Assembly (NCBI GenBank): GCA_964645155.1 | Contig: CAZYBG010000003.1 | Location: 7,093-71,092, forward strand | Direction of reading: 5' to 3' | Source of the DNA: an uncultured Rhodobacterales bacterium | GTDB taxonomy: Bacteria > Pseudomonadota > Alphaproteobacteria > Rhodobacterales > Rhodobacteraceae | DNA: 64,000 nt | Shown: piece after piece, positions 1 to 64,000 of the stretch | Layout of the letters: each line of letters starts with the position of its first letter | Numbering within the stretch: position 1 is the first letter of the stretch | Made by a program: the position numbers and the translations under genes | Notes under the pieces: model-generated | The model's input: the letters and a program-made list of their open reading frames with translations, nothing else | Told to the model about the DNA's origin: nothing | Databases searched by the model: none

Positions 1-51
1 GAGCCGTGGCGCCGCGGAGCCCTCGCCTTGGGGCGCCGGGAAGCTGGGCGT

Positions 52-76
52 GGAACCTTCTTCCACCCCGACTGTT
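52..76 (+). promoter_or_regulatory. Weak EcfG-like promoter candidate upstream of levansucrase (GGAAC-N16-TGTT)
   Basis: GGAAC at 52-56 and TGTT at 73-76. The -10 element deviates from [C/G]GTT. Confidence 0.25.
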
Positions 77-87
77 CAACCAGTGAA

Positions 88-128
88 GCCCCTTACCCAA
101 CGGCAATCAGCCCCTTACCCGACGGCAA
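88..128 (+). repeat. Tandem 19-bp direct repeat (period 22 bp) just upstream of the levansucrase start
   Basis: gccccttacccAacggcaa (88-106) and gccccttacccGacggcaa (110-128), one mismatch. Confidence 0.8.
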
Positions 129-145
129 CCTGACGGGACCTCCGA

Positions 146-1582
146 ATGCGCAACCACTCCTCCACCCTTATGGCCGCCCTCGGGCTCGTGTTCACCACCG
201 CCGCGGCGGCCTCGCCCGGACCGGCGTGGGATAACAGCGCAGCCGCGTTCCAGCTTGCGCAGACCGAGCAACCGGAGCAGGAGCCCGCGACGACGGAGCC
301 TGCCGAGGGCAGCGAGGAGCCCGCCGTCGCCGAGGATCAGGAGGCGCTCGCCACGCCCGGCGCGTTCCGCTTCGACGGTGCGATGGCGGCGGAGTGGCCG
401 AAGGCGGTGGCCGCGGAGATCACTCAGGACGTGCATGTCACCGTGCCCCTGATGATCCACCCTCAGGAAGACTTCGACGAGGGCACCTATGTCTGGGACG
501 CCTGGCCGATCCGCGATGTCGACGGGTCGGTATCCGAGTTCGACGGGTGGGTCGTGATGGTGGCGCTCAGCGCCGGGTGGAACGAGGTCGAGGAGACCGG
601 GAACGCCTTCTATACGCTGTCCGAACTGCGCTACTGGTACACCCGCGACGGCGACTGGCGGCCCGGCGGCACGATCTTCTCGCGCGCCGACGGCCTGGGC
701 TCGCGCCAGTGGGCGGGATCGGCAGTCCACGACGCCGAGACCGGCGAGGTCACGTTCTACTACACCGCCGTCGGCGACCCCGAGGCGCCGGGCGTGGAGG
801 ACGATCCCGCGCCGCGCCCGGTCTCGATCTTCAACGAGGCGATCGGCCGGCCCTCGACGGTGCAGCGCCTGGCCGCGGCCACGGCAACCGTCGCGGTCAC
901 CGACGACGGCATCGCCTTCGAGAACGTCGGCAACCACCGCATCATCGGCGAGGCGGACGGGTTCTGGTACGACACCCACGACACCTACCTGATGGGCGAG
1001 GCGGTCTACGGGTTCCGCGATCCGGAATACTGGCGCAACCCGCGCACCGGCGAGGAGCACATCCTCTTCACCGGCAATGCGGCCGGCCTGCCCGGGCCCT
1101 ACAACGGTGCGGTCGGGCTGATGACGCGCAATGGCGACAACTGGGAACTGGAACCTCCGATCCTCGTCGCGAACGGGGTCAACTCCCAGCTCGAGCGGCC
1201 GCATGTGGTGACCCGCGACGACGGGCTCTACCTGTTCTTCTCGACGCACGACTTCACCTTCGCGCCCGATGTTGCAGGTCCGCGCGGCCTTTACGGCTTC
1301 CGCTCCGCCTCGGGCGATCTGAGGGGCCATCTCACGCCGCTCAACGGCCATGGCCTGGTGGCCGCGAACCCGGTGGAGGCGCCCGAGCAGGTCTATTCCT
1401 TCCTCGTCCTGCCCGACGGCCAGGTGATGAGCTATCTCAACGTGCTCTGGGGCTTCGGGCAGCGGCCAGAGTATGAGGGCCGCGAGATGTTCGGCGCCCC
1501 GGCGCCGCTGTTCCGCATCGCCCTCGACGACGACACCGCAGTGATCGACGGACACGACACGACGGCCGCGCGGGATGACTGA
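146..1582 (+). CDS. sacB: Levansucrase (glycoside hydrolase family 68), secreted
   Basis: 478-aa ORF. Signal-like N-terminus (LMAALGLVFTTAAAASP). GH68 blocks VWDAWPI (nucleophile Asp), FRDPEYW (RDP) and QLERPHVV (acid/base Glu block). Confidence 0.85.
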   Translation: MRNHSSTLMAALGLVFTTAAAASPGPAWDNSAAAFQLAQTEQPEQEPATTEPAEGSEEPAVAEDQEALATPGAFRFDGAMAAEWPKAVAAEITQDVHVTVPLMIHPQEDFDEGTYVWDAWPIRDVDGSVSEFDGWVVMVALSAGWNEVEETGNAFYTLSELRYWYTRDGDWRPGGTIFSRADGLGSRQWAGSAVHDAETGEVTFYYTAVGDPEAPGVEDDPAPRPVSIFNEAIGRPSTVQRLAAATATVAVTDDGIAFENVGNHRIIGEADGFWYDTHDTYLMGEAVYGFRDPEYWRNPRTGEEHILFTGNAAGLPGPYNGAVGLMTRNGDNWELEPPILVANGVNSQLERPHVVTRDDGLYLFFSTHDFTFAPDVAGPRGLYGFRSASGDLRGHLTPLNGHGLVAANPVEAPEQVYSFLVLPDGQVMSYLNVLWGFGQRPEYEGREMFGAPAPLFRIALDDDTAVIDGHDTTAARDD

Positions 1583-3644
1583 CCGCCGGCCGGTCGCGCA
1601 AGGGTGCGCGACCCTCGCGGCTGCCCTGCTCCTCGGCTGGCCCGCCGCTGCCGACATCCTCGCACTGGACGGGGCGCGGTTCACGCTCGGCCCGCTCGCG
1701 CTCTCGGCCCCCCATGCGCACCGCGCGCTTCTTCCCGTCGCTGGGCCGCCGGGAGGGTTCAGGTTCGACGGCAACTCGAACTGGCTCGAATCCGGCGGCC
1801 CGGTGACGCTCGACCCCGCCGCAGGCCTTGCCGCGGGCGCTTGGCTGGCGCTGGCCGCGCCGCCGGGCGACGACGCGGCGGTCATCCATCTGGCCGAGGG
1901 CGGCCTGTTCCTGGGGCTCAACCGCTGGCTCCAGCCCGAGATCCGGCTGGGTCCGCTCCGGGCCAAGGCGCAGGCACCGCTGCCGCTGTCGGACTGGGTG
2001 CACCTTGCGGGCGACTACGACGGGCAGACGCTGCGTCTGCGCGTGAACGGCGTGGTCGTCGCCGAGGCCGAGGGCGAGGTGCGCGCACCGCTCCGGGGCC
2101 GCCTCGCGATCGGCCGGGCCCTCGACGCGGGCTTCCAGGAAGGCATCCACCCGCTCGGCGCCCTCAACGGCATCCTCGGCAAGGTCACCCTGCGCCGCAG
2201 CGCGGACCCGGTCACCCCCGGCGCGGCCCCGGAGGATGCGCCCGATCTCGGCGCGCCGGAAGAATGGTATGCCGACGACCCCGACCGCCCGCGCATCCTC
2301 CCGCTCGGCGCGGCGGGCTGGACGAACGAGCCGCATGCCCTGACCTGGCGCGACGGCCTGTGGCACCTGTACTACCAGGCCAACCCCAACGGCGCCTATT
2401 GGCGGCACATCGTCTGGGGCCACCAGGTCTCGGCCGACCTCGTGACATGGCGGGGCCGGCCACCCGCGCTGATCCCCGGCACCGGGTTCGACCGCCGCGG
2501 CGTCTGGGTCGGAAACTGGATCCCCGGCCACGAGCCGCCGCGGGTCGTCTATACCGGCGTCAACGGCCAGTGGGCCGGGATCGGGCTGGCCGAGGCCGAC
2601 GGCAACGGCGCGCTGCGGCGGGTGCGGGTGATCGCCCACGACACGCCGAGCGCATACCAGGACATGCGCGACCCCTGGGTCATCCGCACCGGCGACGGCT
2701 GGCTCATGCTGATCGGCGCCGGGCGTCGCGATGCCGACGAGGCCTTCGTCTACAGCTACCGCTCCGACGACGGCGAAACCTGGGAGCCTTCGGGCCGCTT
2801 CGACACCGGCGGCGCGCGGATCCCCGGCGAGTACTGGGAACTGCCGATGCTGCTGCAGCTTGACGACCGCTGGCTGCTGTTCGGCACGCCGGTGGTGGCG
2901 GGCGTGCCGGCGCGGACGCTCTACTGGTTCGGCCAGTTCGACGGCAGCCGCTTCGTTCCCGACGACCCCGAGCCGCGGCAGCTCGACATCCTTGCCACCT
3001 ACCGCGCCCCGACGCTGGCCCGCGGCCCGGAGGGCGAGACGGTCTCTGTCGGCATCATCGCCGACGAGATCCGCGGCGAGCGGCAGCGGCATCAGGCCGG
3101 CTGGGTGCACGTGCTGACGCCGGCCACCGTCCTGAGCCGCTGTGCCGACGATCCCGCGGCCCTCTGCCAGCGCTTCGCCCCGGCGCTGTCCGCCGCCTTC
3201 GACCGCGAGGTCGCTGCCGCCGGCGACATGGCGGGCGGCACGACGCGGGCCCGCCTGCCGGCCGGCGACGCACCTGTCGTCCTTCGCGCCGAGGTCGCCG
3301 CGGCCGCAGGCGGCGCGGTCCGCCTCGGCTTCAGGGCCGCGCCGGGCGGCGGCCCGGTCGCCGAGCTGACCGTCGATGCAAGGACGGGGATGGTGCGCCT
3401 CGACTACACCGTCGGGCCGACGCTGCCGCTGCACCGCGCGGCGATCGTCGAGGGGAGGATCGCGCCGGCGGACCGGATCGAGATCGAGCTCCTGATCGAC
3501 GGCGCGGCGATCTTCGGCGCGGTGAACGGCCGGCCCCTCGGCTTCCTCGCCTTCGCCGGCACCCCACGTCGCGACCAGCTGCTGATCGAGTCCACGGGGG
3601 GCGCCGTGATCGAGAGGGCCGAACTCTCCGCCCGGCGCCGCTAG
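1575..3644 (+). CDS. Glycoside hydrolase family 32 (levanase/beta-fructofuranosidase-like) with N-terminal LamG/concanavalin-like domain
   Basis: 689-aa ORF overlapping the sacB stop by 8 nt. GH32 blocks WTNEPHALTW..WHLYYQANP, WGHQVSADLVTW, MRDPWVI, YWELPML. The first ~230 aa resemble a Laminin_G_3 lectin fold (TLRLRVNGVVV). Confidence 0.8.
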   Translation: MTDRRPVAQGCATLAAALLLGWPAAADILALDGARFTLGPLALSAPHAHRALLPVAGPPGGFRFDGNSNWLESGGPVTLDPAAGLAAGAWLALAAPPGDDAAVIHLAEGGLFLGLNRWLQPEIRLGPLRAKAQAPLPLSDWVHLAGDYDGQTLRLRVNGVVVAEAEGEVRAPLRGRLAIGRALDAGFQEGIHPLGALNGILGKVTLRRSADPVTPGAAPEDAPDLGAPEEWYADDPDRPRILPLGAAGWTNEPHALTWRDGLWHLYYQANPNGAYWRHIVWGHQVSADLVTWRGRPPALIPGTGFDRRGVWVGNWIPGHEPPRVVYTGVNGQWAGIGLAEADGNGALRRVRVIAHDTPSAYQDMRDPWVIRTGDGWLMLIGAGRRDADEAFVYSYRSDDGETWEPSGRFDTGGARIPGEYWELPMLLQLDDRWLLFGTPVVAGVPARTLYWFGQFDGSRFVPDDPEPRQLDILATYRAPTLARGPEGETVSVGIIADEIRGERQRHQAGWVHVLTPATVLSRCADDPAALCQRFAPALSAAFDREVAAAGDMAGGTTRARLPAGDAPVVLRAEVAAAAGGAVRLGFRAAPGGGPVAELTVDARTGMVRLDYTVGPTLPLHRAAIVEGRIAPADRIEIELLIDGAAIFGAVNGRPLGFLAFAGTPRRDQLLIESTGGAVIERAELSARRR

Positions 3645-3755
3645 CCGGCCTGCGGGCAGCTTCCGGTGGCCGGCCGGTCCTCGGCCATGCGCCGGGTGGA
3701 CCCGACACAAGGGACGTCGTCACCGGGCCGGCCGACCACGCCGGCTGGAGGCGCG

Positions 3756-5645
3756 TCAGTCACCCAGGCGATAGGCCACGACCTGATCGGCCACCTGCGG
3801 CTTCAGGATCGAGTTGCCGCCCGCCACGAAGGCCACGTAGTCGACCCCCTCGTGGGTATAGACCGCCGGGATCGCCACCGCGGGGGCGGCCACGAGGTCC
3901 GACCACAGTTCCTCGCCCGTCGCCGCGTCGAGCGCGCGGACGCGGGCGTCCATCGAGGCGCCGAGGAACACCACGCCCCCGGCCGTCACCACCGGACCGC
4001 CGAGCGTGGGCGAACCCCAGGACGACGGGCCGTAGAAGCCCCATTGCTGCGACCGGCCAAACGGCACCTCGTAGAGCCGCTCGCCCGTCGTGAGGTCGTA
4101 GGCCGAGAATGTCCCGTAGGGCGGCGCCCAGCAGGGCAGGCCCAGCCGGTTGCGCCATTCGGTCAGTTCAATCCCATAGGGCGCGCCTTCCTGCGGGTAG
4201 AAGCCCGCCTCGTTGCCGCTGCCGCCGTCCTCGTATTCGTCGCGCGGGATCAGGCGGACGATCTGCACCACGCGCATCGAGTTGACATAGAGGATGCCGG
4301 TGCGCGGATCGACCGCCGCGCCGCCCCAGTTGTTGGCGCCGGCTGTGCCCGGATACATGATCGTGCCCACCTCGGAGGGCGGGGTGAAGATGCCCTCGTA
4401 GCGGTACTGTTCGCGCTCGCGCGAGCACTGACCGAGGCTTGTCGTGTCGCCGAGCCAGCTTACCGCCGGCATCTCGAACGGGTCGTTCGTCGGCGGCGGC
4501 ACCAGCGCGAAGGGCTGGGTCTCGGCCGCGACCTCGCCGTCGGCGTCGCTCGGCGGCACCGGGCGGTCCTCGATCGGGAAGAGCGGCGTGCCGTCGCGGC
4601 GGTCGAGGACGAAGAGAAAGCCCTGCTTCGTCGTCTGCACCAGCGCCGGCACGATCTGCCCGTCGCGGGTGATGTCGACAAGCTGCGGCGCGGCCGACGT
4701 GTCGTAGTCCCAGATGTCGTGGCGGACATGCTGGAAGTTCCAGCGCAGCTCGCCCGTCGCGACATCGACCGCCGCAACCGACGTGGCGAGCGGGATCGGG
4801 TCGATCCGGTTGCCGCCCCAGTAGTTCGGCGAGGGCGACGAGACGGGGACGTAGACGAGGCCGAGTTCGGGGTCGGCGGCCATCGATGCCCAGATATTGG
4901 CGGTGCCGGTCACCGGGATCAGGTCCTCGGGGATGAAGCCGAGGTCCCAGAGCAGTTCGCCCGTGCGCGCGTCGATCGCCATGAGGTTGCCCGGCGGCGC
5001 CACGGAGTACTCCCAGTCCATCCCCGCCCAGCCGAGCAGCAGCGTGTCGCCCACCACGGTCGGCGGCTGCAGGAGCGAGAACGGAAAGCGCGTGTTCCGG
5101 GTGTTCCACTGGTTGACGTCGAGCACCCCGCCTTCGGCGAAATCGGCGCAGGGGGTGCCGGTATCGGCATCGACCGCATGCAACCTCGCATCCATCGTGC
5201 CGAGGTAGACCCGCTTCTCGCAGGCACCTTCGGCGCCGCTTTCCCAATAGGCCACGCCGCGGTTCTTCAGCGCCGGCTGGGTCAGCGGCTCGAGCGTCGA
5301 CTGGCTGTCGTAGCTCCACCGCTCCGCCCCGGTCGCGGGATCGAGCGCGAGGATGCGGTAGAACGGCGTGCCGAGGTAGAGCGTGTCGTTGGCGTAGATC
5401 GGCGTCGCCGACCAGACCGTCTCGGGCAGCTCGCCCGAACCGTCCGACACATCGCCCGTCCGCACCTCCCAGGCGCGTTCGAGGCGGCCGACGCTTTCCG
5501 GCGTGAAGCCTTCGACATCGGCGAACTTCGTCGCGGCGAGGTCGCCGTTGTAGGTGTCCCATACGGGCTGGTCGGCGCCAGCGGCGGATGCCGCGCAGAG
5601 AATGCCGAGGGCGAGCGGAACGGGCAGCAGGGGCCGGCAGCTCAC
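3756..5645 (-). CDS. PQQ-dependent (quinoprotein) dehydrogenase, periplasmic, glucose/quinate-dehydrogenase-like
   Basis: Start set at GTG 5645, which overlaps the stop of the upstream membrane-protein gene (GTGA). Sec signal LALGILCAASAAGA/DQP. Repeated propeller blocks ALDPATGAERW, AVDADTG, AIDARTGELLW, AVDVATGELRW, ALDAATGEELW. The 5' part of the 835-aa track ORF is Arg/Gly-rich off-frame sequence. Confidence 0.8.
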   Translation of the reverse strand: MSCRPLLPVPLALGILCAASAAGADQPVWDTYNGDLAATKFADVEGFTPESVGRLERAWEVRTGDVSDGSGELPETVWSATPIYANDTLYLGTPFYRILALDPATGAERWSYDSQSTLEPLTQPALKNRGVAYWESGAEGACEKRVYLGTMDARLHAVDADTGTPCADFAEGGVLDVNQWNTRNTRFPFSLLQPPTVVGDTLLLGWAGMDWEYSVAPPGNLMAIDARTGELLWDLGFIPEDLIPVTGTANIWASMAADPELGLVYVPVSSPSPNYWGGNRIDPIPLATSVAAVDVATGELRWNFQHVRHDIWDYDTSAAPQLVDITRDGQIVPALVQTTKQGFLFVLDRRDGTPLFPIEDRPVPPSDADGEVAAETQPFALVPPPTNDPFEMPAVSWLGDTTSLGQCSREREQYRYEGIFTPPSEVGTIMYPGTAGANNWGGAAVDPRTGILYVNSMRVVQIVRLIPRDEYEDGGSGNEAGFYPQEGAPYGIELTEWRNRLGLPCWAPPYGTFSAYDLTTGERLYEVPFGRSQQWGFYGPSSWGSPTLGGPVVTAGGVVFLGASMDARVRALDAATGEELWSDLVAAPAVAIPAVYTHEGVDYVAFVAGGNSILKPQVADQVVAYRLGD

Positions 5646-6049
5646 GATGCCGCCCTCCGGCGCGCGACCGCGGCGCCGAGCGCAACCGCCGCGGCAAGCA
5701 GCATCGCCCCGCACATCAGGAACTGCATCAGGAAGTAGGCGGCCAGCGCAGTCAGGAGCGCGCCGACCACCACCAGCACCTCCAGCAGCGTAAGAAGGCC
5801 GCCGCGCAGTGCGGGCACCGCCGCGAGGAGCGCGCCGAGCGCGACGGCCACTGCGCCGACCAAGGCGAGGAGCGCGCCCGGCGTACCGGTCACGCCCGTT
5901 TCCTCGACGAGGTAGGCCCAAGCACCAAGGCCGGCGCCAGCGAGCGCGGGCACGGCTGCGAGGGCGTGGAACCGGTGGACACGGCCTTCGTCCCGCCAGG
6001 CGGTGGTCGCCACCGCCTGTCGATGCGTCATCACCCGTGCTGCGCCCAT
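5642..6049 (-). CDS. Small integral membrane protein (about 4 TM helices), translationally coupled to the PQQ dehydrogenase
   Basis: 135-aa ORF with long hydrophobic stretches (ALLALVGAVAVALGALLAAV, LLEVLVVVGALLTALAAYFLMQFLM). Its stop overlaps the GTG start of the dehydrogenase. Confidence 0.55.
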   Translation of the reverse strand: MGAARVMTHRQAVATTAWRDEGRVHRFHALAAVPALAGAGLGAWAYLVEETGVTGTPGALLALVGAVAVALGALLAAVPALRGGLLTLLEVLVVVGALLTALAAYFLMQFLMCGAMLLAAAVALGAAVARRRAAS

Positions 6050-6091
6050 GACAAATCCCTTTCCGTCCGCTGCCTAGCCTGCTGCCGGACA

Positions 6092-6117
6092 AACCGCGCC
6101 GTGCAGGCCAAGGTTCC
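6092..6117 (-). promoter_or_regulatory. EcfG-type promoter candidate (GGAAC-N17-GGTT) toward the membrane-protein/PQQ-dehydrogenase genes
   Basis: Plus strand shows AACC at 6092-6095 and GTTCC at 6113-6117. The -10 lies about 43 nt upstream of ATG 6049. Confidence 0.5.
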
Positions 6118-6120
6118 CGC

Positions 6121-6145
6121 GGAACGATCTCGGCACCCGGACGTT
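6121..6145 (+). promoter_or_regulatory. EcfG-type promoter candidate (GGAAC-N16-CGTT) toward ctaG-like/HemJ-like genes
   Basis: GGAAC 6121-6125, 16-nt spacer, CGTT 6142-6145. Confidence 0.5.
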
Positions 6146-6147
6146 CC
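6123..6147 (-). promoter_or_regulatory. EcfG-type promoter candidate (GGAAC-N16-CGTT) on the opposite strand of the same palindrome
   Basis: The reverse complement of 6143-6147 is GGAAC and of 6123-6126 is CGTT. GGAACG (6121-6126) and CGTTCC (6142-6147) form an inverted repeat. Confidence 0.5.
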
Positions 6148-6298
6148 ACGCTGCGACACCCCCGACAGAGACCGCGGGTGGCACTGGAGCGATGGGCGGG
6201 CACATGGGCGATCGGCAGGCGGCAGCAGACCCGGGAGCGACCTCCGGCAGGATCTGCCGCCAACCCGGCTCACCGCGCGTGACCGCCGGCCACCGGCG

Positions 6299-7000
6299 AT
6301 GATCGCGCTCGAGGGCATCTATTGCGGCCCGGCGCCCCTGCCGTCGGAGCTCTGGCTCCGCTGGAACCTCGATCCCGTCCCGATCGCAGGCCTCGCTGCT
6401 CTGGTGTGGCTGGTGCGCGGATCGGTCGCCGGGCTTGCGGGGGTCTTCGTACTTGCGGTGGCGTTCATCTCGCCGCTCTGCGCGCTGTCGGCCGCGCTTT
6501 TCGCCGCGCGGGCCGCCCATCACGTCCTGCTGGTCGCCGTCGCGGCGCCGCTTCTGGCGCTCGCCTTGCCGGCATCGCGCCCGGTGGCCGCGGGGCTGCC
6601 GTTTCTCGCCGCGACGGCGGCGCTCTGGGCGTGGCACGCGCCGGCGGCCTACGACTTGGCCCTTGGCAACGTCGCGGCCTACTGGCTGATGCAGCTCACG
6701 CTGCTCGGGACCGGTGTCTGGTTCTGGCGGGCCACGCTCTCGCGCCCTGCAGGCGCCGGGGCGCTCTGGGTGCTCGGCGCCTACATGGCGATGGGGCTGC
6801 TCGGCGCGCTTCTCACCTTCGCGCCGGTGCCGCTCTACGCGATCCACCGCGTCGCTCCGCTCGACTGGGGGCTGCTCCCGCTCGCCGACCAGCAGCTCGG
6901 CGGGCTTCTGATGTGGGTGCCCGCGGCCCTGCCCTACGCGGTGATGGGTCTCGTCCTCGGGCGGCGGTCGTGGCGCGCGATGCAGGCCGGCGCGGCATGA
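6299..7000 (+). CDS. ctaG: Cytochrome c oxidase assembly factor, CtaG (caa3-type, COG3336)-like membrane protein
   Basis: ATG at 6299 (MIALEGIYCG..). Polytopic membrane protein containing AAHHVLLV and LADQQLGGLLMWVP blocks, typical of the Bacillus-type CtaG family. Located next to an oxidase operon. Confidence 0.6.
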   Translation: MIALEGIYCGPAPLPSELWLRWNLDPVPIAGLAALVWLVRGSVAGLAGVFVLAVAFISPLCALSAALFAARAAHHVLLVAVAAPLLALALPASRPVAAGLPFLAATAALWAWHAPAAYDLALGNVAAYWLMQLTLLGTGVWFWRATLSRPAGAGALWVLGAYMAMGLLGALLTFAPVPLYAIHRVAPLDWGLLPLADQQLGGLLMWVPAALPYAVMGLVLGRRSWRAMQAGAA

Positions 7001-7506
7001 TGGCGATCGAGCCCCTGGTCCCGCATCTGAAGGCGCTGCATATCGCCGCGCTCGCGATCTGGGTCGCGGCGCTCTTCGCGATCCCGGCGATGCTGGCGCG
7101 CCACGATCCGGCGATCGGCCAGGACGACTACGCCCGGATCCGCCGGGCGACGCATTTCAGCTACACCGCCTTGATGACCCCGGCCGCGGTCATCGCCGTC
7201 GCTTCCGGCACCCTCCTCATCTTCCTGCGGGGCGCGTTCTTTCCCTGGCTTATGGCCAAGCTGGTGCTCGTGGCCATGATGGTCGTCTTCCATGCGTGGC
7301 TCGGCCACACCCTCGTCAAGGTCGCCGAGACAGAGGGCGAACACGACCCGCCGGAGCCGCTGCTGCCCTCGCTCATCCTGACGGTGCTGGTGGCGGGCGT
7401 GCTCGGCCTGGTGCTGGCGAAACCGGAACTCGACGAGATCGCGATGCCGGACTGGCTGACCGAGCCGAGGGGAGGTCAGCTCCCCTTCGCGGTTCCCAGA
7501 CGGTAG
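6997..7506 (+). CDS. HemJ/CopD-like (UPF0093-type) membrane protein
   Basis: ATGA overlap with ctaG. The N-terminus LKALHIAALAIWVAALFAIPAMLARHD matches the HemJ-family pattern (LKA-H-I..W.A.LF..P....H). 4-5 TM helices. Confidence 0.45.
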   Translation: MMAIEPLVPHLKALHIAALAIWVAALFAIPAMLARHDPAIGQDDYARIRRATHFSYTALMTPAAVIAVASGTLLIFLRGAFFPWLMAKLVLVAMMVVFHAWLGHTLVKVAETEGEHDPPEPLLPSLILTVLVAGVLGLVLAKPELDEIAMPDWLTEPRGGQLPFAVPRR

Positions 7507-7991
7507 TCGAAGACGAGCTTGCCGCCATGCCAGCCGGTCACCGCCACCACCAGCACGTTGAAGCCCGAGAGCAGGATGCCCCACGGCAGGATCGCCGACT
7601 CGTAGCCGGTGAGCCGCCAGCCCCAGTTGAGGCCGAGGAGCGACAGCAGCAGGACGGCGATGATGAAGTGCGTCCAGGCCGCAGCCCGCGCGCGGATGCC
7701 CCGCACCATCAGCAGTTCCATGGTTCCCGAGGCCCCCGCCGCGAGGCCGAAGAGAAAGGCCGTGCCCGACGCCCAGAGCGCCGCCCAGGCCCATTGCTGG
7801 CTGCCCGACCACCAGTAGAGCGCATCAGCCCCGAAGGTGCAGAAGGTCAGCGCCACCGGGAACGCGACCGTCATGGCGTGGATCGGGTGGCCCCAGACGG
7901 CCAGCCGAGATTCCGTCTCGTGAAAGCCTTCGCGCATGCTGATCGGGTCGATCAGCGTCTCGTCGCGATCCTGCACCATCTTGTCGGCCAT
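7476..7991 (-). CDS. DUF2231-like integral membrane protein
   Basis: 171-aa ORF. WGHPIHAMTVAFPVAL motif followed by 4 TM helices. Converges on and overlaps the previous gene by 31 nt. Confidence 0.5.
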   Translation of the reverse strand: MADKMVQDRDETLIDPISMREGFHETESRLAVWGHPIHAMTVAFPVALTFCTFGADALYWWSGSQQWAWAALWASGTAFLFGLAAGASGTMELLMVRGIRARAAAWTHFIIAVLLLSLLGLNWGWRLTGYESAILPWGILLSGFNVLVVAVTGWHGGKLVFDYRLGTAKGS

Positions 7992-8681
7992 CGCCCTGCC
8001 CTTTACCCGTCCGCTGCCGCCCTAACGCTCACCGCGCTTTCCGGTTGCACCGAACGGCTGTCGGCCCTGCATCCGGCCGGACCGGCGGCGGCGACCATCG
8101 CGACCTTGTGGTGGATCCTGCTCGGCGGGGCTGCGCTGATCTTCCTGTTCGTGATGCTGCTCCTCGCGCTCGCGCTGCGGGCGCGGCCGGGTGCCGGCCG
8201 CGGCCCGGCGCAGGCGGGCGAGCGTGTCTGGCTCTGGGGCCTGGGGCTTGCCTTTCCGCTCGTCGTTCTGGCCGCGCTCACCGCCTACGGGCTGACGGTG
8301 GGCGAGCGGCTGCGGCCGCGCCCGTCGGACCGCGTGGTGACGGTCGGCGCCGAGGCCCGGCAATGGGCGTGGCGCTTTACCTATGCCGACGCGCCGGGGC
8401 TGGCGACCGAGGGCGTCCTCCATATCCCGGCGGGCCGGCCGGTCGATGTGCGGATCACCTCGCAGGACGTGATCCATTCCTTCTGGGTGCCGCGGCTCGC
8501 CGGTAAGCTCGACGCGGTACCGGGCCACGTGAACGTCCTGCGCATCGAGGCGGACCGGCCCGGCGAATATGCCGGCGTCAGCAGCGAATACAGCGGGCCG
8601 GGCTATCTCGACCACGGCTTCGCGGTGATCGCGCACGACCCCGCGCAGTGGCCGGCAGCACTGTCGGAGGCCACCCGATGA
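7920..8681 (+). CDS. Heme-copper oxidase subunit II, QoxA/CyoA-like (lipoprotein signal, CuA ligands lost)
   Basis: Lipobox and following block LTALSGC-TERLSALHPAGPAA resemble QoxA/CyoA (..GGC..LDPKGP.A). Two TM helices. Cupredoxin domain with DVIHSFWVP, but the CuA motif C-x-E-x-C-G-x2-H-x2-M reads SSEYSGPGYLDH. The start is uncertain: GTG 7920 is the nearest canonical start upstream of the lipobox, and TTG 8106 is the alternative. Confidence 0.7.
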   Translation: MKAFAHADRVDQRLVAILHHLVGHRPALYPSAAALTLTALSGCTERLSALHPAGPAAATIATLWWILLGGAALIFLFVMLLLALALRARPGAGRGPAQAGERVWLWGLGLAFPLVVLAALTAYGLTVGERLRPRPSDRVVTVGAEARQWAWRFTYADAPGLATEGVLHIPAGRPVDVRITSQDVIHSFWVPRLAGKLDAVPGHVNVLRIEADRPGEYAGVSSEYSGPGYLDHGFAVIAHDPAQWPAALSEATR

Positions 8682-11194
8682 CCGCGCTCCGCCGCCACCG
8701 GGCGCTGACGCGCATCTGGACCTCCGACCCGGGCTGGCGCGGCTGGCTCACGACGGTCAACCACACCGATGTCGGGCGGATGTTCCTCGTCACCTCGACG
8801 GTGTTCTTTCTGGTCGGCGGCATCCTGGCCATGCTGATCCGGGCGCAGCTCGCCTCGCCGCGATCGGCCTTCCTCGGCGCCGAGGCCTACGCGCAGGTCT
8901 TCACGATGCACGGCACCGTGATGATGTTCCTCTTTGCCATTCCGCTGATCGAGGGCCTCGCGCTCTACCTCCTGCCGAAGCTGCTCGGCAGCCGCGATCT
9001 CGCCTTCCCGCGCCTCTCGGCCTTCGGCTTCTGGTGCTACGCCTTCGGCGGCACGTTCCTCCTCGGCGCGATGGTGGCCGGGCTCGCCCCCGACGGCGGC
9101 TGGTTCATGTACCCGCCGCTGACCTCGTCGACCTACAGCCCGGGGATCAATGCCGATGTCTGGCTCCTGGGCGTCACCTTCGTCGAGATCTCTGCCGTCG
9201 CGGCGGCGGTCGAGATCACCGTGACGATCCTGCGCTTCCGCGCGGCCGGAATGGCGCTGTCGCGGATGCCGATCCTGGCCTGGTACCTGCTGGTGGTCGC
9301 GGTGATGATCCTCACCGCCTTCCCGCCGCTGATCCTCGGCTCGGTCCTGCTCGAGCTGGAGCGGGCCTTCGGCCTGCCGTTCTTCGACCCTACGCGCGGC
9401 GGCGACGCGCTGCTCTGGCAGCACCTGTTCTGGCTTTTCGGCCATCCGGAGGTCTACATCATCTTCCTGCCTGCCGCGGGCGTCGTCTCCACCGTCCTGC
9501 CGGTCATGGCGCGGACCGAACTCGTGGGCTACGGCTGGGTCGTGGCGGCCGCGATCGCGCTCGGCGTGCTCAGCTTCGGCATCTGGGTCCACCACATGTT
9601 CGCGACCGGCATCCCGCACATGGGCCTCGCCTTCTTCTCGGCGGCCTCGACGCTGGTCGCGGTGCCGACGGCGGTGCAGGTCTTTGCCTGGATCGGTACG
9701 CTCTGGCGCGGCGCGCCCGAACTGCGGCTGCCGATGATGTGGATCCTGGCCTTCTTCGCAACCTTCGTGATCGGCGGACTGACCGGCGTCATGGTGGCGG
9801 TGGTGCCGTTCGACTGGCAGGTGCACGACACCCATTTCATCGTCGCGCACCTGCACTACGTGCTGGTCGGCGGCTTCGTCTTCCCGATGCTCGCCGGGCT
9901 CTACCACTGGCTGCCGCACCTGACCGGCCGGCGCCGCTTCTTCAAGCTGGGCGAAGTGGCGTTCTGGCTGATCTTCGCCGGCTTCCACCTGACCTTCCTG
10001 CTGGTCCACTGGGTCGGGCTGATGGGCCAGCGGCGGCGTACCTTCACCTACGAACCGGGCCAGGGCTGGGAGGTCATCAACCTGATCGCCTCGGTCGGCG
10101 GCTTCGTGACCGCGATCGGCTTCGGCGTGGTGCTGCTCGACATCGTGCTGAACGCCGCGGTGGCGGTGCGCGGCCGCCGCAACCCCTGGCGCGCCGGAAC
10201 GCTCGAATGGGCGCAGCCGACACCGGCGCCGGCCTACAACTTCGCCTCGATCCCGTGCGTTCAGGGCCGCGAGCCGCTGGCGGACGATCCCGGTATCGGC
10301 CTCAGGATCGCGCGTGGCGAGTTCCTGCTCGGCGATACGGCGCGCGGCCGGCGCGAGACGCTGATGGTCAGCGTGGCAACGGGCCGGCCCGCGGCGGTCG
10401 TGGTCTTTCCCGGCAACACCGCGCTGCCGATGCTGCTTGCGGCGGTCACCGGCAGCTTCTTCGCCGGCGTGCTCTTCAAGCTCTACTGGCTCATCCCGCT
10501 TGCGGTGCTCGGCATCGCGGCGCTGGCGATGCACTGGGCCTGGCAGCTCGGCACCACCGCCGACGAGGGGCCGGTCGATGCCGGGATGGGCCTCCGTCTG
10601 CCGCTCGCCTCCGAGACGCCGGACCCGCCGGGCTGGTGGGGCTCGCTGTTCCTTCTGCTGGCCGATGCCGTGCTCTTCGGCGCGCTTCTCTTCGGCTATG
10701 CCTTCCTCTGGACGGTCGCCCCGAACTGGCCGCCGCCCGCCTATCCCGCGCCCGAGGCGCTGGGGCTCGCGCTCGCCGCGGCGGGTGCCGCGGCCGCGGC
10801 GGCGGGCCCCCGGCTTGCCGGCGGTGCCATCGCCCGCGGCGGCGGCACCCGGGCGGGGGCGGTTCGGGGGGCGGTCCGGGGGGCGTTTCCGGGGTTGGTC
10901 CTCGGGCTCGCCGGCTGCGGCGCGCTTTGCGGCGCGGCGGCGACGCTCGCGCTCGCCGCCGATCCGACCGGCCATGCGCATGGCGCGACGCTCTGGGCGA
11001 TCGCGGGCTACATCGTGCTCCACGCCGCGCTGGCGGGCCTGATGCACCTCTACCTCATCGCCCGGGTGGCGCGCGGCTACGCCTCGCCCGCACGGATCGG
11101 CGAGGCGCGGATCCTGCGGCTCTGGGCCGACTGGGCGGCCGTGACGGCGCTGGCGGGGCTTGCCGCCGGCTGGGCGCCGGGGGTCGCGGCATGA
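8678..11194 (+). CDS. Heme-copper oxidase subunit I fused to a subunit III-like C-terminal domain
   Basis: ATGA overlap with subunit II. Subunit I motifs are all present: FTMHGTVMMF, WLFGHPEVYIIFLPAAG, WVHHMFATG, HDTHFIVAHLHYV. The C-terminal ~290 aa carry subunit III-like helices (GWWGSLFLLLADAVLFGALLFGYAFLW). Confidence 0.85.
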   Translation: MTALRRHRALTRIWTSDPGWRGWLTTVNHTDVGRMFLVTSTVFFLVGGILAMLIRAQLASPRSAFLGAEAYAQVFTMHGTVMMFLFAIPLIEGLALYLLPKLLGSRDLAFPRLSAFGFWCYAFGGTFLLGAMVAGLAPDGGWFMYPPLTSSTYSPGINADVWLLGVTFVEISAVAAAVEITVTILRFRAAGMALSRMPILAWYLLVVAVMILTAFPPLILGSVLLELERAFGLPFFDPTRGGDALLWQHLFWLFGHPEVYIIFLPAAGVVSTVLPVMARTELVGYGWVVAAAIALGVLSFGIWVHHMFATGIPHMGLAFFSAASTLVAVPTAVQVFAWIGTLWRGAPELRLPMMWILAFFATFVIGGLTGVMVAVVPFDWQVHDTHFIVAHLHYVLVGGFVFPMLAGLYHWLPHLTGRRRFFKLGEVAFWLIFAGFHLTFLLVHWVGLMGQRRRTFTYEPGQGWEVINLIASVGGFVTAIGFGVVLLDIVLNAAVAVRGRRNPWRAGTLEWAQPTPAPAYNFASIPCVQGREPLADDPGIGLRIARGEFLLGDTARGRRETLMVSVATGRPAAVVVFPGNTALPMLLAAVTGSFFAGVLFKLYWLIPLAVLGIAALAMHWAWQLGTTADEGPVDAGMGLRLPLASETPDPPGWWGSLFLLLADAVLFGALLFGYAFLWTVAPNWPPPAYPAPEALGLALAAAGAAAAAAGPRLAGGAIARGGGTRAGAVRGAVRGAFPGLVLGLAGCGALCGAAATLALAADPTGHAHGATLWAIAGYIVLHAALAGLMHLYLIARVARGYASPARIGEARILRLWADWAAVTALAGLAAGWAPGVAA

Positions 11195-11493
11195 CGCTGA
11201 TCCTGCGCCTTTCGCTGCCGCTGTCGCTGTGGCTCGCCTGCTTCAGCGCCGTCTACGGGCTGCAGGGCCTGGCCTGCTCGCGCCACTGGCCGCCGGGGCT
11301 CGAGGCCCGCCCGGTGCTGGTCGGAGCCGCTGCGCTCGCGATCCTGCTGCAGCTCGGGCTGTTCCGGCTGGCTGCGCGGGACCCGGCCGGCGCCGACCCG
11401 GCCGCCAAGCTTGCGTTGCCGCTCTGGCTGACCGCGCTCGTTGCCTCCGGCTGGACGCTGCTGCCCACCGTCTTCACCACGATCTGCGGCTGA
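11191..11493 (+). CDS. Small membrane protein (possible oxidase subunit IV-like)
   Basis: 100-aa ORF with ATGA overlap to subunit I/III. Three hydrophobic segments. Position is equivalent to small subunits in oxidase operons. Confidence 0.45.
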   Translation: MTLILRLSLPLSLWLACFSAVYGLQGLACSRHWPPGLEARPVLVGAAALAILLQLGLFRLAARDPAGADPAAKLALPLWLTALVASGWTLLPTVFTTICG

Positions 11494-11565
11494 GCCGCCG
11501 GCCCGCCAGCGGGGCGCGGGTGCAGCCGCCCGGCGCGCGGCACGCCGGGGCGGCCGGCGGCAACG

Positions 11566-12723
11566 TCAGGCCAGGCGCTCGAGGATCGCGGCGACGCGGC
11601 CGGCCGCGGCGGGGCCGGGGCGCTGGGCATGGAACCTGGCGAGCCGCAGCGCGACCGCGCCGAGGCACCAGTCGAAGCCCGGTCCCGCAGCGGCCCGCAC
11701 CATGGCAGCGGCGGCCGCGACGGTCGCCGTCGGCAGCGCGCCGTCGGCCTCGGCCTGCCAGAGCCGCCCGTAAAGCTGCGCAAGGTCGTAGTCGGGCGGG
11801 CCGAGCGCGAGGCTTTCGGTGTCGATCAGCACGCTTCGCCGGCCGTCGAGGAACAGGTGCTCGAGCTTCATGTCGCCATGGATCGGCCGGAGGGCGAGGC
11901 GGGGCACGCGTGCCTCGAGGCGGGCGAGGATGGCCTTCATCGGCGCCAGCGCGGCGGGGACGGTGACGCGGGCGAGGTCGAGGCAGTCGCGCCCGCGGCG
12001 CAGGAGCGCCGCGGCACCGAGCGTGCGGACCGGGGTGACCCGTGCCCGCCAGAGCCGGGCGAGCGCGTCGATGGCCTGGCCCATCGGCGCGGGGTCGCCG
12101 GCGGCAGCAAGCGCTGCCTCGAGCGGGATGCCGGGCGCCGCACCGTAGCCGATGGCGGCCAGCGCGGCGTCGGTCCCGGTGACTGGCGCGACGCCCACGG
12201 GCGTGCGGCGCAGCGCATCGGCCAGCGCCGCGTTGACCTGCGCAAGCGCCTGCACCGGCTCGTCGCGGATCAGCTTGACGTAGGCGGCCGCACCATCGGC
12301 CCGGGCGCAGCGGAACGTGCAGGAGAGGCCCGGCCGGTAGCGAAGCAGGACCGGCACGCCGGCCGGCGCGCCGCCGATCAGGGCCGCACCGGCCTCGGGG
12401 TAGGTCTTGAGGAACGCGCGGATCTCGGGCATCCGGTGATCCTGCGGGAACGGCTCGAAAAGCGCGCGGGTGTCGCGGTCGAAGACTGCGGCGCGGTTCC
12501 GATCAGCCAGCCGGCTGGCCTTGTCGCCGGCGAAGAGCCAGAGCGTTCCCTGGCCGGCCACCCCCTGCCCCGGCCCGCCGATCGAGAGCTGGACGATCGC
12601 GCGCTGTCCGGCCCGATAGCGCAGCCGCATCACCTCCACCCGCTCGGCCGCCGCGATCCGGCGCAGCGCGGCGGCATCAAGGCGGCTCAGCCCGGGCAGC
12701 GCCGGGTCGTCAATCGCGATCAT
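11566..12723 (-). CDS. Protein-kinase-like fold phosphotransferase (APH / Kdo-WaaP-like), paralog 1
   Basis: ATG 12723 (MIAIDDPALPGL). Catalytic loop IHGDMKLEHLFL and metal-binding block LIDTESL. Last gene of the REC-GT operon, overlapping the upstream gene by 14 nt. Confidence 0.65.
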   Translation of the reverse strand: MIAIDDPALPGLSRLDAAALRRIAAAERVEVMRLRYRAGQRAIVQLSIGGPGQGVAGQGTLWLFAGDKASRLADRNRAAVFDRDTRALFEPFPQDHRMPEIRAFLKTYPEAGAALIGGAPAGVPVLLRYRPGLSCTFRCARADGAAAYVKLIRDEPVQALAQVNAALADALRRTPVGVAPVTGTDAALAAIGYGAAPGIPLEAALAAAGDPAPMGQAIDALARLWRARVTPVRTLGAAALLRRGRDCLDLARVTVPAALAPMKAILARLEARVPRLALRPIHGDMKLEHLFLDGRRSVLIDTESLALGPPDYDLAQLYGRLWQAEADGALPTATVAAAAAMVRAAAGPGFDWCLGAVALRLARFHAQRPGPAAAGRVAAILERLA

Positions 12724-13957
12724 CGCGCAGCGCCTCGCGCAGCAGGGAGCCGAGCACCGCATCGGACATCCCGGTGAAGGCATGGATCATGGCAAGCCGG
12801 AGGAGCGCCGCCCGCCGCCAGGGCCAGAGCCCCGGCCGCGCCCGGCGCGGCAGTGTGCCGGCGAGGGCGGCCGCGGCCGCAGCGGTATGGGTCCGGCCGA
12901 TCAGCCCGGCGAGGACAAGATGCGCCTGATAGTTCCCTGCGTCGAGCGCCGGATCGCCGAGGCAGAGCGTATCGAAATCGAGAACCCCGATGCGGCTCCG
13001 CGTCGCGCGGAGCTGCTTTTCGTGCAGGTCGCGGTGGCAAGGCGCGAGCGGACCCGCCGCCGCCAGCCGCGCCGAGACATCCGCCACCGGCCGGCGCAGC
13101 GCCACGGCCAAATCGGGAAAGGTCGCCGCCGTCCGCGCCAGCCACTGGCCGAGCAGCGCCGCCTCGTCGGTCCCCTGATGGCGCGGCAGGTCGCTGACCG
13201 GCAGCGCCTGCAGCGCCGCGATCGCCGCGCCGATCCGCGCGCCGGCAGCGGGGTCGAAGGCCGCGGGCGCCTGCCCCGGCAGTGCCGAGATCAGCGACAG
13301 CCCCAGTGTCTCGACCTGGCCCAGAGGCTCCGGGATGCGAAGCACCGGCGCGTCGGCCAGCGCGCGCCAGAGGGCGAGGTGCCGGTGCGCACGCGCGGCG
13401 GCCTCGCCGCACTTGACCGTGCGGAGCCGGGCATAGAGTACGCGGGCCCCCAGATCGAGCCGCAGCACCGCGCGCCTGCCCAGGCGGTGGGCGGCCAGCG
13501 TGACGCGCACCGGCCCCGGATCCCGGCCGAGAAGTGCCGCCAGAACCTCGCGCGCGAAGCCCGCGTCGTGCAGCAGCCGCAGCCCCGGCAGCCGCGCGTC
13601 GAGCCCCGGCCCGCGCAGGACCAGCCCGCGGGCCGGATCGGCGACGACCGGCGTCGCGGCCAGACCCTCGCGCTGGCCGTTGCGCCGCTTGCGAAGGCTT
13701 GCGGCCTCTTGCCGGGCATGGCCTTCGGGGTCGTCCGGCACATGCTCGGCAAGAACGATCCGCTGCTGCCCGTCACGCATCCGGGCGCGGAACTGGAACT
13801 GCACCGGGCGGTGGCCGGGAAAGTGCGTCCGCTCGAGGACCAGCCCGAGGGGCGCTTCGCCCAGATGCGCGGCGAGGCTTTCGGTCGAGGGCCCCTGCCG
13901 CAGGACGGTGGCGAGCGCGCCCTCGCCGCGGCGCCGACCGATGCAGGGCGCAGTCAT
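12710..13957 (-). CDS. Protein-kinase-like fold phosphotransferase (APH / Kdo-WaaP-like), paralog 2
   Basis: ATG 13957 in an ATGA overlap with the ABC gene stop. Catalytic loop CHRDLHEKQL and VLDFDTL block. N-lobe similar to paralog 1 (LPGL..L.DA). Confidence 0.65.
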   Translation of the reverse strand: MTAPCIGRRRGEGALATVLRQGPSTESLAAHLGEAPLGLVLERTHFPGHRPVQFQFRARMRDGQQRIVLAEHVPDDPEGHARQEAASLRKRRNGQREGLAATPVVADPARGLVLRGPGLDARLPGLRLLHDAGFAREVLAALLGRDPGPVRVTLAAHRLGRRAVLRLDLGARVLYARLRTVKCGEAAARAHRHLALWRALADAPVLRIPEPLGQVETLGLSLISALPGQAPAAFDPAAGARIGAAIAALQALPVSDLPRHQGTDEAALLGQWLARTAATFPDLAVALRRPVADVSARLAAAGPLAPCHRDLHEKQLRATRSRIGVLDFDTLCLGDPALDAGNYQAHLVLAGLIGRTHTAAAAAALAGTLPRRARPGLWPWRRAALLRLAMIHAFTGMSDAVLGSLLREALRDDRD

Positions 13958-15723
13958 GTCCCGACCTTCCGTGCCCCCTCGGGCGGGCGGTCGGCGAAGC
14001 GCCCGTCGCGCAGCTCCACGGCCCGGTCGGCCAGCGACAGCGACAGCGCGTCGTGGGCGACGAGCAGCGTGGTGCGCCCGGCCGCGGCCCGGCAGAGCCC
14101 GGCGAGCAGGCTCTGCGCGGTGGCGCCGTCGAGGCCGGTGAGCGGCTCGTCGAGGATGAGGATCGGCGCATCGCGCAGGATCGCCCGGGCGATGGCGATG
14201 CGCTGCCGCTGGCCGCCCGACAGCGTCTCGCCGCGTTCGCCGAGCACCGTCTCGTAGCCGTCGGGCAGCGCGCGGACAAAGCCGTCGGCCTCGGCCGCCC
14301 GCGCGGCGGCCACGATCTCCTCCTCGGTCGCGTCGAGGCGACCGTAGGCGATGTTGTCGCGCACCGTCGTGCCGAACAGAACGCTGTCCTGCAGCACGAC
14401 CGAGATGTTGTTGCGCAGGCTGTCGAGCGTAAAGTCGCGCAGATCCCGCCCGTCGATCCGCACGCTGCCCGCCGCGGGGTCGTAGAACCGCATCAGGAGC
14501 CGCGCGACGGTCGACTTGCCGGCGCCGCTGGGGCCGACCAGCGCCACGACTTCGCCGGGGCGGACCTCCAGGCTTGCGCCCCGCAGGACCGGCGCACCGC
14601 CGGGATAGGCGAACGTCACGTCGTCCACCTTCACGCGGCCCTCGAACCGCGGCGCGGCGACGGCGTCGGGGCGTTCGGCCACGTCGGGCGCGAGGTCGAA
14701 GATCTCGAGCAGGCGCTCGCCAGACGCGGTTGCCTTCGCGACCCGCGCCATCATCGCCGCCATCTTGCGGACCGGCTTGTAGAGCGTCGCGAGATAGGCG
14801 GTGAAGACCAGCAGGTCGCCGGGGCTGATCGCGCCGCCGCGGACCCGCATCACGCCGTACCACAGCACCAGCGCGGTCCCGAGCGCCAGGAGTACCTGCG
14901 TCACCCGGTCCATGTTCGCGGCAAGCTTGGTCGTCACGACCCCGGCTTCGGCCGAGGAGTTGTTCTGCCGGGCGAAGCGTTCCTCCTCGTGCGCCTCGCG
15001 CGCGAAGCCCTTCACCACGTTGATCGCCGAGATGCCCTCGGTCATCACCACCGCGATCTTCCCCTCCTTTCGGCGCTGCCGGCGCGCCGCGCCTCGGATC
15101 CGCGTGCCGAAATGGCGCGCGACCAGCCACAGCGCCGGCAGGATCGCCAGCGCAGCCAGCGTCAGCCGCCAGTCGAGCCAGGCCATCACCGCGACTGTCA
15201 ACCCGATCACCAGCGTCCGGGCGGCGAAAAACACCGCCGCGTCGATCAGCAGGTCGCGCATCATCCGAACGTCGCCGGTCAGCCGCGAGATGATATCCCC
15301 CGAAGAGGCCGTGTCGTGGAACGAATGCGACAGCCGCTGCACGTGCCGGTAGAGGTCGAGCCGGATCTCGGCCACGACCTTCTGGCCGACGGCGGCGATG
15401 AGGTATGCCTGCGCGAAGCCCGCCGCGCCCGCGACGAGCGCGATGGCGAGAATCGCGCCGGCCGAGGCCGCAAGCAGGCCGTCCCCGGCGCCGAAAGTCG
15501 CGATCATCCAGCCGGTCACCGGGTCGGGCTGCGGTTGCGGAAGCAGGATCCCGTCGAACACGACCTTGAGCGGCCAGGGCCGCAGCACCTCGGCGACGGC
15601 GACCGCGATCATTGCGAGGAATCCCAGCGCAAGCTTCCTCCGGTGGGGGCGCAGATGCGGCCCCATCCGGCGAAAGAGGCGCACCAGCGCCCCGGCTTCG
15701 ACCGCGCGCCGCCGGCCGCTCAT
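13954..15723 (-). CDS. ABC exporter, fused permease/ATPase (MsbA/NdvA-type)
   Basis: 589 aa. Six-TM N-terminal domain followed by Walker A GPSGAGKST, signature LSGGQRQRIAIARAIL and Walker B LILDEP. Confidence 0.85.
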   Translation of the reverse strand: MSGRRRAVEAGALVRLFRRMGPHLRPHRRKLALGFLAMIAVAVAEVLRPWPLKVVFDGILLPQPQPDPVTGWMIATFGAGDGLLAASAGAILAIALVAGAAGFAQAYLIAAVGQKVVAEIRLDLYRHVQRLSHSFHDTASSGDIISRLTGDVRMMRDLLIDAAVFFAARTLVIGLTVAVMAWLDWRLTLAALAILPALWLVARHFGTRIRGAARRQRRKEGKIAVVMTEGISAINVVKGFAREAHEEERFARQNNSSAEAGVVTTKLAANMDRVTQVLLALGTALVLWYGVMRVRGGAISPGDLLVFTAYLATLYKPVRKMAAMMARVAKATASGERLLEIFDLAPDVAERPDAVAAPRFEGRVKVDDVTFAYPGGAPVLRGASLEVRPGEVVALVGPSGAGKSTVARLLMRFYDPAAGSVRIDGRDLRDFTLDSLRNNISVVLQDSVLFGTTVRDNIAYGRLDATEEEIVAAARAAEADGFVRALPDGYETVLGERGETLSGGQRQRIAIARAILRDAPILILDEPLTGLDGATAQSLLAGLCRAAAGRTTLLVAHDALSLSLADRAVELRDGRFADRPPEGARKVGT

Positions 15724-16892
15724 GCCGCGGCGCTTTCGGCGGCGGCGAGCCGCAGGACCGCCCGGGCGTTGCGGGTCCAGTCATGCCGCGCGCCCTCGGC
15801 GGCGGCGGCGCGGGCCATCCGGCGGCATGCGGCCGGGCTGCGCGAGAGGCGCAGCATCTCGGCCGCGAGTGCGCCGGCATCGCCCGGCGGCAGGAGGACC
15901 GCGGCGGCCGAGCCGCTGAGCAGTTCCGACGTCTGGCCGATGTCGCTGGCCAGCACCGGCCGGCCCATGGCGAGGTATTCGTAGAGTTTGAGCGGCGAGA
16001 AATAGTGCGTCTCCGATGCGGGATAGGGCGCGGTCGCCACATCCATCCGCGCGATCAGCGGCGGCAGGGCGGCGTGGTCGACCCACCCCGCCAGTGTCAT
16101 CGCCCCGGCGATTCCCGCGCCGGCGACGAAGCCCTCGATCCAGCCGCGTTTCGGCCCGTCGCCGAGGACGAGGAGATGCGCCCGCGGCTCGGCCGCGCGA
16201 AAGCCGCGGAACGCCTCCATCAGCACATCGACGCCGTGCCACATCTTCAGCGATCCGGTGAAGCCGACGACAAAGGACCCCGCGGGGATGCCCGGCAGAT
16301 CGGCCGGCGCCACATCGGGGCGGAAATGCGCGGTGTCGACCGCGTTGCCGACCACATGGACGCGGCCCGCCGCCGCGCCGGCGCCGAGCAGCCAGTCCGC
16401 GACCTGCCCCGAGACGGCGACAAGCGCGCTTGCCCCGGCGATGACCTCGGCCTCGATCGCCGCGGCCTCGGCCTCGCAGACGAGGCTCCGGAACGCCGCC
16501 TGCTCGAGGCGGAGCGGCGCGTTGACCTCGACCACCGCCGGCACGCCCAGCCGGCGCCCGGCGCGAATGCCCGCGGCCGACCAGAGCGAGTAGCGTTCGT
16601 AGATCAGGTCGAAGGGCCACTCCGCATGCAGCGCCACCAGGCGCGCCGCGATCGCGTCGGCCTGCGCGATCGCGGCGCGTTCCTTGTCGCCGCGGCCGGC
16701 TCCGGCGACGGTCTGGCCGACTTCCTCGACGATCAGCCCGCGGGGCAGCCCCTCGCCGCGACGCGCGGCGACGGCGCGCGCCTCGTGGCCAAGCGCCGCG
16801 AAGGCGCGCATCATCTCCTGGACGTGGATCGAGGCGCCCTTCTCGCCGAAGACCGGGATGCCGCGATCGGCGCTGACATAGGCGATGCGCAT
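15720..16892 (-). CDS. Glycosyltransferase family 4
   Basis: Start MRIAYVSADRGIPVFGEKGASIHVQE. C-terminal GT-B block FSPLKLYEYLAMGRPVLAS. ATGA overlap with the ABC gene and 1-nt TGATG overlap upstream. Confidence 0.8.
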   Translation of the reverse strand: MRIAYVSADRGIPVFGEKGASIHVQEMMRAFAALGHEARAVAARRGEGLPRGLIVEEVGQTVAGAGRGDKERAAIAQADAIAARLVALHAEWPFDLIYERYSLWSAAGIRAGRRLGVPAVVEVNAPLRLEQAAFRSLVCEAEAAAIEAEVIAGASALVAVSGQVADWLLGAGAAAGRVHVVGNAVDTAHFRPDVAPADLPGIPAGSFVVGFTGSLKMWHGVDVLMEAFRGFRAAEPRAHLLVLGDGPKRGWIEGFVAGAGIAGAMTLAGWVDHAALPPLIARMDVATAPYPASETHYFSPLKLYEYLAMGRPVLASDIGQTSELLSGSAAAVLLPPGDAGALAAEMLRLSRSPAACRRMARAAAAEGARHDWTRNARAVLRLAAAESAAA

Positions 16893-18106
16893 CAGGCGGC
16901 CTCTCCCTCGAGGATCAGCGCGGGGTTCAGCAGAAGCCGCCGCAGCACGCCCGCATTGGCTTGGAGATCGAAGAGCAGTTCGGCCCGCGCCCGGCCGGCG
17001 CATCCCATGGCCCGTGCCCGGGCCGGATCGGCGAGCACGATTGTCAGCACGTTGGCCAGCGCCTCGGCATCGCCCGGCGGGCAGAGCTGCCCGGTCACGC
17101 CGTCCTCGACGATCTCGGGCCCGCCCGAGACCGTGGTGGTGACGACCGGCAGCGCGCAGGCCATCGCCTCCAGCAGCACGGTCGGCAGCCCGTCGCGGTC
17201 GCCGGTATCGGTCACGACGCAGGGCAGGACGGCGGCCTCGGCCCGCGCCATGCGCCCGGCCAGCACCTCCTGCGGCAGCGGCGGCTCCAGGGTGATCCGG
17301 TGCTGCAGCCCCAGCGCGACGATCCGCGCGCGCAGGTCGGCTTCGCCCGGCCCGCCGCCAATCAGCGCCAGCCGGAACTCCACGCCCCGCGCCGCCAGGA
17401 TGGCGCAGGCCTCGACCAGCACCTCGAAGCCCTTCTTCGGCACCAGCCGGCCCACCGCGATCAGTTGCCCCCGCCGGCGGGTGCGGGCCGGGGCGAAGGC
17501 CCCGAGGTCGATCCCGTTGTAGAGCCGCACGATCCGCGCCTCGGGGCAGAGCGCGCGCAGGTGGCGCGCATTGTAGTCGGACACGGTGACGACGAAGGCG
17601 GCCTGCCGCAGCTTCGCCCGGCGCATCGCCGCGTCGGCCTCGGGCGTGACATAGGTGTGGTAGATGTCCCTGGCATGCGCGGTAAACGAATAGGTGCCGC
17701 CGATGGCCCGCGCGGCGAGGCAGGCCACGGTGGTCGCGTCCGAGCCGAAATGCGCGTGCAGATGGCTGATGCCGCGTGCGCGCGCGGCCTCGGCGACCGC
17801 CTCGGCCTTCGCCAGCAGCGCCGCGGTCTCGCGGGGCGTCTTGCCCGAGAACAACGCGGCATCGCCCGGCGCAGGCGTCCCGCCGGCGTCCCGCGCGGCG
17901 TTCTTCAGCACGATGACCTCGGCCTTCAGGTCGGCGAGGCGGGCGTGGCGCGGTTCGTCCGGCGGCTGCAGCAGCGAGAACACATGCGCCTCGGCCCCCG
18001 CCGCCTCGTGGGCGAGCAGCTCGTTCAGGATGAAGGTCTCGCTGAACCTCGGAAACCGCTTGAGCACATAGCCGATGCGGCGGCTGGCGTCAGAGGGCGC
18101 GGGCAT
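16892..18106 (-). CDS. Glycosyltransferase family 4 (WcaL-like)
   Basis: Start MPAPSDASRRIGYVLKRFPRFSETFILNE. GT4 block GDRDGLPTVLLEAMACALPVVTT. Overlaps the upstream gene by 17 nt. Confidence 0.8.
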   Translation of the reverse strand: MPAPSDASRRIGYVLKRFPRFSETFILNELLAHEAAGAEAHVFSLLQPPDEPRHARLADLKAEVIVLKNAARDAGGTPAPGDAALFSGKTPRETAALLAKAEAVAEAARARGISHLHAHFGSDATTVACLAARAIGGTYSFTAHARDIYHTYVTPEADAAMRRAKLRQAAFVVTVSDYNARHLRALCPEARIVRLYNGIDLGAFAPARTRRRGQLIAVGRLVPKKGFEVLVEACAILAARGVEFRLALIGGGPGEADLRARIVALGLQHRITLEPPLPQEVLAGRMARAEAAVLPCVVTDTGDRDGLPTVLLEAMACALPVVTTTVSGGPEIVEDGVTGQLCPPGDAEALANVLTIVLADPARARAMGCAGRARAELLFDLQANAGVLRRLLLNPALILEGEAA

Positions 18107-19664
18107 GGGGTGCCTCCTCGCCGGCCTGAGGATCGCTCTCGCGCAGCAGCGATGCCAGCACGCCGGCGGCACGGGTCACGCCGTCGAGATCGGGCAGCGC
18201 GCGCGGGACGGGCGGCGGGGTCCGCATCAGCCGGGCCAGCGCCTCGGCGGACAGCGCCTCGCGGTCGAGATGCCGGGCGAGGCCGTGCGCCGCCAGCGCC
18301 TCGGCGCGCATCCGCTGCTCGGCCGACGGGCCGAGCCGCGGGACGGTGACGATCGGGCAGCCGACGGCGAGCGCCTCGTTGATCGTGTTATAGCCGGTCA
18401 TCGTGATGAGAAGGTCGGCCTCGGAGAGGAGCGCGGGGAAATCGGCGACGTGCCGGCGCAGGTCGATCCCGGCGGCGCGCGCGCGCCCCTCCGCCTCGTC
18501 CTGCAGCTCGCTGTCCATCAGCGGGCCGGTCACCACGGTGACCTGCGGGCGGCCGCGCCGGGGAAGCCGGGAGACGGCCCCGATCGCCGCCTCGATCAGC
18601 GGGAACGCGTCGCGCCCGCCGCCACCCGAGACAACGACCCGCCGCGGTGCGCCCTGCCCGGCCGGGCGCGTCCTGCCGCGGCGGGCGGTGGTGACGATGC
18701 CGCAGGGCGTGACCCGGCCTGGCAGCAGCGCGTCGAGCCCGTACGCCGCGGCGGTGGGGAAGAAGCCCGCATCACCATAGACGAGGACGCGGTCGTAGAG
18801 CGACGTGATCGCCCGGTCGGTGCCGGCGGCGGCCCAGGCGGCGCGCAGCCGCCCGGGCTCGTCGAGGATGTCGCGCAGGCCGAGCACGGTACGCGTCCGC
18901 CCGTCGTCGCGGAGGCGCTCGAGCACCGGCCGCAGCTCTCCCATCGCGCCCAGGGGCTCGTGGTCCACCAGAAAGAGGTCGGGGCGGAAGGCGCCGATCA
19001 CGCCGTCGATCACGCCCATGCGCATCGCCCGCGTCGTGGCGGCATCGAGCCGGAGCGAGCCGGCCTGGAACCGGTGGCGGCCGAGCTTCGCCAGCGACGG
19101 CAGCTTGACGTAGTCGACGCCGGGCACCGGGTCGAACATCATGCCGGCGGCGCAGCCGACGAGCATCAGCACCGAAAGGCCCGGCACCTGCGCCGCCAGC
19201 CGGGCGGCGATGGCCGAGTTCCGCCGCATGTGGCCAAGCCCGATGGTGTCGTGCGAGTACATCACGACCGAGGGCCCGGACCGCGGCCGCCCGACCGGCG
19301 GCCCGGCCTCGTTCAGCAGCGCCGCAGCGAGTTCCCGCAGGCGCGACAGCGCGAAGGGCTTGGCGAGGAAGGCCGCCACGGTCAGCTCCTCGGCGCGGGC
19401 GCGGCTTGCCACGCTGTCCTGCCCGGTCATCACGATGACCGGAACCTGCGCCAGGCACTCGGCGGCCTCGCCGATCACGCTCAGGCCGTTGCCGTCGCCA
19501 AGCGAGATGTCGATGATCACGAGGTCGAACCGCCCGGCGGCCAAGGCGGCGCGGGTCGCAGCGGCGGTGGGCGCGTGCACCAGGTGCACGCCCTCTCCCG
19601 CCAGGGCGCGGGCGATGTTGCGGGCCAGCACCGGTTCGTCTTCGGAAAGCAGGATGCGTTTCAT
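18090..19664 (-). CDS. Response-regulator receiver domain fused to a MurG-like (GT28 / Glyco_trans_1_3) glycosyltransferase
   Basis: ATG 19664 (MKRILLSEDEP). REC residues are intact (DE pair, VIIDISLGDGNG phospho-Asp, VMTG, AKPF). After a Pro/Gly linker comes a GT-B domain: HDTIGLGHMRR, VVVSGGGG, LLITMTGYNTINEAL. Confidence 0.8.
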   Translation of the reverse strand: MKRILLSEDEPVLARNIARALAGEGVHLVHAPTAAATRAALAAGRFDLVIIDISLGDGNGLSVIGEAAECLAQVPVIVMTGQDSVASRARAEELTVAAFLAKPFALSRLRELAAALLNEAGPPVGRPRSGPSVVMYSHDTIGLGHMRRNSAIAARLAAQVPGLSVLMLVGCAAGMMFDPVPGVDYVKLPSLAKLGRHRFQAGSLRLDAATTRAMRMGVIDGVIGAFRPDLFLVDHEPLGAMGELRPVLERLRDDGRTRTVLGLRDILDEPGRLRAAWAAAGTDRAITSLYDRVLVYGDAGFFPTAAAYGLDALLPGRVTPCGIVTTARRGRTRPAGQGAPRRVVVSGGGGRDAFPLIEAAIGAVSRLPRRGRPQVTVVTGPLMDSELQDEAEGRARAAGIDLRRHVADFPALLSEADLLITMTGYNTINEALAVGCPIVTVPRLGPSAEQRMRAEALAAHGLARHLDREALSAEALARLMRTPPPVPRALPDLDGVTRAAGVLASLLRESDPQAGEEAPHARAL

Positions 19665-19736
19665 CTGGGCCTCGTCCGATTGCCCCGACCCTGCCTGATC
19701 GCAGGCCGGGACGGGACCGTCCAGACGGGCGGGGCT

Positions 19737-19748
19737 GGGGCAAATGCC
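19737..19748. promoter_or_regulatory. GGGGCAAATGCC element, copy 1 (REC-GT / histidine kinase divergent region)
   Basis: The identical 12-mer recurs at 24254-24265. Related GGGGCATATCC (19760-19770) and GGGAATATGCC (19788-19798) lie nearby. Confidence 0.4.
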
Positions 19749-19881
19749 GGGCACCTTCTGGGGCATATCCCCCAGGGCTGGCGGACCGGGAATATGCCGC
19801 CGGCCCAATCGTATACCTCAGGGTGAGGGCAGGCCGCCTGTGCCTTCCGTTGATTGCGCGAGCTCGCGCCGGGGTCTAAAC

Positions 19882-21291
19882 ATGAGCCGGGGACGGACCA
19901 CAGTCATGGGATTGCTCGACGTGTCGACCATCCTCGCGCTGCGGCACTCGCCGCACTACACCAAGGTGCTGTCGCTCTTCGTGGTCACGAGCTTCGTCGC
20001 GATCTTCGCGACGACCAGTCTGCTCAGCGGATACCTGGCCAACTACATGACCCGCCACATGATGCAGCGCGATGCCGAGGTGACGATGGAGTTCCTCAAC
20101 TCCATCATCCGGGCCGAGGACGCCAGCGACGACTTCTTCGGCGACACGGCCGACATCCGCGCCCCGGCGACGGCGGAGTTCTTCGCCCGCGTCGCGCGGC
20201 TGCCGCATGTGTTCCGCGCCAACGTCTACTCGAGGAGCGGCCGGGTGCTCTGGTCCAGCGATGCCGAGATGATCGGCCGGACCTTCGCCGACAACGCCGA
20301 GCTTGCCGCCACGCTGAAGGGCGAGCTGCACCCCGAGATCGTGGCGGTGGAGCCCGTCGGGAAGGACGAGCATGTCGGCCTGCCCGACACGGTCGAGGAG
20401 TTCATCACGTTCCACATCCCGATCTGGTCACGCGACGGCAGGATCGTGGTCGGCGCGGTCGAGGTCTACAAGGCGCCGCAGAGCCTGCTCGACGCGATCC
20501 GCGGGATCGAGCGGCTGGCGTGGATCGATGCGCTCATCGCCGGCGCGGTCCTGTTCGCGCTGCTGGTGGCGGTCGTTGCCTATTCCACCCGGATCCTGCG
20601 CCGGCAGGAAGCGCGCCTCGTCGAGGCCGAGCGCCTCGCAGTGGTGGGCGAGATGGCGTCCGCCGTCGCGCACGGGCTGCGGAACCCGCTGGCCGCGATC
20701 CGCTCCTGCGCCGAACTGCTGGCCGAGGACGATCTGCCCGACAGCAGCCGCCGCGGCATGCTGGACATCATGAACCAGGTCGACCGGCTCGAGACGTGGA
20801 TCCGCTCGTTCCTCAAGCGGACCCGCGAGGCGCCCGCCTCGGCATCCGACATCGCCCATGTCGACTTGGTCCTGCAGCGTTGCATCCAGGGTTTCCAGAC
20901 GCAGCTCAGAAAGCGCGGGATCCGGGTCGAGATCAGCGGGTCGACCGACACGCCGGTCGTCGCCGCCCGCTCGGAGGAGCTGGAGCAGATCCTCAACACC
21001 ATCCTGTCGAACGCGGTCGAGGCGATGAAGACGGGCGGCGTGCTCTCGCTCGGCTGGCACGCGGTGCCGGGCGGGCGCGTTGCCATCGACATCGCAGACA
21101 CCGGCCCGGGCGTGAGCGACGAGCAGATGAAGCGCCTGTTCGTGCCGTTCCAGACCGGCAAGGCGGCGGGCCTCGGCGTCGGGCTCGCGCTCGGCCGGCG
21201 CATCGCCGAACGGATCGGCGGCACGCTCGACCTGAAGAACCGCCCCGATCGCGGGGTGGAAGTGACGCTGACCGTTCCTGCGAGGGCCTGA
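19882..21291 (+). CDS. Sensor histidine kinase (two TM helices, periplasmic loop, HisKA + HATPase_c)
   Basis: ATG 19882. H-box EMASAVAHGLRNPLAAI, N-box ILSNAVEAM, G-boxes DTGPGV and GLGVGLAL. Divergent from the REC-GT operon. Confidence 0.85.
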   Translation: MSRGRTTVMGLLDVSTILALRHSPHYTKVLSLFVVTSFVAIFATTSLLSGYLANYMTRHMMQRDAEVTMEFLNSIIRAEDASDDFFGDTADIRAPATAEFFARVARLPHVFRANVYSRSGRVLWSSDAEMIGRTFADNAELAATLKGELHPEIVAVEPVGKDEHVGLPDTVEEFITFHIPIWSRDGRIVVGAVEVYKAPQSLLDAIRGIERLAWIDALIAGAVLFALLVAVVAYSTRILRRQEARLVEAERLAVVGEMASAVAHGLRNPLAAIRSCAELLAEDDLPDSSRRGMLDIMNQVDRLETWIRSFLKRTREAPASASDIAHVDLVLQRCIQGFQTQLRKRGIRVEISGSTDTPVVAARSEELEQILNTILSNAVEAMKTGGVLSLGWHAVPGGRVAIDIADTGPGVSDEQMKRLFVPFQTGKAAGLGVGLALGRRIAERIGGTLDLKNRPDRGVEVTLTVPARA

Positions 21292-21292
21292 C

Positions 21293-22510
21293 ATGAGTGA
21301 CATCCTGATCGTTGAAGACGAAACCGTCCTGGCGCGGTCGATGGTGAGCTTTCTGGAACGGCGCGGCTTCTCCGCGGTCTATGCGGTCGATGCGGCCTCG
21401 GCCCGGACGCTGGCCGAGCGGGAACGCCCGCGGCTCGCCATCCTTGACTACAAGCTGAACGACGATGACGGCCTCGATCTCCTGGCCTGGATGCGCGCCG
21501 CCGACCCGCGGGTGCAGGTGGTCATGATGACCGGCCACGGCGATGTCGCGGTCGCGGTCGAGGCGATGAAGCGCGGCGCCCGGGACTTCCTGGTGAAGCC
21601 GACGCCGCTGGCCGCCATAGCGTCGATCGCGCGCGAGCTGATGCTGGACGAGTTCCAGGGCGGGCTCGACCGCACCGGCGCGGAGCGGATCGTCGGCCGG
21701 TCCTCGGCGGCCAACGCGCTGCGCACCTCGGTCCGCAAGCTCGGCCGGCCCGCGCCGAACGGCGCCCGGGCCGGCGTGCTGGTCGTCGGCCCGCAGGGCG
21801 CCGGCAAGACGCTCGCCGCCACCGCGCTGCACGAGGAGGGCGCGCCCGATAGCCCGCTTGTCGTCCTCGACTGCGCACTCGCTGTCGGCGACATCGGTGA
21901 CGCCGTGGCCCGCGCAGGGCGCGGCACGCTTCTGCTGCGCCATGTTGCCGCGCTCCGCACCGAGGAACAGGCGGCGCTTCTCGGCGCGCTCGAGGCAGCC
22001 GAGCATCCGCCCGCGCTGATCGCCACGACAACCGGGCACCTGACGCCCGGGCCGGAGTTCCTGCCGGGCCTGCTCTATCGCATCCAGGTGGGCTGGATCG
22101 ACATCCCGCCGCTGGTCGATCGCGCCGCCGACGTGCTGCCGATCGCCGACATCTTAGCCCGCCGCATCGCGCGCGACCGCGGCGAAGCGCGGCCGCGGTT
22201 CAGCGCCGCCGCCCGGGCGCGGCTGGTCGAGCATGACTGGCCGGGCAACGTGGCGGAACTCGCGAACTGCATCGGGCGCGCCATGCTCCTGCAGTCGGAC
22301 GGCACGATCGAGGCCGACCATGTCCGGCTGATCGGCCGTGGGCCGGGGGACGAGGACGGGATGCCGACCCTGCACGCGCTCGAGGTCAGCGCGATCACCC
22401 GCGCGCTCAGTCGGACCGGGGGCAACGTCTCGCGGGCGGCCGAGCTCCTCGGGATCAGCCGCGACACGCTGCGCTACCGGATGGAGAAGTTCGAGGTGCC
22501 ACGGCACTGA
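21293..22510 (+). CDS. NtrC-family response regulator with degenerate AAA+ domain (no GAFTGA) and Fis-type HTH
   Basis: REC domain (ILDYKLNDDDG, MMTGH, VKP). Walker A-like GPQGAGKT. The region where ESELFGHEKGAFTGA..LFLDEI normally sits reads LDCALAVGDIGDAVARAGRGTLLLRHV. WPGNVAEL block and C-terminal HTH GNVSRAAELLGISRDTLRYRM. Confidence 0.8.
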   Translation: MSDILIVEDETVLARSMVSFLERRGFSAVYAVDAASARTLAERERPRLAILDYKLNDDDGLDLLAWMRAADPRVQVVMMTGHGDVAVAVEAMKRGARDFLVKPTPLAAIASIARELMLDEFQGGLDRTGAERIVGRSSAANALRTSVRKLGRPAPNGARAGVLVVGPQGAGKTLAATALHEEGAPDSPLVVLDCALAVGDIGDAVARAGRGTLLLRHVAALRTEEQAALLGALEAAEHPPALIATTTGHLTPGPEFLPGLLYRIQVGWIDIPPLVDRAADVLPIADILARRIARDRGEARPRFSAAARARLVEHDWPGNVAELANCIGRAMLLQSDGTIEADHVRLIGRGPGDEDGMPTLHALEVSAITRALSRTGGNVSRAAELLGISRDTLRYRMEKFEVPRH

Positions 22511-23180
22511 GGACGCCGAGCACCTCGGCCGCGAAATCGGGGCGCCCGGCCCCCCGCAGCTTGAGGTGCCGGCGGATCAGCGCGAGCCGCAGCAGCCGCG
22601 CGAAGCGGGCGGCATCGCAGGCGCCGCCGAGCGCCCGCCATGCGGCCGGCACGGCGGCCCGCCAGTGGTCGAGCCGTCCGCGGAACGAGGGGCCCGCCCA
22701 GGCGCTGGTGGCGAGATGCGCGACGAAGTTCGCGAGATCGGCCTCGGCCGGGCCCAGCGCCATGTCGTCGAGATCGACGATCCAGACCTCGCCGCCGGGG
22801 CTGGCGACAAGCTGTCCGAGGTGAAAGTCGCCGTGCAGCGTCGCCGCCCCGGTCGGGACCGGTCTGTCGAGCGCCCTTGCGATGGCGGGCGGCACCGCCC
22901 CCTCGAGCCGCGGCCTGATCCGCAGTGCGGGGTCGTAGGCCGGCAGCCCCGGCACCACCGCCCGCTGCAGCGCGAGCAGCGGCGCAAGCAGGTCGGCGAG
23001 CGGCAGGGTCACGATGCCCGGCCCGCTGCCGCCCTCGATCCGGGCGAAGATCACGGCACCGGGCGCCGCGCCCCGCCACGCCTCGGGCGTCGCCACCCCC
23101 TGGGCGCGAAGCACCCGGCTCCGCCGCAGCGCCTCGGCGGCCCGGGCGGGGCTGTCGTGGTGCTTGGCGAAGCCGGTCAT
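22455..23180 (-). CDS. Short protein-kinase-like fold phosphotransferase (APH-like), paralog 3
   Basis: ATG 23180 in an ATGA overlap with the upstream GT gene. Catalytic loop LHGDFHLGQLV and IVDLDD block. Its 3' end overlaps the convergent NtrC-like gene by 56 nt. Confidence 0.6.
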   Translation of the reverse strand: MTGFAKHHDSPARAAEALRRSRVLRAQGVATPEAWRGAAPGAVIFARIEGGSGPGIVTLPLADLLAPLLALQRAVVPGLPAYDPALRIRPRLEGAVPPAIARALDRPVPTGAATLHGDFHLGQLVASPGGEVWIVDLDDMALGPAEADLANFVAHLATSAWAGPSFRGRLDHWRAAVPAAWRALGGACDAARFARLLRLALIRRHLKLRGAGRPDFAAEVLGVLSAVAPRTSPSGSAACRG

Positions 23181-24175
23181 GCCCGGCCCAGGATCTGGCC
23201 CAGGATCAAGGCCGCCGCCCGCGCAGCGCCATCTGGGCCGAGGTCCACCGGGGCACGCCGCCGCGGCCGTGCGACCTGCCCGACAAGCCAGTCCGCCGCC
23301 GCGTGCACCTGCGCCGGGTCGAGCGCGTGGCCAAGCCGCGGCCCCCAGAGCCGCGCCCGTGCCGCCTGATCGTCGAGGCTCCGCGGGATCGCCGCGAGCA
23401 GGGCGGGGGTGTCGGTGCTCGCCAGTTCCAGCACCGAATTGTAGCCGGCGGTAGAGATCGCGAGATCGGCGGCGCGGAACACCGCATCGAGATCGGGGCC
23501 GGGGTCGAAGACCTCGTCGGCCTCGCCCAGCGCGGCGCCGGCGGCCCGCGGCCCGAGCGCCTGCCGCACGTAGAGGGCGCCGTCGAGCTGCGCGCGGGCC
23601 AGCGCGATGACCCGGTCGAGCAGCGGGTAGAGCGCCGCGCGGCTCTGCTCGGTGCCGCCGCCGCCGGTGGCCAGAACGACGCCGCCGGGCTGCGCGCCGG
23701 GGCCGCGGACACCGGCCCGCCGCGCGATCCAGCCCACCGCCTCGACCGTCCGCGCGAAGCCGGGACCGGCGGGCGGCATCCAGTGACCGGGCGGGTTCGG
23801 CACGATCACCGCATCCCACGGCCGGCCGCCGCCCCGGCGGAACCCCTCGATGCTGGCCGCCGGCGTCTCCCGCAGGACCTGGATCATCGGCAGGTCGAGC
23901 GTGGCGGCATCGGGCAGCCGCAACGTGTCGAGCACCGCGGCGGCCGCCCCGCAGTCGCGCAGCGCCGCGGCCATCGCGCTGCGGGGCACGACGAGGATCG
24001 CCTGGAACGCCGCCCGATCGGCATCGGTCAGCCCGTCGGGTTCTGCGTTGCAGAGCAGGATCGGCCGCGCCGCGCCGGACGCCGCGCGCACCGCCCGGGC
24101 GATGGCGGCGGCCCGGCGGAGATGCCCAAGGCCGGACCGGCCCGTGGCAAGGAATGCGATGGGGCGGTTCGTCAT
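23177..24175 (-). CDS. MurG-like (GT28 / Glyco_trans_1_3) glycosyltransferase, paralog of the GT domain of the REC-GT fusion
   Basis: Start chosen at ATG 24175, which has AGGA 4 nt upstream; the track start GTG 24214 lacks an RBS. Motifs GRSGLGHLRR, VVLATGGGG and LAISTAGYNSVLEL parallel those of the REC-GT protein. Confidence 0.7.
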   Translation of the reverse strand: MTNRPIAFLATGRSGLGHLRRAAAIARAVRAASGAARPILLCNAEPDGLTDADRAAFQAILVVPRSAMAAALRDCGAAAAVLDTLRLPDAATLDLPMIQVLRETPAASIEGFRRGGGRPWDAVIVPNPPGHWMPPAGPGFARTVEAVGWIARRAGVRGPGAQPGGVVLATGGGGTEQSRAALYPLLDRVIALARAQLDGALYVRQALGPRAAGAALGEADEVFDPGPDLDAVFRAADLAISTAGYNSVLELASTDTPALLAAIPRSLDDQAARARLWGPRLGHALDPAQVHAAADWLVGQVARPRRRAPVDLGPDGAARAAALILGQILGRA

Positions 24176-24253
24176 CGTCCTGCCTGCACCAGAGGTCCCG
24201 GCGACAGTTGCCACAACCCGGCGCCCGGCGCGACCGCCACAGCCGCGGCGACC

Positions 24254-24267
24254 GGGGCAAATGCCCC
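24254..24267. promoter_or_regulatory. GGGGCAAATGCCCC palindromic element, copy 2 (upstream of the GT28-like/kinase operon)
   Basis: Arms GGGGCA / TGCCCC around AA. Followed by the ATGCC-AGTC-GGCAT inverted repeat at 24295-24308. Confidence 0.4.
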
Positions 24268-24331
24268 GCGAGACGCGCCCGACGGAATCAGGAAATGCCA
24301 GTCGGCATCACGTGATAGAGTGCGCCTTGCG

Positions 24332-25888
24332 ATGCGAGCGCCGGACCGTGACAAAAGCTACCTGAACGCCCTTGGCGCGGGCATCGTCCTGTCGCTTTCC
24401 GGTGCCGTGGGCTGGGGCTGGCTGGCGTGGCAGCAGACCTGGGACGAGGCGGAGCGGACGGCCCATGACCGCGCCGTCATCGTGGCCAACTATGTCGAGC
24501 GGCTGATCCAGACGCAGACCGCGACCCACGTCTTCGCCGAGGCCGGCGCGCAGTCGCGGGCCAGGGGCTGGCTGCGGTCGCGCGACTTCCACCGGATCCT
24601 CGCGGCGACCGACGACGCGCAGCCCTTCACCATCGGCACCGCGGTGGTCGGCTTCGACGGCGAGATCGTAGCGTCAAGCCGGCTCTATCCCGTCGAGGGG
24701 CAGAGGTTCGGGTCGCGGGACTATCTCGACGCGATCCGCGGCGGCGCGGTGATCTTCGTCGACCGCATCCGGACCGAGCCGAACGGCGTCGACGCCCTTG
24801 TCATCGCCAGCCGTTTCCGCACGCCCGAAATCGAGGGCGCGATCGTCTCGGCGATCGAGACGACCATCCTGCGCGACTTCCTCAGGCAGACTGCCCCGGG
24901 CCCGCAGGAGGCCGCGTCGCTGATGACCGAGGCGGGAAAGCTGCTCGTCCGCAGTATTCCGTCCGAGCCGACCTGGCTGGCGCCCGGCCCGTGGACCGTG
25001 GCGGTCGAGGACGGCTACATGCAGACCCGCGTCCGGGCGCAGACCGACGGGGTCGAGCGGCTCTATACCACCATGCGGGTCGGCGACCTCCCGCTCTACG
25101 CGACGTTCGGCGTGCCGGTCTCGGCCATCACCTCGGCCTGGCTGCGGTCAGCAGCGCTGGTCTGGGCGATCCTCCTCGGGTCGATCCTGCTGATGACGGT
25201 GCTCAGCGTCATGGCCCGGCGGCGGATGCAGCACGAATACGAACTCCGGCTGTCGCAGCAGGAGGCCGACTTCGCCCGGCGCACCGCGCGCCATCAGGCC
25301 GAGTTGCTCAAGGAAGCCCATCACCGGATCAAGAACAACCTCGCGCTCGTGGTGTCGATGATCGGCATCCAGCAGCGGCTGAAGGGAAAGCTCGACGCGG
25401 TGGACCTGCGTGCGCGGATCGGGGCGATCGCCGAGATGCACGACCTGCTCTACCGCTCGGCGACGGGCGGCGATGTCGACCTCGCGCTTCTGCTGAACCG
25501 CGTCCTCGACAGCCCGGCCATGGTTCCCGCCGAAAGCGGCATTGCCGTCCGGCGCCGTCTGGACGGCCCGGTCAGCATCTCCGCCCGCATCGCCGCGCCG
25601 GTCGCGCTGGTTGCGATCGAGCTTGTCGCCAACGCAGTGAAACACGCGTTTCCGGGCCGCGCGCCCGGCACGGTCGAGGTCGCCCTTGCCCGCACCGCCG
25701 ATGGCGCCGTGCTGACGGTCAGCGACGACGGCGTAGGCATCGGGGCGACCGACCGCCATTCCGGGCGGTCGATCGTCGATGCCCTCGTCGAGCAGGTCGA
25801 CGGCACGCTGGCCCAGACCAGCCCGGCGGGCGACGGCACGACCTGCGAGCTGCGCTTTCCCATCCGGGCGCCCGATCCGGCGGGCTGA
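24332..25888 (+). CDS. Sensor histidine kinase, HisKA_2/HWE-type, with periplasmic Cache-like domain
   Basis: ATG 24332 (MRAPDRDKSY). TM helix, ~260-aa extracytoplasmic region, TM helix. H-box EAHHRIKNNLALV and an HATPase region (ELVANAVKHAF, DDGVGI). Confidence 0.8.
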   Translation: MRAPDRDKSYLNALGAGIVLSLSGAVGWGWLAWQQTWDEAERTAHDRAVIVANYVERLIQTQTATHVFAEAGAQSRARGWLRSRDFHRILAATDDAQPFTIGTAVVGFDGEIVASSRLYPVEGQRFGSRDYLDAIRGGAVIFVDRIRTEPNGVDALVIASRFRTPEIEGAIVSAIETTILRDFLRQTAPGPQEAASLMTEAGKLLVRSIPSEPTWLAPGPWTVAVEDGYMQTRVRAQTDGVERLYTTMRVGDLPLYATFGVPVSAITSAWLRSAALVWAILLGSILLMTVLSVMARRRMQHEYELRLSQQEADFARRTARHQAELLKEAHHRIKNNLALVVSMIGIQQRLKGKLDAVDLRARIGAIAEMHDLLYRSATGGDVDLALLLNRVLDSPAMVPAESGIAVRRRLDGPVSISARIAAPVALVAIELVANAVKHAFPGRAPGTVEVALARTADGAVLTVSDDGVGIGATDRHSGRSIVDALVEQVDGTLAQTSPAGDGTTCELRFPIRAPDPAG

Positions 25889-25946
25889 CCGCGCCGGCGC
25901 GCTCCCGCCTGCGCCTCGCGAGCGCGCGGCGGTCCAGGCGTCCGCA

Positions 25947-25971
25947 GGAACAATCCGCGGCGTTCCCGGTT
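25947..25971 (+). promoter_or_regulatory. EcfG-type promoter candidate (GGAAC-N16-GGTT) upstream of the stress trio
   Basis: GGAAC 25947-25951 and GGTT 25968-25971, about 53 nt before GTG 26024. Confidence 0.6.
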
Positions 25972-26023
25972 CGGTCGGTTCTCATGGCGCCCGGATCGGG
26001 CGCGCCAAAGGCAGGAGGACGCG

Positions 26024-26503
26024 GTGGCGAGATCGAGCGACGAGAAAATGAAGGCCGGCAGCGGCGCGGCCGACGACGCCAAAGCCGCGACCGAGAACAT
26101 GGGCGAGGCGGCCGCAGGGGCCGGCGCCGAAGTGCGCAAGCGGGTCGGATCGGCCGCGGCGGCCGTCCAGCAGGATGCCATGAAGCGCGCCGAATCCGCG
26201 CGCGAGGGCGTCGCGGAAGACGTCGACGCGATCGCGCGCGCGCTTCAGCGCGGCGGCGAGGAGTTGCGTCCGGACTCGCCTCAGGCACGCGCCTGGGGGG
26301 GCCTCGCGGACCGCGTCGGCATCGCCGCCGAGGCGCTGCGAAGCCAGGACCTGCCCACCATGGCGAAGACCGTCGGAGCCTTCGCGCGCGAGAATCCGAC
26401 GACCTTCCTCGTCGGCGCGGCACTGATGGGTTTCGTGGCGAGCCGCTTTGCCCTTGCGACAGACCAGCGCGAGGCGGAGCCCCGGCGGGGGGACTGGGCA
26501 TGA
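26024..26503 (+). CDS. Stress-associated hypothetical protein with C-terminal membrane anchor (nutrient-deprivation-induced-protein-like)
   Basis: GTG start with [10 protein letters not shown]. Ala/Glu-rich helical protein ending in ENPTTFLVGAALMGFVASRFAL. Preceded by a GGAAC-N16-GGTT motif. Confidence 0.55.
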   Translation: MARSSDEKMKAGSGAADDAKAATENMGEAAAGAGAEVRKRVGSAAAAVQQDAMKRAESAREGVAEDVDAIARALQRGGEELRPDSPQARAWGGLADRVGIAAEALRSQDLPTMAKTVGAFARENPTTFLVGAALMGFVASRFALATDQREAEPRRGDWA

Positions 26504-26904
26504 CCGATCCCGAAATCCAGCCGGCCGGCCGCGGCATCGCAGACCTCCTCGGCGACGCCACGCAGCACCTGTCGACACTCGTCCGGAAGGAGTTCGACCT
26601 GCTGCGCGCCGAGATGTCGGAGAAGGCCGGGGAACTCTCCAGCTCTGCGATGATGCTGGGCGTCGGCGCCATCATGGCGCTGGTGGCGCTCAACGTCCTC
26701 GCGATCGCGGCGGTGATCGGCCTGACCGAAAGCGGCCTCGAGCCGGGCTGGGCGGCGCTGATCGTGGGCGGCGCGGTCGCGCTCCTGGCGGTCGTGCTGA
26801 TCGGCATCGGCATGTCGGGGCTGAAGGCGAAGAACCTGGTGCCAAGGCGCACCGCACGGTCGCTGGAAAAAGACGCGACCACCATCGGGAGAGCAGCACG
26901 ATGA
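26500..26904 (+). CDS. Holin-X / DUF1469-family membrane protein
   Basis: ATGA overlap. LSTLVRKEFDLLRAEMSEK followed by two TM helices. This is the typical partner of the flanking genes. Confidence 0.6.
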   Translation: MTDPEIQPAGRGIADLLGDATQHLSTLVRKEFDLLRAEMSEKAGELSSSAMMLGVGAIMALVALNVLAIAAVIGLTESGLEPGWAALIVGGAVALLAVVLIGIGMSGLKAKNLVPRRTARSLEKDATTIGRAAR

Positions 26905-27986
26905 CTGACGAACGCAGCAGCGCCGAGATCGAACGCGAGATCGAGGCCGAACGTGGCGCCCTGGCCGGAACGCTCCGCGACATCCGCGAGAGCGTTTCGG
27001 TGGAAGCGGCGGTCCAGCGGATCGCCGAGAGCCTGCGCAGCAACAGCGGCGAGATCGCCGGGGCGGTGGGCCGCCAGGTGCGGGCCAACCCGCTCGGCGT
27101 CGCGCTCACGGGCATCGGGCTCGCATGGCTGATGATGGGGCCTCACACCCCGGATGCCGGCCGCGGAATGTCGGCGTCGGGCCGGCGCTTTGACGATGAC
27201 GACGATGACGACTGGGCCGTCGGCCGCTCGGACGTGGCCGACCGGGGCGCCTACCGGCCTTCGCCCGGCCTTGGCTTCGAAGACAGCATGTATGCCGGCG
27301 AAGAGCTGGGCGGCATGGATGCCGGGGCCCGGGACGGCGACGAGGCCGACCAGGGCAACGGCAGCACCGGGGCCGGCTGGACCGGGTCGGGCGCCGGCAG
27401 CGCCGCCCGGCGTCTGCGCTCGCGCAGCGCCGATCTGCGCAGCCGCATGCAGCACGGTCTCGAGGACCTCTCGGGCGCGGCGCGCGAGCGGGTGCTCGCC
27501 GCGCGGCGGGCGGCCGTCCATGCCCGGCAGCGGGCCGAAAGCATCGCGCGCCGCGGCACCCGGCGGGCGGCCGGCTTCTACCACGAGGCGCCGCTGGTAT
27601 CGGGCGCGGTCGCGATGGCAGTCGGCGCGGCGGTCGGCGCGCTTCTGCCCCGGACGCGAACCGAGGACGACCTGATGGGCGCCGAGTCGGACCGGTTGAT
27701 GGACGAGGCCCGGCGCATCTACGACGAGGAGAAGTCGCGGCTGGCGGATGCGGGTCGGGCCGTCGTCGAGACCGGGCGCGAAGCCGCGGGCGAGATCGCC
27801 GACGCGGCCGGCAAGGCGCTGACATCGGCCGGCCAGCGGATGGACGATCGCGAGCCGGGGCAGACCGGCAGCGATGATGGAACAGATGGAAGCGGGATGG
27901 ACCGTCCGCCGCCGGACGAGCCCGATCGCGACCTGCCGGGCACGATGCCTCCGATGCGCGGACCTTCGGGGCGCAGCATCGGCTGA
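26901..27986 (+). CDS. DUF3618-domain protein
   Basis: ATGA overlap. N-terminus ERSSAEIEREIEAERGALAGTLRDI is characteristic of DUF3618. Acidic low-complexity centre and a TM segment. Confidence 0.6.
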   Translation: MTDERSSAEIEREIEAERGALAGTLRDIRESVSVEAAVQRIAESLRSNSGEIAGAVGRQVRANPLGVALTGIGLAWLMMGPHTPDAGRGMSASGRRFDDDDDDDWAVGRSDVADRGAYRPSPGLGFEDSMYAGEELGGMDAGARDGDEADQGNGSTGAGWTGSGAGSAARRLRSRSADLRSRMQHGLEDLSGAARERVLAARRAAVHARQRAESIARRGTRRAAGFYHEAPLVSGAVAMAVGAAVGALLPRTRTEDDLMGAESDRLMDEARRIYDEEKSRLADAGRAVVETGREAAGEIADAAGKALTSAGQRMDDREPGQTGSDDGTDGSGMDRPPPDEPDRDLPGTMPPMRGPSGRSIG

Positions 27987-28026
27987 CCGGCGCCCGGCGC
28001 AGGCACGGACGACGACGTGAAGCAAC

Positions 28027-28056
28027 GAACGCCTCCGGCCCCGGCCGGAGGCGTTC
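28027..28056. terminator. GC-rich hairpin between convergent genes (possible bidirectional terminator)
   Basis: gaacgcctccggcc / ggccggaggcgttc forms a perfect 14-nt inverted repeat centred at about 28041, followed by ttcttcc. Lies between the stops at 27986 (+) and 28081 (-). Confidence 0.45.
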
Positions 28057-28080
28057 TTCCGTCGAAGCAATGCCGCAGGG

Positions 28081-28482
28081 TCAGCGCTCCTCGGGCTCCA
28101 GTTCGGGTCCCAGCACGACCGCCTCGATCCGGTTGCCCTCGGGGTCGCGGACGAAGGCGGCATAGTAGTCGGACCCGTATTCGGGCCTGAGGCCGGGCGC
28201 CCCGTCATCGGCGCCCCCGGCGCCCAGCGCCGCGTCGTGGAACGCGCGGACCGCTGCCCGCGAAGGCGCGCGAAACGCATGGTGCGTCTGCGACGGCGCG
28301 TTGGGAACGTCGACGGCGCTGATCAGGGTGAAGTCGTCGCGGCCGTCGCGCTGGAAGCTCGCGGTGCGGCCATTGGCCTCGCCCGGCACGATCCCGAGCG
28401 GCCGGAACGCGGCCTCGTAGAAGCGCCGGGCGCGGTCGAGGTCCGTCACCGCGAGCGTCACATGGTCGATCATCGAAGTCAT
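28081..28482 (-). CDS. VOC/glyoxalase-family protein
   Basis: 133 aa. IDHVTLAVTDLDRARRFYEAAF is the typical glyoxalase/bleomycin-resistance fold N-terminus. Confidence 0.8.
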   Translation of the reverse strand: MTSMIDHVTLAVTDLDRARRFYEAAFRPLGIVPGEANGRTASFQRDGRDDFTLISAVDVPNAPSQTHHAFRAPSRAAVRAFHDAALGAGGADDGAPGLRPEYGSDYYAAFVRDPEGNRIEAVVLGPELEPEER

Positions 28483-28571
28483 GGCAGGGTTCCCTTCCTG
28501 GCGTCGGGCAGGGGCGCGCCCGGGCCCCTCTCTGCGGCCGTCGCGGGCTTGGTTCGATCCGGGCCTGTCTC

Positions 28572-28596
28572 AACCGGCGAGGCGGGCAGACGTTCC
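28572..28596 (-). promoter_or_regulatory. EcfG-type promoter candidate (GGAAC-N16-GGTT) toward the VOC gene
   Basis: Plus strand AACC 28572-28575 and GTTCC 28592-28596, about 90 nt upstream of ATG 28482. Confidence 0.55.
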
Positions 28597-28662
28597 CGAG
28601 CGGCCCTCGGCGCGCGGCCGGGCGCGACCCCGGCTTCCGCCCGGCGGGATGGGCCGCAAGGG

Positions 28663-28687
28663 GGAACATGTGCCGCCCTGCCCGGTT
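28663..28687 (+). promoter_or_regulatory. EcfG-type promoter candidate (GGAAC-N16-GGTT) toward Mn catalase
   Basis: GGAAC 28663-28667 and GGTT 28684-28687, 33 nt before ATG 28720. Confidence 0.6.
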
Positions 28688-28719
28688 GCAGGGCCTCCCG
28701 GCAAGACAGAGGAGCCGAC

Positions 28720-29556
28720 ATGTTCCACCATTCTTCGAAACTTCAGTACGAGGTGCGGGTCGACCGCCCGAACCCCGTCTTCGCCAAGTGCCTCCAGCAG
28801 GCCATCGGCGGGATCGAGGGCGAGATCCGCGTGGCCATGCAGTACTTCTTCCAGGCGATGGGCGCGCACGGCGACGCCCGGTACCGCGACATGCTGATGA
28901 TGACCGCGACCGAAGAACTGTCGCATATCGAGTTCCTCGGCCACGCCGTTGCACTGAACCTCGACGGTGCGCCGGTGTCGATGCAGGACGAGGCCGCGCA
29001 GGACCCCGTCGTTCATGCGATCCTCGGCGGCATGAACCCGCGGCATCTCCTGTCCGCCGGCCTCGCGGCGATGCCGGTCAACGCGAACGGGGTGCCGTTC
29101 GACATGAGCCATGTCTATGCCACCGGCAACATCGGTGCCGACATGCTGGCCAACGCCACCGCCGAGGCCGGTGGCCGCGTCCTCGCCAGCCGGCTCTACA
29201 ACATGACTGACGATGCCGGCATGAAGGACATGCTGTCGTTCCTGATCGCGCGCGACACGATGCACCAGCAGCAATGGCTCGCCGTGCTGGAGGAGCTGGG
29301 CGGTTGGCAGGCGCAGCTGCCGATCCCGAACGCGACGCCGCCCGAGCACGAGGCGACCGAGCACAGCTACTACTTCCTGAACACCTCGCTCGACGCGCCG
29401 ACGCCCGAGGGCCGCTGGACCTCGGGGCCGTCGCTCGACGGGCGGGCGGAGTTCTCGGTGCGCGAGCGGGTGGAACCGCTGGGGCAGCAGGCGAGCCTCG
29501 GCCACGCCCGGCCGCAATCCGGGGCGCAACGCGAGCAGATCGGAAAGGGAGCATGA
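28720..29556 (+). CDS. Manganese catalase family protein
   Basis: ATG 28720 with GAGGAG RBS. KLQYEVRVDRPNPVFAKCLQQAIGGIEGEIRVAMQYFFQA and EELSHIEFL motifs. Confidence 0.85.
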   Translation: MFHHSSKLQYEVRVDRPNPVFAKCLQQAIGGIEGEIRVAMQYFFQAMGAHGDARYRDMLMMTATEELSHIEFLGHAVALNLDGAPVSMQDEAAQDPVVHAILGGMNPRHLLSAGLAAMPVNANGVPFDMSHVYATGNIGADMLANATAEAGGRVLASRLYNMTDDAGMKDMLSFLIARDTMHQQQWLAVLEELGGWQAQLPIPNATPPEHEATEHSYYFLNTSLDAPTPEGRWTSGPSLDGRAEFSVRERVEPLGQQASLGHARPQSGAQREQIGKGA

Positions 29557-29783
29557 AGATGGACGAGATCGACCGCGAGGAGCATGTCCGCCGGCGCGCC
29601 TATCAACTCTGGGAGCAGGAGGGCCGGCCCGAAGGCCGCGACACCGCGCACTGGAGCCAGGCCGAGGCCGAACTCGAGGTCGCGCCGGTGCGCGGCGACG
29701 GTGTCGCCGGCGATGGCGCGGACAACTCTGGCACCCGCCCGTCGCGGGCGCCAGCGCGGAACGCGCGTCGGGCCGAAGCCTGA
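29553..29783 (+). CDS. DUF2934-domain protein
   Basis: ATGA overlap with the catalase gene. RRRAYQLWEQEGRPEGRDTAHWSQAEAEL is the DUF2934 signature. Confidence 0.7.
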   Translation: MKMDEIDREEHVRRRAYQLWEQEGRPEGRDTAHWSQAEAELEVAPVRGDGVAGDGADNSGTRPSRAPARNARRAEA

Positions 29784-29921
29784 AAGCGCCACCGCCTGCC
29801 CCGAAGCACATGCAGGCAGGGCAGGCGACCGGCCGTCGGGCGCAACCGGACCGCTGGCCCCCGGGACAATCCCGGGATCATCCGGTGGGCATGGCCGCGC
29901 CGCTGCGCCGGACGCGCGACC

Positions 29922-30917
29922 TCATTCGGCCGCGGTCGGCGCGGCGCGGTCCGGCGGCCCGTCGCGGTAGAGCGCGAACCAGGCCGCCGTTTCGGCCAGG
30001 CCACGGTCGAGCGGCACGAGGGGCTGCCAGCCGAGGCAGTGCCGCGCCCGCGAGATATCGGGCCGCCGGCGCCGGGGGTCGTCGGCCGGCAGCGGCCGGA
30101 ACAGGATTTCGGACCGTGTCGGGATCATGCGCTGCACCATCCGCGCCAGGTCGAGAACGGTCACCTCGACCGGGTTGCCGAGATTGACCGGTCCGGGCGG
30201 GCGCTCCTCCACCTCCATGAGGGCGAGGAGCCCGCGCACCAGGTCGGAAACATAGCAGAACGACCGCGTCTGCCGCCCGTCGCCGTAGACGGTGAGAGGC
30301 CGGCCATCCAGCGCCTGCACGATCAGGTTCGAGACGATGCGCCCGTCGTCCGGCCGCATCCTGGGCCCGTAGGTGTTGAAGATCCGCGCCACCCGGACAT
30401 CGACATTGCCGGCGCGCAGGTAGTCGAAGCACAGCGTCTCGGCCGCGCGCTTGCCTTCGTCGTAACAGGCCCGTGTCCCGATCGGGTTGACATGGCCCCA
30501 GTAGTCCTCTGCCTGCGGATGCTGCTCGGGGTCGCCGTAGACCTCGCTCGTCGAGGCCTGCACGTACCGTGCGCCGTGCCGCCCGGCGAGTTCCAGGAGC
30601 CGCCCGGTTCCCACCACGTTGGTCATCATCGTGCGGATCGGCTCGGCCTGATAGTGCGGCGGGGAGGCCGGCGAGGCGAGGTTGTAGAGAAAGTCGATCC
30701 GCTCGGCCGGAAGGGCGTCGGTCGCGACATCAGCGCGCCAGAGGCGGAAGTTCCGGTCGTTCCGGAGCGGCCCGACATTGGCGGGGCGGCCGGTCTGGAA
30801 GCTGTCGACGCAGATCACGCGATGGCCGCGGGCGAGGAGCGCATCGCACAGATGCGATCCGACAAAGCCCGCACCGCCCGCGACGAGGGCGGTCTTCGGG
30901 AAGGACGCGACATTCAT
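29922..30917 (-). CDS. uxs: UDP-glucuronate decarboxylase (UDP-xylose synthase)
   Basis: 331 aa. GGAGFVGSHLCD, STSEVYGDP, YDEGKRAAETL, ARIFNTYGPRM. Last gene of the operon. Confidence 0.85.
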   Translation of the reverse strand: MNVASFPKTALVAGGAGFVGSHLCDALLARGHRVICVDSFQTGRPANVGPLRNDRNFRLWRADVATDALPAERIDFLYNLASPASPPHYQAEPIRTMMTNVVGTGRLLELAGRHGARYVQASTSEVYGDPEQHPQAEDYWGHVNPIGTRACYDEGKRAAETLCFDYLRAGNVDVRVARIFNTYGPRMRPDDGRIVSNLIVQALDGRPLTVYGDGRQTRSFCYVSDLVRGLLALMEVEERPPGPVNLGNPVEVTVLDLARMVQRMIPTRSEILFRPLPADDPRRRRPDISRARHCLGWQPLVPLDRGLAETAAWFALYRDGPPDRAAPTAAE

Positions 30918-31996
30918 GGTGTGACCTCCGTTGCAGTCGGGATACGGGCGAGCGCCACCGCAAGCTCCTCGGCACGCGCCGGTCCGGTATGTCGCGACAG
31001 AACGATGGCGCGCGCGCGGGCCGCCATGCGCCGGCGCTCCGCCTCGGGCATCGCAAGTGCGGCGACGACGTCGTCGCCGCTGTCGGCGATGGCGATCGCC
31101 TCGCCTTCCGGAAAGAGGTCAGCAAGTCCGTTCCAACGGTCCGACAGGACGGGCGTTCCGCAGGCTGCGGCCTCGAACAGCCGGACCGACGGCGCGTGCC
31201 CCGACCGGCGCATCGCCGCACGGGTCAGGTTCAGCGTGAAGCGCTGTCGGCCGTAGAAGGCGGCATGCTCGGCCGGCGGCAGATGCTCGATCCGCTCGAC
31301 ATTCGGCGGCCAGGCGATGCCTTCGGGATATTGCGCGCCGGCGACGACGAAGCGCGCCTGCGGCATCCGGCGCGCCGGATCGAGGAGCAGCGCCTCGAGC
31401 CCCGGCTGCCGGTCGGCACTGTAGGTGCCGAGGTAACCCAGATCCCACGACGGCACGAGCCCCTCCGGCCGGTAGAGATCGGGATCGACCGCGCAGAAGA
31501 GCGCCTCGGCGCGCCGCGCGCCGAGGCGCTCCAGCGTCTTCAGCGCGGCCCCGCCGGCGAACGAGAGGTAGAGGTCGAACGCGGCAAGCTGCCGCGGCAG
31601 GAGGTGGCTCGAGCCGCCGGCCGCGAGCTGTTCGAGCGTCACCGGCGTGTCGATGTCGTAGAACACCAGCCGCGCCGGGCGCTCCCGGATCAGCAGGTCG
31701 ATCAGCGCCGCGCCCTCGGGCACGCAGGAGCCGACGATCACCGCGTCGGCCCGCCGCAGCCGGGGGCGGAAAGCGGCGAGCCCGCCCAAATCGTCGTAGA
31801 GCGCGAAGTCGCAGAAGTCCGGCCGCGGCAGGTCGCGGTGCGCGGCGTACCAGGGCTGGTCGCGCTCCAGGAACAGCACCCGGTGGCCCCCGGCGGCGAG
31901 GCCGCGCAGCAGCGCGCGCCAGGTCGTGGCATGGCCATTGCCCCACGACGACGAGAGCGACAGGCCGAAGACCACGATGTCGAGCGGGCGAGTCAT
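30914..31996 (-). CDS. CgeB-family (Glyco_trans_1_2 / DUF3880-like) glycosyltransferase, paralog A
   Basis: ATGA overlaps at both ends. FGLSLSSSWGNGHATTWRALLRGLAAGGH and VRLFEAAACGTPVLSD. Confidence 0.65.
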   Translation of the reverse strand: MTRPLDIVVFGLSLSSSWGNGHATTWRALLRGLAAGGHRVLFLERDQPWYAAHRDLPRPDFCDFALYDDLGGLAAFRPRLRRADAVIVGSCVPEGAALIDLLIRERPARLVFYDIDTPVTLEQLAAGGSSHLLPRQLAAFDLYLSFAGGAALKTLERLGARRAEALFCAVDPDLYRPEGLVPSWDLGYLGTYSADRQPGLEALLLDPARRMPQARFVVAGAQYPEGIAWPPNVERIEHLPPAEHAAFYGRQRFTLNLTRAAMRRSGHAPSVRLFEAAACGTPVLSDRWNGLADLFPEGEAIAIADSGDDVVAALAMPEAERRRMAARARAIVLSRHTGPARAEELAVALARIPTATEVTP

Positions 31997-33072
31997 GCGG
32001 TCTCCCTCCGGGCAAGTATGCCGAGGCGCTCGACGACCTGTTCGGCGCGGTGGGCATAGGTGTGCTGGGCGAGCACCCGGGCGCGGGCCGCGGCGCCGAT
32101 CCGCGCCGCCGCCTCGGCCGACAGGCCGGCGAGGATCTCGGCGACGTCCCGACCGTCGCGCGCGACGAGGATCTCGGCGCCCGGCTCGAGAAAGAGCGGG
32201 ATCCCCTCCCAGGCGTCGGTGATCAGGCAGGCGCCGGCGCCCGCGGCCTCGAACACCCGGGTCGCGGGCGAGAAGCCGACCTCGGCCATGCTGTCGCGCG
32301 CCACGTTCAGGACCGCGCGGGGCGTGCAGTTGAAGGCGTTGTGGTCGGCCGTGCCGACATGGCCGAGCGCCAAGACATTGGCCGGCAGGCCCTCGCCCCA
32401 GCCGGACCCGCCGAGAAGGAACCGGTCGGCGGGCCTGAGGCGGGCCGGGCGGAGGAAGAACTCGGCCGCCCGCGCCTCGCGGTCCGGCAGCCGGTTCGCG
32501 AGGAACCCCAGATCGGCGGCGAACCGTGGGTTCGGGGCAACCGGGTGATGGGTGTCGGGGTCGAGCGCGTTGTAGACCGGGACGCAGTCGCGCGCGCCCA
32601 GGGCGCGGTAGCCGAGGACCACCGGCGCGCCGCCGCCATAGGTCAGGATCAGATCGAAGGCGGGAAGCTGCTGCCGGAGCGGATGCGCCGAATCGGCGCG
32701 CATCGCGGCCAGCGTCGCCGGCGCGTCGACATCCCACCAGAGCCGGAGCGCGTCGGGACGCGCCTGCGCCAGCACCGCCTCGCGCAGCCGGTCGTCCTCG
32801 AACCCGATGCCGGAGGCCACGACGACGGCGTCGGCGGCCCCGGCGCAGGCCGCGGCCGAGGCAAGACCGGCCGACGTGCCGGGCCAGACGTTGACGCGGC
32901 ACCAGTCGGGCATCGCGATGTCGCGGTGCTGCCGACGCTCCCACACGTCGGGCTCGTGGAAGGTGATCTCGAAGCCGCGCGCCGCGAGGGCCCGGAGCAG
33001 GCCGCGGTAGTAGGTGGCGGCGCCGTTCCAGTACGAGGACAGCAGGCTCGAGCCGTAGAACGCGAGCTTCAT
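31993..33072 (-). CDS. CgeB-family glycosyltransferase, paralog B
   Basis: YGSSLLSSYWNGAATYYRGLLRALAARG and TRVFEAAGAGACLITD. ATGA overlaps at both ends. Confidence 0.65.
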   Translation of the reverse strand: MKLAFYGSSLLSSYWNGAATYYRGLLRALAARGFEITFHEPDVWERRQHRDIAMPDWCRVNVWPGTSAGLASAAACAGAADAVVVASGIGFEDDRLREAVLAQARPDALRLWWDVDAPATLAAMRADSAHPLRQQLPAFDLILTYGGGAPVVLGYRALGARDCVPVYNALDPDTHHPVAPNPRFAADLGFLANRLPDREARAAEFFLRPARLRPADRFLLGGSGWGEGLPANVLALGHVGTADHNAFNCTPRAVLNVARDSMAEVGFSPATRVFEAAGAGACLITDAWEGIPLFLEPGAEILVARDGRDVAEILAGLSAEAAARIGAAARARVLAQHTYAHRAEQVVERLGILARRETA

Positions 33073-34178
33073 TCGGCGGCCTCCCGCACGCCGGCCCCGA
33101 GCAGGCGCAGGAGCCCGAGAAGCTGTTCGGCCCGGTGCCGGCAGGTATGGCGCGCGGCGATCGTCGCGAGACCGTTCGCGGCGAGCTCTCCGGCGAGCGA
33201 CGGGTCGCCGAGCACGGCCGCAAGATGGCGCTCCATCGCGGCGCCGTCGCGGGCGATCAGGAAGTCCTTCTCAGGCCGGAACAGGCCCTCGACGTCGTCC
33301 CACGGCGCCGAGACCAGCGGTATCCCGCAGGCCAGCGCCTCGAAGACGCGGATCGTGGGGATGCCGGGCAGCGCCTCCACATAGGGCTGCCGCGGCACGT
33401 GGACGGTGACGCGGTGGCGGGCAAATACCTCTGGCACGCAGGCATTGGCGACCCAGCCGCGATAGGCGATCCCGGCCCGGGCCAGCCGCTGCCGCACCGC
33501 ATCGGGGTAGCGCACGCCGCACACCTCGGCGGCGAGACCGAGCCGGGCGACCGGGCCGGTCAGGTAGTCCTCCAGTTCCCGCGCCCGTTCGCCGTCGCCC
33601 CAGTTGCCGATCCAGACGAGATCGCCCTTGCGCGCGATGTCGGGGCGCGGGCGGAACAGCGTGTCGTCGGCCGCCTCGTGCCAGGTGAAGACCTGCCGGC
33701 CCCAGCCGGCGGCAAGGTAGCGCTCGCGCAGCGCCTCGCCGAACGCCAGCACGGCGTCATAGCCCGAAAGGTCGAGCCCGGCGATCTCGCGGTCGGCCGA
33801 GACGGCACGATGATGGGTGTCGTGGAAGAGCAGGCGGAACCGCGCGCCCCGCGCCCGGCAGCGGCCGAGCCGGCGGACGATCGCCGGATCGGTCCATTCG
33901 TGGACGACGACGACATCGGCCCCGGTGACGCGGTCGGCCACGTCTTCGGCGCCGTGGTGGAGTTCGGTCCGCAGGTCGGGAAACGCCCGGCCGAAGGCGA
34001 CGAGCGCCGCGGCGCCGGCCTCGGCGATGAGGTTCCCGCGCGACCACGATGCGGCGGGTTCGATCGCGCGGCAGGTATGCCCCAGCGCCTGCAGCGCCCG
34101 CATGACGCCACGCTGGAAATGCGCGTTGCCGTGGTTCCAGTCAGAGACCAGCGAATGGGTGAGAAAGACGAACTGCAT
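33069..34178 (-). CDS. CgeB-family glycosyltransferase, paralog C
   Basis: LTHSLVSDWNHGNAHFQRGVMRALQALGH and IRVFEALACGIPLVSA. ATGA overlap downstream. Confidence 0.65.
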   Translation of the reverse strand: MQFVFLTHSLVSDWNHGNAHFQRGVMRALQALGHTCRAIEPAASWSRGNLIAEAGAAALVAFGRAFPDLRTELHHGAEDVADRVTGADVVVVHEWTDPAIVRRLGRCRARGARFRLLFHDTHHRAVSADREIAGLDLSGYDAVLAFGEALRERYLAAGWGRQVFTWHEAADDTLFRPRPDIARKGDLVWIGNWGDGERARELEDYLTGPVARLGLAAEVCGVRYPDAVRQRLARAGIAYRGWVANACVPEVFARHRVTVHVPRQPYVEALPGIPTIRVFEALACGIPLVSAPWDDVEGLFRPEKDFLIARDGAAMERHLAAVLGDPSLAGELAANGLATIAARHTCRHRAEQLLGLLRLLGAGVREAAE

Positions 34179-34181
34179 CGG

Positions 34182-35258
34182 CTATTCCGCCGCCTGCCGG
34201 ACGGTGAGCCGCCGGTAGAGGGCCAGCATGTCGTCGGCCTGCCGCTCGGGCGCGAACCGAAGTGCCCGCGCCTGCGCCGCGGCGCCGCGGCGCGCCCGCT
34301 CCTCGGGGTCGTCGGCAAGCCGGTCGAGAAGCGCGGCGAGCGCCACGGGATCGCGCGGGTCGAAGAAGGCCGCCGCCCCCTCCCACAGCTCGCGATAGGT
34401 CGGGATGTCGCTCAGCACCAGCGGGCGGCCGAGCCGCGCAGCCTCGAGGGCGGCAAGGCCGAAGGGCTCGTAGAGCGAGGGCGACACAAAGATCGCGGCC
34501 TCGCGCATGGCGGCGATCGCCGCGGCGTGCGGAACCGGCCCGAGAGCGCGTGCGGGGGCGGGGTGCAGGCGCTGGCCGTCATACGCTTCGGTGGCGCCCA
34601 CGAGAGTGACCGGCACGCGGGAGAGCCGCGCCGCGGCGACGAGGACCGCGCCGTTCTTGCCGCGGTCCCACCACCGGCCGCAGGCGATGGCGCCGCGGCC
34701 GCCGCCGGGAGCGCCCGTCTCCACCCGGCTCGTGTTCGCGACCGCCGCCACGTCGGCAAGGCCGTAGACCTCGGCGGTCTCGCGGGCGTGGGCGCGGCTC
34801 GGCGCCACCACCGCGGCCGCCCGCGCCAGGCCGCGGCGCGCCAGGGCCTCGTGCCAGGCGAAGCCGGCCGGTGCCGGCCGGCCCTCGACCGCACGGAACC
34901 AGGTCCCGAGGCACGAATGGCAGACCGCCACGATCGGCTTGCCGATCGCCAGGTCGGCCGCCTGCGTCGGCAGGTTGACCTGGACGAGATCGGGGCGGTG
35001 CATCCTGACGAGCAGCGCCAGCCAGCGTCCGACGCCGGCAAGATCGCCCGGACGGCGCGCGCGCCAGTCCAGCGGCAGATCGCCCCAGACCAGCATCCCG
35101 GCGGCCGCGGCCTCGGCGACCTGGGCGCCCGACGGGCGGGGGCCGAGGCCGGCGAAGACGATCCGGCAGCCACGATCGGCCAGTGCCCCGCCGAGATCTA
35201 TCGCGTAGCGCCAGATCCCACCGACCGCATCGACGGTCATCAGCACCGCCGTGCTCAT
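34182..35258 (-). CDS. Glycosyltransferase family 4
   Basis: ATG 35258 in an ATGA overlap with the upstream gene. GGIWRYAIDLGGAL and LYEPFGLAALEAARLGRPLVLSD. Confidence 0.75.
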   Translation of the reverse strand: MSTAVLMTVDAVGGIWRYAIDLGGALADRGCRIVFAGLGPRPSGAQVAEAAAAGMLVWGDLPLDWRARRPGDLAGVGRWLALLVRMHRPDLVQVNLPTQAADLAIGKPIVAVCHSCLGTWFRAVEGRPAPAGFAWHEALARRGLARAAAVVAPSRAHARETAEVYGLADVAAVANTSRVETGAPGGGRGAIACGRWWDRGKNGAVLVAAARLSRVPVTLVGATEAYDGQRLHPAPARALGPVPHAAAIAAMREAAIFVSPSLYEPFGLAALEAARLGRPLVLSDIPTYRELWEGAAAFFDPRDPVALAALLDRLADDPEERARRGAAAQARALRFAPERQADDMLALYRRLTVRQAAE

Positions 35259-37240
35259 GCGCTCACCCTCTCCGCCGCAACCGGCAGCCGATGTTCTGCG
35301 AGCCAGCCGGCCAGGCGCCGCAGCCCCGGCCGCCAGCCGACACGCGGCGCCCAGCCCGTTGCGGCGCGGAGTGCCGCCGTGTCGGCCACGAACCACGCCT
35401 GGTCGCCCGGCCGCCAGTCGGCCTGGCGCACCTCCATCGGGCCGCCGGTGATGCGGCCGATCTCGTCGATCACATGGCGCAGGCTGACCGCGTTCGCCGG
35501 CCCGCCGCCGAGGTTGAAGGCACGGCCCCCGACGGCGGCGAAGCGCGCCATGGCGAGGCGGTAGGCGGCGACCGCGTCGGACACCTCGCACACGTCGCGG
35601 ACCTGGCGGCCGGTGCCGTAGACGGTGATCGGCCGCCCCGCAAGGGCCGCGATCAGGAAATGCGCCACCCAGCCCTGGTCCTCGGTGCCGAACTGGCGCG
35701 GCCCGTAGATGCACGACATCCGCAGCACCGCCGCCGGCAGCCCATAGCTCTTGGCGTAGTCGAGCACGTACTGGTCGGCGACCCCCTTCGAACAGCCATA
35801 GGGCGTGCAGAAGGCAAGCGGCGCACGCTCGTCGATGCCCATCGCCAGCGCGGGGTCGGTCGGGGCGCAGGCGGCCTCGGTCTCGACGATCGCCAGATCG
35901 GAGAGGTCGCCGTAGACCTTGTTGGTGGATGCGAAGATCAGCGGGATCTCCCGCCCGCTGGCGCGGACCGCCTCGAGAAGGTTCAGCGTGCCGCGCGCGT
36001 TCACCTCGAAATCCTCGACCGGCGCCGCGAGGCTCGTCGTCACCGCGGTCTGGGCGGCGAGGTGATAGATCTCGCCGGCGTTCCGCACCGCCGCGGCAAG
36101 CGCCCGATCGTCCCGCAGGTCGGCGAGAACCGGGTGCACGCGGCGCGGGTGCCGCGCTGTCAGCCAGGCGAGGTTCTCCTCCACCCCCGGGCGCGACAGG
36201 TTGTCGAGCACGACGACGTCGCGCGCATCGGCCGCAAGGCTGTCGACGAGGTTCGAGCCGACGAAACCCGCCCCGCCGGTGACCACCACCGGCCGGGCCG
36301 CCGGGCCGAGCGCCGGGGCGGCGAGGCCCGCGACCTCGCGCAGCCGGTCGAGGCCGCCGTCGCAGAGCATCCTCGCCAGCAGTTTCGGCTGGTTGTCGGA
36401 CGTGACCGCACCGAGGTGATAATGGCGCGGATCGAACCAGAGCCCGTCCTGCGTCGCTACGTCGGGAGCGAGGTCGCGCCAGCCGTACCAGTAGAGCCGG
36501 TCGGCGGGCGCCGCGAGCGCGCTCACGAACCGGCGCGCCTGTTCGACCTGATCGTTGCGCCAGGTGGAATAGCCGGCCTCGGTGATCCAGATCTGCGCGG
36601 CCGGGTTGTGCCGGTCGAGCACCGCGCGCATCTCGCCCAGGTGCAGGTCCCAGCCCGACCAGTGGCCGGCCTCGCTTTCCCAGGTGCCGGGAAAGCCGTG
36701 GAACCCCACCGCATGCATCAGCGCCAGAAGCCCGCGCCGGCCCATGAGATCGAGCCAGAGCGGATCGAACGGGCACGGACCGCCCAGCACGGGCTTCCAG
36801 CCGCGATGCCGCGCCCAGTGCGCCGCCATCCCGATCATCTCGCAGAACAGGTCGAAATCGGGGTCGGCCCGCCAGTCCCAGTCGAGCAGGTTGTTGGGCT
36901 CGTTCCAGAGCTCGACATGCTCGAAATGGTCACCGTGGCGGGTCAGCACCAGGTCGATGAAGTCGGCGAAGTCCTGAAGCCGCTCGGGCGGGCCGGAGCT
37001 GCGCCCGGTGCGCGACAGCGAGGGCGGCGTGTAGTGGATGCAGGGCATCAGCTCGATCTCGGCGGCAAGGCGCGGGATCAGCCAGTCGAACCACTCCCGC
37101 CCGCCGGGAGCGTGGTATTCTGCCCACGAAAGATGCGTGCGCAGCCACGCGGCGCCCGAACCGGTCAGGCCCGGCATCACCGCCTCCACATGCGCGCGGT
37201 CGCCGGGGCGGAACCACTCGACAAAGCCGAAGGCGGTCAC
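35255..37240 (-). CDS. Fusion: clan GH-A-like TIM-barrel glycosidase domain + CDP-paratose/tyvelose 2-epimerase-like SDR domain
   Basis: GTG 37240 in a GTGA overlap. N-terminal half has ELWNEPN (acid/base-like) and IWITEAGYS (nucleophile-like). C-terminal half has VTGGAGFVGSNL, DNLSRPG, STNKVYGDL, PYGCSKGVADQY, DQGW, GRQVRDV. Confidence 0.7.
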   Translation of the reverse strand: MTAFGFVEWFRPGDRAHVEAVMPGLTGSGAAWLRTHLSWAEYHAPGGREWFDWLIPRLAAEIELMPCIHYTPPSLSRTGRSSGPPERLQDFADFIDLVLTRHGDHFEHVELWNEPNNLLDWDWRADPDFDLFCEMIGMAAHWARHRGWKPVLGGPCPFDPLWLDLMGRRGLLALMHAVGFHGFPGTWESEAGHWSGWDLHLGEMRAVLDRHNPAAQIWITEAGYSTWRNDQVEQARRFVSALAAPADRLYWYGWRDLAPDVATQDGLWFDPRHYHLGAVTSDNQPKLLARMLCDGGLDRLREVAGLAAPALGPAARPVVVTGGAGFVGSNLVDSLAADARDVVVLDNLSRPGVEENLAWLTARHPRRVHPVLADLRDDRALAAAVRNAGEIYHLAAQTAVTTSLAAPVEDFEVNARGTLNLLEAVRASGREIPLIFASTNKVYGDLSDLAIVETEAACAPTDPALAMGIDERAPLAFCTPYGCSKGVADQYVLDYAKSYGLPAAVLRMSCIYGPRQFGTEDQGWVAHFLIAALAGRPITVYGTGRQVRDVCEVSDAVAAYRLAMARFAAVGGRAFNLGGGPANAVSLRHVIDEIGRITGGPMEVRQADWRPGDQAWFVADTAALRAATGWAPRVGWRPGLRRLAGWLAEHRLPVAAERVSA

Positions 37241-38343
37241 GACACGAGCCCCCGCGCTTCCAGTTCGCGCCGCATCGCTGCGCCGCGGTCGGTGCCGGGC
37301 GCGCCGCGCACCCAGTCGGCGAAATCTGCCAGCGCGTGCTCGAGCGGATGTTCGGGCACGAAGCCGAGCAGCGTCTCCGCGCGGCCGATATCGGCAAAGC
37401 AGTTGCGGATGTCGCCGGCACGGAACCGGCCGAGAATCTCGGGCTCGATCCCGGGCCTGCCCATCGCGCCGGCCAGAAGTTCGGCGACCTGGCGGATCGA
37501 GTAGGCGCGCCCCGAGCCGACATTGATCGCCTCGCCCGCCACGCCGTCGCGTTCGAGCGCGAGGCGGAAGGCGCGCGCCACGTCGCGGACATGCACGAAG
37601 TCGCGCCGCTGCCGGCCGTCCTCGAAGATCGTCGGGCGCGCCCCGGCCCCGATCCGCGCGGCGAAGTTGGCCAGCACGCCGGTATAGGGGTTAGAAAGCG
37701 CCTGCCCGGCCCCGAAGACGTTGAAGAGCCTGAGCGCGACCGCCGGAATGTCGTAGGCCGCGCCGAAGATCAGCACCGCCCTTTCCTGGGCGTACTTGGT
37801 CAGCGCGTAGATCGAGGCGAGGTCCGGGCGCTTGGCTTCGTCGGTGGGCAGCGGCGTCAGCGCCGCGCCGTCGGGACCGACCGGGTCCCAGCGTCCGCCG
37901 CGCAGGTCCCGCACGGACCGGCGCGCGCCGGCGAACAGCGCGCCGCCGGGCAGCGCGTAGCGGCCCTCGCCGTAGATGCTCATCGAGGAGGCAACCACGA
38001 TCCGGTCCACCGGATGCTCGGCGATGGCCTCGAGCAGCACCGCCGTCCCGAGGTCGTTCGCGCCGACATAGCGGGCGATCTCGTACATCGACTGGCCGAC
38101 ACCGACCTCGGCGGCGAGGTGGATCACCGCGTCGCATCCGCGCAGCGCGTCCCCGAGGCGGCCGGCGTCGCGGACATCGCCGCGGACGACCTCGGCGCCG
38201 TCCGGAACTTCCGGCGCATTGCCGCCATGGACCTGGTCGATCATCGCGTCGTAGAGGCGCACCTCGTGCCCTGCGGCAAGCAGTTCGGCGGCGACGTGGC
38301 GGCCGATGAAGCCGCAGCCGCCGGTGATCAGGACATGGGACAT
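37237..38343 (-). CDS. NAD-dependent epimerase/dehydratase (SDR)
   Basis: 368 aa. ITGGCGFIGRH, HLAAEVGVGQS, ALTKYAQE (YxxxK). First gene of the operon. Confidence 0.8.
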   Translation of the reverse strand: MSHVLITGGCGFIGRHVAAELLAAGHEVRLYDAMIDQVHGGNAPEVPDGAEVVRGDVRDAGRLGDALRGCDAVIHLAAEVGVGQSMYEIARYVGANDLGTAVLLEAIAEHPVDRIVVASSMSIYGEGRYALPGGALFAGARRSVRDLRGGRWDPVGPDGAALTPLPTDEAKRPDLASIYALTKYAQERAVLIFGAAYDIPAVALRLFNVFGAGQALSNPYTGVLANFAARIGAGARPTIFEDGRQRRDFVHVRDVARAFRLALERDGVAGEAINVGSGRAYSIRQVAELLAGAMGRPGIEPEILGRFRAGDIRNCFADIGRAETLLGFVPEHPLEHALADFADWVRGAPGTDRGAAMRRELEARGLVS

Positions 38344-38379
38344 GGGCGGGGCTCCTCGACGCGTTTCGCGAGGTTCCGG

Positions 38380-38404
38380 AACCGGAGGTGGTCGGGTTTG
38401 TTCC
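38380..38404 (-). promoter_or_regulatory. EcfG-type promoter candidate (GGAAC-N16-GGTT) toward the SDR..CgeBx3..uxs operon
   Basis: Plus strand AACC 38380-38383 and GTTCC 38400-38404. The -10 lies 37 nt upstream of ATG 38343 and overlaps the 12-bp palindrome GGTTCCGGAACC (38372-38383). Confidence 0.55.
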
Positions 38405-38601
38405 CGGCTTTCCAGCGACTTCGGCGGAAGCGGGGGCGGAAGCGGGCCGGTTCTTCAACTTCATCAATGACTTCCGTGGAGACCGCCGGCAGCCGGTCGG
38501 GCGCCGCCGGCGGCACGGCAGCCGCGACCGGGAACAAAGCGCCGGCAGCGCCGGTTCGCCCCCCGCGCCGCGTCCCGGCGCGACCAACCCCGGGGGCTGC
38601 A

Positions 38602-39585
38602 ATGGATGGTGGACGGATCGGCGCGCGGCTCGAGGCGGCCCAGGTCACCGGGCCCGGCCGGGTCGCGGTCGTGGAACTGCCGCTGCCGGAGCCGGGCCCC
38701 GACGAGGTGCGGGTGCGGATCGAGGGCTGCGGCGTCTGCGCCTCGAACCTCGGCCCCTGGTCCGGCCCGCCATGGATGAGCTTTCCGCTGCCGCCGGGTG
38801 CGCTCGGCCACGAGGCCTGGGGGCGGATCGACGCGGTCGGCGCAGCGGTGAGCCCGGCGCGCCGGGGCGAGCGCGTGGCGATCCTCGGCTTCCACGGCTA
38901 TGCAAGCCACGACATCGTTCCGGCCGACGCGGCGCTGCCGCTGCCCGCCGCGCTCGAGGGGCAGGCCGTGCCGGCCGAGGCGATCGGCTGCGCGATGATG
39001 ATCTTCGGCCGGACCCGCATCCAGCCCGGCGAAATCGTTGCCATAGTCGGCATCGGCTTTCTCGGGGCGCTCCTGACGCGGCTCGCCGCCGCCGCGGGTG
39101 CGCGGGTCATCGCGCTCTCGCGGCGCGCCAGCAGCCTCGCCCTCGCCCGCCGCTGCGGTGCGTCCGAGACGATCGAGATGGCCGACCACGGCGCGATCCT
39201 CGCCCGTCTTGCCGAGCGGACCGGCGGCCGCGCCTGCGATGTCGCAATCGAGTGCACCGGGCACCAGTGGCCCCTCGACCTCGCGGCCGAAGCCCTGCGG
39301 GAAGGCGGGCGGCTGGTGATCGCGGGCTACCACCAGGACGGCCCGCGGCAGGTCAACATGCAGCTCTGGAACTGGCGCGCCCTCGATATCGTCAACGCCC
39401 ATGAGCGCGACCGCGGCAAGCTGCTGGCGGCGATGCGCGACGGGATCGCCGCCGTCGCCGACGGGCGGCTCGAACTCGCACCGCTGCTGACGCACCGCTA
39501 TTCGCTCGGCCGCCTCGCAGCCGCGCTCGACGCCACGCGCGACAAGCCCGAAGGTTTCGTCAAGGCGCTGGTGGTGCTGCGATGA
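38602..39585 (+). CDS. Zinc-type medium-chain alcohol dehydrogenase (MDR family)
   Basis: ATG 38602. GCGVCASNL, GHEAWGRI, Rossmann motif VGIGFLG. Confidence 0.75.
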   Translation: MDGGRIGARLEAAQVTGPGRVAVVELPLPEPGPDEVRVRIEGCGVCASNLGPWSGPPWMSFPLPPGALGHEAWGRIDAVGAAVSPARRGERVAILGFHGYASHDIVPADAALPLPAALEGQAVPAEAIGCAMMIFGRTRIQPGEIVAIVGIGFLGALLTRLAAAAGARVIALSRRASSLALARRCGASETIEMADHGAILARLAERTGGRACDVAIECTGHQWPLDLAAEALREGGRLVIAGYHQDGPRQVNMQLWNWRALDIVNAHERDRGKLLAAMRDGIAAVADGRLELAPLLTHRYSLGRLAAALDATRDKPEGFVKALVVLR

Positions 39586-40664
39586 CCCGGCCCGCGATGG
39601 CCCGGCCGCGCGTCGGCTTCCTCGGTCTCGGCTGGATCGGGCGGCACCGGTTCGAGGCGCTGGCCGGCACCGGCGCGATCGACGTCGTCGCCCTTGCCGA
39701 TACCGCGCCCGAGGCGGTCGCGGCCTGCGCCGGCGCCTGCCCCGGCGCCCGGCTCGGATCGACGCTCGACGATGTCCTCGCCGCACGCCCGGAAGGCGTG
39801 GTGATCGCGACCCCGTCGGCGCTGCATGCGGCGCAGGCCGTCGCGGCGCTCGAGGCCGGGGCGGCGGTGTTCTGCCAGAAGCCGCTCGGCCGGAACGCGG
39901 CCGAGACGCGGGCGGCCGTCGCTGCGGCGCGCCGGGCCGACCGGCTGCTTGCCGCCGACCTCTCCTACCGCCACACCGCCGGCATGGTGGCGATCCGGCA
40001 GGCGGTGGAGGGTGGCCGCATCGGCCGCCCGCTGGCGCTCGACCTGACGTTTCACAACGCCTACGGGCCGGACAAGCCCTGGTTCCACGACCGCGCGCTT
40101 TCGGGTGGCGGATGCGTGATCGACCTCGGCGTGCATCTGGTCGACCTCGCGCTGTGGCTGACCGGATGGCCCGGCCTGCGCTGCACCTCGGCGCAGCTCT
40201 TCTCCGGCGGGGCGAGGCTCTCCGTCGGCGACCCGGCGGTCGAGGACTTCGCGATGGCCACGCTCGAGACCACGGCAGGCGGTGTCGTCCGCATCGCCTG
40301 TTCGTGGAACCTGTCCGCCGGCTGCGATGCGGTGATCCGCGCCGAGATCCATGGCGACCGCGGCGGCGCCGTCCTCGCCAATGTCGGCGGCTCGTTCTAC
40401 GATTTCGAGGCCCATCTCCTCCACGGCCGCGAGCGGCAACTGCTGGCGGTTCCGCCGGACGACTGGGGCGGCCGCGCAGCGGTGGCCTGGCTGGAGCAAC
40501 TCGCCAATGGCGCCGGCTTCGACCCGGCCTGCGAGGGCCTCGTCACGCTCGCCGAGGCTCTGGACGCAATCTACGGTCACTCGCCCGGCGCGGCGGTGTC
40601 GGCGCCGCGCGGTGCGGCGGCCTCCCTCGGCGCCCGCAGGAAGGCGGCAGGGCCCTTGCGGTAG
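39582..40664 (+). CDS. Gfo/Idh/MocA-family oxidoreductase
   Basis: ATGA overlap. VGFLGLGWIGRHR N-terminal Rossmann motif and FCQKPL block. Confidence 0.8.
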   Translation: MTRPAMARPRVGFLGLGWIGRHRFEALAGTGAIDVVALADTAPEAVAACAGACPGARLGSTLDDVLAARPEGVVIATPSALHAAQAVAALEAGAAVFCQKPLGRNAAETRAAVAAARRADRLLAADLSYRHTAGMVAIRQAVEGGRIGRPLALDLTFHNAYGPDKPWFHDRALSGGGCVIDLGVHLVDLALWLTGWPGLRCTSAQLFSGGARLSVGDPAVEDFAMATLETTAGGVVRIACSWNLSAGCDAVIRAEIHGDRGGAVLANVGGSFYDFEAHLLHGRERQLLAVPPDDWGGRAAVAWLEQLANGAGFDPACEGLVTLAEALDAIYGHSPGAAVSAPRGAAASLGARRKAAGPLR

Positions 40665-40721
40665 CGAAACGCGCCGGGGCCGCAATCGCGCGCCCCGGCA
40701 CTGCAGTATCAGGCGGCGGTC

Positions 40722-41225
40722 TCAGGCGGCCATCCGGTTCAGCCGCTCCTCGGCGACGCGCGAAAGCTTGGCGTCGGCCGCCTTCTCCTCCTCCAGCGTC
40801 TGCTTCAGAAGCTCGGCGCAATCGGTCCGGCCGAGTTCCTGCGACCAGGCGATCAGGGTTCCGTAGCGGGTGATCTCGTAGTGCTCGACCGCCTGCGCGG
40901 ACGCGGCGATGGCGGCATCGAGGACGCTCGAATCCTCGACCTCGCTGGCGATCTCCTCGGCTTCCTTGATGATGCCGTCGATCGCCGGGCAGTTGGTTCC
41001 GCCGGCTTCCTCACCCAGCAGCGCGAACACCTGCTCCAGCCGCTCGACCTGCCGCTCGGTCTCGTGCAGGTGCGCCTGCAGTCCGTCGCGCAGCGCCCCT
41101 TCCGAGGCCTTGTCGATCATCTTCGGCAGGGCGTTCACGATCTGCTTCTCGGCGTAGTAGATGTCGCGAAGCTGGTGCATGTAGAGGTCGTCCATCGACT
41201 GGATGTCATAGGAAAAAAGCGCCAT
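40722..41225 (-). CDS. DUF892 (YciE/YciF-like) ferritin-like stress protein
   Basis: 167 aa. LYMHQLRDIYYAEKQIVNALPKM and AVEHYEITRYGTLIAW are signature blocks. Confidence 0.85.
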   Translation of the reverse strand: MALFSYDIQSMDDLYMHQLRDIYYAEKQIVNALPKMIDKASEGALRDGLQAHLHETERQVERLEQVFALLGEEAGGTNCPAIDGIIKEAEEIASEVEDSSVLDAAIAASAQAVEHYEITRYGTLIAWSQELGRTDCAELLKQTLEEEKAADAKLSRVAEERLNRMAA

Positions 41226-41324
41226 TCATGGCCTCCTGACTTCGGGTTGCGTCGTTCATGGGGCGGGGTCGATCGCCAGCTCGGTGACCACTGCCAACCG
41301 TCTGTCGCCCCTCAGGGCAGGGGC

Positions 41325-41349
41325 AACCGCAGCGCCCGCCGATTGTTCC
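41325..41349 (-). promoter_or_regulatory. EcfG-type promoter candidate (GGAAC-N16-GGTT) toward the DUF892 gene
   Basis: Plus strand AACC 41325-41328 and GTTCC 41345-41349, about 100 nt upstream of ATG 41225. Confidence 0.55.
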
Positions 41350-41389
41350 CCGATCGGCGGCCCGGCCACGGCCCGGTCCGATGGCACAG

Positions 41390-41875
41390 TCAGATCGCCC
41401 GGTCGCCGAGTTCCGCCATCACCATCGCGCGGGCGCGGTTCACGCGGCTCTTGATCGTGCCGACCTCGCAGCCGCAGATGCGGGCCGCCGTCTCGTAGCT
41501 TTCGCCCATCATCACGACCAGGACGAGCGTCTCGCGGTAGTGGTTCGGCAGGCGCTGAACCACCCTCATCAGCTCGCCGCCGCGCACCACCCACTCCTGG
41601 GTCGAGGCGCTCGATGCCGTGCCCGACACGCAGTCCTCCGAACCGGTGCGCTCGCGCTTGGTCTTGGCCAGCGTGTTGAAGAACGAATTGCGCATGATCG
41701 TGAATAGCCACGCCCGCAGCCGCGTGCCCGGGGTGAAGCTGTCGATGTTCGCCAGCGCCCGCACCAGCGTGTCCTGGACAAGATCATCGGCATCGGGGCG
41801 GTTGCGGCACAGGACATAGGCATAGGCCCTGAGCGCCGGCAGGAGCGCCACGACATCGGCCCGGACATCCGGCAT
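41390..41875 (-). CDS. ecfG: ECF sigma factor, EcfG/RpoE2-type (general stress response)
   Basis: ATG 41875. LPALRAYAYVLCRNRPDADDLVQDTLVRALANIDSFTPGTRLRAWLFTIMRN and ICGCEVGTIKSRVNRAR closely follow the S. meliloti RpoE2 pattern as I recall it. Confidence 0.8.
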   Translation of the reverse strand: MPDVRADVVALLPALRAYAYVLCRNRPDADDLVQDTLVRALANIDSFTPGTRLRAWLFTIMRNSFFNTLAKTKRERTGSEDCVSGTASSASTQEWVVRGGELMRVVQRLPNHYRETLVLVVMMGESYETAARICGCEVGTIKSRVNRARAMVMAELGDRAI

Positions 41876-41951
41876 GTTCCTTGCTGCTTCGACCACGTGT
41901 TGCGAACCCGTCGACAGAGACGATACCCCCGAGCGGGGGCGTTGCGCGCAT

Positions 41952-41977
41952 AACGCCGTTGTCGCGACAGCAGTTCC
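41952..41977 (-). promoter_or_regulatory. EcfG-type promoter candidate (GGAAC-N17-CGTT), autoregulatory position upstream of ecfG
   Basis: Plus strand AACG 41952-41955 and GTTCC 41973-41977. Lies between the NepR-like ORF stop (42019) and the ecfG ATG (41875). Confidence 0.6.
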
Positions 41978-42018
41978 GGAGCTTTCCAACCCCCGGTAGA
42001 GCCGGGCGGCGGCGGCGC

Positions 42019-42204
42019 TCAGCCCTTCGGGCGGGCGCGATCCGATCCCCGGTTCACCTGACAGATCGCATCGTCGAGGCGGCGGGCGAGGTCGACGATC
42101 TCGGCAGGCGCGCCGCTGCGTTCGAAGGCCTGCAGGAGTTCGGAGAAGGCGGCGGCCAGCTCTTCATCCACGCGGGAGGGATCGGATTTGGGGTCGCCTG
42201 ACAT
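42019..42204 (-). CDS. nepR: Small NepR-like anti-sigma factor candidate
   Basis: 61-aa ORF directly upstream of ecfG. Helical segment ELAAAFSELLQAFERSGAPAEIVDLARRLDDAI loosely fits the NepR pattern. Weak call. Confidence 0.4.
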   Translation of the reverse strand: MSGDPKSDPSRVDEELAAAFSELLQAFERSGAPAEIVDLARRLDDAICQVNRGSDRARPKG

Positions 42205-42453
42205 CGCTGGGGCTGCACCATGCTCGAATGTTTGTCGGTTGCCGGAGAAACTAGCGGCGGCGCGGGATGACGCCAAGTGCGGCCAACAGCCCGGGGCCCC
42301 GGCGGCACCGACCTGTGGCATTCCCCCCGCAGTACGGCAGGGCCGCCACCGCAGCGATGGCGTCATCACGCCCCGGTGCCGCCGGACCACGGAGAACGCA
42401 ATTTCGTTCGGTGGAAAGACATGCTTTCCTGTCCCGAGCCAGGGAGAGCGCAG

Positions 42454-42837
42454 ATGCCGGACCGGTTCGCTACAGGAACGAAAACCCGCCGTGCGGTGCT
42501 CGGCGATGCCCATGTCGACGCGGCCGAGGCCGCCCAGACTGACTTCGACGCGCCGTTCCAGCGGCTGATCACCGAAGGCGCCTGGGGCACCGTCTGGTCC
42601 GACGACACGATCACCCGGCGCGAGCGGTCGATGCTGACGCTGGCATTGCTGGCCGCCACCGGCAACTTCGAGGAGATACCGATGCACGTGCGCGCCACGC
42701 TGAACACCGGCGCGAGCCGGGCGGACGTGATGCAGGCCTTCCTGCACGTGGCGATCTACGCCGGCGTGCCGCGGGCGAACCACGCGATCCGGCTGGCCCG
42801 CGAGACCTATTCCAGGATCGAGGAGGACGGCACATGA
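42454..42837 (+). CDS. pcaC: 4-carboxymuconolactone decarboxylase
   Basis: ATG 42454 with [26 protein letters not shown] and [11 protein letters not shown] motifs. ATGA overlap with pcaH. Confidence 0.8.
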
Positions 42838-43562
42838 CGGCGCCGGCCGACTACTACCAGCGCGACCGGACCCGGCATCCGCCGGCGCTGACGCCGGACT
42901 ACAAGACCTCGGTCGCACGCGCGCCGCGCCAGGCGCCGGTCAGCCTGGAGAACGCGTCGGGCGAGATCACCGGGCCGGTCTTCGGCCATGGCGACATCGA
43001 CCCGCTCGACCGCGACCTCATCCACAACTATGCCCGGCCGGGCGAAAGCGCGATCGGCGAGCGGATCATCCTTCACGGCCGGGTTCTCGACGAGAACGCA
43101 CGGCCGGTGCCGAACACGCTGGTCGAGGTCTGGCAGGCGAATGCGGGCGGCCGCTACCGGCACAAGAAGGACACCTATCTTGCCCCGATCGACCCGAACT
43201 TCGGCGGCTGCGGCCGGACGCTGACCGACGCGAACGGCTCCTATTGCTTCCGCACCGTCAAGCCCGGCGCCTATCCCTGGCGCAACTGGGTGAACAACTG
43301 GCGCCCGGCGCATGTCCACGTCTCGGTCTTCGGCAGCGCGTTCGTGCAGCGGCTCATCACCCAGTGCTATTTCGAGGGCGACCCGTTGATCCGCCACTGC
43401 CCGATCGTGCGGACGATCCCCGATCCGGCGGCGGTCGATCAACTCGTCGCCGCGCTCGACCTCAACGCGACGATCCCGTTCGACGCGGTCGCCTACAAGT
43501 TCGACATCGTGCTGCGCGGTCGCCGCTCCACGCTGTTCGAGAACCGCCTTCAGGGGAACTGA
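42834..43562 (+). CDS. pcaH: Protocatechuate 3,4-dioxygenase beta subunit
   Basis: 242 aa. [28 protein letters not shown]. Confidence 0.9.
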
Positions 43563-43565
43563 GCG

Positions 43566-44186
43566 ATGCCGCAGGCGCTGCACTATCTCCGCGAGTCGCC
43601 CTCGCAGACCGCCGGGCCGTATGTCCATATCGGGCTCGCGCCGGGCGCGGCGGGGTTCGACATCTACCGGCACGAGCTTGGCCACGACATCGCGGGGCCG
43701 CACGCGCGGGGCGAGCGGATCCGGGTCGAGGGCCTGGTGATCGACGGCATGGGCGCGCCGGTAAGGGATGTGCTGATCGAGGTCTGGCAGGCCAATGCCG
43801 ACGGGCACTACGCCCATCCCGAGGACGGCCGGCCAGTCGAGGAGGGCTTCCGCGGCTGGGGCCGCGTCATCACCGATTTCGCGACCGGCGCCTGGGGGTT
43901 CGACACGGTGAAGCCCGGCCCCACGGCGGGCCGCACCGCCACCATGCAGGCGCCGCACCTGAACCTCTGGCTGGTGGCGCGCGGCATCAATCTCGGGCTG
44001 AACACGCGGATGTACTTCGCCGACGAGGCTGCGGCGAACGCCGCCGACCCGGTCCTGAACCTGATCGAGTGGGAACACCGTCGCGCCACGCTGGTCGCAG
44101 CCCGCGGGATGCGCGGCGATACGCCCGTCTACCGTTTCGACATCCGCCTCCAGGGCGAGGGCGAAACCGTGTTCTTCGACGTCTGA
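43566..44186 (+). CDS. pcaG: Protocatechuate 3,4-dioxygenase alpha subunit
   Basis: 206 aa. SPSQTAGPYVHIGL, LIEVWQANADGHYAHP. Confidence 0.9.
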   Translation: MPQALHYLRESPSQTAGPYVHIGLAPGAAGFDIYRHELGHDIAGPHARGERIRVEGLVIDGMGAPVRDVLIEVWQANADGHYAHPEDGRPVEEGFRGWGRVITDFATGAWGFDTVKPGPTAGRTATMQAPHLNLWLVARGINLGLNTRMYFADEAAANAADPVLNLIEWEHRRATLVAARGMRGDTPVYRFDIRLQGEGETVFFDV

Positions 44187-44201
44187 AGGCAAGGAGCACC
44201 C

Positions 44202-45038
44202 GTGGCGAAGCCCTGCATCATCTGTGTCGCGATCACCGGCTCGCTGCCGACCAAGGCGGACAATCCGGCGGTGCCGATCGCCGTTGCCGAGCAGGTCGAG
44301 TCGACGCACGCGGCCTTCGAGGCCGGCGCAAGCATCGTGCATTGCCACGTCCGCAACGACGACCAGACGCCCTCGTCCGACCCCGAGAGGTTCGCGCGGC
44401 TGAAGGAGGGGCTCGAGAGGCACTGCCCGGGCCTCATCATCCAGTTCTCGACCGGCGGGCGCTCGGGCGCCGGGCGGGCGCGGGGCGGGATGCTGCCGCT
44501 GCGCCCCGACATGGCCTCGCTCTCGGTCGGGTCGAACAACTTCCCGACCCGCGTCTACGAGAATCCGCCGGATCTGGTCGACTGGCTCGCGGCCGAGATG
44601 CGCACCTACGAGGTGGTGCCCGAGGTCGAGGCGTTCGACCTCAGCCACATCCTTCAGGCGATCGCGCGGCACCGGGCCGGCGGCCTCTACGGCAAGCTCT
44701 ACGTCCAGTTCGTCTTGGGCGTGAAGAACGCCATGCCGGCCGACAGGACGGTGTTCGACTTCTATGTCGAGACGATGCGGACGCGCGCGCCAGAGGCCGA
44801 ATGGTGCGCGGCCGGCATCGGGCCAAGCCAGATCGTCGTCAACGAATGGGCCATTGCGGCGGGCGGGCATACGCGCACGGGCCTCGAGGACAACGTGCGC
44901 CTCGACCGCGACCGCCTCGCGCCGTCGAACGCCGCGCTGGTGCGGCGGGCGGTCGGGCTCTGCGAGAAGCACGGCCGCCCGGTCGCGACGTGGCGCGAGG
45001 CGCGGGCGATGCTGGGCCTGCGCCCGGTCGCGGCCTGA
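44202..45038 (+). CDS. Beta-keto acid cleavage enzyme family (BKACE / DUF849; 3-keto-5-aminohexanoate cleavage enzyme-like)
   Basis: GTG start. CVAITGSLPTK, IVHCHVRN, GGHTRTGLEDN motifs. Confidence 0.8.
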   Translation: MAKPCIICVAITGSLPTKADNPAVPIAVAEQVESTHAAFEAGASIVHCHVRNDDQTPSSDPERFARLKEGLERHCPGLIIQFSTGGRSGAGRARGGMLPLRPDMASLSVGSNNFPTRVYENPPDLVDWLAAEMRTYEVVPEVEAFDLSHILQAIARHRAGGLYGKLYVQFVLGVKNAMPADRTVFDFYVETMRTRAPEAEWCAAGIGPSQIVVNEWAIAAGGHTRTGLEDNVRLDRDRLAPSNAALVRRAVGLCEKHGRPVATWREARAMLGLRPVAA

Positions 45039-45054
45039 GGCAGGCCGCGCCGGC

Positions 45055-45951
45055 CTACCGCAGATGCGTCTCGAAGAAGCCGAGCGTGCGGTCCCAGGCG
45101 AGTGTCGCGGCCGCCTCGTCGTAGCGCGGCGTCGTGTCGTTGTGAAAGCCGTGGTTCACATCGGGATAGAAGTGCACCGTATAGTCCTTCCCGTGCTCCT
45201 GCAGCGCCGCCTCGAACGCCTCCCAGCCGGCATTGATGCGCTCGTCGAGCGCGGCGTAGTGGATGAGGAGCGGCGCCGCGATCCGCGGCACGTCCTCGAC
45301 CGCGGGCTGGCGGCCGTAGAACGGCACCGAGGCCGCAAGATCGGGATAGGCGACCGCGAGCGCATTGCAGACGCCGCCGCCGTAGCAGAAGCCGACGGCC
45401 CCGACGCTGCCGGTCGAGCCGTCGTGGTCGCGCAGGAACTCGAAGCCGGCGAAGAAGTCCTCCATCAGCTTTGCCGGATCGAGCTGGCCCTGCAGTTCGC
45501 GGCCTTGCTCGTCGTTGCCGGGATAGCCGCCGAGCGGGCTGAGGCCGTCGGGGCCGAGGGCGAGGTAGCCCGCCTTCGCGGTGCGGCGCACCACATCCTC
45601 GATATAGGGGTTGAGGCCGCGGTTCTCGTGCACCACCAGCACCGCCGGCAGCGGCCCCGCGGCCCCCGCCGGGCGCGCCATCAGGCCGCGGATCGTGCCA
45701 TGGCCCTCGGGGCTCTGGTACTCGATCGTCTCGGTCTCGATCCCGGGGTCATCGGGGGCGACCTGCTGCGCCCAGGCGTAGTTCGGCTGCAGCTGCTCGA
45801 GGATCATCGCGCCGGTGACACCGGCCGCGGCGTAGCGGCCCGCCTGCGCGATGAACGCGCGCTTGGAGATCTTGCCGTGCACGTAGCCGTCGAAGATCTC
45901 GAGGATGCGCGGATCGAAGTCGGATGCGCGTTTGCGGGCAGGCGTTGTCAT
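45055..45951 (-). CDS. Dienelactone hydrolase family protein
   Basis: 298 aa. [29 protein letters not shown]. Confidence 0.8.
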
Positions 45952-46151
45952 GGTCCGGGTCTCCCTTCTGGATCACTGTTGCGCCGGGATTGCCCCGACA
46001 CTGGGATGCGTGTGGGGCATCGCCGCCGATCAGGTGGTGCCCGGGCGTGCCGCCGACACGCGGGGCAAGTCTCGGCAGGATCGCCGGCCCGGCGGCATCG
46101 CGCAACCCCTCCACGAGGGAGCGGCCACGCGATGCCGCGCGCCGCGCGGTC

Positions 46152-46676
46152 TCAGTTGCCGGTTCCGGGGCGCTGCAGGGTCAGCGTTCCGTCGCCGTCG
46201 CGGTCGAGCCGCTCGACGGTCCGTGCGATCCGGGTGGCCATCTCGGCGGCGCTGATCGCGCCGTCGCCATCGGCGTCGAGGTCCTGGAAGGCGTCGACCA
46301 TGCGGGAGCGCGTCAACTCGCGGTAGAGCGTCTCGAACTCGTCGATCGAGAGCGCGCCGTCGCCCGAGGCATCGACCTCGTCGAGTTTCGCGGCACGGTA
46401 GGCGTCAATCTCGTCCTGTGTGACGGCGCCGTCGCCGTTGGCATCGACAGTGTCGAAGATTGTCCGGAGCATCTCGCCGCCGCGGCCGCCGAAATGGCCG
46501 CCGCCCCGGTGGCCGCGCCCGCCACGGTCGCCGCGGGCATCGACCCGCTCGGCCTGGGCCGCGGCGGCCGGGGCCTCGGGAACGACGGGGGTGGTCTGGG
46601 CGGTGGCGACCATCGCGCCTGCAGCGGCCAGGATCACGGCGGCGAAGCCGGCCGGGAGGAGTTTCGAGCTGTTCAT
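46152..46676 (-). CDS. Secreted EF-hand calcium-binding protein
   Basis: ATG 46676. Signal peptide. Four DxDxDG loops (DANGDGAVTQDE, DASGDGALSIDE, DADGDGAISAAE, DRDGDGTLT). Confidence 0.8.
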   Translation of the reverse strand: MNSSKLLPAGFAAVILAAAGAMVATAQTTPVVPEAPAAAAQAERVDARGDRGGRGHRGGGHFGGRGGEMLRTIFDTVDANGDGAVTQDEIDAYRAAKLDEVDASGDGALSIDEFETLYRELTRSRMVDAFQDLDADGDGAISAAEMATRIARTVERLDRDGDGTLTLQRPGTGN

Positions 46677-46776
46677 TGCCTCATCCTTTCGTTCTTGGGC
46701 AAGCGGAGGCAGGATCGCCTCCGATGCCGGGGATATGCACGATCCCCGCCCGCGATGTGTGTCGGCGCGAGGCCGG

Positions 46777-46827
46777 TTTTGTCGCGACCTGTCGCGGCGC
46801 CCGGCCGTGATACGACTTGCGACAAAA
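46777..46827. promoter_or_regulatory. TGTCGC(G/A) repeats: two direct copies (period 10) plus one inverted copy, within a TTTTGTCGC / GCGACAAAA inverted repeat
   Basis: TGTCGCG at 46780-46786 and 46790-46796. Inverted TGTCGCA at 46818-46824. Outer arms at 46777-46785 and 46819-46827. Lies between the EF-hand gene and the OmpR-type regulator. Confidence 0.45.
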
Positions 46828-46919
46828 AGAACCCGGGCGCGCCGATGGCGGGGCTGGGAAAAGCGGCGGAAGTGCCCGTAGATCGGCGGGCGAGACCCGA
46901 AGCGCGAGGACCCTGGCGC

Positions 46920-47633
46920 ATGGAGCCGGCCGAGCCGCAGATCCTGATCGTCGACGATGCCCGCGACATCCGCGAACCGCTCGGGCAGTACCTGCGCAAG
47001 CAGGGCTTCCGCACGCGCCTTGCGGCCAATGCCGGCGAGGCGCGCCGCGCGGTCGAGGAGGGCGCCTTCGCGCTGGTCGTGCTCGACGTCATGATGCCGG
47101 GCGAGGACGGGCTCAGCCTCTGCCGATGGCTCGTCGGGCGGCCCGGCCCGCCGGTGATCCTGCTGACAGCGATGGCCGACGAGACCGACCGCATCGTCGG
47201 GCTCGAGCTTGGCGCCGACGACTACGTGGTGAAGCCGTTCAACCCGCGCGAGCTGCTGGCGCGCATCCGCGCCGTGCTGCGCCGCGCGCCGCCGCCCGAA
47301 CCGAGGATCGCGTCGGGCCGGCGGCGGTTCGGTCGCTGGACCCACGATCCGGCCACCCGGACGCTCGACCACGACGACGGACGCCGCGTCACCCTGACCT
47401 CCGGCGAAAGCCGCCTTCTGGGCGTGCTGCTCGACCACCCGTTCACGGTCCTCGGGCGGGACCGGCTGCTCGACCTGACCGCCGGGCGCGACGCGAAGGC
47501 CTACGACCGCGCCATCGACAACAGCGTGAGCCGGCTGCGCCGCAAGATCGAGGATGACCCCGGAAGGCCGCGCCTGATCATCACCGAATGGGGCGGTGGC
47601 TATCGGCTCGCCGCCGGCGTGGCAGAGGCATGA
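46920..47633 (+). CDS. OmpR/PhoB-family response regulator
   Basis: ATG 46920. LDVMMPGEDG, GADDYVVKPF, winged-helix C-terminus (ITEWGGGYRL). Confidence 0.85.
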   Translation: MEPAEPQILIVDDARDIREPLGQYLRKQGFRTRLAANAGEARRAVEEGAFALVVLDVMMPGEDGLSLCRWLVGRPGPPVILLTAMADETDRIVGLELGADDYVVKPFNPRELLARIRAVLRRAPPPEPRIASGRRRFGRWTHDPATRTLDHDDGRRVTLTSGESRLLGVLLDHPFTVLGRDRLLDLTAGRDAKAYDRAIDNSVSRLRRKIEDDPGRPRLIITEWGGGYRLAAGVAEA

Positions 47634-48967
47634 GACGCCTCGTCCCCGATGGGCTGGCCGGCCGCTTCGCCCTGCTGCTGACGCTGGCGCTTGTCGCTGC
47701 GAACCTCATCGCGCTCGGCATCCTCAGCCTCGAGCGCGGCCGGCTCGACCGGCTGGCCCGCGAGGCGCGCGAGATCGAGCGGGTGCTGTCGCTCGTCCCC
47801 GCGATGGAGGCGGTCGATCCGCGGGCGCGCCGGCAGATCGCCCGCAACGCATCGACCCGGTTCTCGCGGGTTTCGGTCGATGCCGCGCCGGTGGTGGAGG
47901 AGGTGCCGGCCGCCCCACGCTCGGCCGCCTTGACCCGCGATCTGGCCGCGGCGCTGCCCGACCGCGAGTTGCGGGCCGCGGTCCTGGTCCGCGGCCGCGG
48001 GCCGCCGTCCGACGGGCGCGGCACCGGCGAGACGATCGCGGTGTCGGTGCGCCTTGCCGCGGACGGGGCGCCGCAATGGCTCAACTTCGTCTCGCGCAGT
48101 CCGGAGGCGCGGCCGCCCGGCATCGAGGAGGAGGTGTTCCTCGTCGTCCTCGGCCTTTCGCTCGCCGCGGTGCTGGGCGTCGGGCTTGTCTTCGTGCGGC
48201 GTCTCACGCGGCCGCTCGGCGCGCTTGCCGAAGCCGCCCGCGCGGCCGGGCAGGGCGACAGGACGGCGCGGGTGGCCGAGGAGGGGCCGCGCGAAATGCG
48301 CGCCGCAGCCGCGGCCTTCAACGACATGCAGTCGCGGATCGAGGGCTTCGAGGCCGAGCGGATGCGGACGCTCGCCGCCGTCGGCCACGACCTCCGCACG
48401 CCGATCACCTCGCTGCGCATCCGGGCCGAGCTGCTCGACGAGGCCGAGGCCAGGCCGATGATCCGCACGCTCGACGAGATGAAGGTCATGGCCGACGGCC
48501 TCGTCGCCTATGCGCGGGGCGCGGGCGACAGCGAGGTCGCGCAGGCGGTCGATCTCGGACCCATGCTCGCACGCCTCTGCGCCGAACGCGGCGTCGCGTT
48601 CGACGCCGGCAGCGACGCCAGGGTCGCCGCCCGTCCGGTGGCACTCGGCCGGGCCATCGGCAACGTGATCGACAACGCGGCCAGATACGGCGCAGGCACC
48701 CGGGCCCGCGTGTCGCTGGCGGGAGGGGAGGCGCTGATCGTCGTCGAGGACGAGGGCCCCGGCATGCCGCAGGAGGACCTCGAGGCGATGTTCCAGCCCT
48801 TCGTCAGGGGCGAGAGCAGCCGCAGCGCCGAGACCGGCGGCGCCGGGCTGGGCCTGGCCATCGCGCGCAACATCGTCACCGCCCATGGCGGCGCCATCAG
48901 CCTCGAGAACCGTTCCGGCGGCGGCCTCCGGGCGACGATCCGTCTGCCGCTTCGGCAGGGGGGCTAG
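47630..48967 (+). CDS. EnvZ-type sensor histidine kinase
   Basis: ATGA overlap with the regulator. HAMP region. H-box LAAVGHDLRTPITSL and G-box GAGLGLAIARNIV. Confidence 0.85.
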   Translation: MRRLVPDGLAGRFALLLTLALVAANLIALGILSLERGRLDRLAREAREIERVLSLVPAMEAVDPRARRQIARNASTRFSRVSVDAAPVVEEVPAAPRSAALTRDLAAALPDRELRAAVLVRGRGPPSDGRGTGETIAVSVRLAADGAPQWLNFVSRSPEARPPGIEEEVFLVVLGLSLAAVLGVGLVFVRRLTRPLGALAEAARAAGQGDRTARVAEEGPREMRAAAAAFNDMQSRIEGFEAERMRTLAAVGHDLRTPITSLRIRAELLDEAEARPMIRTLDEMKVMADGLVAYARGAGDSEVAQAVDLGPMLARLCAERGVAFDAGSDARVAARPVALGRAIGNVIDNAARYGAGTRARVSLAGGEALIVVEDEGPGMPQEDLEAMFQPFVRGESSRSAETGGAGLGLAIARNIVTAHGGAISLENRSGGGLRATIRLPLRQGG

Positions 48968-48971
48968 CGCC

Positions 48972-49889
48972 ATGCGCCGATCGCTCGCGCTCGCCGCCGG
49001 CCTGCTGCTGCTGGCGGGCCTCCTCGTCGGCTGCCAGCACCTGCGGCTCGGGGCGGGCCCGGCACTGGCGCCCCCCGGTCCCGGTACCGTGCGGGTCGCC
49101 ACCTGGAACGTCCACTACATCCTGCGCAACCAGCCGGAAGGGCGCTGGGGGCTTGCCGGATGGGAGGAGCGCAAGGGCCCGCTCGATGCGACGTTCCGCG
49201 CCATCGGCGCTGACATCGTGGCGTTCCAGGAGATGGAGACCTTCGCCGGCGGCAACGACGACAGCTTGAACCTCGCGCGGGAGTGGCTTCTCGCCAACAA
49301 CCCGGGCTACGCGGCCGCGGCTATCGGCGACTGGCGCAGCTTTCCCTCGACCCAGCCGATCCTCTACCGCCGCGACCGTTTCGAGGTTCTGGACCAGGGC
49401 TGGTTCTTCTTTTCCGACACGCCCGACCTGATCTACTCGCGCACCTTCAACGGCTCGTATCCTGCCTTCGCCTCGTGGGCGCGGCTGCGCGACCGGCAGG
49501 GCGGTTCGGAGATCCGGGTGCTGAACATGCATCTCGACTACGCGAGCCGCGAGAATCGGCGCCGCTCGGTCGACCTCGTGGTGGGGCGGATCGCCCCTTG
49601 GATCGCGGCCGGCGAGAGGGTGGTCCTTGCGGGCGACCTCAACGCGCTTGCCGGCTCGGGCCTGCACCGGCGGCTGCGGGCGGCGGGGCTCCGCTTCGTC
49701 GCGGTCGACGGCGCCACCTATCACCTCGACAGGGGGCTCAACCTCTTCGGCGCCATCGACCACATCGGCTTTGCCGGCCCGATCGCACCGGTCCGCCCGC
49801 CGGTCGTGTTCCGGGACCGGCTGGGGCCGGTCTGGCCGTCGGACCACTATCCGCTGATCGCCGATTTTGCGCTGCAGGGCGGCGGCTGA
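48972..49889 (+). CDS. Endonuclease/exonuclease/phosphatase (EEP) family lipoprotein
   Basis: ATG 48972. Lipobox LLVGC. VATWNVHY and WPSDHYPL motifs. Confidence 0.75.
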   Translation: MRRSLALAAGLLLLAGLLVGCQHLRLGAGPALAPPGPGTVRVATWNVHYILRNQPEGRWGLAGWEERKGPLDATFRAIGADIVAFQEMETFAGGNDDSLNLAREWLLANNPGYAAAAIGDWRSFPSTQPILYRRDRFEVLDQGWFFFSDTPDLIYSRTFNGSYPAFASWARLRDRQGGSEIRVLNMHLDYASRENRRRSVDLVVGRIAPWIAAGERVVLAGDLNALAGSGLHRRLRAAGLRFVAVDGATYHLDRGLNLFGAIDHIGFAGPIAPVRPPVVFRDRLGPVWPSDHYPLIADFALQGGG

Positions 49890-49897
49890 CGCCCGCC

Positions 49898-50782
49898 TCA
49901 GCCCGCCGCGCCAAGGAGCCGCATCGCGTTCTCCTTCAGGATCAGCGGGCGCACCTCGTCGCGGAAATCCGCGGCCGCGAAGTCGGCGAGCCAGCGGTCG
50001 GGCGTCAGCGCGGGCCAGTCCGAGCCGAACAGCATCTTCCGCTTCAGGATGGTGTTGGCATACTGCACGAAGAGCGGCGGGAGATACTTCGGCGACCAGC
50101 CGGACATGTCGACATAGACGTTCGGCTTGTGCTGGGCGACGGCGAGCCCCTCCTCGGTCCAGGGAAACGACGGGTGGGCCAGGACGATCGGCATGTCGGG
50201 GAAGTCGACGGCCACATCGTCGACATGGATCGGGTTCGAATACTTCAGCCGCATGCCCATGCCGCCCCGCATTCCCGAGCCCACGCCGGTCTGCCCGGTG
50301 TGGAAAAGGGCGATCGCGCCCGCCTCGGCGATCGCCTCGTAGAGGACGTAGGCGCCGCGGTCGTTCGGGAAGAAGCCCTGCATCGTCGGGTGGAACTTGA
50401 AGCCCCGCACGCCGAAGTCGCGCACAAGCCGCCGCGCCTCGCGGGCCCCCGCCCTGCCCTTGTGCGGGTCGATCGACGCAAACGGAATCAGGATGTCGGC
50501 ATTCTCGGCACAGATCGCCGCCACCTCCTCGTTGCCGTAGCGGCGAAAGCCGGTCTCGCGCTCAGCATCGACGGGGAAGATCACCGCGGCGATGTTGCGG
50601 GCGCGGTAGTAGGCCGCGGTATCCCCGACCGTCGGCAGCATCCCCTCGGCCCCCGCGGGGTTGCGGAAATAGGCCGCCATGCCGGCCTGGAATTCGTTGT
50701 AGCCATCGTCGCGCGCGTGGTTGCACGGCTCCTCGGCATGGGTGTGGAAGTCGATCGCGCGAACGGCCGAGAAATCGACCAA
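49898..50782 (-). CDS. Amidohydrolase_2-family enzyme (CouO / beta-keto-acyl-CoA cleaving-type candidate)
   Basis: 294 aa. AIDFHTHA, GFKFHP and HTGQTG metal-ligand blocks. Sits within a hydroxycinnamate gene cluster. Confidence 0.65.
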   Translation of the reverse strand: MVDFSAVRAIDFHTHAEEPCNHARDDGYNEFQAGMAAYFRNPAGAEGMLPTVGDTAAYYRARNIAAVIFPVDAERETGFRRYGNEEVAAICAENADILIPFASIDPHKGRAGAREARRLVRDFGVRGFKFHPTMQGFFPNDRGAYVLYEAIAEAGAIALFHTGQTGVGSGMRGGMGMRLKYSNPIHVDDVAVDFPDMPIVLAHPSFPWTEEGLAVAQHKPNVYVDMSGWSPKYLPPLFVQYANTILKRKMLFGSDWPALTPDRWLADFAAADFRDEVRPLILKENAMRLLGAAG

Positions 50783-50878
50783 GGCTGCCTCCCGTCACGG
50801 TTCGGGACGATGCATACCACGATGATCGCTACACAGCATAACGTTTTTAGCATATAACGATTTCGAATCGGGCGCAGC

Positions 50879-51685
50879 ATGGATGGTCGGGGCAGCAGCG
50901 CGATGGCGGACGGCGCGAGAGGGCAGGACGTCGCGCGCATCGAGCGCCACGGCGACGTCGCCGTGATCGTGTTCGACCGGCCCGACAAGCGCAACGCCAT
51001 GAACGACGATCTGGTCGATTCGCTCGACCGGTTCTTTTCCAGCCCGCCCGAGAATGTGCACGCCGTCGTGCTGGCCGGGTCGGGTGGCCACTTCTGCGCC
51101 GGGCTCGACCTTTCGGAGCACCGCGCCCGCTCGCCCGAGGAGACCGTGCGGCATTCGCGCAACTGGCATCGGGTCGCCGACCTGATCGAGTTCGGCGGGC
51201 TGCCGGTCGTGTCGGCGCTGACCGGCGCGGTGATCGGCGGCGGGCTCGAGATCGCGGCGGCGACGCATGTGCGGATCGCCGAGCCCTCGGTCCGCTTCCA
51301 GCTTCCCGAGGGGCGGCGCGGCATCTTCGTCGGCGGCGGCGCGACGGTGCGGGTCGGCCGCCTGATCGGCGCCGACCGGCTGCGCGAGATGATGCTGACC
51401 GGCCGAAGCTACGGCGCCGGGGAGGGGTTGCAGCTGGGGCTCTGCCACTACGCCGTCGCCGAAGGCGAGGCGCTGCCCCGGGCGCTGGAGATCGCGCGCG
51501 ACATCGCGGGCAACGCCCCGTTCTCGAACTACCTGATGTTGCAGGCGATCGGCCGCATCGGCGACATGTCGCGCGGCGACGGCCTGTTCACCGAGAGCCT
51601 CGCCGCGGCGATGGCGCAGACGACCGACGGCGCGCGCGAGGGGCTCAGCGCGTTTCTCGAAAAACGCCCGCCGCGCTTCAGGTAG
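50879..51685 (+). CDS. Enoyl-CoA hydratase/crotonase family
   Basis: VAVIVFDRPDKRNAM, FCAGLDLSE, GGGLEIAAATH. An alternative start is ATG 50903. Confidence 0.8.
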   Translation: MDGRGSSAMADGARGQDVARIERHGDVAVIVFDRPDKRNAMNDDLVDSLDRFFSSPPENVHAVVLAGSGGHFCAGLDLSEHRARSPEETVRHSRNWHRVADLIEFGGLPVVSALTGAVIGGGLEIAAATHVRIAEPSVRFQLPEGRRGIFVGGGATVRVGRLIGADRLREMMLTGRSYGAGEGLQLGLCHYAVAEGEALPRALEIARDIAGNAPFSNYLMLQAIGRIGDMSRGDGLFTESLAAAMAQTTDGAREGLSAFLEKRPPRFR

Positions 51686-51729
51686 GCTAGGATGGCGCCG
51701 GGCAAGGCTGCACTTCAGGGAGGACGGAC

Positions 51730-52767
51730 ATGGACAGACGCACACTTCTCTTCTCGGTCGCGCCGGGCGCGGCTGCGCTCGCGGTGCTGCCGGGGCGCGC
51801 AGGGGCGCAGGCCACCAGCCTCAGGCTGCACCAGTTCCTGGCCCCGGTCGCGACGCTGCCCTCGAAGGTGCTGAAGCCCTGGGCCGAGACGCTCGCGGCG
51901 GCGAGCGATGGCAGGCTGACGATCGAGCACTTCGACGCGATGGCGCTGGGCGGCCGTCCCGGCGACCTGATGGATCAGGCGCGCGACGGAATCGCCGACC
52001 TGTCGATGACGCTGACCGGCTACACGCCTGGCCGGTTTCCGCGCAGCGAGGTCTTCGAGCTGCCGTTCATGATGACCGATCCGGTCGCCACCTCGCTGGC
52101 GTTCTGGGAGATGGTCGAGACCGACTTCCAGGACAGCGAGTTCGGCGACGTAAAGATCCTTGCCGCCTGGGTGCACGGCCCGGGGCTGATCCATTCCTCG
52201 GAACCGGTCGCCAGTCTCGAGGACATGGCCGGCAAGACGATGCGTGGGCCGACCCGGATCATCAACGAGCTGCTCTCGGAGCTCGGCGCGACGCCGGTCG
52301 GGATGCCGCTGCCGGCGGTGCCCGAGGCGCTGTCGAAGGGCGTCGTCACCGGCACCGTCATCCCGTGGGAGGTCACCCCCTCGATCCGGCTGACCGAGCT
52401 TGTCACCAACCACACCGAGTTCAGCGGGGCCGAGGCGCTCTACACCTCGACCTTCGTGCTGGCGATGAACCGGGCCAGGTACGACGCGCTGCCCGACGAC
52501 CTGCGCGCCGTGCTCGACGCCGAGGCCGGCGCCAAGCTCTCGGGGTTCGCGGCGACGATCATGGCCGAGAACGACGCCCCGGCGCGGCAGATCGCTGTCG
52601 ATGCGGGCAACAACATCGTCGCCCTCGACGAGGCCGAGGTCGCCCGCTGGAAGGCGGCCGCGCAGCCGGTCGTCGACCGCTGGATCGCCGAGATGCAGGG
52701 CCAGGGCATCGACGGCCGGGCGCTGATCGACCAGGCCCGGGCGCTGATCGCCGCCAAGGCCGCCTGA
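51730..52767 (+). CDS. dctP: TRAP transporter substrate-binding protein
   Basis: ATG 51730 with GGGAGGA RBS. Tat/Sec-like signal. LRLHQFLAP..WAETL pattern of the DctP family. Confidence 0.8.
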   Translation: MDRRTLLFSVAPGAAALAVLPGRAGAQATSLRLHQFLAPVATLPSKVLKPWAETLAAASDGRLTIEHFDAMALGGRPGDLMDQARDGIADLSMTLTGYTPGRFPRSEVFELPFMMTDPVATSLAFWEMVETDFQDSEFGDVKILAAWVHGPGLIHSSEPVASLEDMAGKTMRGPTRIINELLSELGATPVGMPLPAVPEALSKGVVTGTVIPWEVTPSIRLTELVTNHTEFSGAEALYTSTFVLAMNRARYDALPDDLRAVLDAEAGAKLSGFAATIMAENDAPARQIAVDAGNNIVALDEAEVARWKAAAQPVVDRWIAEMQGQGIDGRALIDQARALIAAKAA

Positions 52768-52837
52768 TGCAGCGGCCGGGGCCCCAGGAGTTTTGTCCCG
52801 GGGCTCCCGGCGGCCCAAGCCGGGAAGTCCGTTGCCG

Positions 52838-53353
52838 ATGTATGCGCCGCTCTCGCGCCTCGCCTACCTGACGGCCTACGGCATGGCGCTGGCGGGCGGC
52901 GCGGTGCTGATCGCGCTCGTGGTGATGACCTGCATCTCGATCGCCGGCCGCGCTCTGGTTCCCCTCGGGCTCGCGCCGGTCAAGGGCGACTTCGAGTGGA
53001 TCGAGTTCGGCGTCGGCTTCGCGATCTTCGCATTCCTGCCCTGGTGCCAGCTGCAGCGCGCGCACGCGGCGGTCGACCTGCTGCAGCCGGCCTTTCCGCC
53101 GGCTATGAACCGGGCCATCGACGTCGTCGTCGACCTGGCGATGCTGGCCGCCGCGGCGGTGATCGCCTGGCGGCTGTGGCTCGGCATGCTCGACAAGCGC
53201 CGCTACGCCGAGACGACGTTCATCCTGCAGATCGAGATCTGGCAAGCCTACCTCGCCTGCCTGGTCGGCGCGCTGGCCTTCGTGCTGGTCGCGGCGTTCT
53301 GCGTGCTGCGGAGCGGCGGCGCCTTGCTGCGGCCGGGCAGGCACCATTCCTGA
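52838..53353 (+). CDS. dctQ: TRAP transporter small permease
   Basis: ATG 52838 preferred over TTG 52793. Four TM helices. 1-nt TGATG overlap with dctM. Confidence 0.7.
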   Translation: MYAPLSRLAYLTAYGMALAGGAVLIALVVMTCISIAGRALVPLGLAPVKGDFEWIEFGVGFAIFAFLPWCQLQRAHAAVDLLQPAFPPAMNRAIDVVVDLAMLAAAAVIAWRLWLGMLDKRRYAETTFILQIEIWQAYLACLVGALAFVLVAAFCVLRSGGALLRPGRHHS

Positions 53354-54675
53354 TGTCGAACATCGACCTCGCCCTCTGGTCGTTCCCGGTTCTGCTCGCC
53401 GTCATCTTCCTGCGCGTGCCGATCGCGCTTGCCATGCTGGGGGTGGGCTTTGGCGGGGCATGGCTCGTCACCGGCTCGTCCGCGATGATGATGAACCAGC
53501 TCAAGACGCTCACCTTCGGGACGTTCTCGAGCTACTCGCTCTCGATCATTCCGCTGTTCCTGCTGATGGGCCAGTTCGCGACGCTGTCGGGGATGTCGGC
53601 GTCGCTGTTCCGGGCGGCCGAGAGCTTCCTCGGCCATCGGCGGGGCGGCGTCGCGATGTCGGCGATCGGCGCCTGCGCGGGCTTCGGCGCGATCTGCGGC
53701 TCGTCGCTCGCCACCGCGGCCACGATGGGCCAGGTCGCCCTGCCCGAGCTGCGCCGCTGCGGCTATCCGGGGGCGCTCGCGACCGGGACGCTCGCGGCCG
53801 GGGGAACGCTGGGCATCCTGATCCCGCCCTCGGTCATCCTGGTGATCTACGCGATCCTGACCGAACAGAACATCGCCAAGCTGTTCGTCGCTGCGCTGGT
53901 CCCCGGCATCCTCGCCGCGCTCGGCTACATCCTCGCCATCGCGGTCTGGGTACGGCTGTCGCCCAACGCAGCCACGATCCGCCCCCGCGTGCCGTGGGGC
54001 GAGCGGATGCGGACCCTGGCGGCGACCTGGCCGGTCCTGACGATCTTCCTGACGGTCGTCGGCGGGATCTACCTGGGCATCTTCACGCCCACGGAAGCGG
54101 CCGCGGTGGGCGCCGCCGGCACCGGCCTCGCCGCCGTCCTGTCCCGGCAGCTCGGCATCGAAAGGCTCAAGGTCGCGATCCTGGCGACCGCCGCCTCGAC
54201 GGCAATGATCTTCTTCATCGTGCTCGGCGCCGGCGTCTACAACAGCTTCCTCGCGCTGACGCAGCTGCCGCAGGTCGCCGCCGCCTGGGTGTCGGACCAG
54301 GGCTTTTCGGCGTGGCTGGTGCTGACCGTGGTGCTGCTGCTCTATCTCGTCTTCGGCTGCGTGATGGACTCGCTCTCGATGGTGCTGCTCACGGTGCCGA
54401 TCATCTATCCGGTGATGCTGGCGCTCGACTTCGGGCTCAGCCCCGAGGAGTTCGGGCTCTGGTTCGGCATCCTCGTGCTGATCGTGGTCGAGGTCGGGCT
54501 GATCACCCCGCCGGTGGGGATGAACCTCTTCATCATCAACAGCATGGCGCGCGACATCCCGATGGGGCAGACCTATCGCGGCGCGCTGCCCTTCGTGCTG
54601 ACCGACATCGTGCGGGTGGCGATCCTCGTCGCCTTCCCGGCGATCACGCTGGCGCTCGTCTGGGCGATCTACTGA
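53353..54675 (+). CDS. dctM: TRAP transporter large permease
   Basis: 440 aa, polytopic. SLSIIPLFLLMGQF and GSSLATAATMG blocks. Confidence 0.85.
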   Translation: MSNIDLALWSFPVLLAVIFLRVPIALAMLGVGFGGAWLVTGSSAMMMNQLKTLTFGTFSSYSLSIIPLFLLMGQFATLSGMSASLFRAAESFLGHRRGGVAMSAIGACAGFGAICGSSLATAATMGQVALPELRRCGYPGALATGTLAAGGTLGILIPPSVILVIYAILTEQNIAKLFVAALVPGILAALGYILAIAVWVRLSPNAATIRPRVPWGERMRTLAATWPVLTIFLTVVGGIYLGIFTPTEAAAVGAAGTGLAAVLSRQLGIERLKVAILATAASTAMIFFIVLGAGVYNSFLALTQLPQVAAAWVSDQGFSAWLVLTVVLLLYLVFGCVMDSLSMVLLTVPIIYPVMLALDFGLSPEEFGLWFGILVLIVVEVGLITPPVGMNLFIINSMARDIPMGQTYRGALPFVLTDIVRVAILVAFPAITLALVWAIY

Positions 54676-54694
54676 AAGGGCGGGCGCCCTCCCT

Positions 54695-56479
54695 TCAGAC
54701 CACGATCACCTCGTCGCCCCCGGCATAGAGACGCGCGATCAGCTCCGCGTTCGCGGCGCGCATCCCGCACTGGTTCAGCGAACCCTTCTCGGTCACTTCG
54801 CCCCGGTCGAAGCTGGGCGGGCGGGTCAGGATCGCGGCGCGGCGCACCCGCGCGGCCGAACCGGTCGCCGCCTTCGCCGCTGCGGCGAGCCTTTCGCGCA
54901 GCAGTCCGGAGCGCGCGGCCGGGTCCATCGCCTTCGCCGGTTCGGCAAGCAGGAGGAGTGCACCGAGCTCGGCCTCGTTCTCACCGACGATCACCGCATC
55001 GCGCACCAGCCCGCCCAGCGCATCGACCAACGCCGCCCGGACTGCGCCCACAGCGACCCAGGTGCCGCTCGCCAGCTTGAAGTTCTCGGCCACCCGGCCA
55101 TCGAAGAAGAACCCCTTGCCGAAGTCCCGCGGATCGGCCGGGCGCAGCGCGTCGCCGAGGCGATAGAAGCCCTCCTCGTCGAACGCTTCCGCCGTGCGCC
55201 CGGGCTCGCCGAGGTAGCCGGGCGTGATCGTCGGGCCCTTGAGCCGCGCCTCGAGCTTGCCGCCCGCCGGCACCAGCTTGAGCGTGAGCCCGCGCGCCGG
55301 GACGCCGACATTGCCGGCCCTCTCCTGCCGATCGGTGCAGGCGAGCGCGAAGGGCGAGGTCTCGGTCGCCCCGAGACCCGTGGCGATCAGGACATCGTGC
55401 CCGGTCGTCGCCCGGCCGACGGCGGCCAGACGGTCCCAGGTGTGCTGCGCCATCCCGGCGCCCGCATAGAACAGCATCCCGAGGCGCGCGAAGAACATCC
55501 GGGCGAGGTCGGCATCGGCCTCGAGCGCGTCGGCCAGCATGTCGTAGCCGAGCGGCACGTTGAAGTACCAGGTCGGCGAAACTTCCCGCAGGTTGCGCAG
55601 CGTCTCGCCGAACCGCTCCGGCGTCGGGCGGCCGTCGTCGATGTAGTAGGTGCCGCCGTTCGTCAGCGCGAGGTAGCTCGACTTGTTGCCGGCGGCGGTA
55701 TGGTTCCAGGGCGCCCAGTCGACAAGAACAGGCGGTTCGCGGGCGATGTATCGGTAGCAGTCGCGGACCATCGCTTGGCTGGCGCAGATCATCCGGTTGG
55801 TGTTGATCACCGCCTTCGGCGCGCCGGTCGACCCCGAGGTGAAGAGATACTTCAGCACCGTGTCCGGAGTAAGCCCGCGCCGCGCGGTGTCGGCGGCATC
55901 TGGCGCGGCGGCGCGCAGGGCATCGAACCGGCTTGCACCCGCCGGCGGGTCGCGCACGACGATCACGTGCCGGCCGCTGCCGATCGCGGCAAGCGCCGGA
56001 GCGAAGGCGGCGCCGTCGTCGGCGAAGATCGCGCCCGGGCGAAGCGTCGCCGCGATCTCGCGCAGCTTGCCATGGTCCTGCGAGACCAGCGAATAGGCGG
56101 GCGAGACCGGGGCGAAGGGCACCCCGACATAGGCGCAGGCAAGGCCGAGGAGCGCGTGCTCTAGGCTGTTTCCGGACAGGATCAGCAGCGGCCGCCGCGG
56201 CCCGAGCCCGAGGCCGACCAGCGCCGCGCCGATCCGCCGGGCGGCGGCCCGGCCCTCTGCATAGGAGATCCCCCGCCAGGCGCCGGAACCGTCGCGCCTT
56301 GCGATCCACGTGCGGTCCGGTGCGGCATCGGCCCAGTGGTCGATGTGATCGGCAAGCACCGGCGGGTGGTCGCCCAACGCTGCTCGCTGCCACATCAGCA
56401 CCGTGCCGTCGGCGCGGTGCTCGTAGTCGAACTCCGGCGTCCAGAAGCGGTCGGCCCCGGCGGCGGCGGTCGTCGTCAT
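54695..56479 (-). CDS. fcs: Feruloyl/hydroxycinnamoyl-CoA synthase (AMP-dependent ligase)
   Basis: 594 aa. AMP-binding motif YLFTSGSTGAPKAV. N-terminus FWTPEFDYEHRADGT is typical of feruloyl-CoA synthases. Confidence 0.75.
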   Translation of the reverse strand: MTTTAAAGADRFWTPEFDYEHRADGTVLMWQRAALGDHPPVLADHIDHWADAAPDRTWIARRDGSGAWRGISYAEGRAAARRIGAALVGLGLGPRRPLLILSGNSLEHALLGLACAYVGVPFAPVSPAYSLVSQDHGKLREIAATLRPGAIFADDGAAFAPALAAIGSGRHVIVVRDPPAGASRFDALRAAAPDAADTARRGLTPDTVLKYLFTSGSTGAPKAVINTNRMICASQAMVRDCYRYIAREPPVLVDWAPWNHTAAGNKSSYLALTNGGTYYIDDGRPTPERFGETLRNLREVSPTWYFNVPLGYDMLADALEADADLARMFFARLGMLFYAGAGMAQHTWDRLAAVGRATTGHDVLIATGLGATETSPFALACTDRQERAGNVGVPARGLTLKLVPAGGKLEARLKGPTITPGYLGEPGRTAEAFDEEGFYRLGDALRPADPRDFGKGFFFDGRVAENFKLASGTWVAVGAVRAALVDALGGLVRDAVIVGENEAELGALLLLAEPAKAMDPAARSGLLRERLAAAAKAATGSAARVRRAAILTRPPSFDRGEVTEKGSLNQCGMRAANAELIARLYAGGDEVIVV

Positions 56480-56514
56480 CCCCCCTCCTCTGCCACCTCG
56501 CGCCGGTCGCGGCG

Positions 56515-57282
56515 CTAGCGCGGCGCCATGCGGATCGCCCCGTCGAGGCGGATGACCTCGCCGTTCAGCATCGGGTTGGCGACGATGTGGCAGACGAGGT
56601 CGGCATATTCCGACGGGCGGCCGAGCCGCGGCGGGAACGGCACCTGCGCGCCGAGCGACTCCTGCACATCCTGCGGCAGCCCCTCGAGAAGCGGGGTCAG
56701 GAACAGCCCCGGCGCGATCGTGCAGACGCGGATGCCCTTGTCGGCCAGATCGCGCGCCATCGGCAGCGTCATGCCCGCGATCCCGCCCTTCGATGCCGCG
56801 TAGGCCGCCTGTCCGACCTGGCCGTCATAGGCCGCGACCGAGGCGGTGTTGACGATGACGCCCCGCGCGCCGTCTGGGCCGAGCGGGTCGGCGGCGACCA
56901 TCCGCGCCGCGGCGTGGCTCGCGCAGAAGAAGCTGCCGAGCAGGTTGATCCGGATCACCTTCTCGAACAGCGCCGGATCGTGCGGCGCGCCGCGCGAGAC
57001 GGTCTTGGCCGCCGGCCCGATGCCGGCGCAGTTGACGAGGATGCGGGGAATGCCCAGCGCCGCCTCGACCGCTGCGATGCCGGCCGCCACGCTTGCCGGA
57101 TCGGCGACGTCGACGCGCCGGAAGAGGCCGCCCATCGCTGCCGCATGGGCGGCGCCGGCGGCCTCGTTCAGGTCGAACACGGCCACCCGCACTCCCCGCG
57201 CCGCGAGTGCCGCGGCCGTGGCAGCGCCGAGGCCCGACGCACCGCCGGTGACGATGGCGGCGGTATCCCTCCAGTGGTCCAT
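56515..57282 (-). CDS. 3-hydroxyacyl-CoA dehydrogenase-type SDR
   Basis: 255 aa. VTGGASGLGAAT and YAASKGG (YxxxK). Confidence 0.8.
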   Translation of the reverse strand: MDHWRDTAAIVTGGASGLGAATAAALAARGVRVAVFDLNEAAGAAHAAAMGGLFRRVDVADPASVAAGIAAVEAALGIPRILVNCAGIGPAAKTVSRGAPHDPALFEKVIRINLLGSFFCASHAAARMVAADPLGPDGARGVIVNTASVAAYDGQVGQAAYAASKGGIAGMTLPMARDLADKGIRVCTIAPGLFLTPLLEGLPQDVQESLGAQVPFPPRLGRPSEYADLVCHIVANPMLNGEVIRLDGAIRMAPR

Positions 57283-57764
57283 CAGCCTTCGCCTTCCTCG
57301 GCCTTCCTGACTTTCCTGAGCAGCGCCAGCAGGGCCGCGCGTTCATCGGCGCTCAGGACCCCAAGGATGCGGTCCTCGTGCGCCTCGACCGCGGCCAGCG
57401 TGGCGGCGAAGGCGGCGGCGCCGGCGGCTGTCGGCTGCAGCGACTGCACGCGCCGGTCGCCCGGCACCGGCCGCCTGGCCAGATAGCCCCGCGCCTCCAG
57501 ATCGTCGACGATGGCAACGAGGCCCGAGCGTTCGACCCCGAGGATGCGGGAGAGGTCGCTCTGCGTGATGCCGGGCGTGCCGGTCACCAGCGACAGGGCC
57601 GAGAACGCCCGCGGCGTCAGGCCGTCGGGCCCGAGCGTTTCGCGGAAATCGGCGCGGATCAGCATGTAGACCCGCTTGAGGTTGTAGCCGACGAGGCGCT
57701 CGACCGGGCTTTCGGCCACGGGATCGCTCTCGACCGGTGCCTTGGCTGCCGCCGCGCGCGTCAT
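57282..57764 (-). CDS. MarR-family transcriptional regulator (HcaR/CouR-like candidate)
   Basis: 160 aa. Winged HTH ITQSDLSRILGVERSGLVAIVDDLEARGYLARRP. 1-nt overlap with the downstream SDR gene. Confidence 0.8.
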   Translation of the reverse strand: MTRAAAAKAPVESDPVAESPVERLVGYNLKRVYMLIRADFRETLGPDGLTPRAFSALSLVTGTPGITQSDLSRILGVERSGLVAIVDDLEARGYLARRPVPGDRRVQSLQPTAAGAAAFAATLAAVEAHEDRILGVLSADERAALLALLRKVRKAEEGEG

Positions 57765-57955
57765 CGGATCATCATCTCTCGCCCTGCCCAGTCACCCTGC
57801 CCGATCGAGCCTACCGTCGGGCCGTTTCGTTTACAACGTGAACGGTTCGGCGACCGAAGGATAGTGCCGGCGGGGGGCTTGCGCCCCCCGCCCGACGCGG
57901 CTTGACCATGGCCGCACGGCTTGCGAGGCAGGCACGGCGCAGCGACGGGGGCCGG

Positions 57956-58651
57956 ATGGAGACCTATGTCAGATATGCGGTCTACTACGTCCCGCCGCCG
58001 GGGCCGCTCGCCGATTTCGGTGCGGCCTGGCTCGGCCATGACATTGCCCGCGGGACGCCGGTGCCGCAGATGACGCTGCCTGGCCTCGACATCGGTGTGC
58101 TGACGGCCGGCGCGCGACGCTATGGGTTTCACGCCACGCTGAAGCCGCCCTTCCGCCTCGCCCGCGATGCGACGGCGGCGGCGCTGCGCGCGGCGGTGGC
58201 CGACCTCGCCCGCAGCGCCGCCCCGGTACGGCTAAAGGGCCTGGTCCTCGGCCGGCTCGGGGGCTTTCTCGCCCTGCTGCCGGCGGGCGCCACCGCGGAC
58301 CTCTCCGCGCTGGCGGCGCGGATCGTGGCCGATCTCGACGGGTTCCGCGCGCCGGCCGACGGCGACGAGATGGCGCGCCGCCGCGGCGCTGGCCTGACGC
58401 CCGCGCAGGAAGCGCACCTCGCCCGCTGGGGCTATCCCTATGTGATGGAGGAATTCCGCTTCCACATGACCCTCACCGGCCGCCTCGACGACCCCGCGCC
58501 GCCGGAGCAGGCGCTCGGCCGCTGCCTCGCCCCGCTCCTGCCCGCGCCGTTCGCGCTCGACCAGTTCGCGCTCGTCGGCGAGCGCGAGGGCGGCGCATTC
58601 GTGCTTCTCGACCGCCATGCCCTGACTGGCAACGGCCCGGCAGAGCGGTAG
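57956..58651 (+). CDS. DUF1045 / 2H-phosphoesterase-superfamily protein (putative phosphonate-metabolism-type)
   Basis: ATG 57956. RYAVYYVPP N-terminus and two H-x-T-L motifs (HATLKPPF, HMTLTG). Confidence 0.65.
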   Translation: METYVRYAVYYVPPPGPLADFGAAWLGHDIARGTPVPQMTLPGLDIGVLTAGARRYGFHATLKPPFRLARDATAAALRAAVADLARSAAPVRLKGLVLGRLGGFLALLPAGATADLSALAARIVADLDGFRAPADGDEMARRRGAGLTPAQEAHLARWGYPYVMEEFRFHMTLTGRLDDPAPPEQALGRCLAPLLPAPFALDQFALVGEREGGAFVLLDRHALTGNGPAER

Positions 58652-59050
58652 ACGGCACCCGCGGACGACAGCAGGCCCGATCCTGCGCCCGAAGGTCCGT
58701 CCGAACGTGCCGTGCCGCCCCAATCGCGGCGGCGCAGGCTGCAGGAACAAGAGCGTCGCCTTGCGTGTTGTCGCGGCATGAGATTCGTGTCCCGCGCCGG
58801 CAAGCCTCGTCGGCGGGCACGGATGGCCCGCCGGCGACCGTCCCTTCGCCGGCGGGCCGCTTTCGGGATTGACATATCCGAGTGAATCTGTCGACATTAG
58901 TGCGCCACCAAGCCACCCCAGCGGGAAGCCCGGTTTCGTCCTGCGACGCGAGGAGAAAGCGATGCCCGCGAGTCCGCCATCGGCACCAGAAACGAACCGG
59001 CCAGACGCCGCCACGGCGTGCGCCACCGCCGTCCCGACAGGGAGGCCGGC

Positions 59051-59221
59051 ATGAACGCTCACGCCCATCCCATGCGCCGGCCGATCGACGCCGCGCCGCC
59101 GTTTCCGCTCTACGACGCGCGGGAACTGACCGGCGATGGCGTCTGCGCCCAGATCGCCCTCGACGGGCAGATCTACACGCTCCGCATCACCCGCGCCGGC
59201 AAGCTCATCCTGACGAAGTAG
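59051..59221 (+). CDS. hemP: Hemin uptake protein HemP
   Basis: 56 aa ending [22 protein letters not shown], the HemP family C-terminal signature. Confidence 0.75.
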   Translation: MNAHAHPMRRPIDAAPPFPLYDARELTGDGVCAQIALDGQIYTLRITRAGKLILTK

Positions 59222-60584
59222 CGCCCGGCTCCGGCCCGACCGCGTCGCGCCACGCGCGGGCATAGGCCCGCAGGGCGGCGCCGTCGCCGGTCAACCGATG
59301 TGCCGTCAGCGCGGGCGGCCGGGGGTCGGCGGCGCCGAGAAGGGCCGCGCCGATGCTGGTGCCCGTCGCCGTGGCCGAGGTGAAGACCGGCCGGCCGGTG
59401 GAGGCGGCCAGCATGTCGAGGAAAAGCGCGTTCCGGCCGAACGGCCCTTCCACGACGATCCGCCCCACGGCGCCGATCAGCGCAAGGCACTCTGCCGTCA
59501 TCAGCGCAAGGTAGAAGGCCAGCGCCGCGCCCTTTTCGCCCGGCGCGGCGGCCTGCATGCTCCAGCCGCCGCGCTGGCCGGGAAACGGGCCCGACGCGCC
59601 CTCGACCGAGGGCAGCAGGAAGCACCGCCCGGCAAGGGCCGCGGCCACGTCGTCCGCGCCGGGAGGCGCGGTCTCGCCGCGCAGGAGTTCGAACGCGCGG
59701 CCGCCCATGAAACGCGCCGACGGCGTCGGCGCACCGAACGCATCGACATTGACCAGCGTGTCGCGCGCCGGATCGAGCGGCGGCGCACCGGCGCCGACGG
59801 CCATCGCGACCACCCAAGTCCCGGTCGAGACGACCGCGAAGGGCCCATCGCGGGCCAGGAGGTGGGGCAGCAGCGAGGCGTTGGAATCGTGGATGCCGCA
59901 GTGAACGGGCGTGTCGGCGGGCAGGCCCGTCGCCGCCGCGACCTCGGGCAGGAGGGGGCCCAGCCGCGCCGCGGCCCGCTCGAGCGGCGCCATGCTCGGG
60001 CCGAGGCCGAGCCGGTCAACCAGCGTGCTGAAGGTTCCGGCATGGGGGTTCCAGAGGTCGGTGTGGCAGCCGAGCGAGGTGCATTCGCAGTGCCACGGGC
60101 CGGCGAGGCGGCCCGACCAGAACTGCGGGTAGGTCACGATCCGGCCAAGCCGCGCCGCAAGGCCCGGCTGCGTCTCGAGCAGCCAGTGGAGTTGTGCGCC
60201 CGCGTTCAGCCCCAGGGGCAGCCGCGGCGAGCCGGTCTCACCGAACGGCGGGCGCAGCCGGCCATAGGCCGCGGCGAGGCGATCGGGCCCGTCATGCTCG
60301 TAGTCGAGCACCGGGCAGGCGAGGCCCCCGTCGCGATCGAGCAGGACGAGCGCTGCGCCATGCGTGGTGACGCTGATCGCGTCGAGCCCGTGCCGGCGGT
60401 GCAGCGCCCCGAGCCCGTCGCACAGGAAGGCCCAGATCCCGTCGATGTCGAAATGCGGGTAGGGACCGTCATGCAGGGGCCGGTTGGGGCGGGTCAGCAC
60501 GTCGATCTCGGCCATCCGGTCGGTGTCGACAACGGCGAGCTTGGCGTTGGTCTTGCCGATATCGACGACCGCAACCCGGCTCAT
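59205..60584 (-). CDS. rhaK: FGGY-family carbohydrate kinase, RhaK-like (rhamnose locus)
   Basis: ATG 60584 in an ATGA overlap with the mutarotase stop. [17 protein letters not shown]. Its position after rhaM(U) matches the Rhizobium rhaSTPQUK order. Confidence 0.65.
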
Positions 60585-60898
60585 GGCATGTGGAACACGG
60601 TCCGGAGCGGCACCGCGACCGGTTCGTTGCCGGGCCCGGTCTCCATGATGTCGGCCATGTGGGCCCACCAGCGCTGCATCACCGGATGCGCGGGAAGCCC
60701 GGCCATGCCGTGATCGGCCGTACGCCAGAGGACGGCGAAGAGGCTGTGCGTCTCCTCGTCGAGATGGATCGAGTAGTCCGAGATGCCGGCCGCGCGCAGC
60801 AGATCGGCAAGCTCGGGCCAGATCGCGTCGTGCCGGCGCCGGTATTCCTCGGCGCAGCCGGGATTAAGCCGCATCCGGAAGGCGTATTTCTCGCTCAT
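60581..60898 (-). CDS. rhaM: L-rhamnose mutarotase
   Basis: 105 aa. [26 protein letters not shown] and [15 protein letters not shown]. Confidence 0.85.
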
Positions 60899-61878
60899 CG
60901 CCGCACCATCGCCCAGAGCCGCGGCAACGCGATCACCCCGATCAGCAGGAGCCCGACGAAGATCGACATGACGATTCCGGGCACGTTCAGGAGCCCCAGC
61001 CCGAAGGTGACGAGCCCCATCACGAAGGCCGCGATCACCACCCCGGGGATCGAGCCCGAACCGCCGAGGATGCTGACCCCGCCGAGGACCACCATCGTCA
61101 CCACCTCGAGCTCGAGCCCGGTGGCGATCGACGGCCGCGTCGAGCCGAGGCGCGAGGTCAGGCAGATGGCCGCAACGCCAGACATCAGGCCGGTCATCAG
61201 GAACAGGAGGAATTTCACCCGGCCGACGCGGATGCCCGAGAACAGCGCGGCGGTCGGGTTGTTGCCGATCGCATAGACCGCGCGGCCGAAGTTCGTCCGG
61301 TGCAGCAGAACGCCGTAGGCGCCGGCGAGCAGCGCGAAGAGCACGAGCTCGAAGCTGACGACCCACCAGACATAACCCTGCCCGAAGAACGCGAAGCCCG
61401 GCGGATAGCCGGTATAGGCCTTGTCGCCGAGGACGATATACGAGATCCCGCGGAAGAGGCTCATCGTGCCGATCGTCACGACGATCGAGGGCAGCCCCAT
61501 CCCGGTGACGAGCACGCCGTTGATCGCGCCGCAGATCAGGCCGACGGCGAGGCCGATCAGCACAAGCTCCGGCACCCCCGCCCCGACCTGCGCCGCCGCG
61601 CCCATCGCCGTGGAGGCGAGCGCGATGATCGAGGCGACCGAAAGGTCGATCTCGCCCGCGATGATGAGGAGCGCCATCGCGAAGGCGATCATCGCCTTCT
61701 CGGTGAAGTTGAAGGTGGCGTCGGACAGGTTCCAGGCGTTGAGGAAGTAGGGCGAGGCGAGGCTGTTTGCGATGAAGATCGCGATCGCGACGGCAAGCAG
61801 CAGGCTTTCCCACCGCGCCATGAGGCGCATCGCGGGCGATGCCAGCCGGTCGGGAACCTGCCGGGCGGCGTCGGTCAT
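60895..61878 (-). CDS. rhaQ: Sugar ABC transporter permease (RhaQ-like)
   Basis: 327 aa, AraH/RbsC-type permease ([23 protein letters not shown]). ATGA overlaps at both ends. Confidence 0.75.
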
Positions 61879-62855
61879 GCCTGGCCCTCGGCGCGCCGCA
61901 GGATGATCCGCCCCCTGCTCCGCCCGGCGCGCGCGTTGAAGGCGACGGCCACCACGATGGCGCTGCCCGAGATCGCGAGCTGCCAGAACGGCGAGACGTT
62001 GACGACCGGCAGCGCGTTCTTGATGACGCCGAGGAAGATCGCGCCGAGGAGGGCGCCGACGGCCGTTCCCGCGCCGCCGGCGATGGCGATGCCGCCGATC
62101 ACGCAGGCGGCCACCACCTCGAGCTCGAACCCGCCGGCGATGTCGACATAGGCGACCGCGTAGCGGGCGACCCAGAGATAGCCGGTCAGGCCGGCGAGCG
62201 TTCCCGACAGCACGAAGGCCCAGAACTGCGTACGCCCGACATCGATGCCGGCATAGACGGCCGCCCGCGGGTTGCCGCCCACCGCGTAGAACGCGCGCCC
62301 GAGCGCCGTCCGCGTCGTCACGACGTGGAACAAGACCGCGACCAGCACGGCGATCCAGCCGAGCACCGGAAGGCCCAGCACGACGGTCCGCGGAAAGCCG
62401 GTGAAGGCGGCGGTCATCTCGTGGCTGTTCACCCACTGGCCGTCGGAGATCAGGAAGATGATGCCCCGGTAGATCGTCATGGTGCCGAGCGTCACGACGA
62501 TCGGCGGGATCGAGAGGGTCCAGACCAGGAGCCCGTTCACCGCGCCCATCAGCGCGCCGAGGGCGAGGGCGAGCGCGATCGTCACCGCCACCGGCAGCCC
62601 CGGCATCGCGACGTTCAGCATGGCGACGACCATCCCGGTCAGCGCGAGGTTCGCAGCGACCGAAAGGTCGATGCAGCGGGTCAGGATCACCACCGTCTGG
62701 CCCAGCGCGAGGATGACGAGCGGCGCGGTATCGTTGAACACGCGAAGCAGGTTCGGCGGCGCGACGAAGGCCGGAAACCGCGTGGCGATCAGCGCCAGCA
62801 GCGCCAGGATCACCGCGACGAGCAACGCTTCGCGCGATTTCAGGACCTGCATCAT
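61875..62855 (-). CDS. rhaP: Sugar ABC transporter permease (RhaP-like)
   Basis: 326 aa ([24 protein letters not shown]). ATGA overlaps at both ends. Confidence 0.75.
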
Positions 62856-64000
62856 GCGGGCGCGCCCCCGATGCCCGCGGCGTGGCGGACGAGGGTCTCG
62901 GGCGTCAGCCCCGCGCCCGAGAGTTCGGCCACGACCAGCCCCTCGCGCATCACGATCACCCGGTCGGACATGCCGAGGATCTCGGGGATCTCCGAACTGA
63001 CCATGATGACGGCAAGCCCACCGGCCGCGAGTTCGGCCATGAAGGCGTGCACCGCGGCCTTCGAGCCGATGTCGATGCCCTTGGTCGGCTCGTCGAGGAT
63101 GATGACGCGCGGCCGGGTGGCGAGCCACTTGGCGATCACCACCTTCTGCTGGTTGCCGCCCGAGAGGGTGCCGACATCCTGGTCGAGCGCGGCCGCGCGC
63201 AGCTCGAGCCGCGAGGTGTAGTCACGGGCAAGACGGAACTCTTCGGCGAGCCGGAGGAAGCCCGCCCGCGACGTGGTGCCGAGCGAGGGCAGCGTGACGT
63301 TCTGGTAGATCGGCAGGCCGATGACGGCGCCCTGGCGGCCGCGGTCCTCGGGGACATAGACGATGCCGCTCGCGATGGCGTCGGCGGGGGCGCGGATGCT
63401 GCAGGGCGCGCCGTCGATGCGGATCGTTCCCGCCGAGGCGCGGGTGACGCCGAAGATCGCCTGCATCAGCTCGGAACGGCCGGCGCCGACCAGGCCGTAG
63501 AAGCCGAGGATCTCGCCGGCGCGCAGGGTGAAGGTGATTCCGTCGAACTCGGTCGGGTGGGCCAGCCCCTCGACCGACAGCACCTCGCGCCCGGCGGCCG
63601 GGGCGCCGGCACGGGCGCGGGCCGGGAAGATCTGGTCGACCGGGCGGCCGACCATCATGCGGACGAGCTCGTCCTCGGTCACGTCCGACATCCGGCCGGA
63701 GCCGACATGGCAGCCATCGCGGAACACGGTGTAGCGGTCGGCGATCCGGAAGATCTCGTCGAACTTGTGCGAGATGAAGAGGATCGCCCGCCCTTCGGCC
63801 TTGAGCCGCGCGACGAGGTCGTAGAGCTCCTCGATCTCCTTCTGGCTGAGGGCGGCGGTCGGCTCGTCCATCACCACCACGCGGGCATCCACCGACAGGG
63901 CGCGCGCGATCGCGACGAGGTGGCGGTTGGCGATGCCGAGTTCCTTCAGCGGCGCGTCGGGATCGAGCCGTGCGTCGATGCGTTCGAGGATCGCGGCGGC
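62852..64000 (-). CDS. rhaT: Sugar ABC transporter ATP-binding protein with two ATPase domains (RhaT-like), 5' end outside the window
   Basis: The reading frame stays open to position 64000 (..GIANRHLVAIARALSVDARVVVMDEPTAALS..). The second domain has LSGGNQQKVVIAKWL and ILDEPTKGID. Confidence 0.8.
   Translation of the reverse strand, partial: AAAILERIDARLDPDAPLKELGIANRHLVAIARALSVDARVVVMDEPTAALSQKEIEELYDLVARLKAEGRAILFISHKFDEIFRIADRYTVFRDGCHVGSGRMSDVTEDELVRMMVGRPVDQIFPARARAGAPAAGREVLSVEGLAHPTEFDGITFTLRAGEILGFYGLVGAGRSELMQAIFGVTRASAGTIRIDGAPCSIRAPADAIASGIVYVPEDRGRQGAVIGLPIYQNVTLPSLGTTSRAGFLRLAEEFRLARDYTSRLELRAAALDQDVGTLSGGNQQKVVIAKWLATRPRVIILDEPTKGIDIGSKAAVHAFMAELAAGGLAVIMVSSEIPEILGMSDRVIVMREGLVVAELSGAGLTPETLVRHAAGIGGAPA

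Follow-up and report, generated by a model that had tools for sequence, protein, structure and literature searches.

We found that three matches to the EcfG promoter consensus interlock within 56 bp of a 249-bp divergent intergenic region (6050-6298), which lies between a PQQ-dehydrogenase operon and an oxidase-assembly operon in the window, that is, the whole 64,000-nucleotide stretch of DNA analysed here. Judged from its sequence, this element probably works through a back-to-back divergent pair of promoters, P3(-) and P(+), that would co-induce the dehydrogenase and oxidase operons, with the third promoter, P2(-), as an extra. The palindrome formed by P(+) and P2(-), which had first drawn attention to the site, is a by-product of the EcfG consensus and, given one promoter, is no more frequent than expected by chance.

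EcfG-type elements in the divergent intergenic region

The initial annotation had described the site as a palindromic, potentially bidirectional EcfG promoter with a third motif in tandem, and its reading of the letters holds throughout. The inverted repeats are exact, with GGAACG at 6121-6126 and CGTTCC at 6142-6147 separated by a gap of 15 nt, and the 27 bp from 6121 to 6147 read GGAAC-N16-CGTT from either strand. The third motif is present on the minus strand, where GGAAC (6117-6113) is followed after 17 nt by GGTT (6095-6092). The neighbours also match the names given to them, namely a PQQ dehydrogenase and a membrane protein on the minus strand and ctaG-like and HemJ-like genes on the plus strand (Table 1). 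All three boxes combine a -35 element GGAAC with a -10 element (C/G)GTT at 16-17 nt. The EcfG consensus has been given as GGAAC-N16-CGTT, with documented flexibility in the -10 box (PMC7083833), and as GAAC-N16,17-C/GGTT, which covers the GGTT variant (PMC4814048).

Table 1. Coordinates of the promoter elements, the flanking genes and the conserved module (positions in the window unless another locus is named).
Feature	Position	Strand	Description
P(+)	6121-6145	+	GGAAC-N16-CGTT, facing the ctaG-like/UPF0093 oxidase-assembly operon
P2(-)	6123-6147	-	palindromic GGAAC-N16-CGTT reading
P3(-)	6092-6117	-	GGAAC-N17-GGTT
Back-to-back -35 core, GTTCC-CGC-GGAAC	6113-6125		common to P3(-) and P(+)
PQQ-dependent dehydrogenase	3756-5645	-	PF01011, 1.2e-184
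Small membrane protein	5642-6049	-	135 aa, ~4 TM helices
Caa3_CtaG-like oxidase assembly factor	6299-7000	+	start ATG 6299 consistent with orthologues
UPF0093/HemJ-like membrane protein	6970-7506	+	overlaps ctaG
Remaining conserved oxidase module	7476-11194		DUF2231 (-), COX2 (+), fused COX1/3 (+)
Conserved module, window	3756-11493		
Conserved module, L033	10001-17427		
Conserved module, L034	10001-17538		

The three elements differ in their distance to the genes they face. P3(-) ends 43 nt before ATG 6049, a typical distance, and the same layout is found in homologous operons. P(+), whose GGAAC lies at 6121-6125 and CGTT at 6142-6145, and its mirror image P2(-) are set off by 2 bp between the strands, and the symmetric GGAAC-N17-GTTCC that they form is flanked on both sides by oppositely oriented genes (154 nt from the plus-side -10 to ATG 6299, 74 nt from the minus-side -10 to ATG 6049). 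No sigma-70-like promoter or terminator was detected in a scan of 5500-6800, in which P(+) is the sole recognisable promoter before ctaG. Neither the palindrome nor the 147-nt plus leader gave a credible Rfam match, and a stable RNA fold considered for the same sequences was discarded on unremarkable z-scores (0.06, -0.49 and 0.40). The plus leader contains a possible 36-codon upstream ORF (6193-6302, +) whose TGA overlaps the ctaG ATG (ATGA) and which lacks a good ribosome-binding site.

On the minus side, the genes for the small membrane protein and the PQQ dehydrogenase overlap by 4 nt, and ATG 6049 has an AAGGGA Shine-Dalgarno-like site. Compared with its homologues, which are 111-116 aa long, the small membrane protein carries an N-terminal extension of 12-24 residues, the length depending on whether translation is taken to start at ATG 6049, ATG 6031 or GTG 6013. 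A PQQ dehydrogenase gene follows in all eight homologous loci that we read. The small protein is probably a separate membrane/quinone-docking module for the dehydrogenase; at one homologous locus the latter is labelled quinoprotein glucose dehydrogenase, which fits a split membrane module.

The general stress system and its motif class

The window belongs to a 3.65-Mb draft genome (71% GC) of an alphaproteobacterium that encodes about 10 ECF sigma factors and a PhyR-NepR-EcfG partner switch. Specifically, contig C25 carries the canonical general-stress locus, in which an ECF sigma gene comes immediately after a NepR gene (PF18557, 56.6 bits) with its own GGAAC-N17-CGTT in front, and a gene for a PhyR-like protein, made up of a sigma-like domain and a receiver, is divergent from nepR-ecfG. 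A second EcfG-like sigma gene is found in the window itself (41390-41989, -), together with a GGAAC-N17-CGTT at 41952-41977 (-), and both EcfG-like sigma factors match PhyR_sigma2.

In the window, the motif occurs four times against 0.44 expected, and none of 100 shuffles reached that number. For the whole genome, a codon-usage model yielded 3605 genes (89% coding), and motif counts were restricted to intergenic DNA, because genome-wide counts of GGAAC-Nx-CGTT are dominated by three-base coding periodicity. The intergenic counts of this motif peak at N16 (19) and N17 (14), with about 3 at other spacings, and those of GGAAC-Nx-GGTT behave alike (20 at N16, 11 at N17 and about 3 elsewhere); genome-wide, about 60-70 intergenic sites have the motif at the N16/N17 spacing. 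Genes 3' of these sites include those for CsbD, DUF1328, DUF378, DUF3072, Hva1_TUDOR and a PLDc_N small membrane protein, which are typical general-stress proteins. The motif is thus both enriched at its spacing and located before genes of stress-regulon types. Assignment of the three boxes to the EcfG type, as proposed in the initial annotation, is well supported by the phyR/nepR-ecfG locus, the N16/17 peak, the stress genes downstream and the occurrence of the motif at homologous operons. Given that the genome has phyR and nepR-ecfG and some 60-70 like sites, many of them before stress genes, the three boxes are very probably real EcfG promoters.

Across the sites, the -10 box lies a median of 48 nt from the start codon (10-90% range, 30-154 nt); the 154-nt leader of P(+) sits at the 90th percentile, and we counted this against the plus-arm promoter. 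A regulon-derived position weight matrix holds almost no information outside the core. It ranks P(+) and P2(-) low, a G after GGAAC being under-represented (12 of 71), and places even the bona fide nepR promoter only 80th of 85; because it is barely informative, we did not use it for ranking. Taken as a whole, the window is a general-stress island that holds some 11 of the approximately 80 intergenic EcfG-type sites in the genome. A GGAAC-N17-GTT at 52-76 (+) lies 94 nt upstream of a levansucrase gene (170-1582). On metagenome contig L051, a levansucrase gene follows the small-membrane-protein/PQQ-dehydrogenase pair, with GGAAC-N17-GGTT (2357-2382) 69 nt upstream. These levansucrase sites hint that sucrose/levan metabolism is tied to the dehydrogenase under stress control.

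Symmetry of the consensus and known two-way promoters

The EcfG consensus is self-complementary: wherever GTT runs into CC, the opposite strand reads GGAAC. A GGAAC-N17-GTT with CC next to it is therefore a match on both strands. In this genome, 5 of the 48 unique N17 sites (10%) are palindromic in this sense, and CC follows 14.2% of all intergenic GTT, which is the frequency expected by chance. We thus found no sign of selection on symmetry, and P2(-) exists because CGTT happens to precede CC and GGAAC happens to precede G. Some palindromes have a gene on a single side (C179 and C48 in this genome; 19748-19774 in L033). A second palindrome in the window (38373-38404) consists of GGAAC-N17-GTTCC with an abutting GTTCCGGAAC core and has a minus-strand gene at 37 nt and a plus-strand gene at 200 nt, the latter with an additional site of its own (GGAAC-N17-GGTT, 38531-38556). 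The back-to-back arrangement of -35 boxes is not a recurrent design in this genome either: among 11 intergenic occurrences of GTTCC-N0-5-GGAAC, -10 boxes on both sides are found at 6113-6125 only.

These counts bear on the reading in which the 27-bp palindrome is the main bidirectional element, its two orientations compete and thereby set the ratio of dehydrogenase to oxidase, and P3(-) is auxiliary. Both readings of the palindrome are perfect GGAAC-N16-CGTT, genes lie at usable distances on either side, RNA-seq places starts on either side of a symmetric site in Erythrobacter litoralis, and orientation competition is discussed for sigma-70 bidirectional promoters (PMC12825309). We nevertheless consider this reading unlikely: symmetry is no more frequent than chance, one-sided palindromes occur in this genome and in L033, and P3(-), at its canonical distance and in agreement with the homologues, already explains the minus arm.

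The initial annotation also took a face-to-face, fully overlapping pair of ECF promoters to be undescribed. This is wrong, since a bidirectional GGAAC-N17-GTTCC EcfG site has been published. In E. litoralis DSM 8509, this site drives nepR-ecfG in one direction and gsrP, an HWE kinase gene, in the other, and two-way firing is supported by RNA-seq (Fiebig et al., bioRxiv 10.1101/641647). That preprint names Staron et al. 2009 as the source of the hypothesis of two-way expression from near-palindromic EcfG sites. The two sites share the identical symmetric GGAAC-N17-GTTCC, the -10 box of either strand lying within the -35 box of the other, and both lie between divergent genes with both directions in the general stress regulon (in the window, as predicted from sequence). 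They differ in that the E. litoralis site, known from transcripts, serves a regulatory locus, whereas the one in the window, predicted from sequence, stands between PQQ-dehydrogenase and oxidase-assembly operons and adds a third promoter, P3(-), that abuts back to back. The two-way EcfG design is thus already described, and the site in the window is a further, ordinary example of it.

Divergent EcfG-dependent promoters of phyR and nepR-ecfG are a general alphaproteobacterial feature (PMC4814048), and those of this genome face and overlap each other (C25:27416-27441, +, and 27423-27448, -). At this locus, GGAAC-N18-GTT faces phyR and GGAAC-N17-CGTT faces nepR (C25:27416-27448; about 1677-1709 in L001). 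As in the window, two EcfG promoters share one short divergent intergenic region, but they serve other genes and their offset is 7 bp rather than the 2 bp at 6121-6147, so that they do not form a perfect palindrome. For sigma-70, both bidirectional promoters that owe their origin to sequence symmetry and competition between orientations are established topics (PMC10268837; PMC12825309). The two cases would be alike in that a pseudo-symmetric consensus yields two-way activity as a by-product and one polymerase excludes the other. The geometry differs: sigma-70 promoters of this kind overlap in their symmetric -10 elements and give diverging transcripts, whereas in the window the overlap is between one promoter's -35 and its partner's -10, and the 5' ends of the predicted transcripts overlap by about 37 nt.

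A pattern scan for the three-box layout returned one true analogue, in an uncultured Rhodobacterales MAG (CAZPPH010000022.1, L044), where positions 4278-4333 have the same sequence as 912-967 of metagenome contig L038. It shares with the window the layout AACC-N17-GTTCC-CGC-GGAAC-N17-GTTCC and the identical GGTTCCCGCGGAAC core, and differs in its flanking genes, both of stress type: a DUF883-like gene at 27 nt and a small DUF1328 gene whose distance from the plus-side -10 is 39 nt. The spacer of its palindrome resembles the reverse complement of the window's spacer; as a case for spacer homology we rejected this resemblance, which reached p ~0.017 in one of four tests and is not significant after correction.

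A conserved dehydrogenase-oxidase module and its proposed control

Homologous operons support the minus arm in particular, and support for the plus arm is contextual. In five loci (G140, L027, L029, L031 and L052) a strict motif, GGAAC-N16-(C/G/T)GTT, lies at most 40 nt from the start of the gene for the small membrane protein, and the variant AGAAC-N16-CGTT precedes this gene in L030; G007 has no EcfG-type motif before this start and L050 only a distant one. An EcfG-type motif is thus conserved before the small-membrane-protein/PQQ-dehydrogenase operon in 5-6 of 8 loci. In L030, L033 (GCA_964575185.1) and L034 (GCA_031425795.1), ctaG follows 17-57 nt 3' of the dehydrogenase gene on the same strand, with a single EcfG-type promoter upstream of the first gene. 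The order in L033 and L034 is small membrane protein, PQQ dehydrogenase, CtaG, UPF0093, DUF2231 (reverse), COX2, COX1/3 and a 100-aa ORF. Relative to this layout, the small-membrane-protein/PQQ-dehydrogenase pair is inverted in the window, so each arm needs a promoter of its own. No convincing inverted repeats that might mark such an event were found on either side of the inverted segment.

The small membrane protein was found in 2 of 120 sampled genomes of the family and in none of 400 of the class, and a ctaG cluster in 4 of 36 sampled family genomes, without an adjacent dehydrogenase. The stand-alone ctaG cluster in G033 has an EcfG-like sigma gene (L022 8662-9372, -) and a small ORF directly upstream, and this sigma gene is itself preceded by GGAAC-N16-GGTT; a gene beside it we take, by eye, to be YciF/DUF892-like. 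Among stand-alone ctaG clusters, G029 has only GGAAC-N18-TT upstream and no clear EcfG motif, and in G012 no EcfG motif was found upstream. The genus of the window's genome has no other representative for comparison, and an orthologous divergent region was found neither in the family and class genomes sampled nor in a search of genome and metagenome contigs for related loci.

We propose that P3(-) would drive the small-membrane-protein/PQQ-dehydrogenase operon from its canonical distance, as in the homologues, and that P(+) would drive ctaG-UPF0093 and perhaps further oxidase genes, a role that would fall to it because the inversion ended read-through from the dehydrogenase promoter. Stress would then co-induce a periplasmic sugar dehydrogenase together with its dedicated terminal oxidase. 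P2(-) would be a free mirror image of P(+) that offers the minus operon a second, upstream start. We regard P3(-) as highly likely to be functional and P(+) as likely to be so, only slightly less firmly, and we give even chances to a measurable contribution from P2(-). Being a perfect consensus, P2(-) is probably bound by EcfG holoenzyme too. Its predicted start near 6116 would lie inside the -35 box of P3(-), and its occupancy would exclude P(+) and occlude that box. Because the footprint of P2(-) coincides with that of P(+) and its start falls within the -35 box of P3(-), the three promoters would not all be occupied at once; we infer this mutual exclusion from general polymerase footprints. 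Two-way firing, and competition between the directions, are plausible from the sequence. The start sites, the dependence on EcfG at this locus and the history of the inversion are likewise what we infer.

A stronger version of this competition, in which the 56-bp element arose after the inversion of the dehydrogenase pair as a three-promoter competition device, with holoenzyme on P2(-) blocking both P(+) and P3(-), appears improbable to us. If it were true, mutually exclusive orientations would set a fixed ratio, or a cell-to-cell anticorrelation, of PQQ dehydrogenase and quinol oxidase during the general stress response. It is a little harder still to credit that the minus strand alone is served, with P2(-) and P3(-) as a tandem for the dehydrogenase operon, an accidental P(+), and ctaG transcribed from an unrecognised promoter in 6150-6298. 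Such a reading would suit the long plus leader, the confinement of comparative support to the minus arm and the stand-alone ctaG clusters without a clear motif (G012 and G029). Against it, no other promoter is detectable before ctaG, relatives have ctaG either co-directional behind an EcfG promoter or behind an EcfG-like sigma gene, and the analogue in L044 has its DUF1328 gene close to the plus-side -10. Finally, GGAAC-type -35 boxes are common among ECF families and this genome has many ECF sigma factors, yet the inverted repeats are very unlikely to serve a dimeric transcription factor as its operator, or a different ECF sigma factor of similar consensus as its target, as their arms are exactly EcfG boxes at EcfG spacing, the same motif class is found at the nepR and phyR promoters and at typical stress genes, palindromes are not enriched, and the site shows neither an RNA family match nor an unusually stable fold.

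Overall, our findings favour the P3(-)/P(+) pair as the working core of the element. Owing to the self-complementary consensus, roughly one in ten EcfG promoters reads both strands for free. The 2-bp offset between the boxes makes the three promoters separately removable, and the fragment is thus a convenient one for studying orientation competition by an ECF holoenzyme. The papers that we consulted for EcfG control of PQQ dehydrogenases or oxidases offered nothing relevant. We consider the apparent stress control of a conserved PQQ-dehydrogenase-plus-oxidase module a more useful biological result than the palindrome. The module of small membrane protein, PQQ dehydrogenase, CtaG, UPF0093, DUF2231, COX2 and COX1/3 appears to be a member of the general-stress regulon in several lineages, which suggests that these bacteria may possess a stress-induced respiratory branch for periplasmic sugar oxidation.

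Follow-up and report, generated by a model that had tools for sequence, protein, structure and literature searches.

The QoxBA family of oxidases was reportedly named in 2000 by Mouncey et al. (FEMS Microbiol Lett 192:205). The member closest to the locus reported here is QoxBA of Rhodobacter (Cereibacter) sphaeroides 2.4.1 (QoxB is UniProt Q9Z606). Our literature search found no activity report for any member of the QoxBA clade. PMC3152904 describes deletion of QoxBA as leaving growth of R. sphaeroides unaffected. Two other kinds of described oxidase are relevant. The caa3-type enzymes (Thermus thermophilus CaaAB, PDB 2YEV; KEGG coxAC) carry subunits I and III in one polypeptide, and the bo3 and aa3-600 quinol oxidases (E. 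coli CyoABCD, B. subtilis QoxABCD) have a lipoprotein subunit II that lacks CuA.

In the window (the whole 64,000-nucleotide stretch of DNA that was analysed, from an uncultured Rhodobacterales bacterium), positions 7920-11493 are a three-protein operon for an O2-reducing, A1-type heme-copper oxidase without CuA. Judged by gene order and sequence identity, it is the ortholog of R. sphaeroides qoxBA. The novelty implied in a first-pass annotation of this DNA was therefore not upheld, the family being already named and widespread; the QoxBA-type enzyme is real, widespread and poorly understood, and is not a new kind. The features of the locus are as follows.

6121..6145, plus strand: EcfG-type promoter-like motif GGAAC-N16-CGTT, a consensus match
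6299..7000, plus strand: CtaG-like oxidase assembly factor (Caa3_CtaG, membrane copper-insertion type; Pfam PF09678, 87.4 bits, E 1.2e-24)
6997..7506, plus strand: UPF0093/HemJ-CopD-like membrane protein (Pfam PF03653, 51 bits)
7476..7991, minus strand: DUF2231 four-helix membrane protein (Pfam PF09990, 119 bits)
7920..8681, plus strand: subunit II (QoxB-like), with a lipoprotein signal (LSGC lipobox), two transmembrane helices and a CuA-less cupredoxin domain, loop SSEYSGPGYLDH
8678..10405, plus strand: subunit I core (QoxA-like) of an A1-type enzyme with HPEVY; complete set of heme and CuB ligands, Gln at the position of the K-channel Lys
10406..11194, plus strand: fused seven-helix subunit III domain on the same polypeptide as subunit I (hhalign, Foldseek)
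11191..11493, plus strand: conserved membrane protein of 100 aa, equated with subunit IV by position only (syntenic homologs)

The ATGA overlaps noted at the operon junctions were found at 8678-8681 and 11191-11194, and a third lies at the ctaG/UPF0093 junction (6997-7000). The fused subunit I+III ORF (8678-11194) encodes 838 aa from ATG 8678; the fusion claimed by the first-pass annotation stands, and its length of 848 aa is reached only from an upstream GTG. For subunit II, GTG 7920 is the sole canonical in-frame start 5' of the lipobox Cys; the genome's own gene call (P0002) begins at TTG 8106 and drops the lipobox, leaving the start codon uncertain. The 100-aa membrane protein described downstream of subunit I+III was located as ORF 11191-11493. 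It had no Pfam or NCBIfam match and no similarity to E. coli CyoD, and it carries the motif W.A.FSA.YGL[HQ]GL.C and a C-terminal Cys; homologs occupy the same position in R. sphaeroides and in both CuA-less and CuA-containing relatives. As reported, the operon has no heme O synthase gene; ctaB was found elsewhere in the genome, on contig C67. The genome also carries aa3, cbb3, bd and ctaA elsewhere, and CyoB was not found in it.

Upstream, the ctaG-like and UPF0093 genes are syntenic in relatives, the former in most of the alphaproteobacterial ones. The UPF0093 protein scored 44 bits against the HemJ model TIGR00701 (cut-off 138 bits) and is a diverged HemJ paralog; a housekeeping HemJ function was rejected, the true HemJ (152 bits) being on contig C20. 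The DUF2231 gene overlaps UPF0093 tail-to-tail and subunit II head-to-head, as it does in R. sphaeroides. Its protein has three invariant histidines in the alignment (H35, H38 and H108), and the AlphaFold model is a confident four-helix bundle (pLDDT 89.5). A search of this model against PDB folds gave no significant match (best E 0.12), the best of the non-significant neighbours being the heme-handling proteins CcmF and cytochrome b561.

On chromosome II of R. sphaeroides, the genes follow one another as they do here: UPF0093, DUF2231 (minus strand), subunit II, subunit I+III and an ORF of ~100 aa. The two subunit I cores are 80% identical and the two subunits II 67%, and the R. sphaeroides enzyme is the nearest neighbour of the window's enzyme in the tree. 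Both have the CuA-less loop S.E.SG.GY..H, the lipobox and an upstream GGAAC-N16-CGTT motif, located in R. sphaeroides 130 nt before the first cluster gene. The CtaG-like gene, present upstream in the window and in most other relatives, is lacking in R. sphaeroides; its locus differs from the window's also in an ECF sigma/anti-sigma pair immediately downstream. A 13-residue Gly/Arg/Ala insert in the subunit III loop is found in the window and not in R. sphaeroides. Q9Z606/AAD20226.1, a member of the R. sphaeroides subunit II cluster, was deposited under the name "quinol oxidase subunit II", which fits the quinol-oxidase option put forward in the first-pass annotation.

Subunit II matched Pfam COX2 with 53.7 bits. 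Alignment with oxidase homologs, which the first-pass annotation had proposed as a check, did not recover the CuA ligands. Both Cys of the CuA loop are Ser, as had been read from the sequence, and the remaining changes are His to Tyr and Met to His. The cupredoxin His in DVIHSFWVP, also correctly read as kept, is invariant across the family and is all that remains of the ligand set H...C.E.C..H..M. CuA was missing in all 112 of the scorable close cluster representatives, in which the residue at the first Cys position varies (S, G, T, N, R). The 16-residue tail after the cupredoxin domain contains no CxxCH or cytochrome c domain; deeper members of the clade have a tail of ~115 residues with CxxCH. 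The LSGC lipobox is present and is followed by the L.P.GP.A block, as stated, but this block could not be retained as evidence for a quinol oxidase, since it also occurs in the CuA-containing sister enzymes.

Most automatic annotations name these proteins "cytochrome c oxidase subunit I/II", and the nearest relatives are indeed cytochrome c oxidases; subunit I also exceeds the NCBIfam CtaD_CoxA cut-off (690 bits against 670.75). Even so, continued function as a cytochrome c oxidase is highly improbable. Loss of CuA excludes a conventional CuA-dependent cytochrome c oxidase, and this reading already fails on the ligands as aligned: no close homolog retains either bridging Cys, the second His or the Met. 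A heme c domain is also lacking, and the CoxB HMM score of subunit II (132.7) is below its cut-off of 147.7. Pipeline labels for these genes are inconsistent ("cytochrome c oxidase", "cytochrome B", "cbb3-type"), and such mislabelling distorts the picture of respiration in many Alphaproteobacteria, among them the model organisms R. sphaeroides, Sinorhizobium meliloti, Paracoccus and Microvirga.

The domain that lost the copper has not decayed. The Trp in QW.W, the entry motif for cytochrome c electrons, is conserved. The ratio of subunit II to subunit I divergence is 1.25 in the CuA-less enzymes versus 1.57 and 1.48 in the CuA-containing kin. By this ratio, the copper-less cupredoxin domain is shown to be under purifying selection, not relaxed.

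Subunit I (Pfam COX1, 473 bits) contains the motifs listed by the first-pass annotation, FTMHGTV, HPEVY, HHMF and HDTHFIVAHLHYV. The six His of the low-spin heme, high-spin heme and CuB and the cross-linked Tyr of HPEVY were invariant in 8/8 CuA-less sequences and in relatives; Y288, E286, D132 and the Mg-site HD are also retained. By conservation of these residues, the O2-reducing active site is shown to be intact. The accompanying statement that every canonical ligand and channel signature is kept was right for the ligands but not for the channels. The K-channel lysine (K362 in R. sphaeroides aa3 numbering) is Gln in PTAVQVF. This Gln was found in 71/73 sequences of the fused clade, versus Lys in the aa3 and CyoB controls, and the alignment of the subunit I+III protein contains no invariant Lys anywhere. 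The D-channel retains D132 at its entry and also E286; the Asn positions hold I/V/L (N121), S/T (N139) and A (N140), and an additional Glu, itself invariant, sits one turn ahead of the N121 position. Loss of the K-channel lysine puts the enzyme's level of activity in question, and the clade provides a natural experiment on whether Gln can stand in for this lysine in a working A-type oxidase.

The channel changes, together with the lost electron-entry centre, the R. sphaeroides deletion without a growth phenotype and the stress-type promoter motif before the cluster, would suit an enzyme outside energy-conserving respiration: a low-turnover or uncoupled scavenger of oxygen or stress, or a largely inactive relic with another role. 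We regard this as improbable. The catalytic ligands, Y288, E286 and D132 are all invariant, and purifying selection is strong across orders. Moreover, the K to Q and Asn changes occur throughout the fused clade, caa3-type enzymes in which CuA and heme c are complete among them, so they predate the loss of CuA and are compatible with a working oxidase.

The subunit III domain had no match in searches of Pfam COX3 or PDB HMMs. In an hhalign comparison with the COX3 alignment, it gave a probability of 90.5% (E 1.4e-6). The AlphaFold model (pLDDT 76) has seven helices, and the top 42 PDB matches in Foldseek were all subunit III chains (1m56_C, TM 0.69). Profile and fold comparison thus bore out the fusion to subunit I. 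The first two helices of the domain, which follow the 12-helix core, align with CyoB TM13-14, and the BLASTP alignment to CyoB reaches residue 620.

Phylogenetic placement of subunit I, also suggested at the outset, nested the enzyme within the caa3-type cytochrome c oxidases. The CuA-less clade was monophyletic (support 100), with a CuA Met to His enzyme as its sister (support 95). It lies inside a CuA-containing, DUF2231-syntenic clade, next to enzymes with a CxxCH cytochrome c domain in subunit II. Subunit II of Thermus was the best PDB match of the window's subunit II profile (114 bits); compared with caa3-type oxidases, the window's enzyme lacks the cytochrome c domain and CuA, is A1-type with HPEVY, and has Gln for the K-channel Lys. 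Sisters at loci of Pseudotabrizicola, Agrobacterium, Stappia and Pseudomonas songnenensis (L050-L065, L098) share the CtaG-UPF0093-DUF2231 synteny, the lipobox block, the I+III fusion and the K to Q change, and several also have a small downstream ORF; unlike the window, they retain C..C..H..M. Intermediates include Met to His enzymes in Sphingomonas (L045), Stakelama (L048), Limnobacter (L052) and Reyranella (L057), and in Hyphomonas (L046) C..C is retained with His to Tyr.

The separation from the known quinol oxidases was clear. The description of the operon as unlike cyoABCDE or qoxABCD agrees with the CyoB and QoxB HMM scores of subunit I (440 and 466 bits versus cut-offs of 1020 and 1015) and with the AU test, which rejected a common clade with CyoB (p = 0.0006). 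The loops of subunit II are strikingly similar (SASYSGPGF in E. coli, SSEYSGPGY in the window), but the bo3/aa3-600 enzymes stand on a long separate branch, and the window has a fused subunit III, no CyoD homolog and no cyoE in the operon. Nesting among caa3-type enzymes, with CuA-keeping syntenic relatives of which some are intermediate, places the loss of CuA as recent and independent of bo3; the clade is thereby shown to be independent of the bo3/aa3-600 quinol oxidases.

We consider it probable that this qoxBA ortholog arose from the caa3-type lineage and encodes an EcfG-controlled accessory oxidase predicted to oxidize ubiquinol directly. In this lineage, subunit II would have shed its cytochrome c domain first and its CuA centre later. 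For an enzyme that has neither heme c nor CuA, direct entry of ubiquinol electrons is the most likely route: membrane ubiquinol would reduce the low-spin heme at an unmapped site whose evolution was separate from that of the bo3 site. Helper roles in cofactor assembly would fall to CtaG, the UPF0093 paralog and DUF2231. Counting against this explanation, no quinol-binding site was identifiable in the window's enzyme. At the positions that form the quinol site in bo3, R71 is replaced by V/I and D75 by L, H98 varies, and no hydrophobic segment corresponding to the extra helix TM0 was seen at the N-terminus of subunit I. The equivalent of bo3 Q101 is kept, but it is kept in CuA-containing relatives of the fused clade as well. 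Further points against are the small number of clade-specific substitutions, a subunit II that departs from that of its CuA-containing kin at little more than the ligand positions, the lost K-channel lysine and the presence of the promoter motif at only part of the related loci.

Electrons might instead arrive through a partner protein, either a membrane b-type cytochrome formed by DUF2231 or UPF0093 or a periplasmic carrier docking on the copper-less cupredoxin domain. The two genes are tightly syntenic with, and even overlap, the oxidase genes; both proteins have invariant His in transmembrane helices, and the confident DUF2231 bundle with its three His has heme-handling fold neighbours, although these matches are not significant. 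The strong constraint on the cupredoxin domain and the retained QW.W Trp also speak for a docking partner. This route is nevertheless unlikely. The same accessory genes stand beside CuA-containing relatives and so did not arise as a replacement for CuA, they adjoin the CtaG copper-insertion factor, which points to assembly roles, and DUF2231 is on the opposite strand.

Returning to direct ubiquinol oxidation, a broader proposal is that quinol oxidation was invented independently, and very recently, by the QoxBA clade within the caa3-type lineage, with living intermediates and a parent clade working without the K-channel lysine. We hold this tentatively, as a serious possibility. The surviving series would run from CuA with an axial His, through Cys-Cys with Tyr, to no copper, a natural and finely graded series for a change of donor in heme-copper oxidases, available in a genetically tractable laboratory species. 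Clade-specific substitutions are few, such as a Pro to Arg beside the heme-propionate arginines. If the proposal is true, a comparison of these substitutions, and of those in the first 35 residues, would locate a new site of quinol binding or electron entry, and would reveal how few mutations suffice to switch a cytochrome c oxidase to quinol.

The enzyme is most likely a stress-induced ubiquinol oxidase with an as yet unmapped donor site, working beside aa3, cbb3 and bd and presumably induced by the EcfG general-stress sigma factor. Such induction would account for the missing QoxBA phenotype in laboratory cultures, and possible general-stress control both makes it concrete how the enzyme could have gone unnoticed and offers a means of inducing it. 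The GGAAC-N16-CGTT motif lies 178 nt upstream of the ctaG-like start and is palindromic, with a minus-strand reading at 6123-6147. Among related loci, an EcfG-type motif, which is a consensus match and not a mapped start site, was present in only 10/26, versus 4% of random windows. The window itself contains 4 matches versus 1.0 expected, a number reached by no shuffle, and another of the matches lies upstream of the window's own EcfG-like sigma gene.

The oxidase genes of the window lay in the following cluster (window coordinates, strand and family matches).

6299-7000, plus strand, CtaG-like assembly gene (Pfam Caa3_CtaG, 87 bits)
6997-7506, plus strand, UPF0093/HemJ-like gene
7476-7991, minus strand, DUF2231 membrane protein gene (119 bits), overlapping its neighbours on both sides
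7920-8681, plus strand, subunit II gene (Pfam COX2)
8678-11194, plus strand, long subunit I gene (Pfam COX1, 473 bits; NCBIfam CtaD_CoxA, 690 bits, cut-off 670.75)
11191-11493, plus strand, 100-aa ORF without a family match

A homologous cluster with the gene order of the window was found on chromosome II of Rhodobacter sphaeroides 2.4.1 (CP000144): UPF0093, DUF2231 (minus strand, overlapping both sides), subunit II, an 825-aa subunit I and a 102-aa ORF. R. sphaeroides was the nearest neighbour of the window in the subunit I tree (80% identity), and the subunit II proteins were 67% identical. The 90% cluster of the R. sphaeroides subunit II includes UniProt Q9Z606 (GenBank AAD20226.1, "quinol oxidase subunit II"), which we take to be the protein that Mouncey et al. 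(2000) named QoxB. Judged from its sequence, the window enzyme is an ortholog of QoxBA, an already-named quinol oxidase, and not a CuA cytochrome c oxidase. The observation at 7920-11493 is real and non-random, and the kind of enzyme was already known, though uncharacterised. PMC3152904 names QoxBA and QxtAB as the two R. sphaeroides quinol oxidases. An apparent break in qoxA, seen in another R. sphaeroides assembly (locus L002), was dismissed as an artefact of an assembly gap of Ns.

ATGA overlaps, claimed for the oxidase gene junctions in the first-pass annotation, were found between subunits II and I and between subunit I and the small ORF; by the ORF coordinates, the ctaG-like and UPF0093 genes are joined in the same way. 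The DUF2231 gene overlaps the UPF0093 gene tail-to-tail by 31 nt (7476-7506; 7518-7548 in L001, the R. sphaeroides 2.4.1 qoxBA locus) and the subunit II start head-to-head by up to 72 nt (7920-7991; 8001-8033 in L001), a double overlap that is kept in R. sphaeroides. The DUF2231 coding region must contain the promoter of subunit II and its true start. GTG 7920 is the sole canonical in-frame start 5' of the subunit II lipobox Cys, and the genome's own gene call (P0002) starts the protein at TTG 8106, with which the signal peptide and lipobox would drop out. The R. sphaeroides gene has three differing start calls, giving 261, 234 and 181 aa. Because these calls disagree, the subunit II start is uncertain. 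What looks like a conserved DR(V/I)DQ ahead of the lipobox reflects the DUF2231 motif L(I/V)DPI on the opposite strand.

Subunit II was aligned with 14 homologs, PDB subunits II and E. coli CyoA, and neither CuA Cys was recovered, in agreement with the CuA-less subunit first proposed. In the CuA loop both bridging Cys are replaced by Ser, the His by Tyr and the axial Met by His; the first CuA His (DVIHSFWVP) is invariant. Restoring the CuA ligands by back-mutation has a precedent in CyoA. Among the best 120 clusters of the protein collection, both Cys were absent from all 112 representatives that could be scored, with S, G, T, N or R at the first position and S or N at the second. Since the residues at the former Cys positions vary, no conserved replacement metal site was apparent. 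A new metal site made up of H186/E223/Y229/H232 was rejected as a firm idea because three of nine CuA-less loci have Phe instead of His at the Met position, and the variation at the first Cys position (S, G, T, N, R) also disfavours it. Consistent differences between CuA-less subunit II and its kin fell almost only at ligand positions, plus one Glu, and the divergence of the cupredoxin domain relative to subunit I was 1.25 in the CuA-less enzymes versus 1.57 and 1.48 in two CuA-containing groups. By this measure, constraint on the CuA-less cupredoxin domain is not relaxed.

The block LSGC..LS.L.PAGP.A at the subunit II N-terminus, offered at first as a sign of a quinol oxidase, was just as present in the CuA-containing sister enzymes; it is therefore inherited and no mark of quinol oxidases. 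The first-pass prediction of a quinol oxidase, or of an enzyme with an unknown electron donor, rather than a cytochrome c oxidase is partly supported, by the absence of CuA and by orthology to a named quinol oxidase, and loses its argument from the lipobox.

A scan of the genome collection with the subunit II alignment gave 80 named loci. The order CtaG-UPF0093-DUF2231(minus)-II-I+III was conserved in many Alphaproteobacteria, and several Gamma- and Betaproteobacteria had a similar arrangement with CtaG downstream. In this comparison, CuA-less loci were found only in the window, R. sphaeroides, Microvirga, Loktanella, Oceaniovalibus, Neptunicoccus, a Rhizobium plasmid, Marinovum and Acuticoccus, and relatives with matching synteny retain C..C..H..M. 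Graded states were also seen: Sphingomonas, Stakelama, Limnobacter and Reyranella (loci L045, L048, L052, L057) have Met replaced by His (loop C.E.CG.GH..H), and Hyphomonas (L046; loop C.E.CG.GY..H) retains both Cys with His replaced by Tyr and Met by His. In deeper members of the clade, subunit II has a C-terminal CxxCH domain of ~115 residues, so that these enzymes are caa3-type.

The placement of subunit I suggested in the first-pass annotation was carried out with a tree of 94 subunit I cores (IQ-TREE quick, LG+C20) with canonical aa3 enzymes as outgroup. The window enzyme fell inside the fused caa3-related lineage and not with CyoB. The CuA-less group was monophyletic (SH-aLRT 100), its sister was the Stakelama enzyme with Met replaced by His (95), and it was nested in a DUF2231-syntenic clade (96) whose own sister was formed by caa3-type fused enzymes. 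Apart from the CuA-less clade, on a long branch of their own, stood CyoB of E. coli and two CyoB equivalogs found in relatives. A shared origin with bo3, hinted at by the similar SxxYSGPG loop, was rejected by this tree and by the AU test: a topology in which the CuA-less clade had to group with CyoB was 104 log-likelihood units worse (p = 0.0006), the tested group having been defined after tree inspection and the hypothesis itself being that of the first-pass annotation. On this evidence the CuA-less enzyme is independent of bo3. The tree and the graded CuA states together suggest a likely order of losses, in which the cytochrome c domain would have gone first, followed by Met to His, His to Tyr and finally the Cys residues; the direction hangs on the rooting.

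Subunit I (R. sphaeroides aa3 numbering) retains the six His ligands, Y288, E286, D132, W172, the heme-propionate arginine pair and the Mg-site His-Asp. The claim that every channel signature is kept was wrong. K362 is Gln in 71 of the 73 members of the fused clade (the A-type oxidases with subunits I and III in one polypeptide), with or without CuA (PTAVQVF in the window's subunit I core, 8678-10405), and in the D-channel of this clade N121 is hydrophobic, N139 is Ser or Thr and N140 is Ala (the window has Ser in PRLSAF). An additional conserved Glu stands one helical turn ahead of the N121 position (PLIEGL in the window). The canonical channel residues were seen in the aa3 and CyoB controls of the same alignment. 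Complete caa3-type enzymes have the channel changes too, so these predate the loss of CuA. No description of the fused clade's Gln-for-Lys, missing D-channel Asn or extra Glu was found in the literature searched.

The bo3 quinol-site residues (bo3 numbering) are not kept in subunit I: R71 is V or I, D75 is L and H98 is variable, and the TM0 helix is absent. Substitutions in subunit I specific to the CuA-less clade are few. They include Pro to Arg immediately ahead of the arginine pair, giving RRR, Met in place of an Arg, invariant elsewhere, where helix 1 begins, and several changes within the N-terminal 35 residues. As a new donor site these positions are candidates, nothing more.

Only two approaches, a profile of aligned COX3 proteins and a fold search, bore out the fusion of subunit III to subunit I. 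COX3 was not found in the C-terminal domain by Pfam even at E ≤ 10, a PDB search with the domain profile gave no match, nor did hhalign match the single CyoC sequence of E. coli. Against a COX3 alignment of 21 proteins from the organism's own genome and relatives, hhalign gave a probability of 90.5% (E = 1.4e-6, 166 columns), pairing the conserved Asp in "LLLAD" with Glu in the "SE" motif of COX3. AlphaFold2 modelled the last 262 residues with seven helices (pLDDT 76, pTM 0.73); the first 42 PDB fold matches of the model were subunit III chains, the top one being R. sphaeroides aa3 chain C (TM 0.69, E = 1.4e-5). The BLASTP alignment to E. coli CyoB continues to residue 620, so that CyoB helices 13-14 are the counterparts of the first two extra helices. 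A Gly/Arg/Ala-rich insert of 13 residues (GTRAGAVRGAVRG; ~10844-10882) occupies a loop in the subunit III domain and was seen in none of 29 aligned homologs.

The UPF0093 protein beside the oxidase is a diverged HemJ paralog (44 bits, HemJ cut-off 138); the true, housekeeping HemJ lies on the organism's own contig C20 (1146-1571; 152 bits, above the cut-off). The DUF2231 protein, in which three His are invariant, was confidently modelled as a bundle of four helices (pLDDT 89.5); its fold search gave no significant match, and no functional literature on it was found. The small ORF belongs to a conserved family with two conserved Cys, marked by the motif W.A.FSA.YGL[HQ]GL.C and a C-terminal Cys, with homologs at L001, L038-L045, L050, L054, L056 and L065 that accompany both CuA-less and CuA-containing enzymes. 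It showed neither similarity to CyoD nor a family match, and "subunit IV" is therefore a label by position only. Because the UPF0093, DUF2231 and small ORF genes also stand beside CuA-containing relatives, we read their products as assembly or structural partners and not as a replacement for CuA.

The organism's own draft genome (249 contigs) holds the same set of oxidases as R. sphaeroides.

C88 and C129, split over the contig ends, canonical aa3 oxidase
C67, ctaB and ctaE
C18/C117, cbb3 oxidase
C23, cytochrome bd oxidase
C85, heme A synthase

No CyoB-type oxidase was found among the 249 contigs. Hemes O and A are both available in the cell, and sequence cannot tell which type the window oxidase uses.

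The motif GGAAC-N16-CGTT was found 178 nt 5' of the ctaG-like gene, and also in R. sphaeroides, 130 nt 5' of UPF0093. Of 26 related loci, 10 had a slightly relaxed form within the 480 nt ahead of their first cluster gene, versus 4% of random windows. The window also has a general-stress locus.

40722-42200, minus strand, general-stress locus with an EcfG-like ECF sigma gene (PhyR sigma2 family match, 54 bits, cut-off 27)

Ahead of the EcfG-like gene stand a NepR-like small ORF and GGAAC-N17-CGTT (41952-41977), and behind it a gene for a DUF892 (YciE/YciF-like) stress protein. With the motif shared by the cluster, some of its relatives and the EcfG-like gene, it is plausible from these consensus matches that the cluster would fall under the alphaproteobacterial general stress response. 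The ECF sigma gene beside R. sphaeroides qoxBA was rejected as a cluster partner, having no synteny in other loci.

A PQQ-dependent dehydrogenase gene of the membrane-bound glucose/quinate/shikimate kind (3756-6263, minus strand; Pfam PQQ, 614 bits; TIGR03074 under its cut-off) is transcribed away from the oxidase-assembly genes and has the palindromic promoter-like motif (6121-6147) in common with them. R. sphaeroides does not conserve this neighbour.

Follow-up and report, generated by a model that had tools for sequence, protein, structure and literature searches.

A conserved ten-gene cassette of glycosyltransferases, APH-family kinases, an ABC exporter and a two-component system in Proteobacteria

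Introduction

Several described systems resemble parts of the locus reported here, a set of ten genes (A to J) in a 64 kb stretch of DNA from an uncultured Rhodobacterales bacterium (the whole stretch is hereafter called the window). In export systems of the MsbA, NdvA (ChvA) and HepA type, as in our locus, a fused ABCB-fold half-transporter shares an operon with soluble GT-B enzymes, Wzx/Wzy, Wza/Wzc and a synthase are absent, and the glycan would be put together on the cytoplasmic side before its export. The cassette differs from these systems in having no NdvB-type GT84 enzyme, lipid A genes or HepB/HepC, while they have no counterpart of its three APH-fold kinases or its receiver-fused glycosyltransferase. 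Kinases of a protein-kinase-like fold also occur in glycoconjugate pathways that end at an ABC transporter, namely those of WaaP, WaaY, KdkA and WbdD, and WaaG, WaaP, WaaY and MsbA together build and flip the phosphorylated LPS core. The kinases of the cassette belong instead to the APH family (PF06293 was unmatched at E<0.01 and WbdD was reached only at E = 0.86), and the cassette is without Wzm/Wzt, a methyltransferase, GT9 or GT30.

The enzymes F and J share with MurG and the GT1 enzymes (OleD/OleI, GtfB/D, UGTs) the GT-B fold, an N-terminal G-x-G-H loop and a C-terminal nucleotide-sugar-binding domain, but F differs from all of them by its N-terminal receiver domain. Regulator H has the REC, AAA+ and Fis-type HTH domains of the NtrC family, together with an upstream cognate kinase and tandem palindromic upstream sites; its intact orthologues pair with canonical -24/-12 promoters, whereas the H of the window lacks GAFTGA and Walker B. 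The NtrC of Rhodobacter capsulatus is reportedly sigma-54-independent. A receiver fused directly to a glycosyltransferase, as in F, is found in the REC-BcsA-like GT2 protein of Methanobacteriaceae, a response regulator with an enzymatic output domain (PMC5847659). Such a fusion implies phosphorylation-dependent control of glycan synthesis. The Methanobacteriaceae protein is, however, a GT-A/GT2 synthase, whereas F has a GT-B output (GT1/GT28-like), comes from a bacterial host and sits in a dedicated operon beside a parallel transcriptional response regulator.

Results and discussion

Gene layout and conservation

Gene boundaries (Table 1) were set by GC3 frame plots and by independent gene calls on public contigs with identical proteins. 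These calls agree with a preliminary description of the locus, which had proposed a minus-strand operon of six genes with overlaps of 1-17 nt at every junction (F/E 17 nt, E/D 1, D/C 4, C/B 4, B/A 14), and together with Pfam they agree with its placement of all ten genes and their domains; in the HMM annotation that it had called for, each domain assignment was upheld, with the kinases refined to APH. The J/I junction overlaps by 4 nt, and H and I are convergent with an overlap of 56 nt.

Table 1. Genes and candidate operator sites of the cassette, with predicted products and positions in the window.
Feature	Predicted product or nature	Position	Strand	Basis
A	APH/ELK-fold kinase paralogue, 385 aa	11566..12723	-	Start from public gene call
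B	APH-family kinase, 415 aa	12710..13957	-	Pfam, AF2 model
C	Fused TMD-NBD type IV (ABCB/MsbA-like) ABC exporter, 589 aa	13954..15723	-	Pfam
D	GT4 retaining GT-B glycosyltransferase, 390 aa	15720..16892	-	Pfam
E	GT4 retaining GT-B glycosyltransferase, EpsE/WcaL-like, 404 aa	16892..18106	-	Pfam
F	Receiver fused to GT1/GT28-like inverting GT-B glycosyltransferase	18090..19664	-	Pfam, AF2 model
Palindrome pair	F-G divergent promoter region; candidate operator of H	19737-19750 and 19760-19773	.	
G	Membrane sensor histidine kinase, 469 aa	19882..21291	+	Pfam
H	NtrC-family regulator, REC, degenerate AAA+ and Fis-type HTH	21293..22510	+	Pfam, NCBIfam
I	Truncated APH-fold mini-kinase, 241 aa	22455..23180	-	Pfam, C-lobe only
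J	Stand-alone GT1/GT28-like GT-B glycosyltransferase, 332 aa	23177..24175	-	hhalign paralogy to F
Palindrome	GGGGCAAATGCCCC, perfect copy, 79 bp upstream of J start codon	24254..24267	.	Motif scan

The ten-gene cassette is real and widely conserved. Its gene order (J-I, H-G, F-E-D-C-B-A) is complete in 20 distinct genomes, from Paracoccaceae, Rhizobiaceae MAGs, Burkholderiaceae MAGs and unclassified Alphaproteobacteria MAGs, and partly kept in about 20 further ones; Kiloniellales have a rearranged form. This recurrence, which extends over several orders and answers the question of co-conservation raised earlier, marks the ten genes as a conserved module. The core J-I-F-E-D-C-B(-A) is retained where the two-component system is missing or swapped for another, and G stands beside H in about 35 loci, a conserved pairing. 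Distribution of the cassette is patchy and its flanking genes vary from genome to genome, the behaviour of an accessory island. No protein of the cassette attains any curated NCBIfam cut-off, and a literature search found no paper on this gene cluster, in keeping with the first impression that it is not recognisable as a characterised pathway; although many bacteria share it, the cassette has so far gone unstudied.

Glycosyltransferases

Protein F combines a receiver (residues 1-119; Pfam Response_reg, 2e-16) with a glycosyltransferase domain (residues about 130-510; Glyco_tran_28_C, 1.3e-10) that carries the motifs GLGHMRRN and GGGGRD, an architecture common to about 600 homologues. The receiver reaches 60.6 bits (cut-off 30.2) and has the acidic pair, the phospho-acceptor Asp and the conserved Lys, with D9/E10, D52 and K102-P103 invariant in an alignment of 17 sequences; by these features it is a PF00072 domain and is predicted to be phosphorylatable. 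Compared without gaps, it is 34% identical to the receiver of H, and both have the alpha1 segment 'EDExVLAR'. The AF2 model of F (pLDDT 79, pTM 0.79) matched OleI/OleD, the kitacinnamycin glycosyltransferase, GtfD, CalG, UGTs and MurG in Foldseek (5e-12 to 4e-9), and at the level of the modelled fold the likeness to MurG is real.

J has a weak Pfam match to Glyco_tran_28_C and is a paralogue of the glycosyltransferase domain of F (hhalign to the F family, 97.8%, full length); its profile reaches MurG in the PDB at 2.5e-7, and its motifs GLGH..R and GGGG are invariant in the family alignment. F and J, two paralogues among the inverting GT-B enzymes of GT1/GT28-like type, form narrow families of their own (about 600 and 254 clusters, respectively). 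MurG itself (TIGR01133) was rejected for both, with 35 bits for F and 20.9 bits for J against a cut-off of 250 and the C-terminal domain alone matching.

D and E lie above the Pfam thresholds for both GT4 domains (Glyco_transf_4 with Glycos_transf_1 / Glyco_trans_1_4 in D; Glyco_transf_4 with Glycos_transf_1, 3.5e-32, in E) and belong to the GT4 retaining glycosyltransferases. Their closest PDB sequences are the sucrose-phosphate synthase Tll1590 and PimA for D, and PimB', Tll1590, BshA and MshA for E. Neither attained an NCBIfam equivalog (EpsE, WcaL, stp2/3, MshA), E scoring 171 bits on EpsE against a cut-off of 400.

Kinases

A, B and I are paralogous kinases of the APH family (PF01636), A being placed there via profile comparison. 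B matches Pfam APH at 2.2e-16 (60.8 bits, cut-off 23.2) and I at 5e-8 (33.4 bits, same cut-off), over the C-lobe only; A has only weak direct Pfam kinase matches and is a full-length paralogue of B (hhalign to the B family, 99.6%; I against B, 98.3%). In profile comparisons with the PDB, A reached corramycin phosphotransferase (3.6e-9) and also APH(3')-VIII, the best match of B was LxmK (1.3e-7), and I reached MTR kinase (1.4e-5), maltokinase and glucosamine kinase. The AF2 model of B (pLDDT 91.7) has an APH fold, and its Foldseek matches include APH(3')-IIa, APH(9), corramycin phosphotransferase, choline/ethanolamine kinases, LxmK and maltokinase. All three kinases retain the Asp residues for catalysis and metal binding as well as a basic residue at beta3: K150, H282-x-D284-x-K286-x-x-H289 and D301 are invariant in A, HRDLHExQ and DFDT in B, and HGDxHxGQ and DLDD in I. 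The beta3 position of B is R or K, with arginine instead of lysine in most B-family sequences, and the N-terminal F-x-K of I is kept in every sequence covering that region.

The kinases had first been described as having the protein-kinase fold shared by Kdo/WaaP and APH enzymes. The fold stands, as that of the APH family, but the likeness to Kdo/WaaP is one of shared fold only, and PF06293 was rejected, none of the three proteins matching it in Pfam at E<0.01. The substrates of their nearest solved relatives are antibiotics, choline, peptides or free sugars, so that phosphorylation of a precursor or self-protection is as compatible with the data as phosphorylation of a finished glycan.

Exporter and accessory genes

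C matches ABC_membrane (4e-49) and ABC_tran (2e-35) in Pfam, and its closest PDB sequences are ABCB4, P-gp, TM287/288, Sav1866 and MsbA. Its top NCBIfam scores were on MsbA-related models (MsbA_rel, 422 bits against a cut-off of 780). MsbA was rejected (TIGR02203, 405.7 bits versus 602; NF008381, 314.6 versus 867), as was NdvA/ChvA (NF010178, 312 bits versus 733; TIGR01192, 240 versus 585); the HepA cut-off was not attained, and no large (GT84 cyclic glucan) synthase gene is present in the locus. A Wzm/Wzt pathway was likewise rejected, C being a fused ABC_membrane exporter and WbdD having given the marginal match cited above. We found no priming enzyme in the locus or in its conserved flanks.

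Relatives of the cassette carry additional genes. GalU is encoded inside or adjoining the operon in 8 loci, Ugd in 4 loci, and a GalE-like epimerase in one (L023). A His_Phos_1 or HAD phosphatase stands at the operon end in 13 relatives, the former in 12 loci and the latter in L001. A third GT4 ahead of the His_Phos_1 phosphatase was confirmed in L002, and a GT4-like stretch in that place was detected in L010 and L043. An AlgE-like Alginate_exp barrel (3e-37) occurs in 10 loci, directly after A in L036 and downstream of A on the same strand in L037 and L038. HlyD is found in 4 loci, and only in L049 did Pfam confirm the MacB-type ABC ATPase and permease next to it, this MacAB/DevBCA-like pump belonging to receiver-less variant loci. 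Taken together, the nucleotide-sugar genes, the additional GT4 with its phosphatase, and the pore or pump point to a UDP-hexose-derived, anionic, exported product. The cluster contains no polymerase and no lipid-synthesis gene. Near the locus in the window there is no nucleotide-sugar gene, phosphatase or outer-membrane component; the reported absence of nucleotide-sugar genes thus holds for the window but does not extend to the relatives, which have GalU, GalE and Ugd in the cluster.

Regulation

G matches HisKA and HATPase_c in Pfam, and ahead of HisKA two hydrophobic segments, judged by eye, flank about 160 aa without a Pfam match. H matches REC, a partial sigma-54 AAA+ domain and HTH_8, the Pfam and NCBIfam matches falling in two separated stretches. 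An alignment of orthologues showed that in the H of the window the GAFTGA loop is deleted and the Walker B DE is changed to RH; the same deletions occur in Paracoccaceae and Kiloniellales. In contrast, the orthologues from Rhizobiaceae and Burkholderiaceae MAGs are intact (ESELFGHERGAFTDA and LFLDE), with GAFTGA, Walker A/B and a -24/-12 promoter all present.

Seven of the nine loci with a GAFT-retaining H have a sigma-54 promoter at -44 to -52 relative to the F start, versus none of the 28 loci with a degenerate H, and in three loci (L028, L029, L032) sigma-54 promoters are also found upstream of J. No -24/-12 element was found upstream of F or J in the window. A role of the window's H as a sigma-54-dependent enhancer-binding protein was therefore rejected, as GAFTGA, Walker B and the -24/-12 element are all gone. 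Its earlier designation as an NtrC-like regulator is sound for family and divergent position, but not for the sigma-54 contact loop or Walker B.

A palindrome, GGGGCAwwTGCCCC, is present upstream of both F and J, with copies 23 bp apart in the F-G region; three of its four matches in the 64 kb window (at most 2 mismatches) fall in the two promoter regions of the locus. It is conserved upstream of F in relatives, often paired about 23 bp apart, and equivalent sites occur upstream of J in several of them. Over 35 loci it occurs 1.71 times per kb upstream of F versus 0.021 times per kb elsewhere, an enrichment of about 80-fold. We regard the palindrome as the candidate operator of H. Covariation of regulator and promoters supports a tie of H to both enzyme-operon promoters, to which it would bind. 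The two-component control suggested at the outset gains from this shared candidate operator and from the sigma-54 promoters of the relatives, both of which link the two enzyme operons to H. Judging from adjacency and similarity, G may also transfer phosphate to F.

Proposed pathway and alternatives

Our preferred explanation, which we judge about as likely to be right as wrong, is that this self-contained cassette serves to make a short hexose-based oligosaccharide or glycoconjugate in the cytoplasm, to phosphorylate it and to export it, under one two-component system acting at two levels. G would sense a signal outside the cytoplasm and phosphorylate both H and the receiver fused to F, which would switch the activity of F. 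H would bind the palindrome before F and J and activate both enzyme operons, via sigma-54 in the ancestral form and independently of sigma-54 in the lineage of the window. F, J, E and D would use UDP-hexoses, a donor suggested by the GalU, GalE and Ugd of relatives, in making a defined glycan, with a lipid or a small molecule as acceptor; A, B and I, their motifs intact, would add phosphates, and C would carry the product through the inner membrane. The AlgE-like pore or MacAB-like pump of other lineages may provide passage through the outer membrane there, and the phosphatase from the operon end may trim the product. Glycoconjugate synthesis, phosphorylation and export, as initially proposed, find support in the strict co-conservation of the genes, the intact kinase motifs and the accessory genes of relatives, from which we infer a phosphorylated product. 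A bolder version can be advanced tentatively: the exported product would be a multiply phosphorylated oligosaccharide or glycolipid of an undescribed class, and phosphorylation of the receiver would directly switch the first glycosyl transfer, by F, on or off.

A possible, if rather doubtful, alternative is a phospho-glycolipid, in which a membrane lipid such as diacylglycerol would receive sugar from F and J, and its head group would then be extended by the GT4s and phosphorylated by the kinases before C flips the lipid. Such a flipped lipid would lie in the outer leaflet and then at the cell surface, a sub-case of our preferred explanation. The best structural matches of F (MurG, OleD, GtfD, UGTs) act on lipids or hydrophobic aglycones, the solved GT4 relatives include PimA and PimB', which act on phosphatidylinositol, and C is nearest to the lipid or amphipath translocators ABCB4, P-gp and MsbA. 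The MacAB/DevBCA-like pump of the receiver-less variant loci also fits, pumps of this type being exporters of heterocyst glycolipids. However, neither lipid-synthesis nor acyltransferase genes are conserved alongside the cluster, and the AlgE-like pore found in or beside the operon in 10 loci is of a kind known for soluble polyanionic glycans, not lipids.

We think it unlikely that the cassette makes a sugar-only specialised metabolite or compatible solute via phosphorylated intermediates, coupled by the glycosyltransferases, exported by the ABC pump and unmasked by the phosphatase, a logic followed by the sucrose-phosphate and streptomycin-6-phosphate pathways. The kinases would here make phospho-acceptors or sugar-1-phosphates, or mask the product. 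Many likenesses agree with such a route: the best solved kinase relatives are corramycin, viomycin, spectinomycin and macrolide phosphotransferases and include the sugar kinases MTR kinase, maltokinase and glucosamine kinase; small or phosphorylated molecules serve as acceptors for the GT4 relatives sucrose-phosphate synthase, MshA and BshA; F is similar to GT1 enzymes that act on antibiotics; and 13 relatives have the operon-end phosphatase. Yet conserved tailoring or core genes, such as those for an aminotransferase, a cyclitol synthase or a dehydratase, are lacking, no phosphatase is encoded in or beside the locus in the window, and the outer-membrane pore and tripartite pump suggest a larger or amphipathic product.

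Decoration of the LPS core or lipid A, with the GT4s, kinases and an MsbA paralogue building and flipping a phosphorylated core variant, is improbable. C has its top scores on MsbA-related models, and the combination of GT4s with protein-kinase-fold kinases is reminiscent of core assembly, as initially noted, but C stays well under both MsbA cut-offs (406 versus 602 and 422 versus 780 bits), the kinases match APH and, at E<0.01, not Kdo/WaaP, the cluster has no GT9 or GT30 gene, its patchy spread and variable flanks are those of an accessory island, and it is linked to AlgE-like or MacAB-like export genes. A RiPP-like route, in which LxmK-like kinases would phosphorylate a peptide ahead of glycosylation and export, can be dismissed as extremely improbable, for although the class V lanthipeptide kinase LxmK is the sole NCBIfam match and best PDB profile match of B, the model (NF038156) was rejected far under its cut-off (B 32.5 bits, A 24.2 bits, cut-off 315), the gene families conserved in the core or flanks include no LxmY-type lyase, an incidental rather than systematic look showed no conserved small ORF, and Foldseek places generic small-molecule kinases equally high for B.

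Implications

If the proposed model holds, the cassette offers a natural experiment in regulator evolution, in which an intact sigma-54 activator with its promoters can be set against a degenerate regulator whose promoters are lost, with the same palindrome in both. If the bolder version is true, a single histidine kinase would act on a glycan pathway at the level of transcription, by way of H, and after translation, by way of the receiver of F, a dual control not yet described for bacterial GT-B glycosyltransferases. Under the proposed model, the locus would provide a tractable case of direct two-component control of a glycosyltransferase beside a parallel transcriptional branch fed by the same kinase, and a glycan operon with three APH-fold kinases of its own would widen the known substrate range of that family. 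Cell-surface chemistry in marine and soil Proteobacteria shapes their contacts with algae, particles and phages. Were the model to hold, Paracoccaceae, Kiloniellales and the bacteria behind the Rhizobiaceae and Burkholderiaceae MAGs would be makers of an unexplored family of anionic glycoconjugates, either secreted or displayed at the surface.

Gene calls and layout

Because the window has a G+C content of ~72%, its raw ORF lists are crowded with shadow frames; the ten cassette genes (A–J) were called from codon-position GC plots together with inspection of start codons. These calls bear out the overlaps reported in the preliminary description, namely 17, 1, 4, 4 and 14 nt within the six-gene operon F–A and 4 nt between J and I, and Pfam recovered every domain that it had named. 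In addition, the convergent 3' ends of H (plus strand) and I (minus strand) overlap by 56 nt (22455-22510), an arrangement that could couple their expression via antisense RNA or transcriptional interference. Public contigs encoding an identical B protein carry independent gene calls, which place the boundaries of C, B and A identically and give D the same length and stop, its start lying outside those contigs. Exact look-ups matched this B protein in short Logan contigs only, and returned no record of an identical F or J product; the nearest orthologues, with 66-69% identity, are from Paracoccaceae. A plus-strand ORF at 12620-14257 was rejected as a shadow of B: it shares the same middle codon position, has no homology, and the public calls side with the gene on the minus strand. 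Scanning the window for Rfam families and tRNAs yielded no hits, and a generic promoter/terminator scan of it gave no usable signal at 72% GC.

Coordinates of the cassette genes (A–J) and of neighbouring features in the window
Feature	Position	Strand	Assignment	Basis
Levansucrase	146-1579		GH68	
GH32 enzyme	1575-3641		overlaps levansucrase; Laminin_G_3 domain	
PQQ-dependent dehydrogenase	3759-6263		835 aa; beside GH68/GH32 genes	
Oxidase frame	8507-11194	+	896-codon stop-to-stop frame, read by eye as heme-copper oxidase subunit I with subunit III-like C-terminal region	
Hydrophobic ORF	11191-11490	+	100 aa, after oxidase frame; no Pfam match	
A	11566-12723	-	APH-fold kinase	GC plots and starts
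B	12710-13957	-	APH-fold kinase	GC plots and starts
C	13954-15723	-	ABC exporter	GC plots and starts
D	15720-16892	-	GT4	GC plots and starts
E	16892-18106	-	GT4	GC plots and starts
F	18090-19664	-	receiver-glycosyltransferase	GC plots and starts
G	19882-21291	+	sensor histidine kinase	GC plots and starts
H	21293-22510	+	NtrC-family regulator	GC plots and starts
I	22455-23180	-	APH-fold kinase	GC plots and starts
J	23177-24175	-	glycosyltransferase	GC plots and starts
Sensor histidine kinase	24332-25888	+	HisKA_2/HWE-type; weak Cache-like N-terminal region; divergent from J	
Manganese catalase	28237-29553	+	~160-residue N-terminal extension without Pfam match	
Sugar-related cluster	29925-38343	-	three NAD-dependent epimerase/dehydratase genes, one a 661-aa fusion	
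CgeB-like pair	31996-34178		two adjacent Glyco_trans_1_2 proteins within the sugar-related cluster	

On the A side, the oxidase frame and the hydrophobic ORF behind it form the cassette boundary. Beyond J, the HisKA_2/HWE-type kinase is not conserved beside the cassette in other genomes, and the sugar-related cluster is a second, separate one outside the conserved cassette. The genes at 146-6263 suggest that this organism has a sucrose/fructan lifestyle.

Conservation across genomes

The ten-gene cassette is a conserved module. In a scan of one genome per GTDB species, followed by mapping of the ten cassette proteins onto the loci retrieved, the neighbourhood that had been put forward as a single locus was found to be co-conserved, with the full order J I / H G / F E D C B A in 20 distinct genomes, comprising Paracoccaceae and MAGs of Rhizobiaceae, Burkholderiaceae and unclassified Alphaproteobacteria. 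Silicimonas algicola has all ten genes in the identical layout, set between different flanking genes. F homologues with the same receiver-glycosyltransferase architecture form ~600 clusters, the named members of which are all Paracoccaceae with the sole annotation 'response regulator'.

About 20 further loci are partial, through contig ends or small rearrangements, among them those of Kiloniellales (Pelagibius, Denitrobaculum), in which B precedes C or the A kinase lies between G and F. Hyphomicrobiaceae-like MAGs (loci L049-L053) carry a receiver-less F with J-I directly upstream, G and H being absent or replaced, while on the short contigs of two Gemmatimonadaceae (L055, L056) F also lacks the receiver and only F, E and D are visible. 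Since the enzymes are kept even where F has no receiver and other genes, or none, stand in place of G/H, we take J I F E D C B (A) to be the enzymatic core, to which the two-component system has been added for regulation. A plasmid megablast of the whole locus gave short ABC-domain matches only, none of the cassette proteins reached a curated NCBIfam cut-off, and a literature search on the cluster (COG4671, the domain combination, receiver-glycosyltransferase fusions) found no paper on it. Two distantly related carriers also have a gene for a YkuD-type L,D-transpeptidase upstream of J, at a few hundred bp in L001 (4209-5003) and ~5 kb in L049 (1907-2785); there is none near J in the window.

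Glycosyltransferases

By Pfam, F combines a receiver with Glyco_tran_28_C. Foldseek matches its AlphaFold model (pLDDT 79, pTM 0.79) to inverting GT-B enzymes from GT1 and GT28 (E 5e-12 to 4e-9), including OleI/OleD, the kitacinnamycin glycosyltransferase, GtfD, CalG, plant and bacterial UGTs, and MurG. The usual acceptors of such enzymes are lipids, lipid-linked sugars or hydrophobic aglycones. The receiver appears intact, its acidic pair, acceptor Asp52 and Lys102 being kept in 17 of 17 aligned sequences. J is weak in Pfam, but profile-profile comparison makes it a full-length paralogue of the F glycosyltransferase domain (97.8%), and its profile matches MurG in the PDB (2.5e-7). D and E belong to GT4 (Pfam), with PimB'/PimA, sucrose-phosphate synthase, BshA, MshA and HepE as nearest solved relatives in PDB searches. 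Foldseek (F, B) and PDB searches (C, D, E) confirmed the families and did not narrow the substrate. The sole receiver-glycosyltransferase fusion found in the literature is the archaeal REC-GT2 (PMC5847659), whose output domain is a GT2, unlike the GT-B output of F.

Kinases and exporter

B and I are APH proteins by Pfam and A is weak; in profile-profile comparisons A is a full-length paralogue of B (99.6%) and I matches the B C-lobe (98.3%). Single-sequence PDB searches with the kinases returned nothing usable, so family profiles were needed. The confident B model (pLDDT 91.7) matches about equally APH(3'), APH(9), the corramycin phosphotransferase, choline/ethanolamine kinases, LxmK (9DK1; PMC12141560), macrolide phosphotransferases, maltokinase and MTR kinase, and the profile searches agree. 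From these matches A, B and I are APH-fold kinases; of the two kinships raised in the preliminary description, that to APH enzymes therefore stands, whereas no kinase matched the Kdo/WaaP family in Pfam at E<0.01. Catalytic elements are kept in all three: K150, HxDxKxxH and D301 in A; a basic beta3 residue (R or K), HRDLHExQ and DFDT in B; and an N-terminal F-x-K, HGDxHxGQ and DLDD in I. I has only ~240 aa and, as its conserved F-x-K lies at the extreme N-terminus, the glycine-rich loop strands of a normal N-lobe are apparently missing. It is always translationally coupled to J, which hints that the two proteins may form a complex.

C is a type IV exporter (ABC_membrane and ABC_tran in Pfam), closest in the PDB to ABCB4, P-gp, TM287/288, Sav1866 and MsbA, and falls below the NCBIfam cut-offs for MsbA, glucan exporters and HepA.

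Regulation

G carries HisKA and HATPase_c, and H a receiver, a partial sigma-54 AAA+ domain and HTH_8 (Pfam). A 14-bp palindrome, GGGGCAwwTGCCCC, occurs in two copies between F and G (19737 and 19760, 23 bp apart), and a third, perfect copy lies 79 bp upstream of J (24254); allowing up to two mismatches, the whole 64 kb holds one other match only. Upstream of F the palindrome is kept in Paracoccaceae, Kiloniellales and Burkholderiaceae loci, often paired ~23 bp apart, and it sometimes precedes J too. Its density (≤1 mismatch) across 35 loci reaches 1.71 per kb within 300 bp upstream of F, versus 0.021 per kb elsewhere.

Alignment of H orthologues separates two classes. The intact one, with ESELFGHERGAFTDA and LFLDE as Walker B, is that of MAGs of Rhizobiaceae, Burkholderiaceae and some others; the degenerate one, that of Paracoccaceae, Kiloniellales and the window, has the GAFTGA segment deleted and the Walker B acids replaced, and is presumably ATPase-dead and sigma-54-independent. 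In seven of nine intact-H loci a canonical -24/-12 promoter (TGGYNY-N5-TTGC) precedes the F start by 44-52 bp, as against none of 28 degenerate-H loci, and three loci also have one upstream of J. Operator, promoter and regulator type covary, and the covariation of regulator class with promoter ties both enzyme operons to H. The pattern shows a probable switch of the window lineage to sigma-54-independent activation with the operator kept. Within the window and seven loci (L025, L028, L032, L034, L036, L037 and L044), H was likewise seen in two states, an intact sigma-54 activator (GAFTDA, Walker B) and a deleted form, with the palindromic operator common to both. The stretch at 19740-19775 was rejected as a sigma-54 promoter, as its spacing is wrong and GAFTGA is missing from H. 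Finally, the F and H receivers share 34% ungapped identity with an almost identical alpha1 segment, a likeness that fits kinase G possibly serving both.

Accessory genes in relatives

We clustered the flanking ORFs of all loci and assigned them by Pfam, considering genes inside or adjoining the cassette. These encode (i) a GalU-type UDP-glucose pyrophosphorylase between G and F (eight Paracoccaceae-type loci), (ii) a histidine-phosphatase-family enzyme after A and behind a third GT4 (12 loci; in L002 the GT4 and its 4-nt overlap with the phosphatase were confirmed, and L010 and L043 show a GT4-like stretch at the same position), (iii) a HAD phosphatase (Silicimonas), (iv) a GalE-like epimerase between J and I (Pelagibius), (v) a UDP-glucose dehydrogenase, Ugd (four loci), (vi) an AlgE-like outer-membrane barrel (Alginate_exp, 3e-37; 10 loci), directly after A in L036, downstream of A on the same strand in L037 and L038, and between the A kinase and F in L023, and (vii) a heparinase II/III-like protein (one locus). 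Four loci of the receiver-less variant have a different two-component pair and HlyD; in L049 an ATPase and a permease of MacB type were confirmed as well. None of these accessory genes occurs anywhere in the 64-kb window. Taken together, they indicate that the donors are probably UDP-hexoses, and the two independent envelope-crossing devices indicate a product that would end outside the cytoplasmic membrane, often outside the cell. The AlgE-like pore, the three kinases and Ugd would all be compatible with an anionic product.

Proposed mechanism and alternatives

In the mechanism we propose, G would sense a signal outside the cytoplasm and phosphorylate H and F, and H, acting through the palindrome, would switch on operons F-A and J-I. 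Four GT-B enzymes, two inverting and two retaining, with F gated by its own receiver, would use UDP-hexoses to make a short, defined glycan on an acceptor that is a lipid or a small molecule; the three kinases would add phosphates and C would export the product. The analysis establishes the gene content, the enzyme families, the intact catalytic motifs, the co-conservation, the accessory genes and the covariation of regulator type with operator and promoter; we infer the acceptor and the substrates of the kinases, that G passes phosphate to F, and how phosphorylation affects F. In its general form, as two-component-controlled glycan assembly, phosphorylation and export, we consider the mechanism an even proposition.

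Its leading specific sub-case, a phospho-glycolipid product, is put forward tentatively, and a small saccharide made via phosphorylated intermediates comes next, as a more doubtful candidate. The cassette resembles MsbA/NdvA/HepA-type pathways in its dependence on an exporter but has kinases in addition, and these recall core-LPS or WbdD chemistry; its proteins fell outside all the defining tests of these families. Membership tests speak against decoration of the LPS core, which is unlikely, and on their account we rejected LPS-core, cyclic-glucan, Wzm/Wzt and lanthipeptide assignments; a RiPP-like pathway, against which they also stand, is highly improbable. We regard the cassette as a putative exporter-dependent pathway for a glycoconjugate, marked out by its unusual combination of enzymes and by a proposed dual two-component control. 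It is widespread and wholly uncharacterised, and its regulatory predictions are testable.
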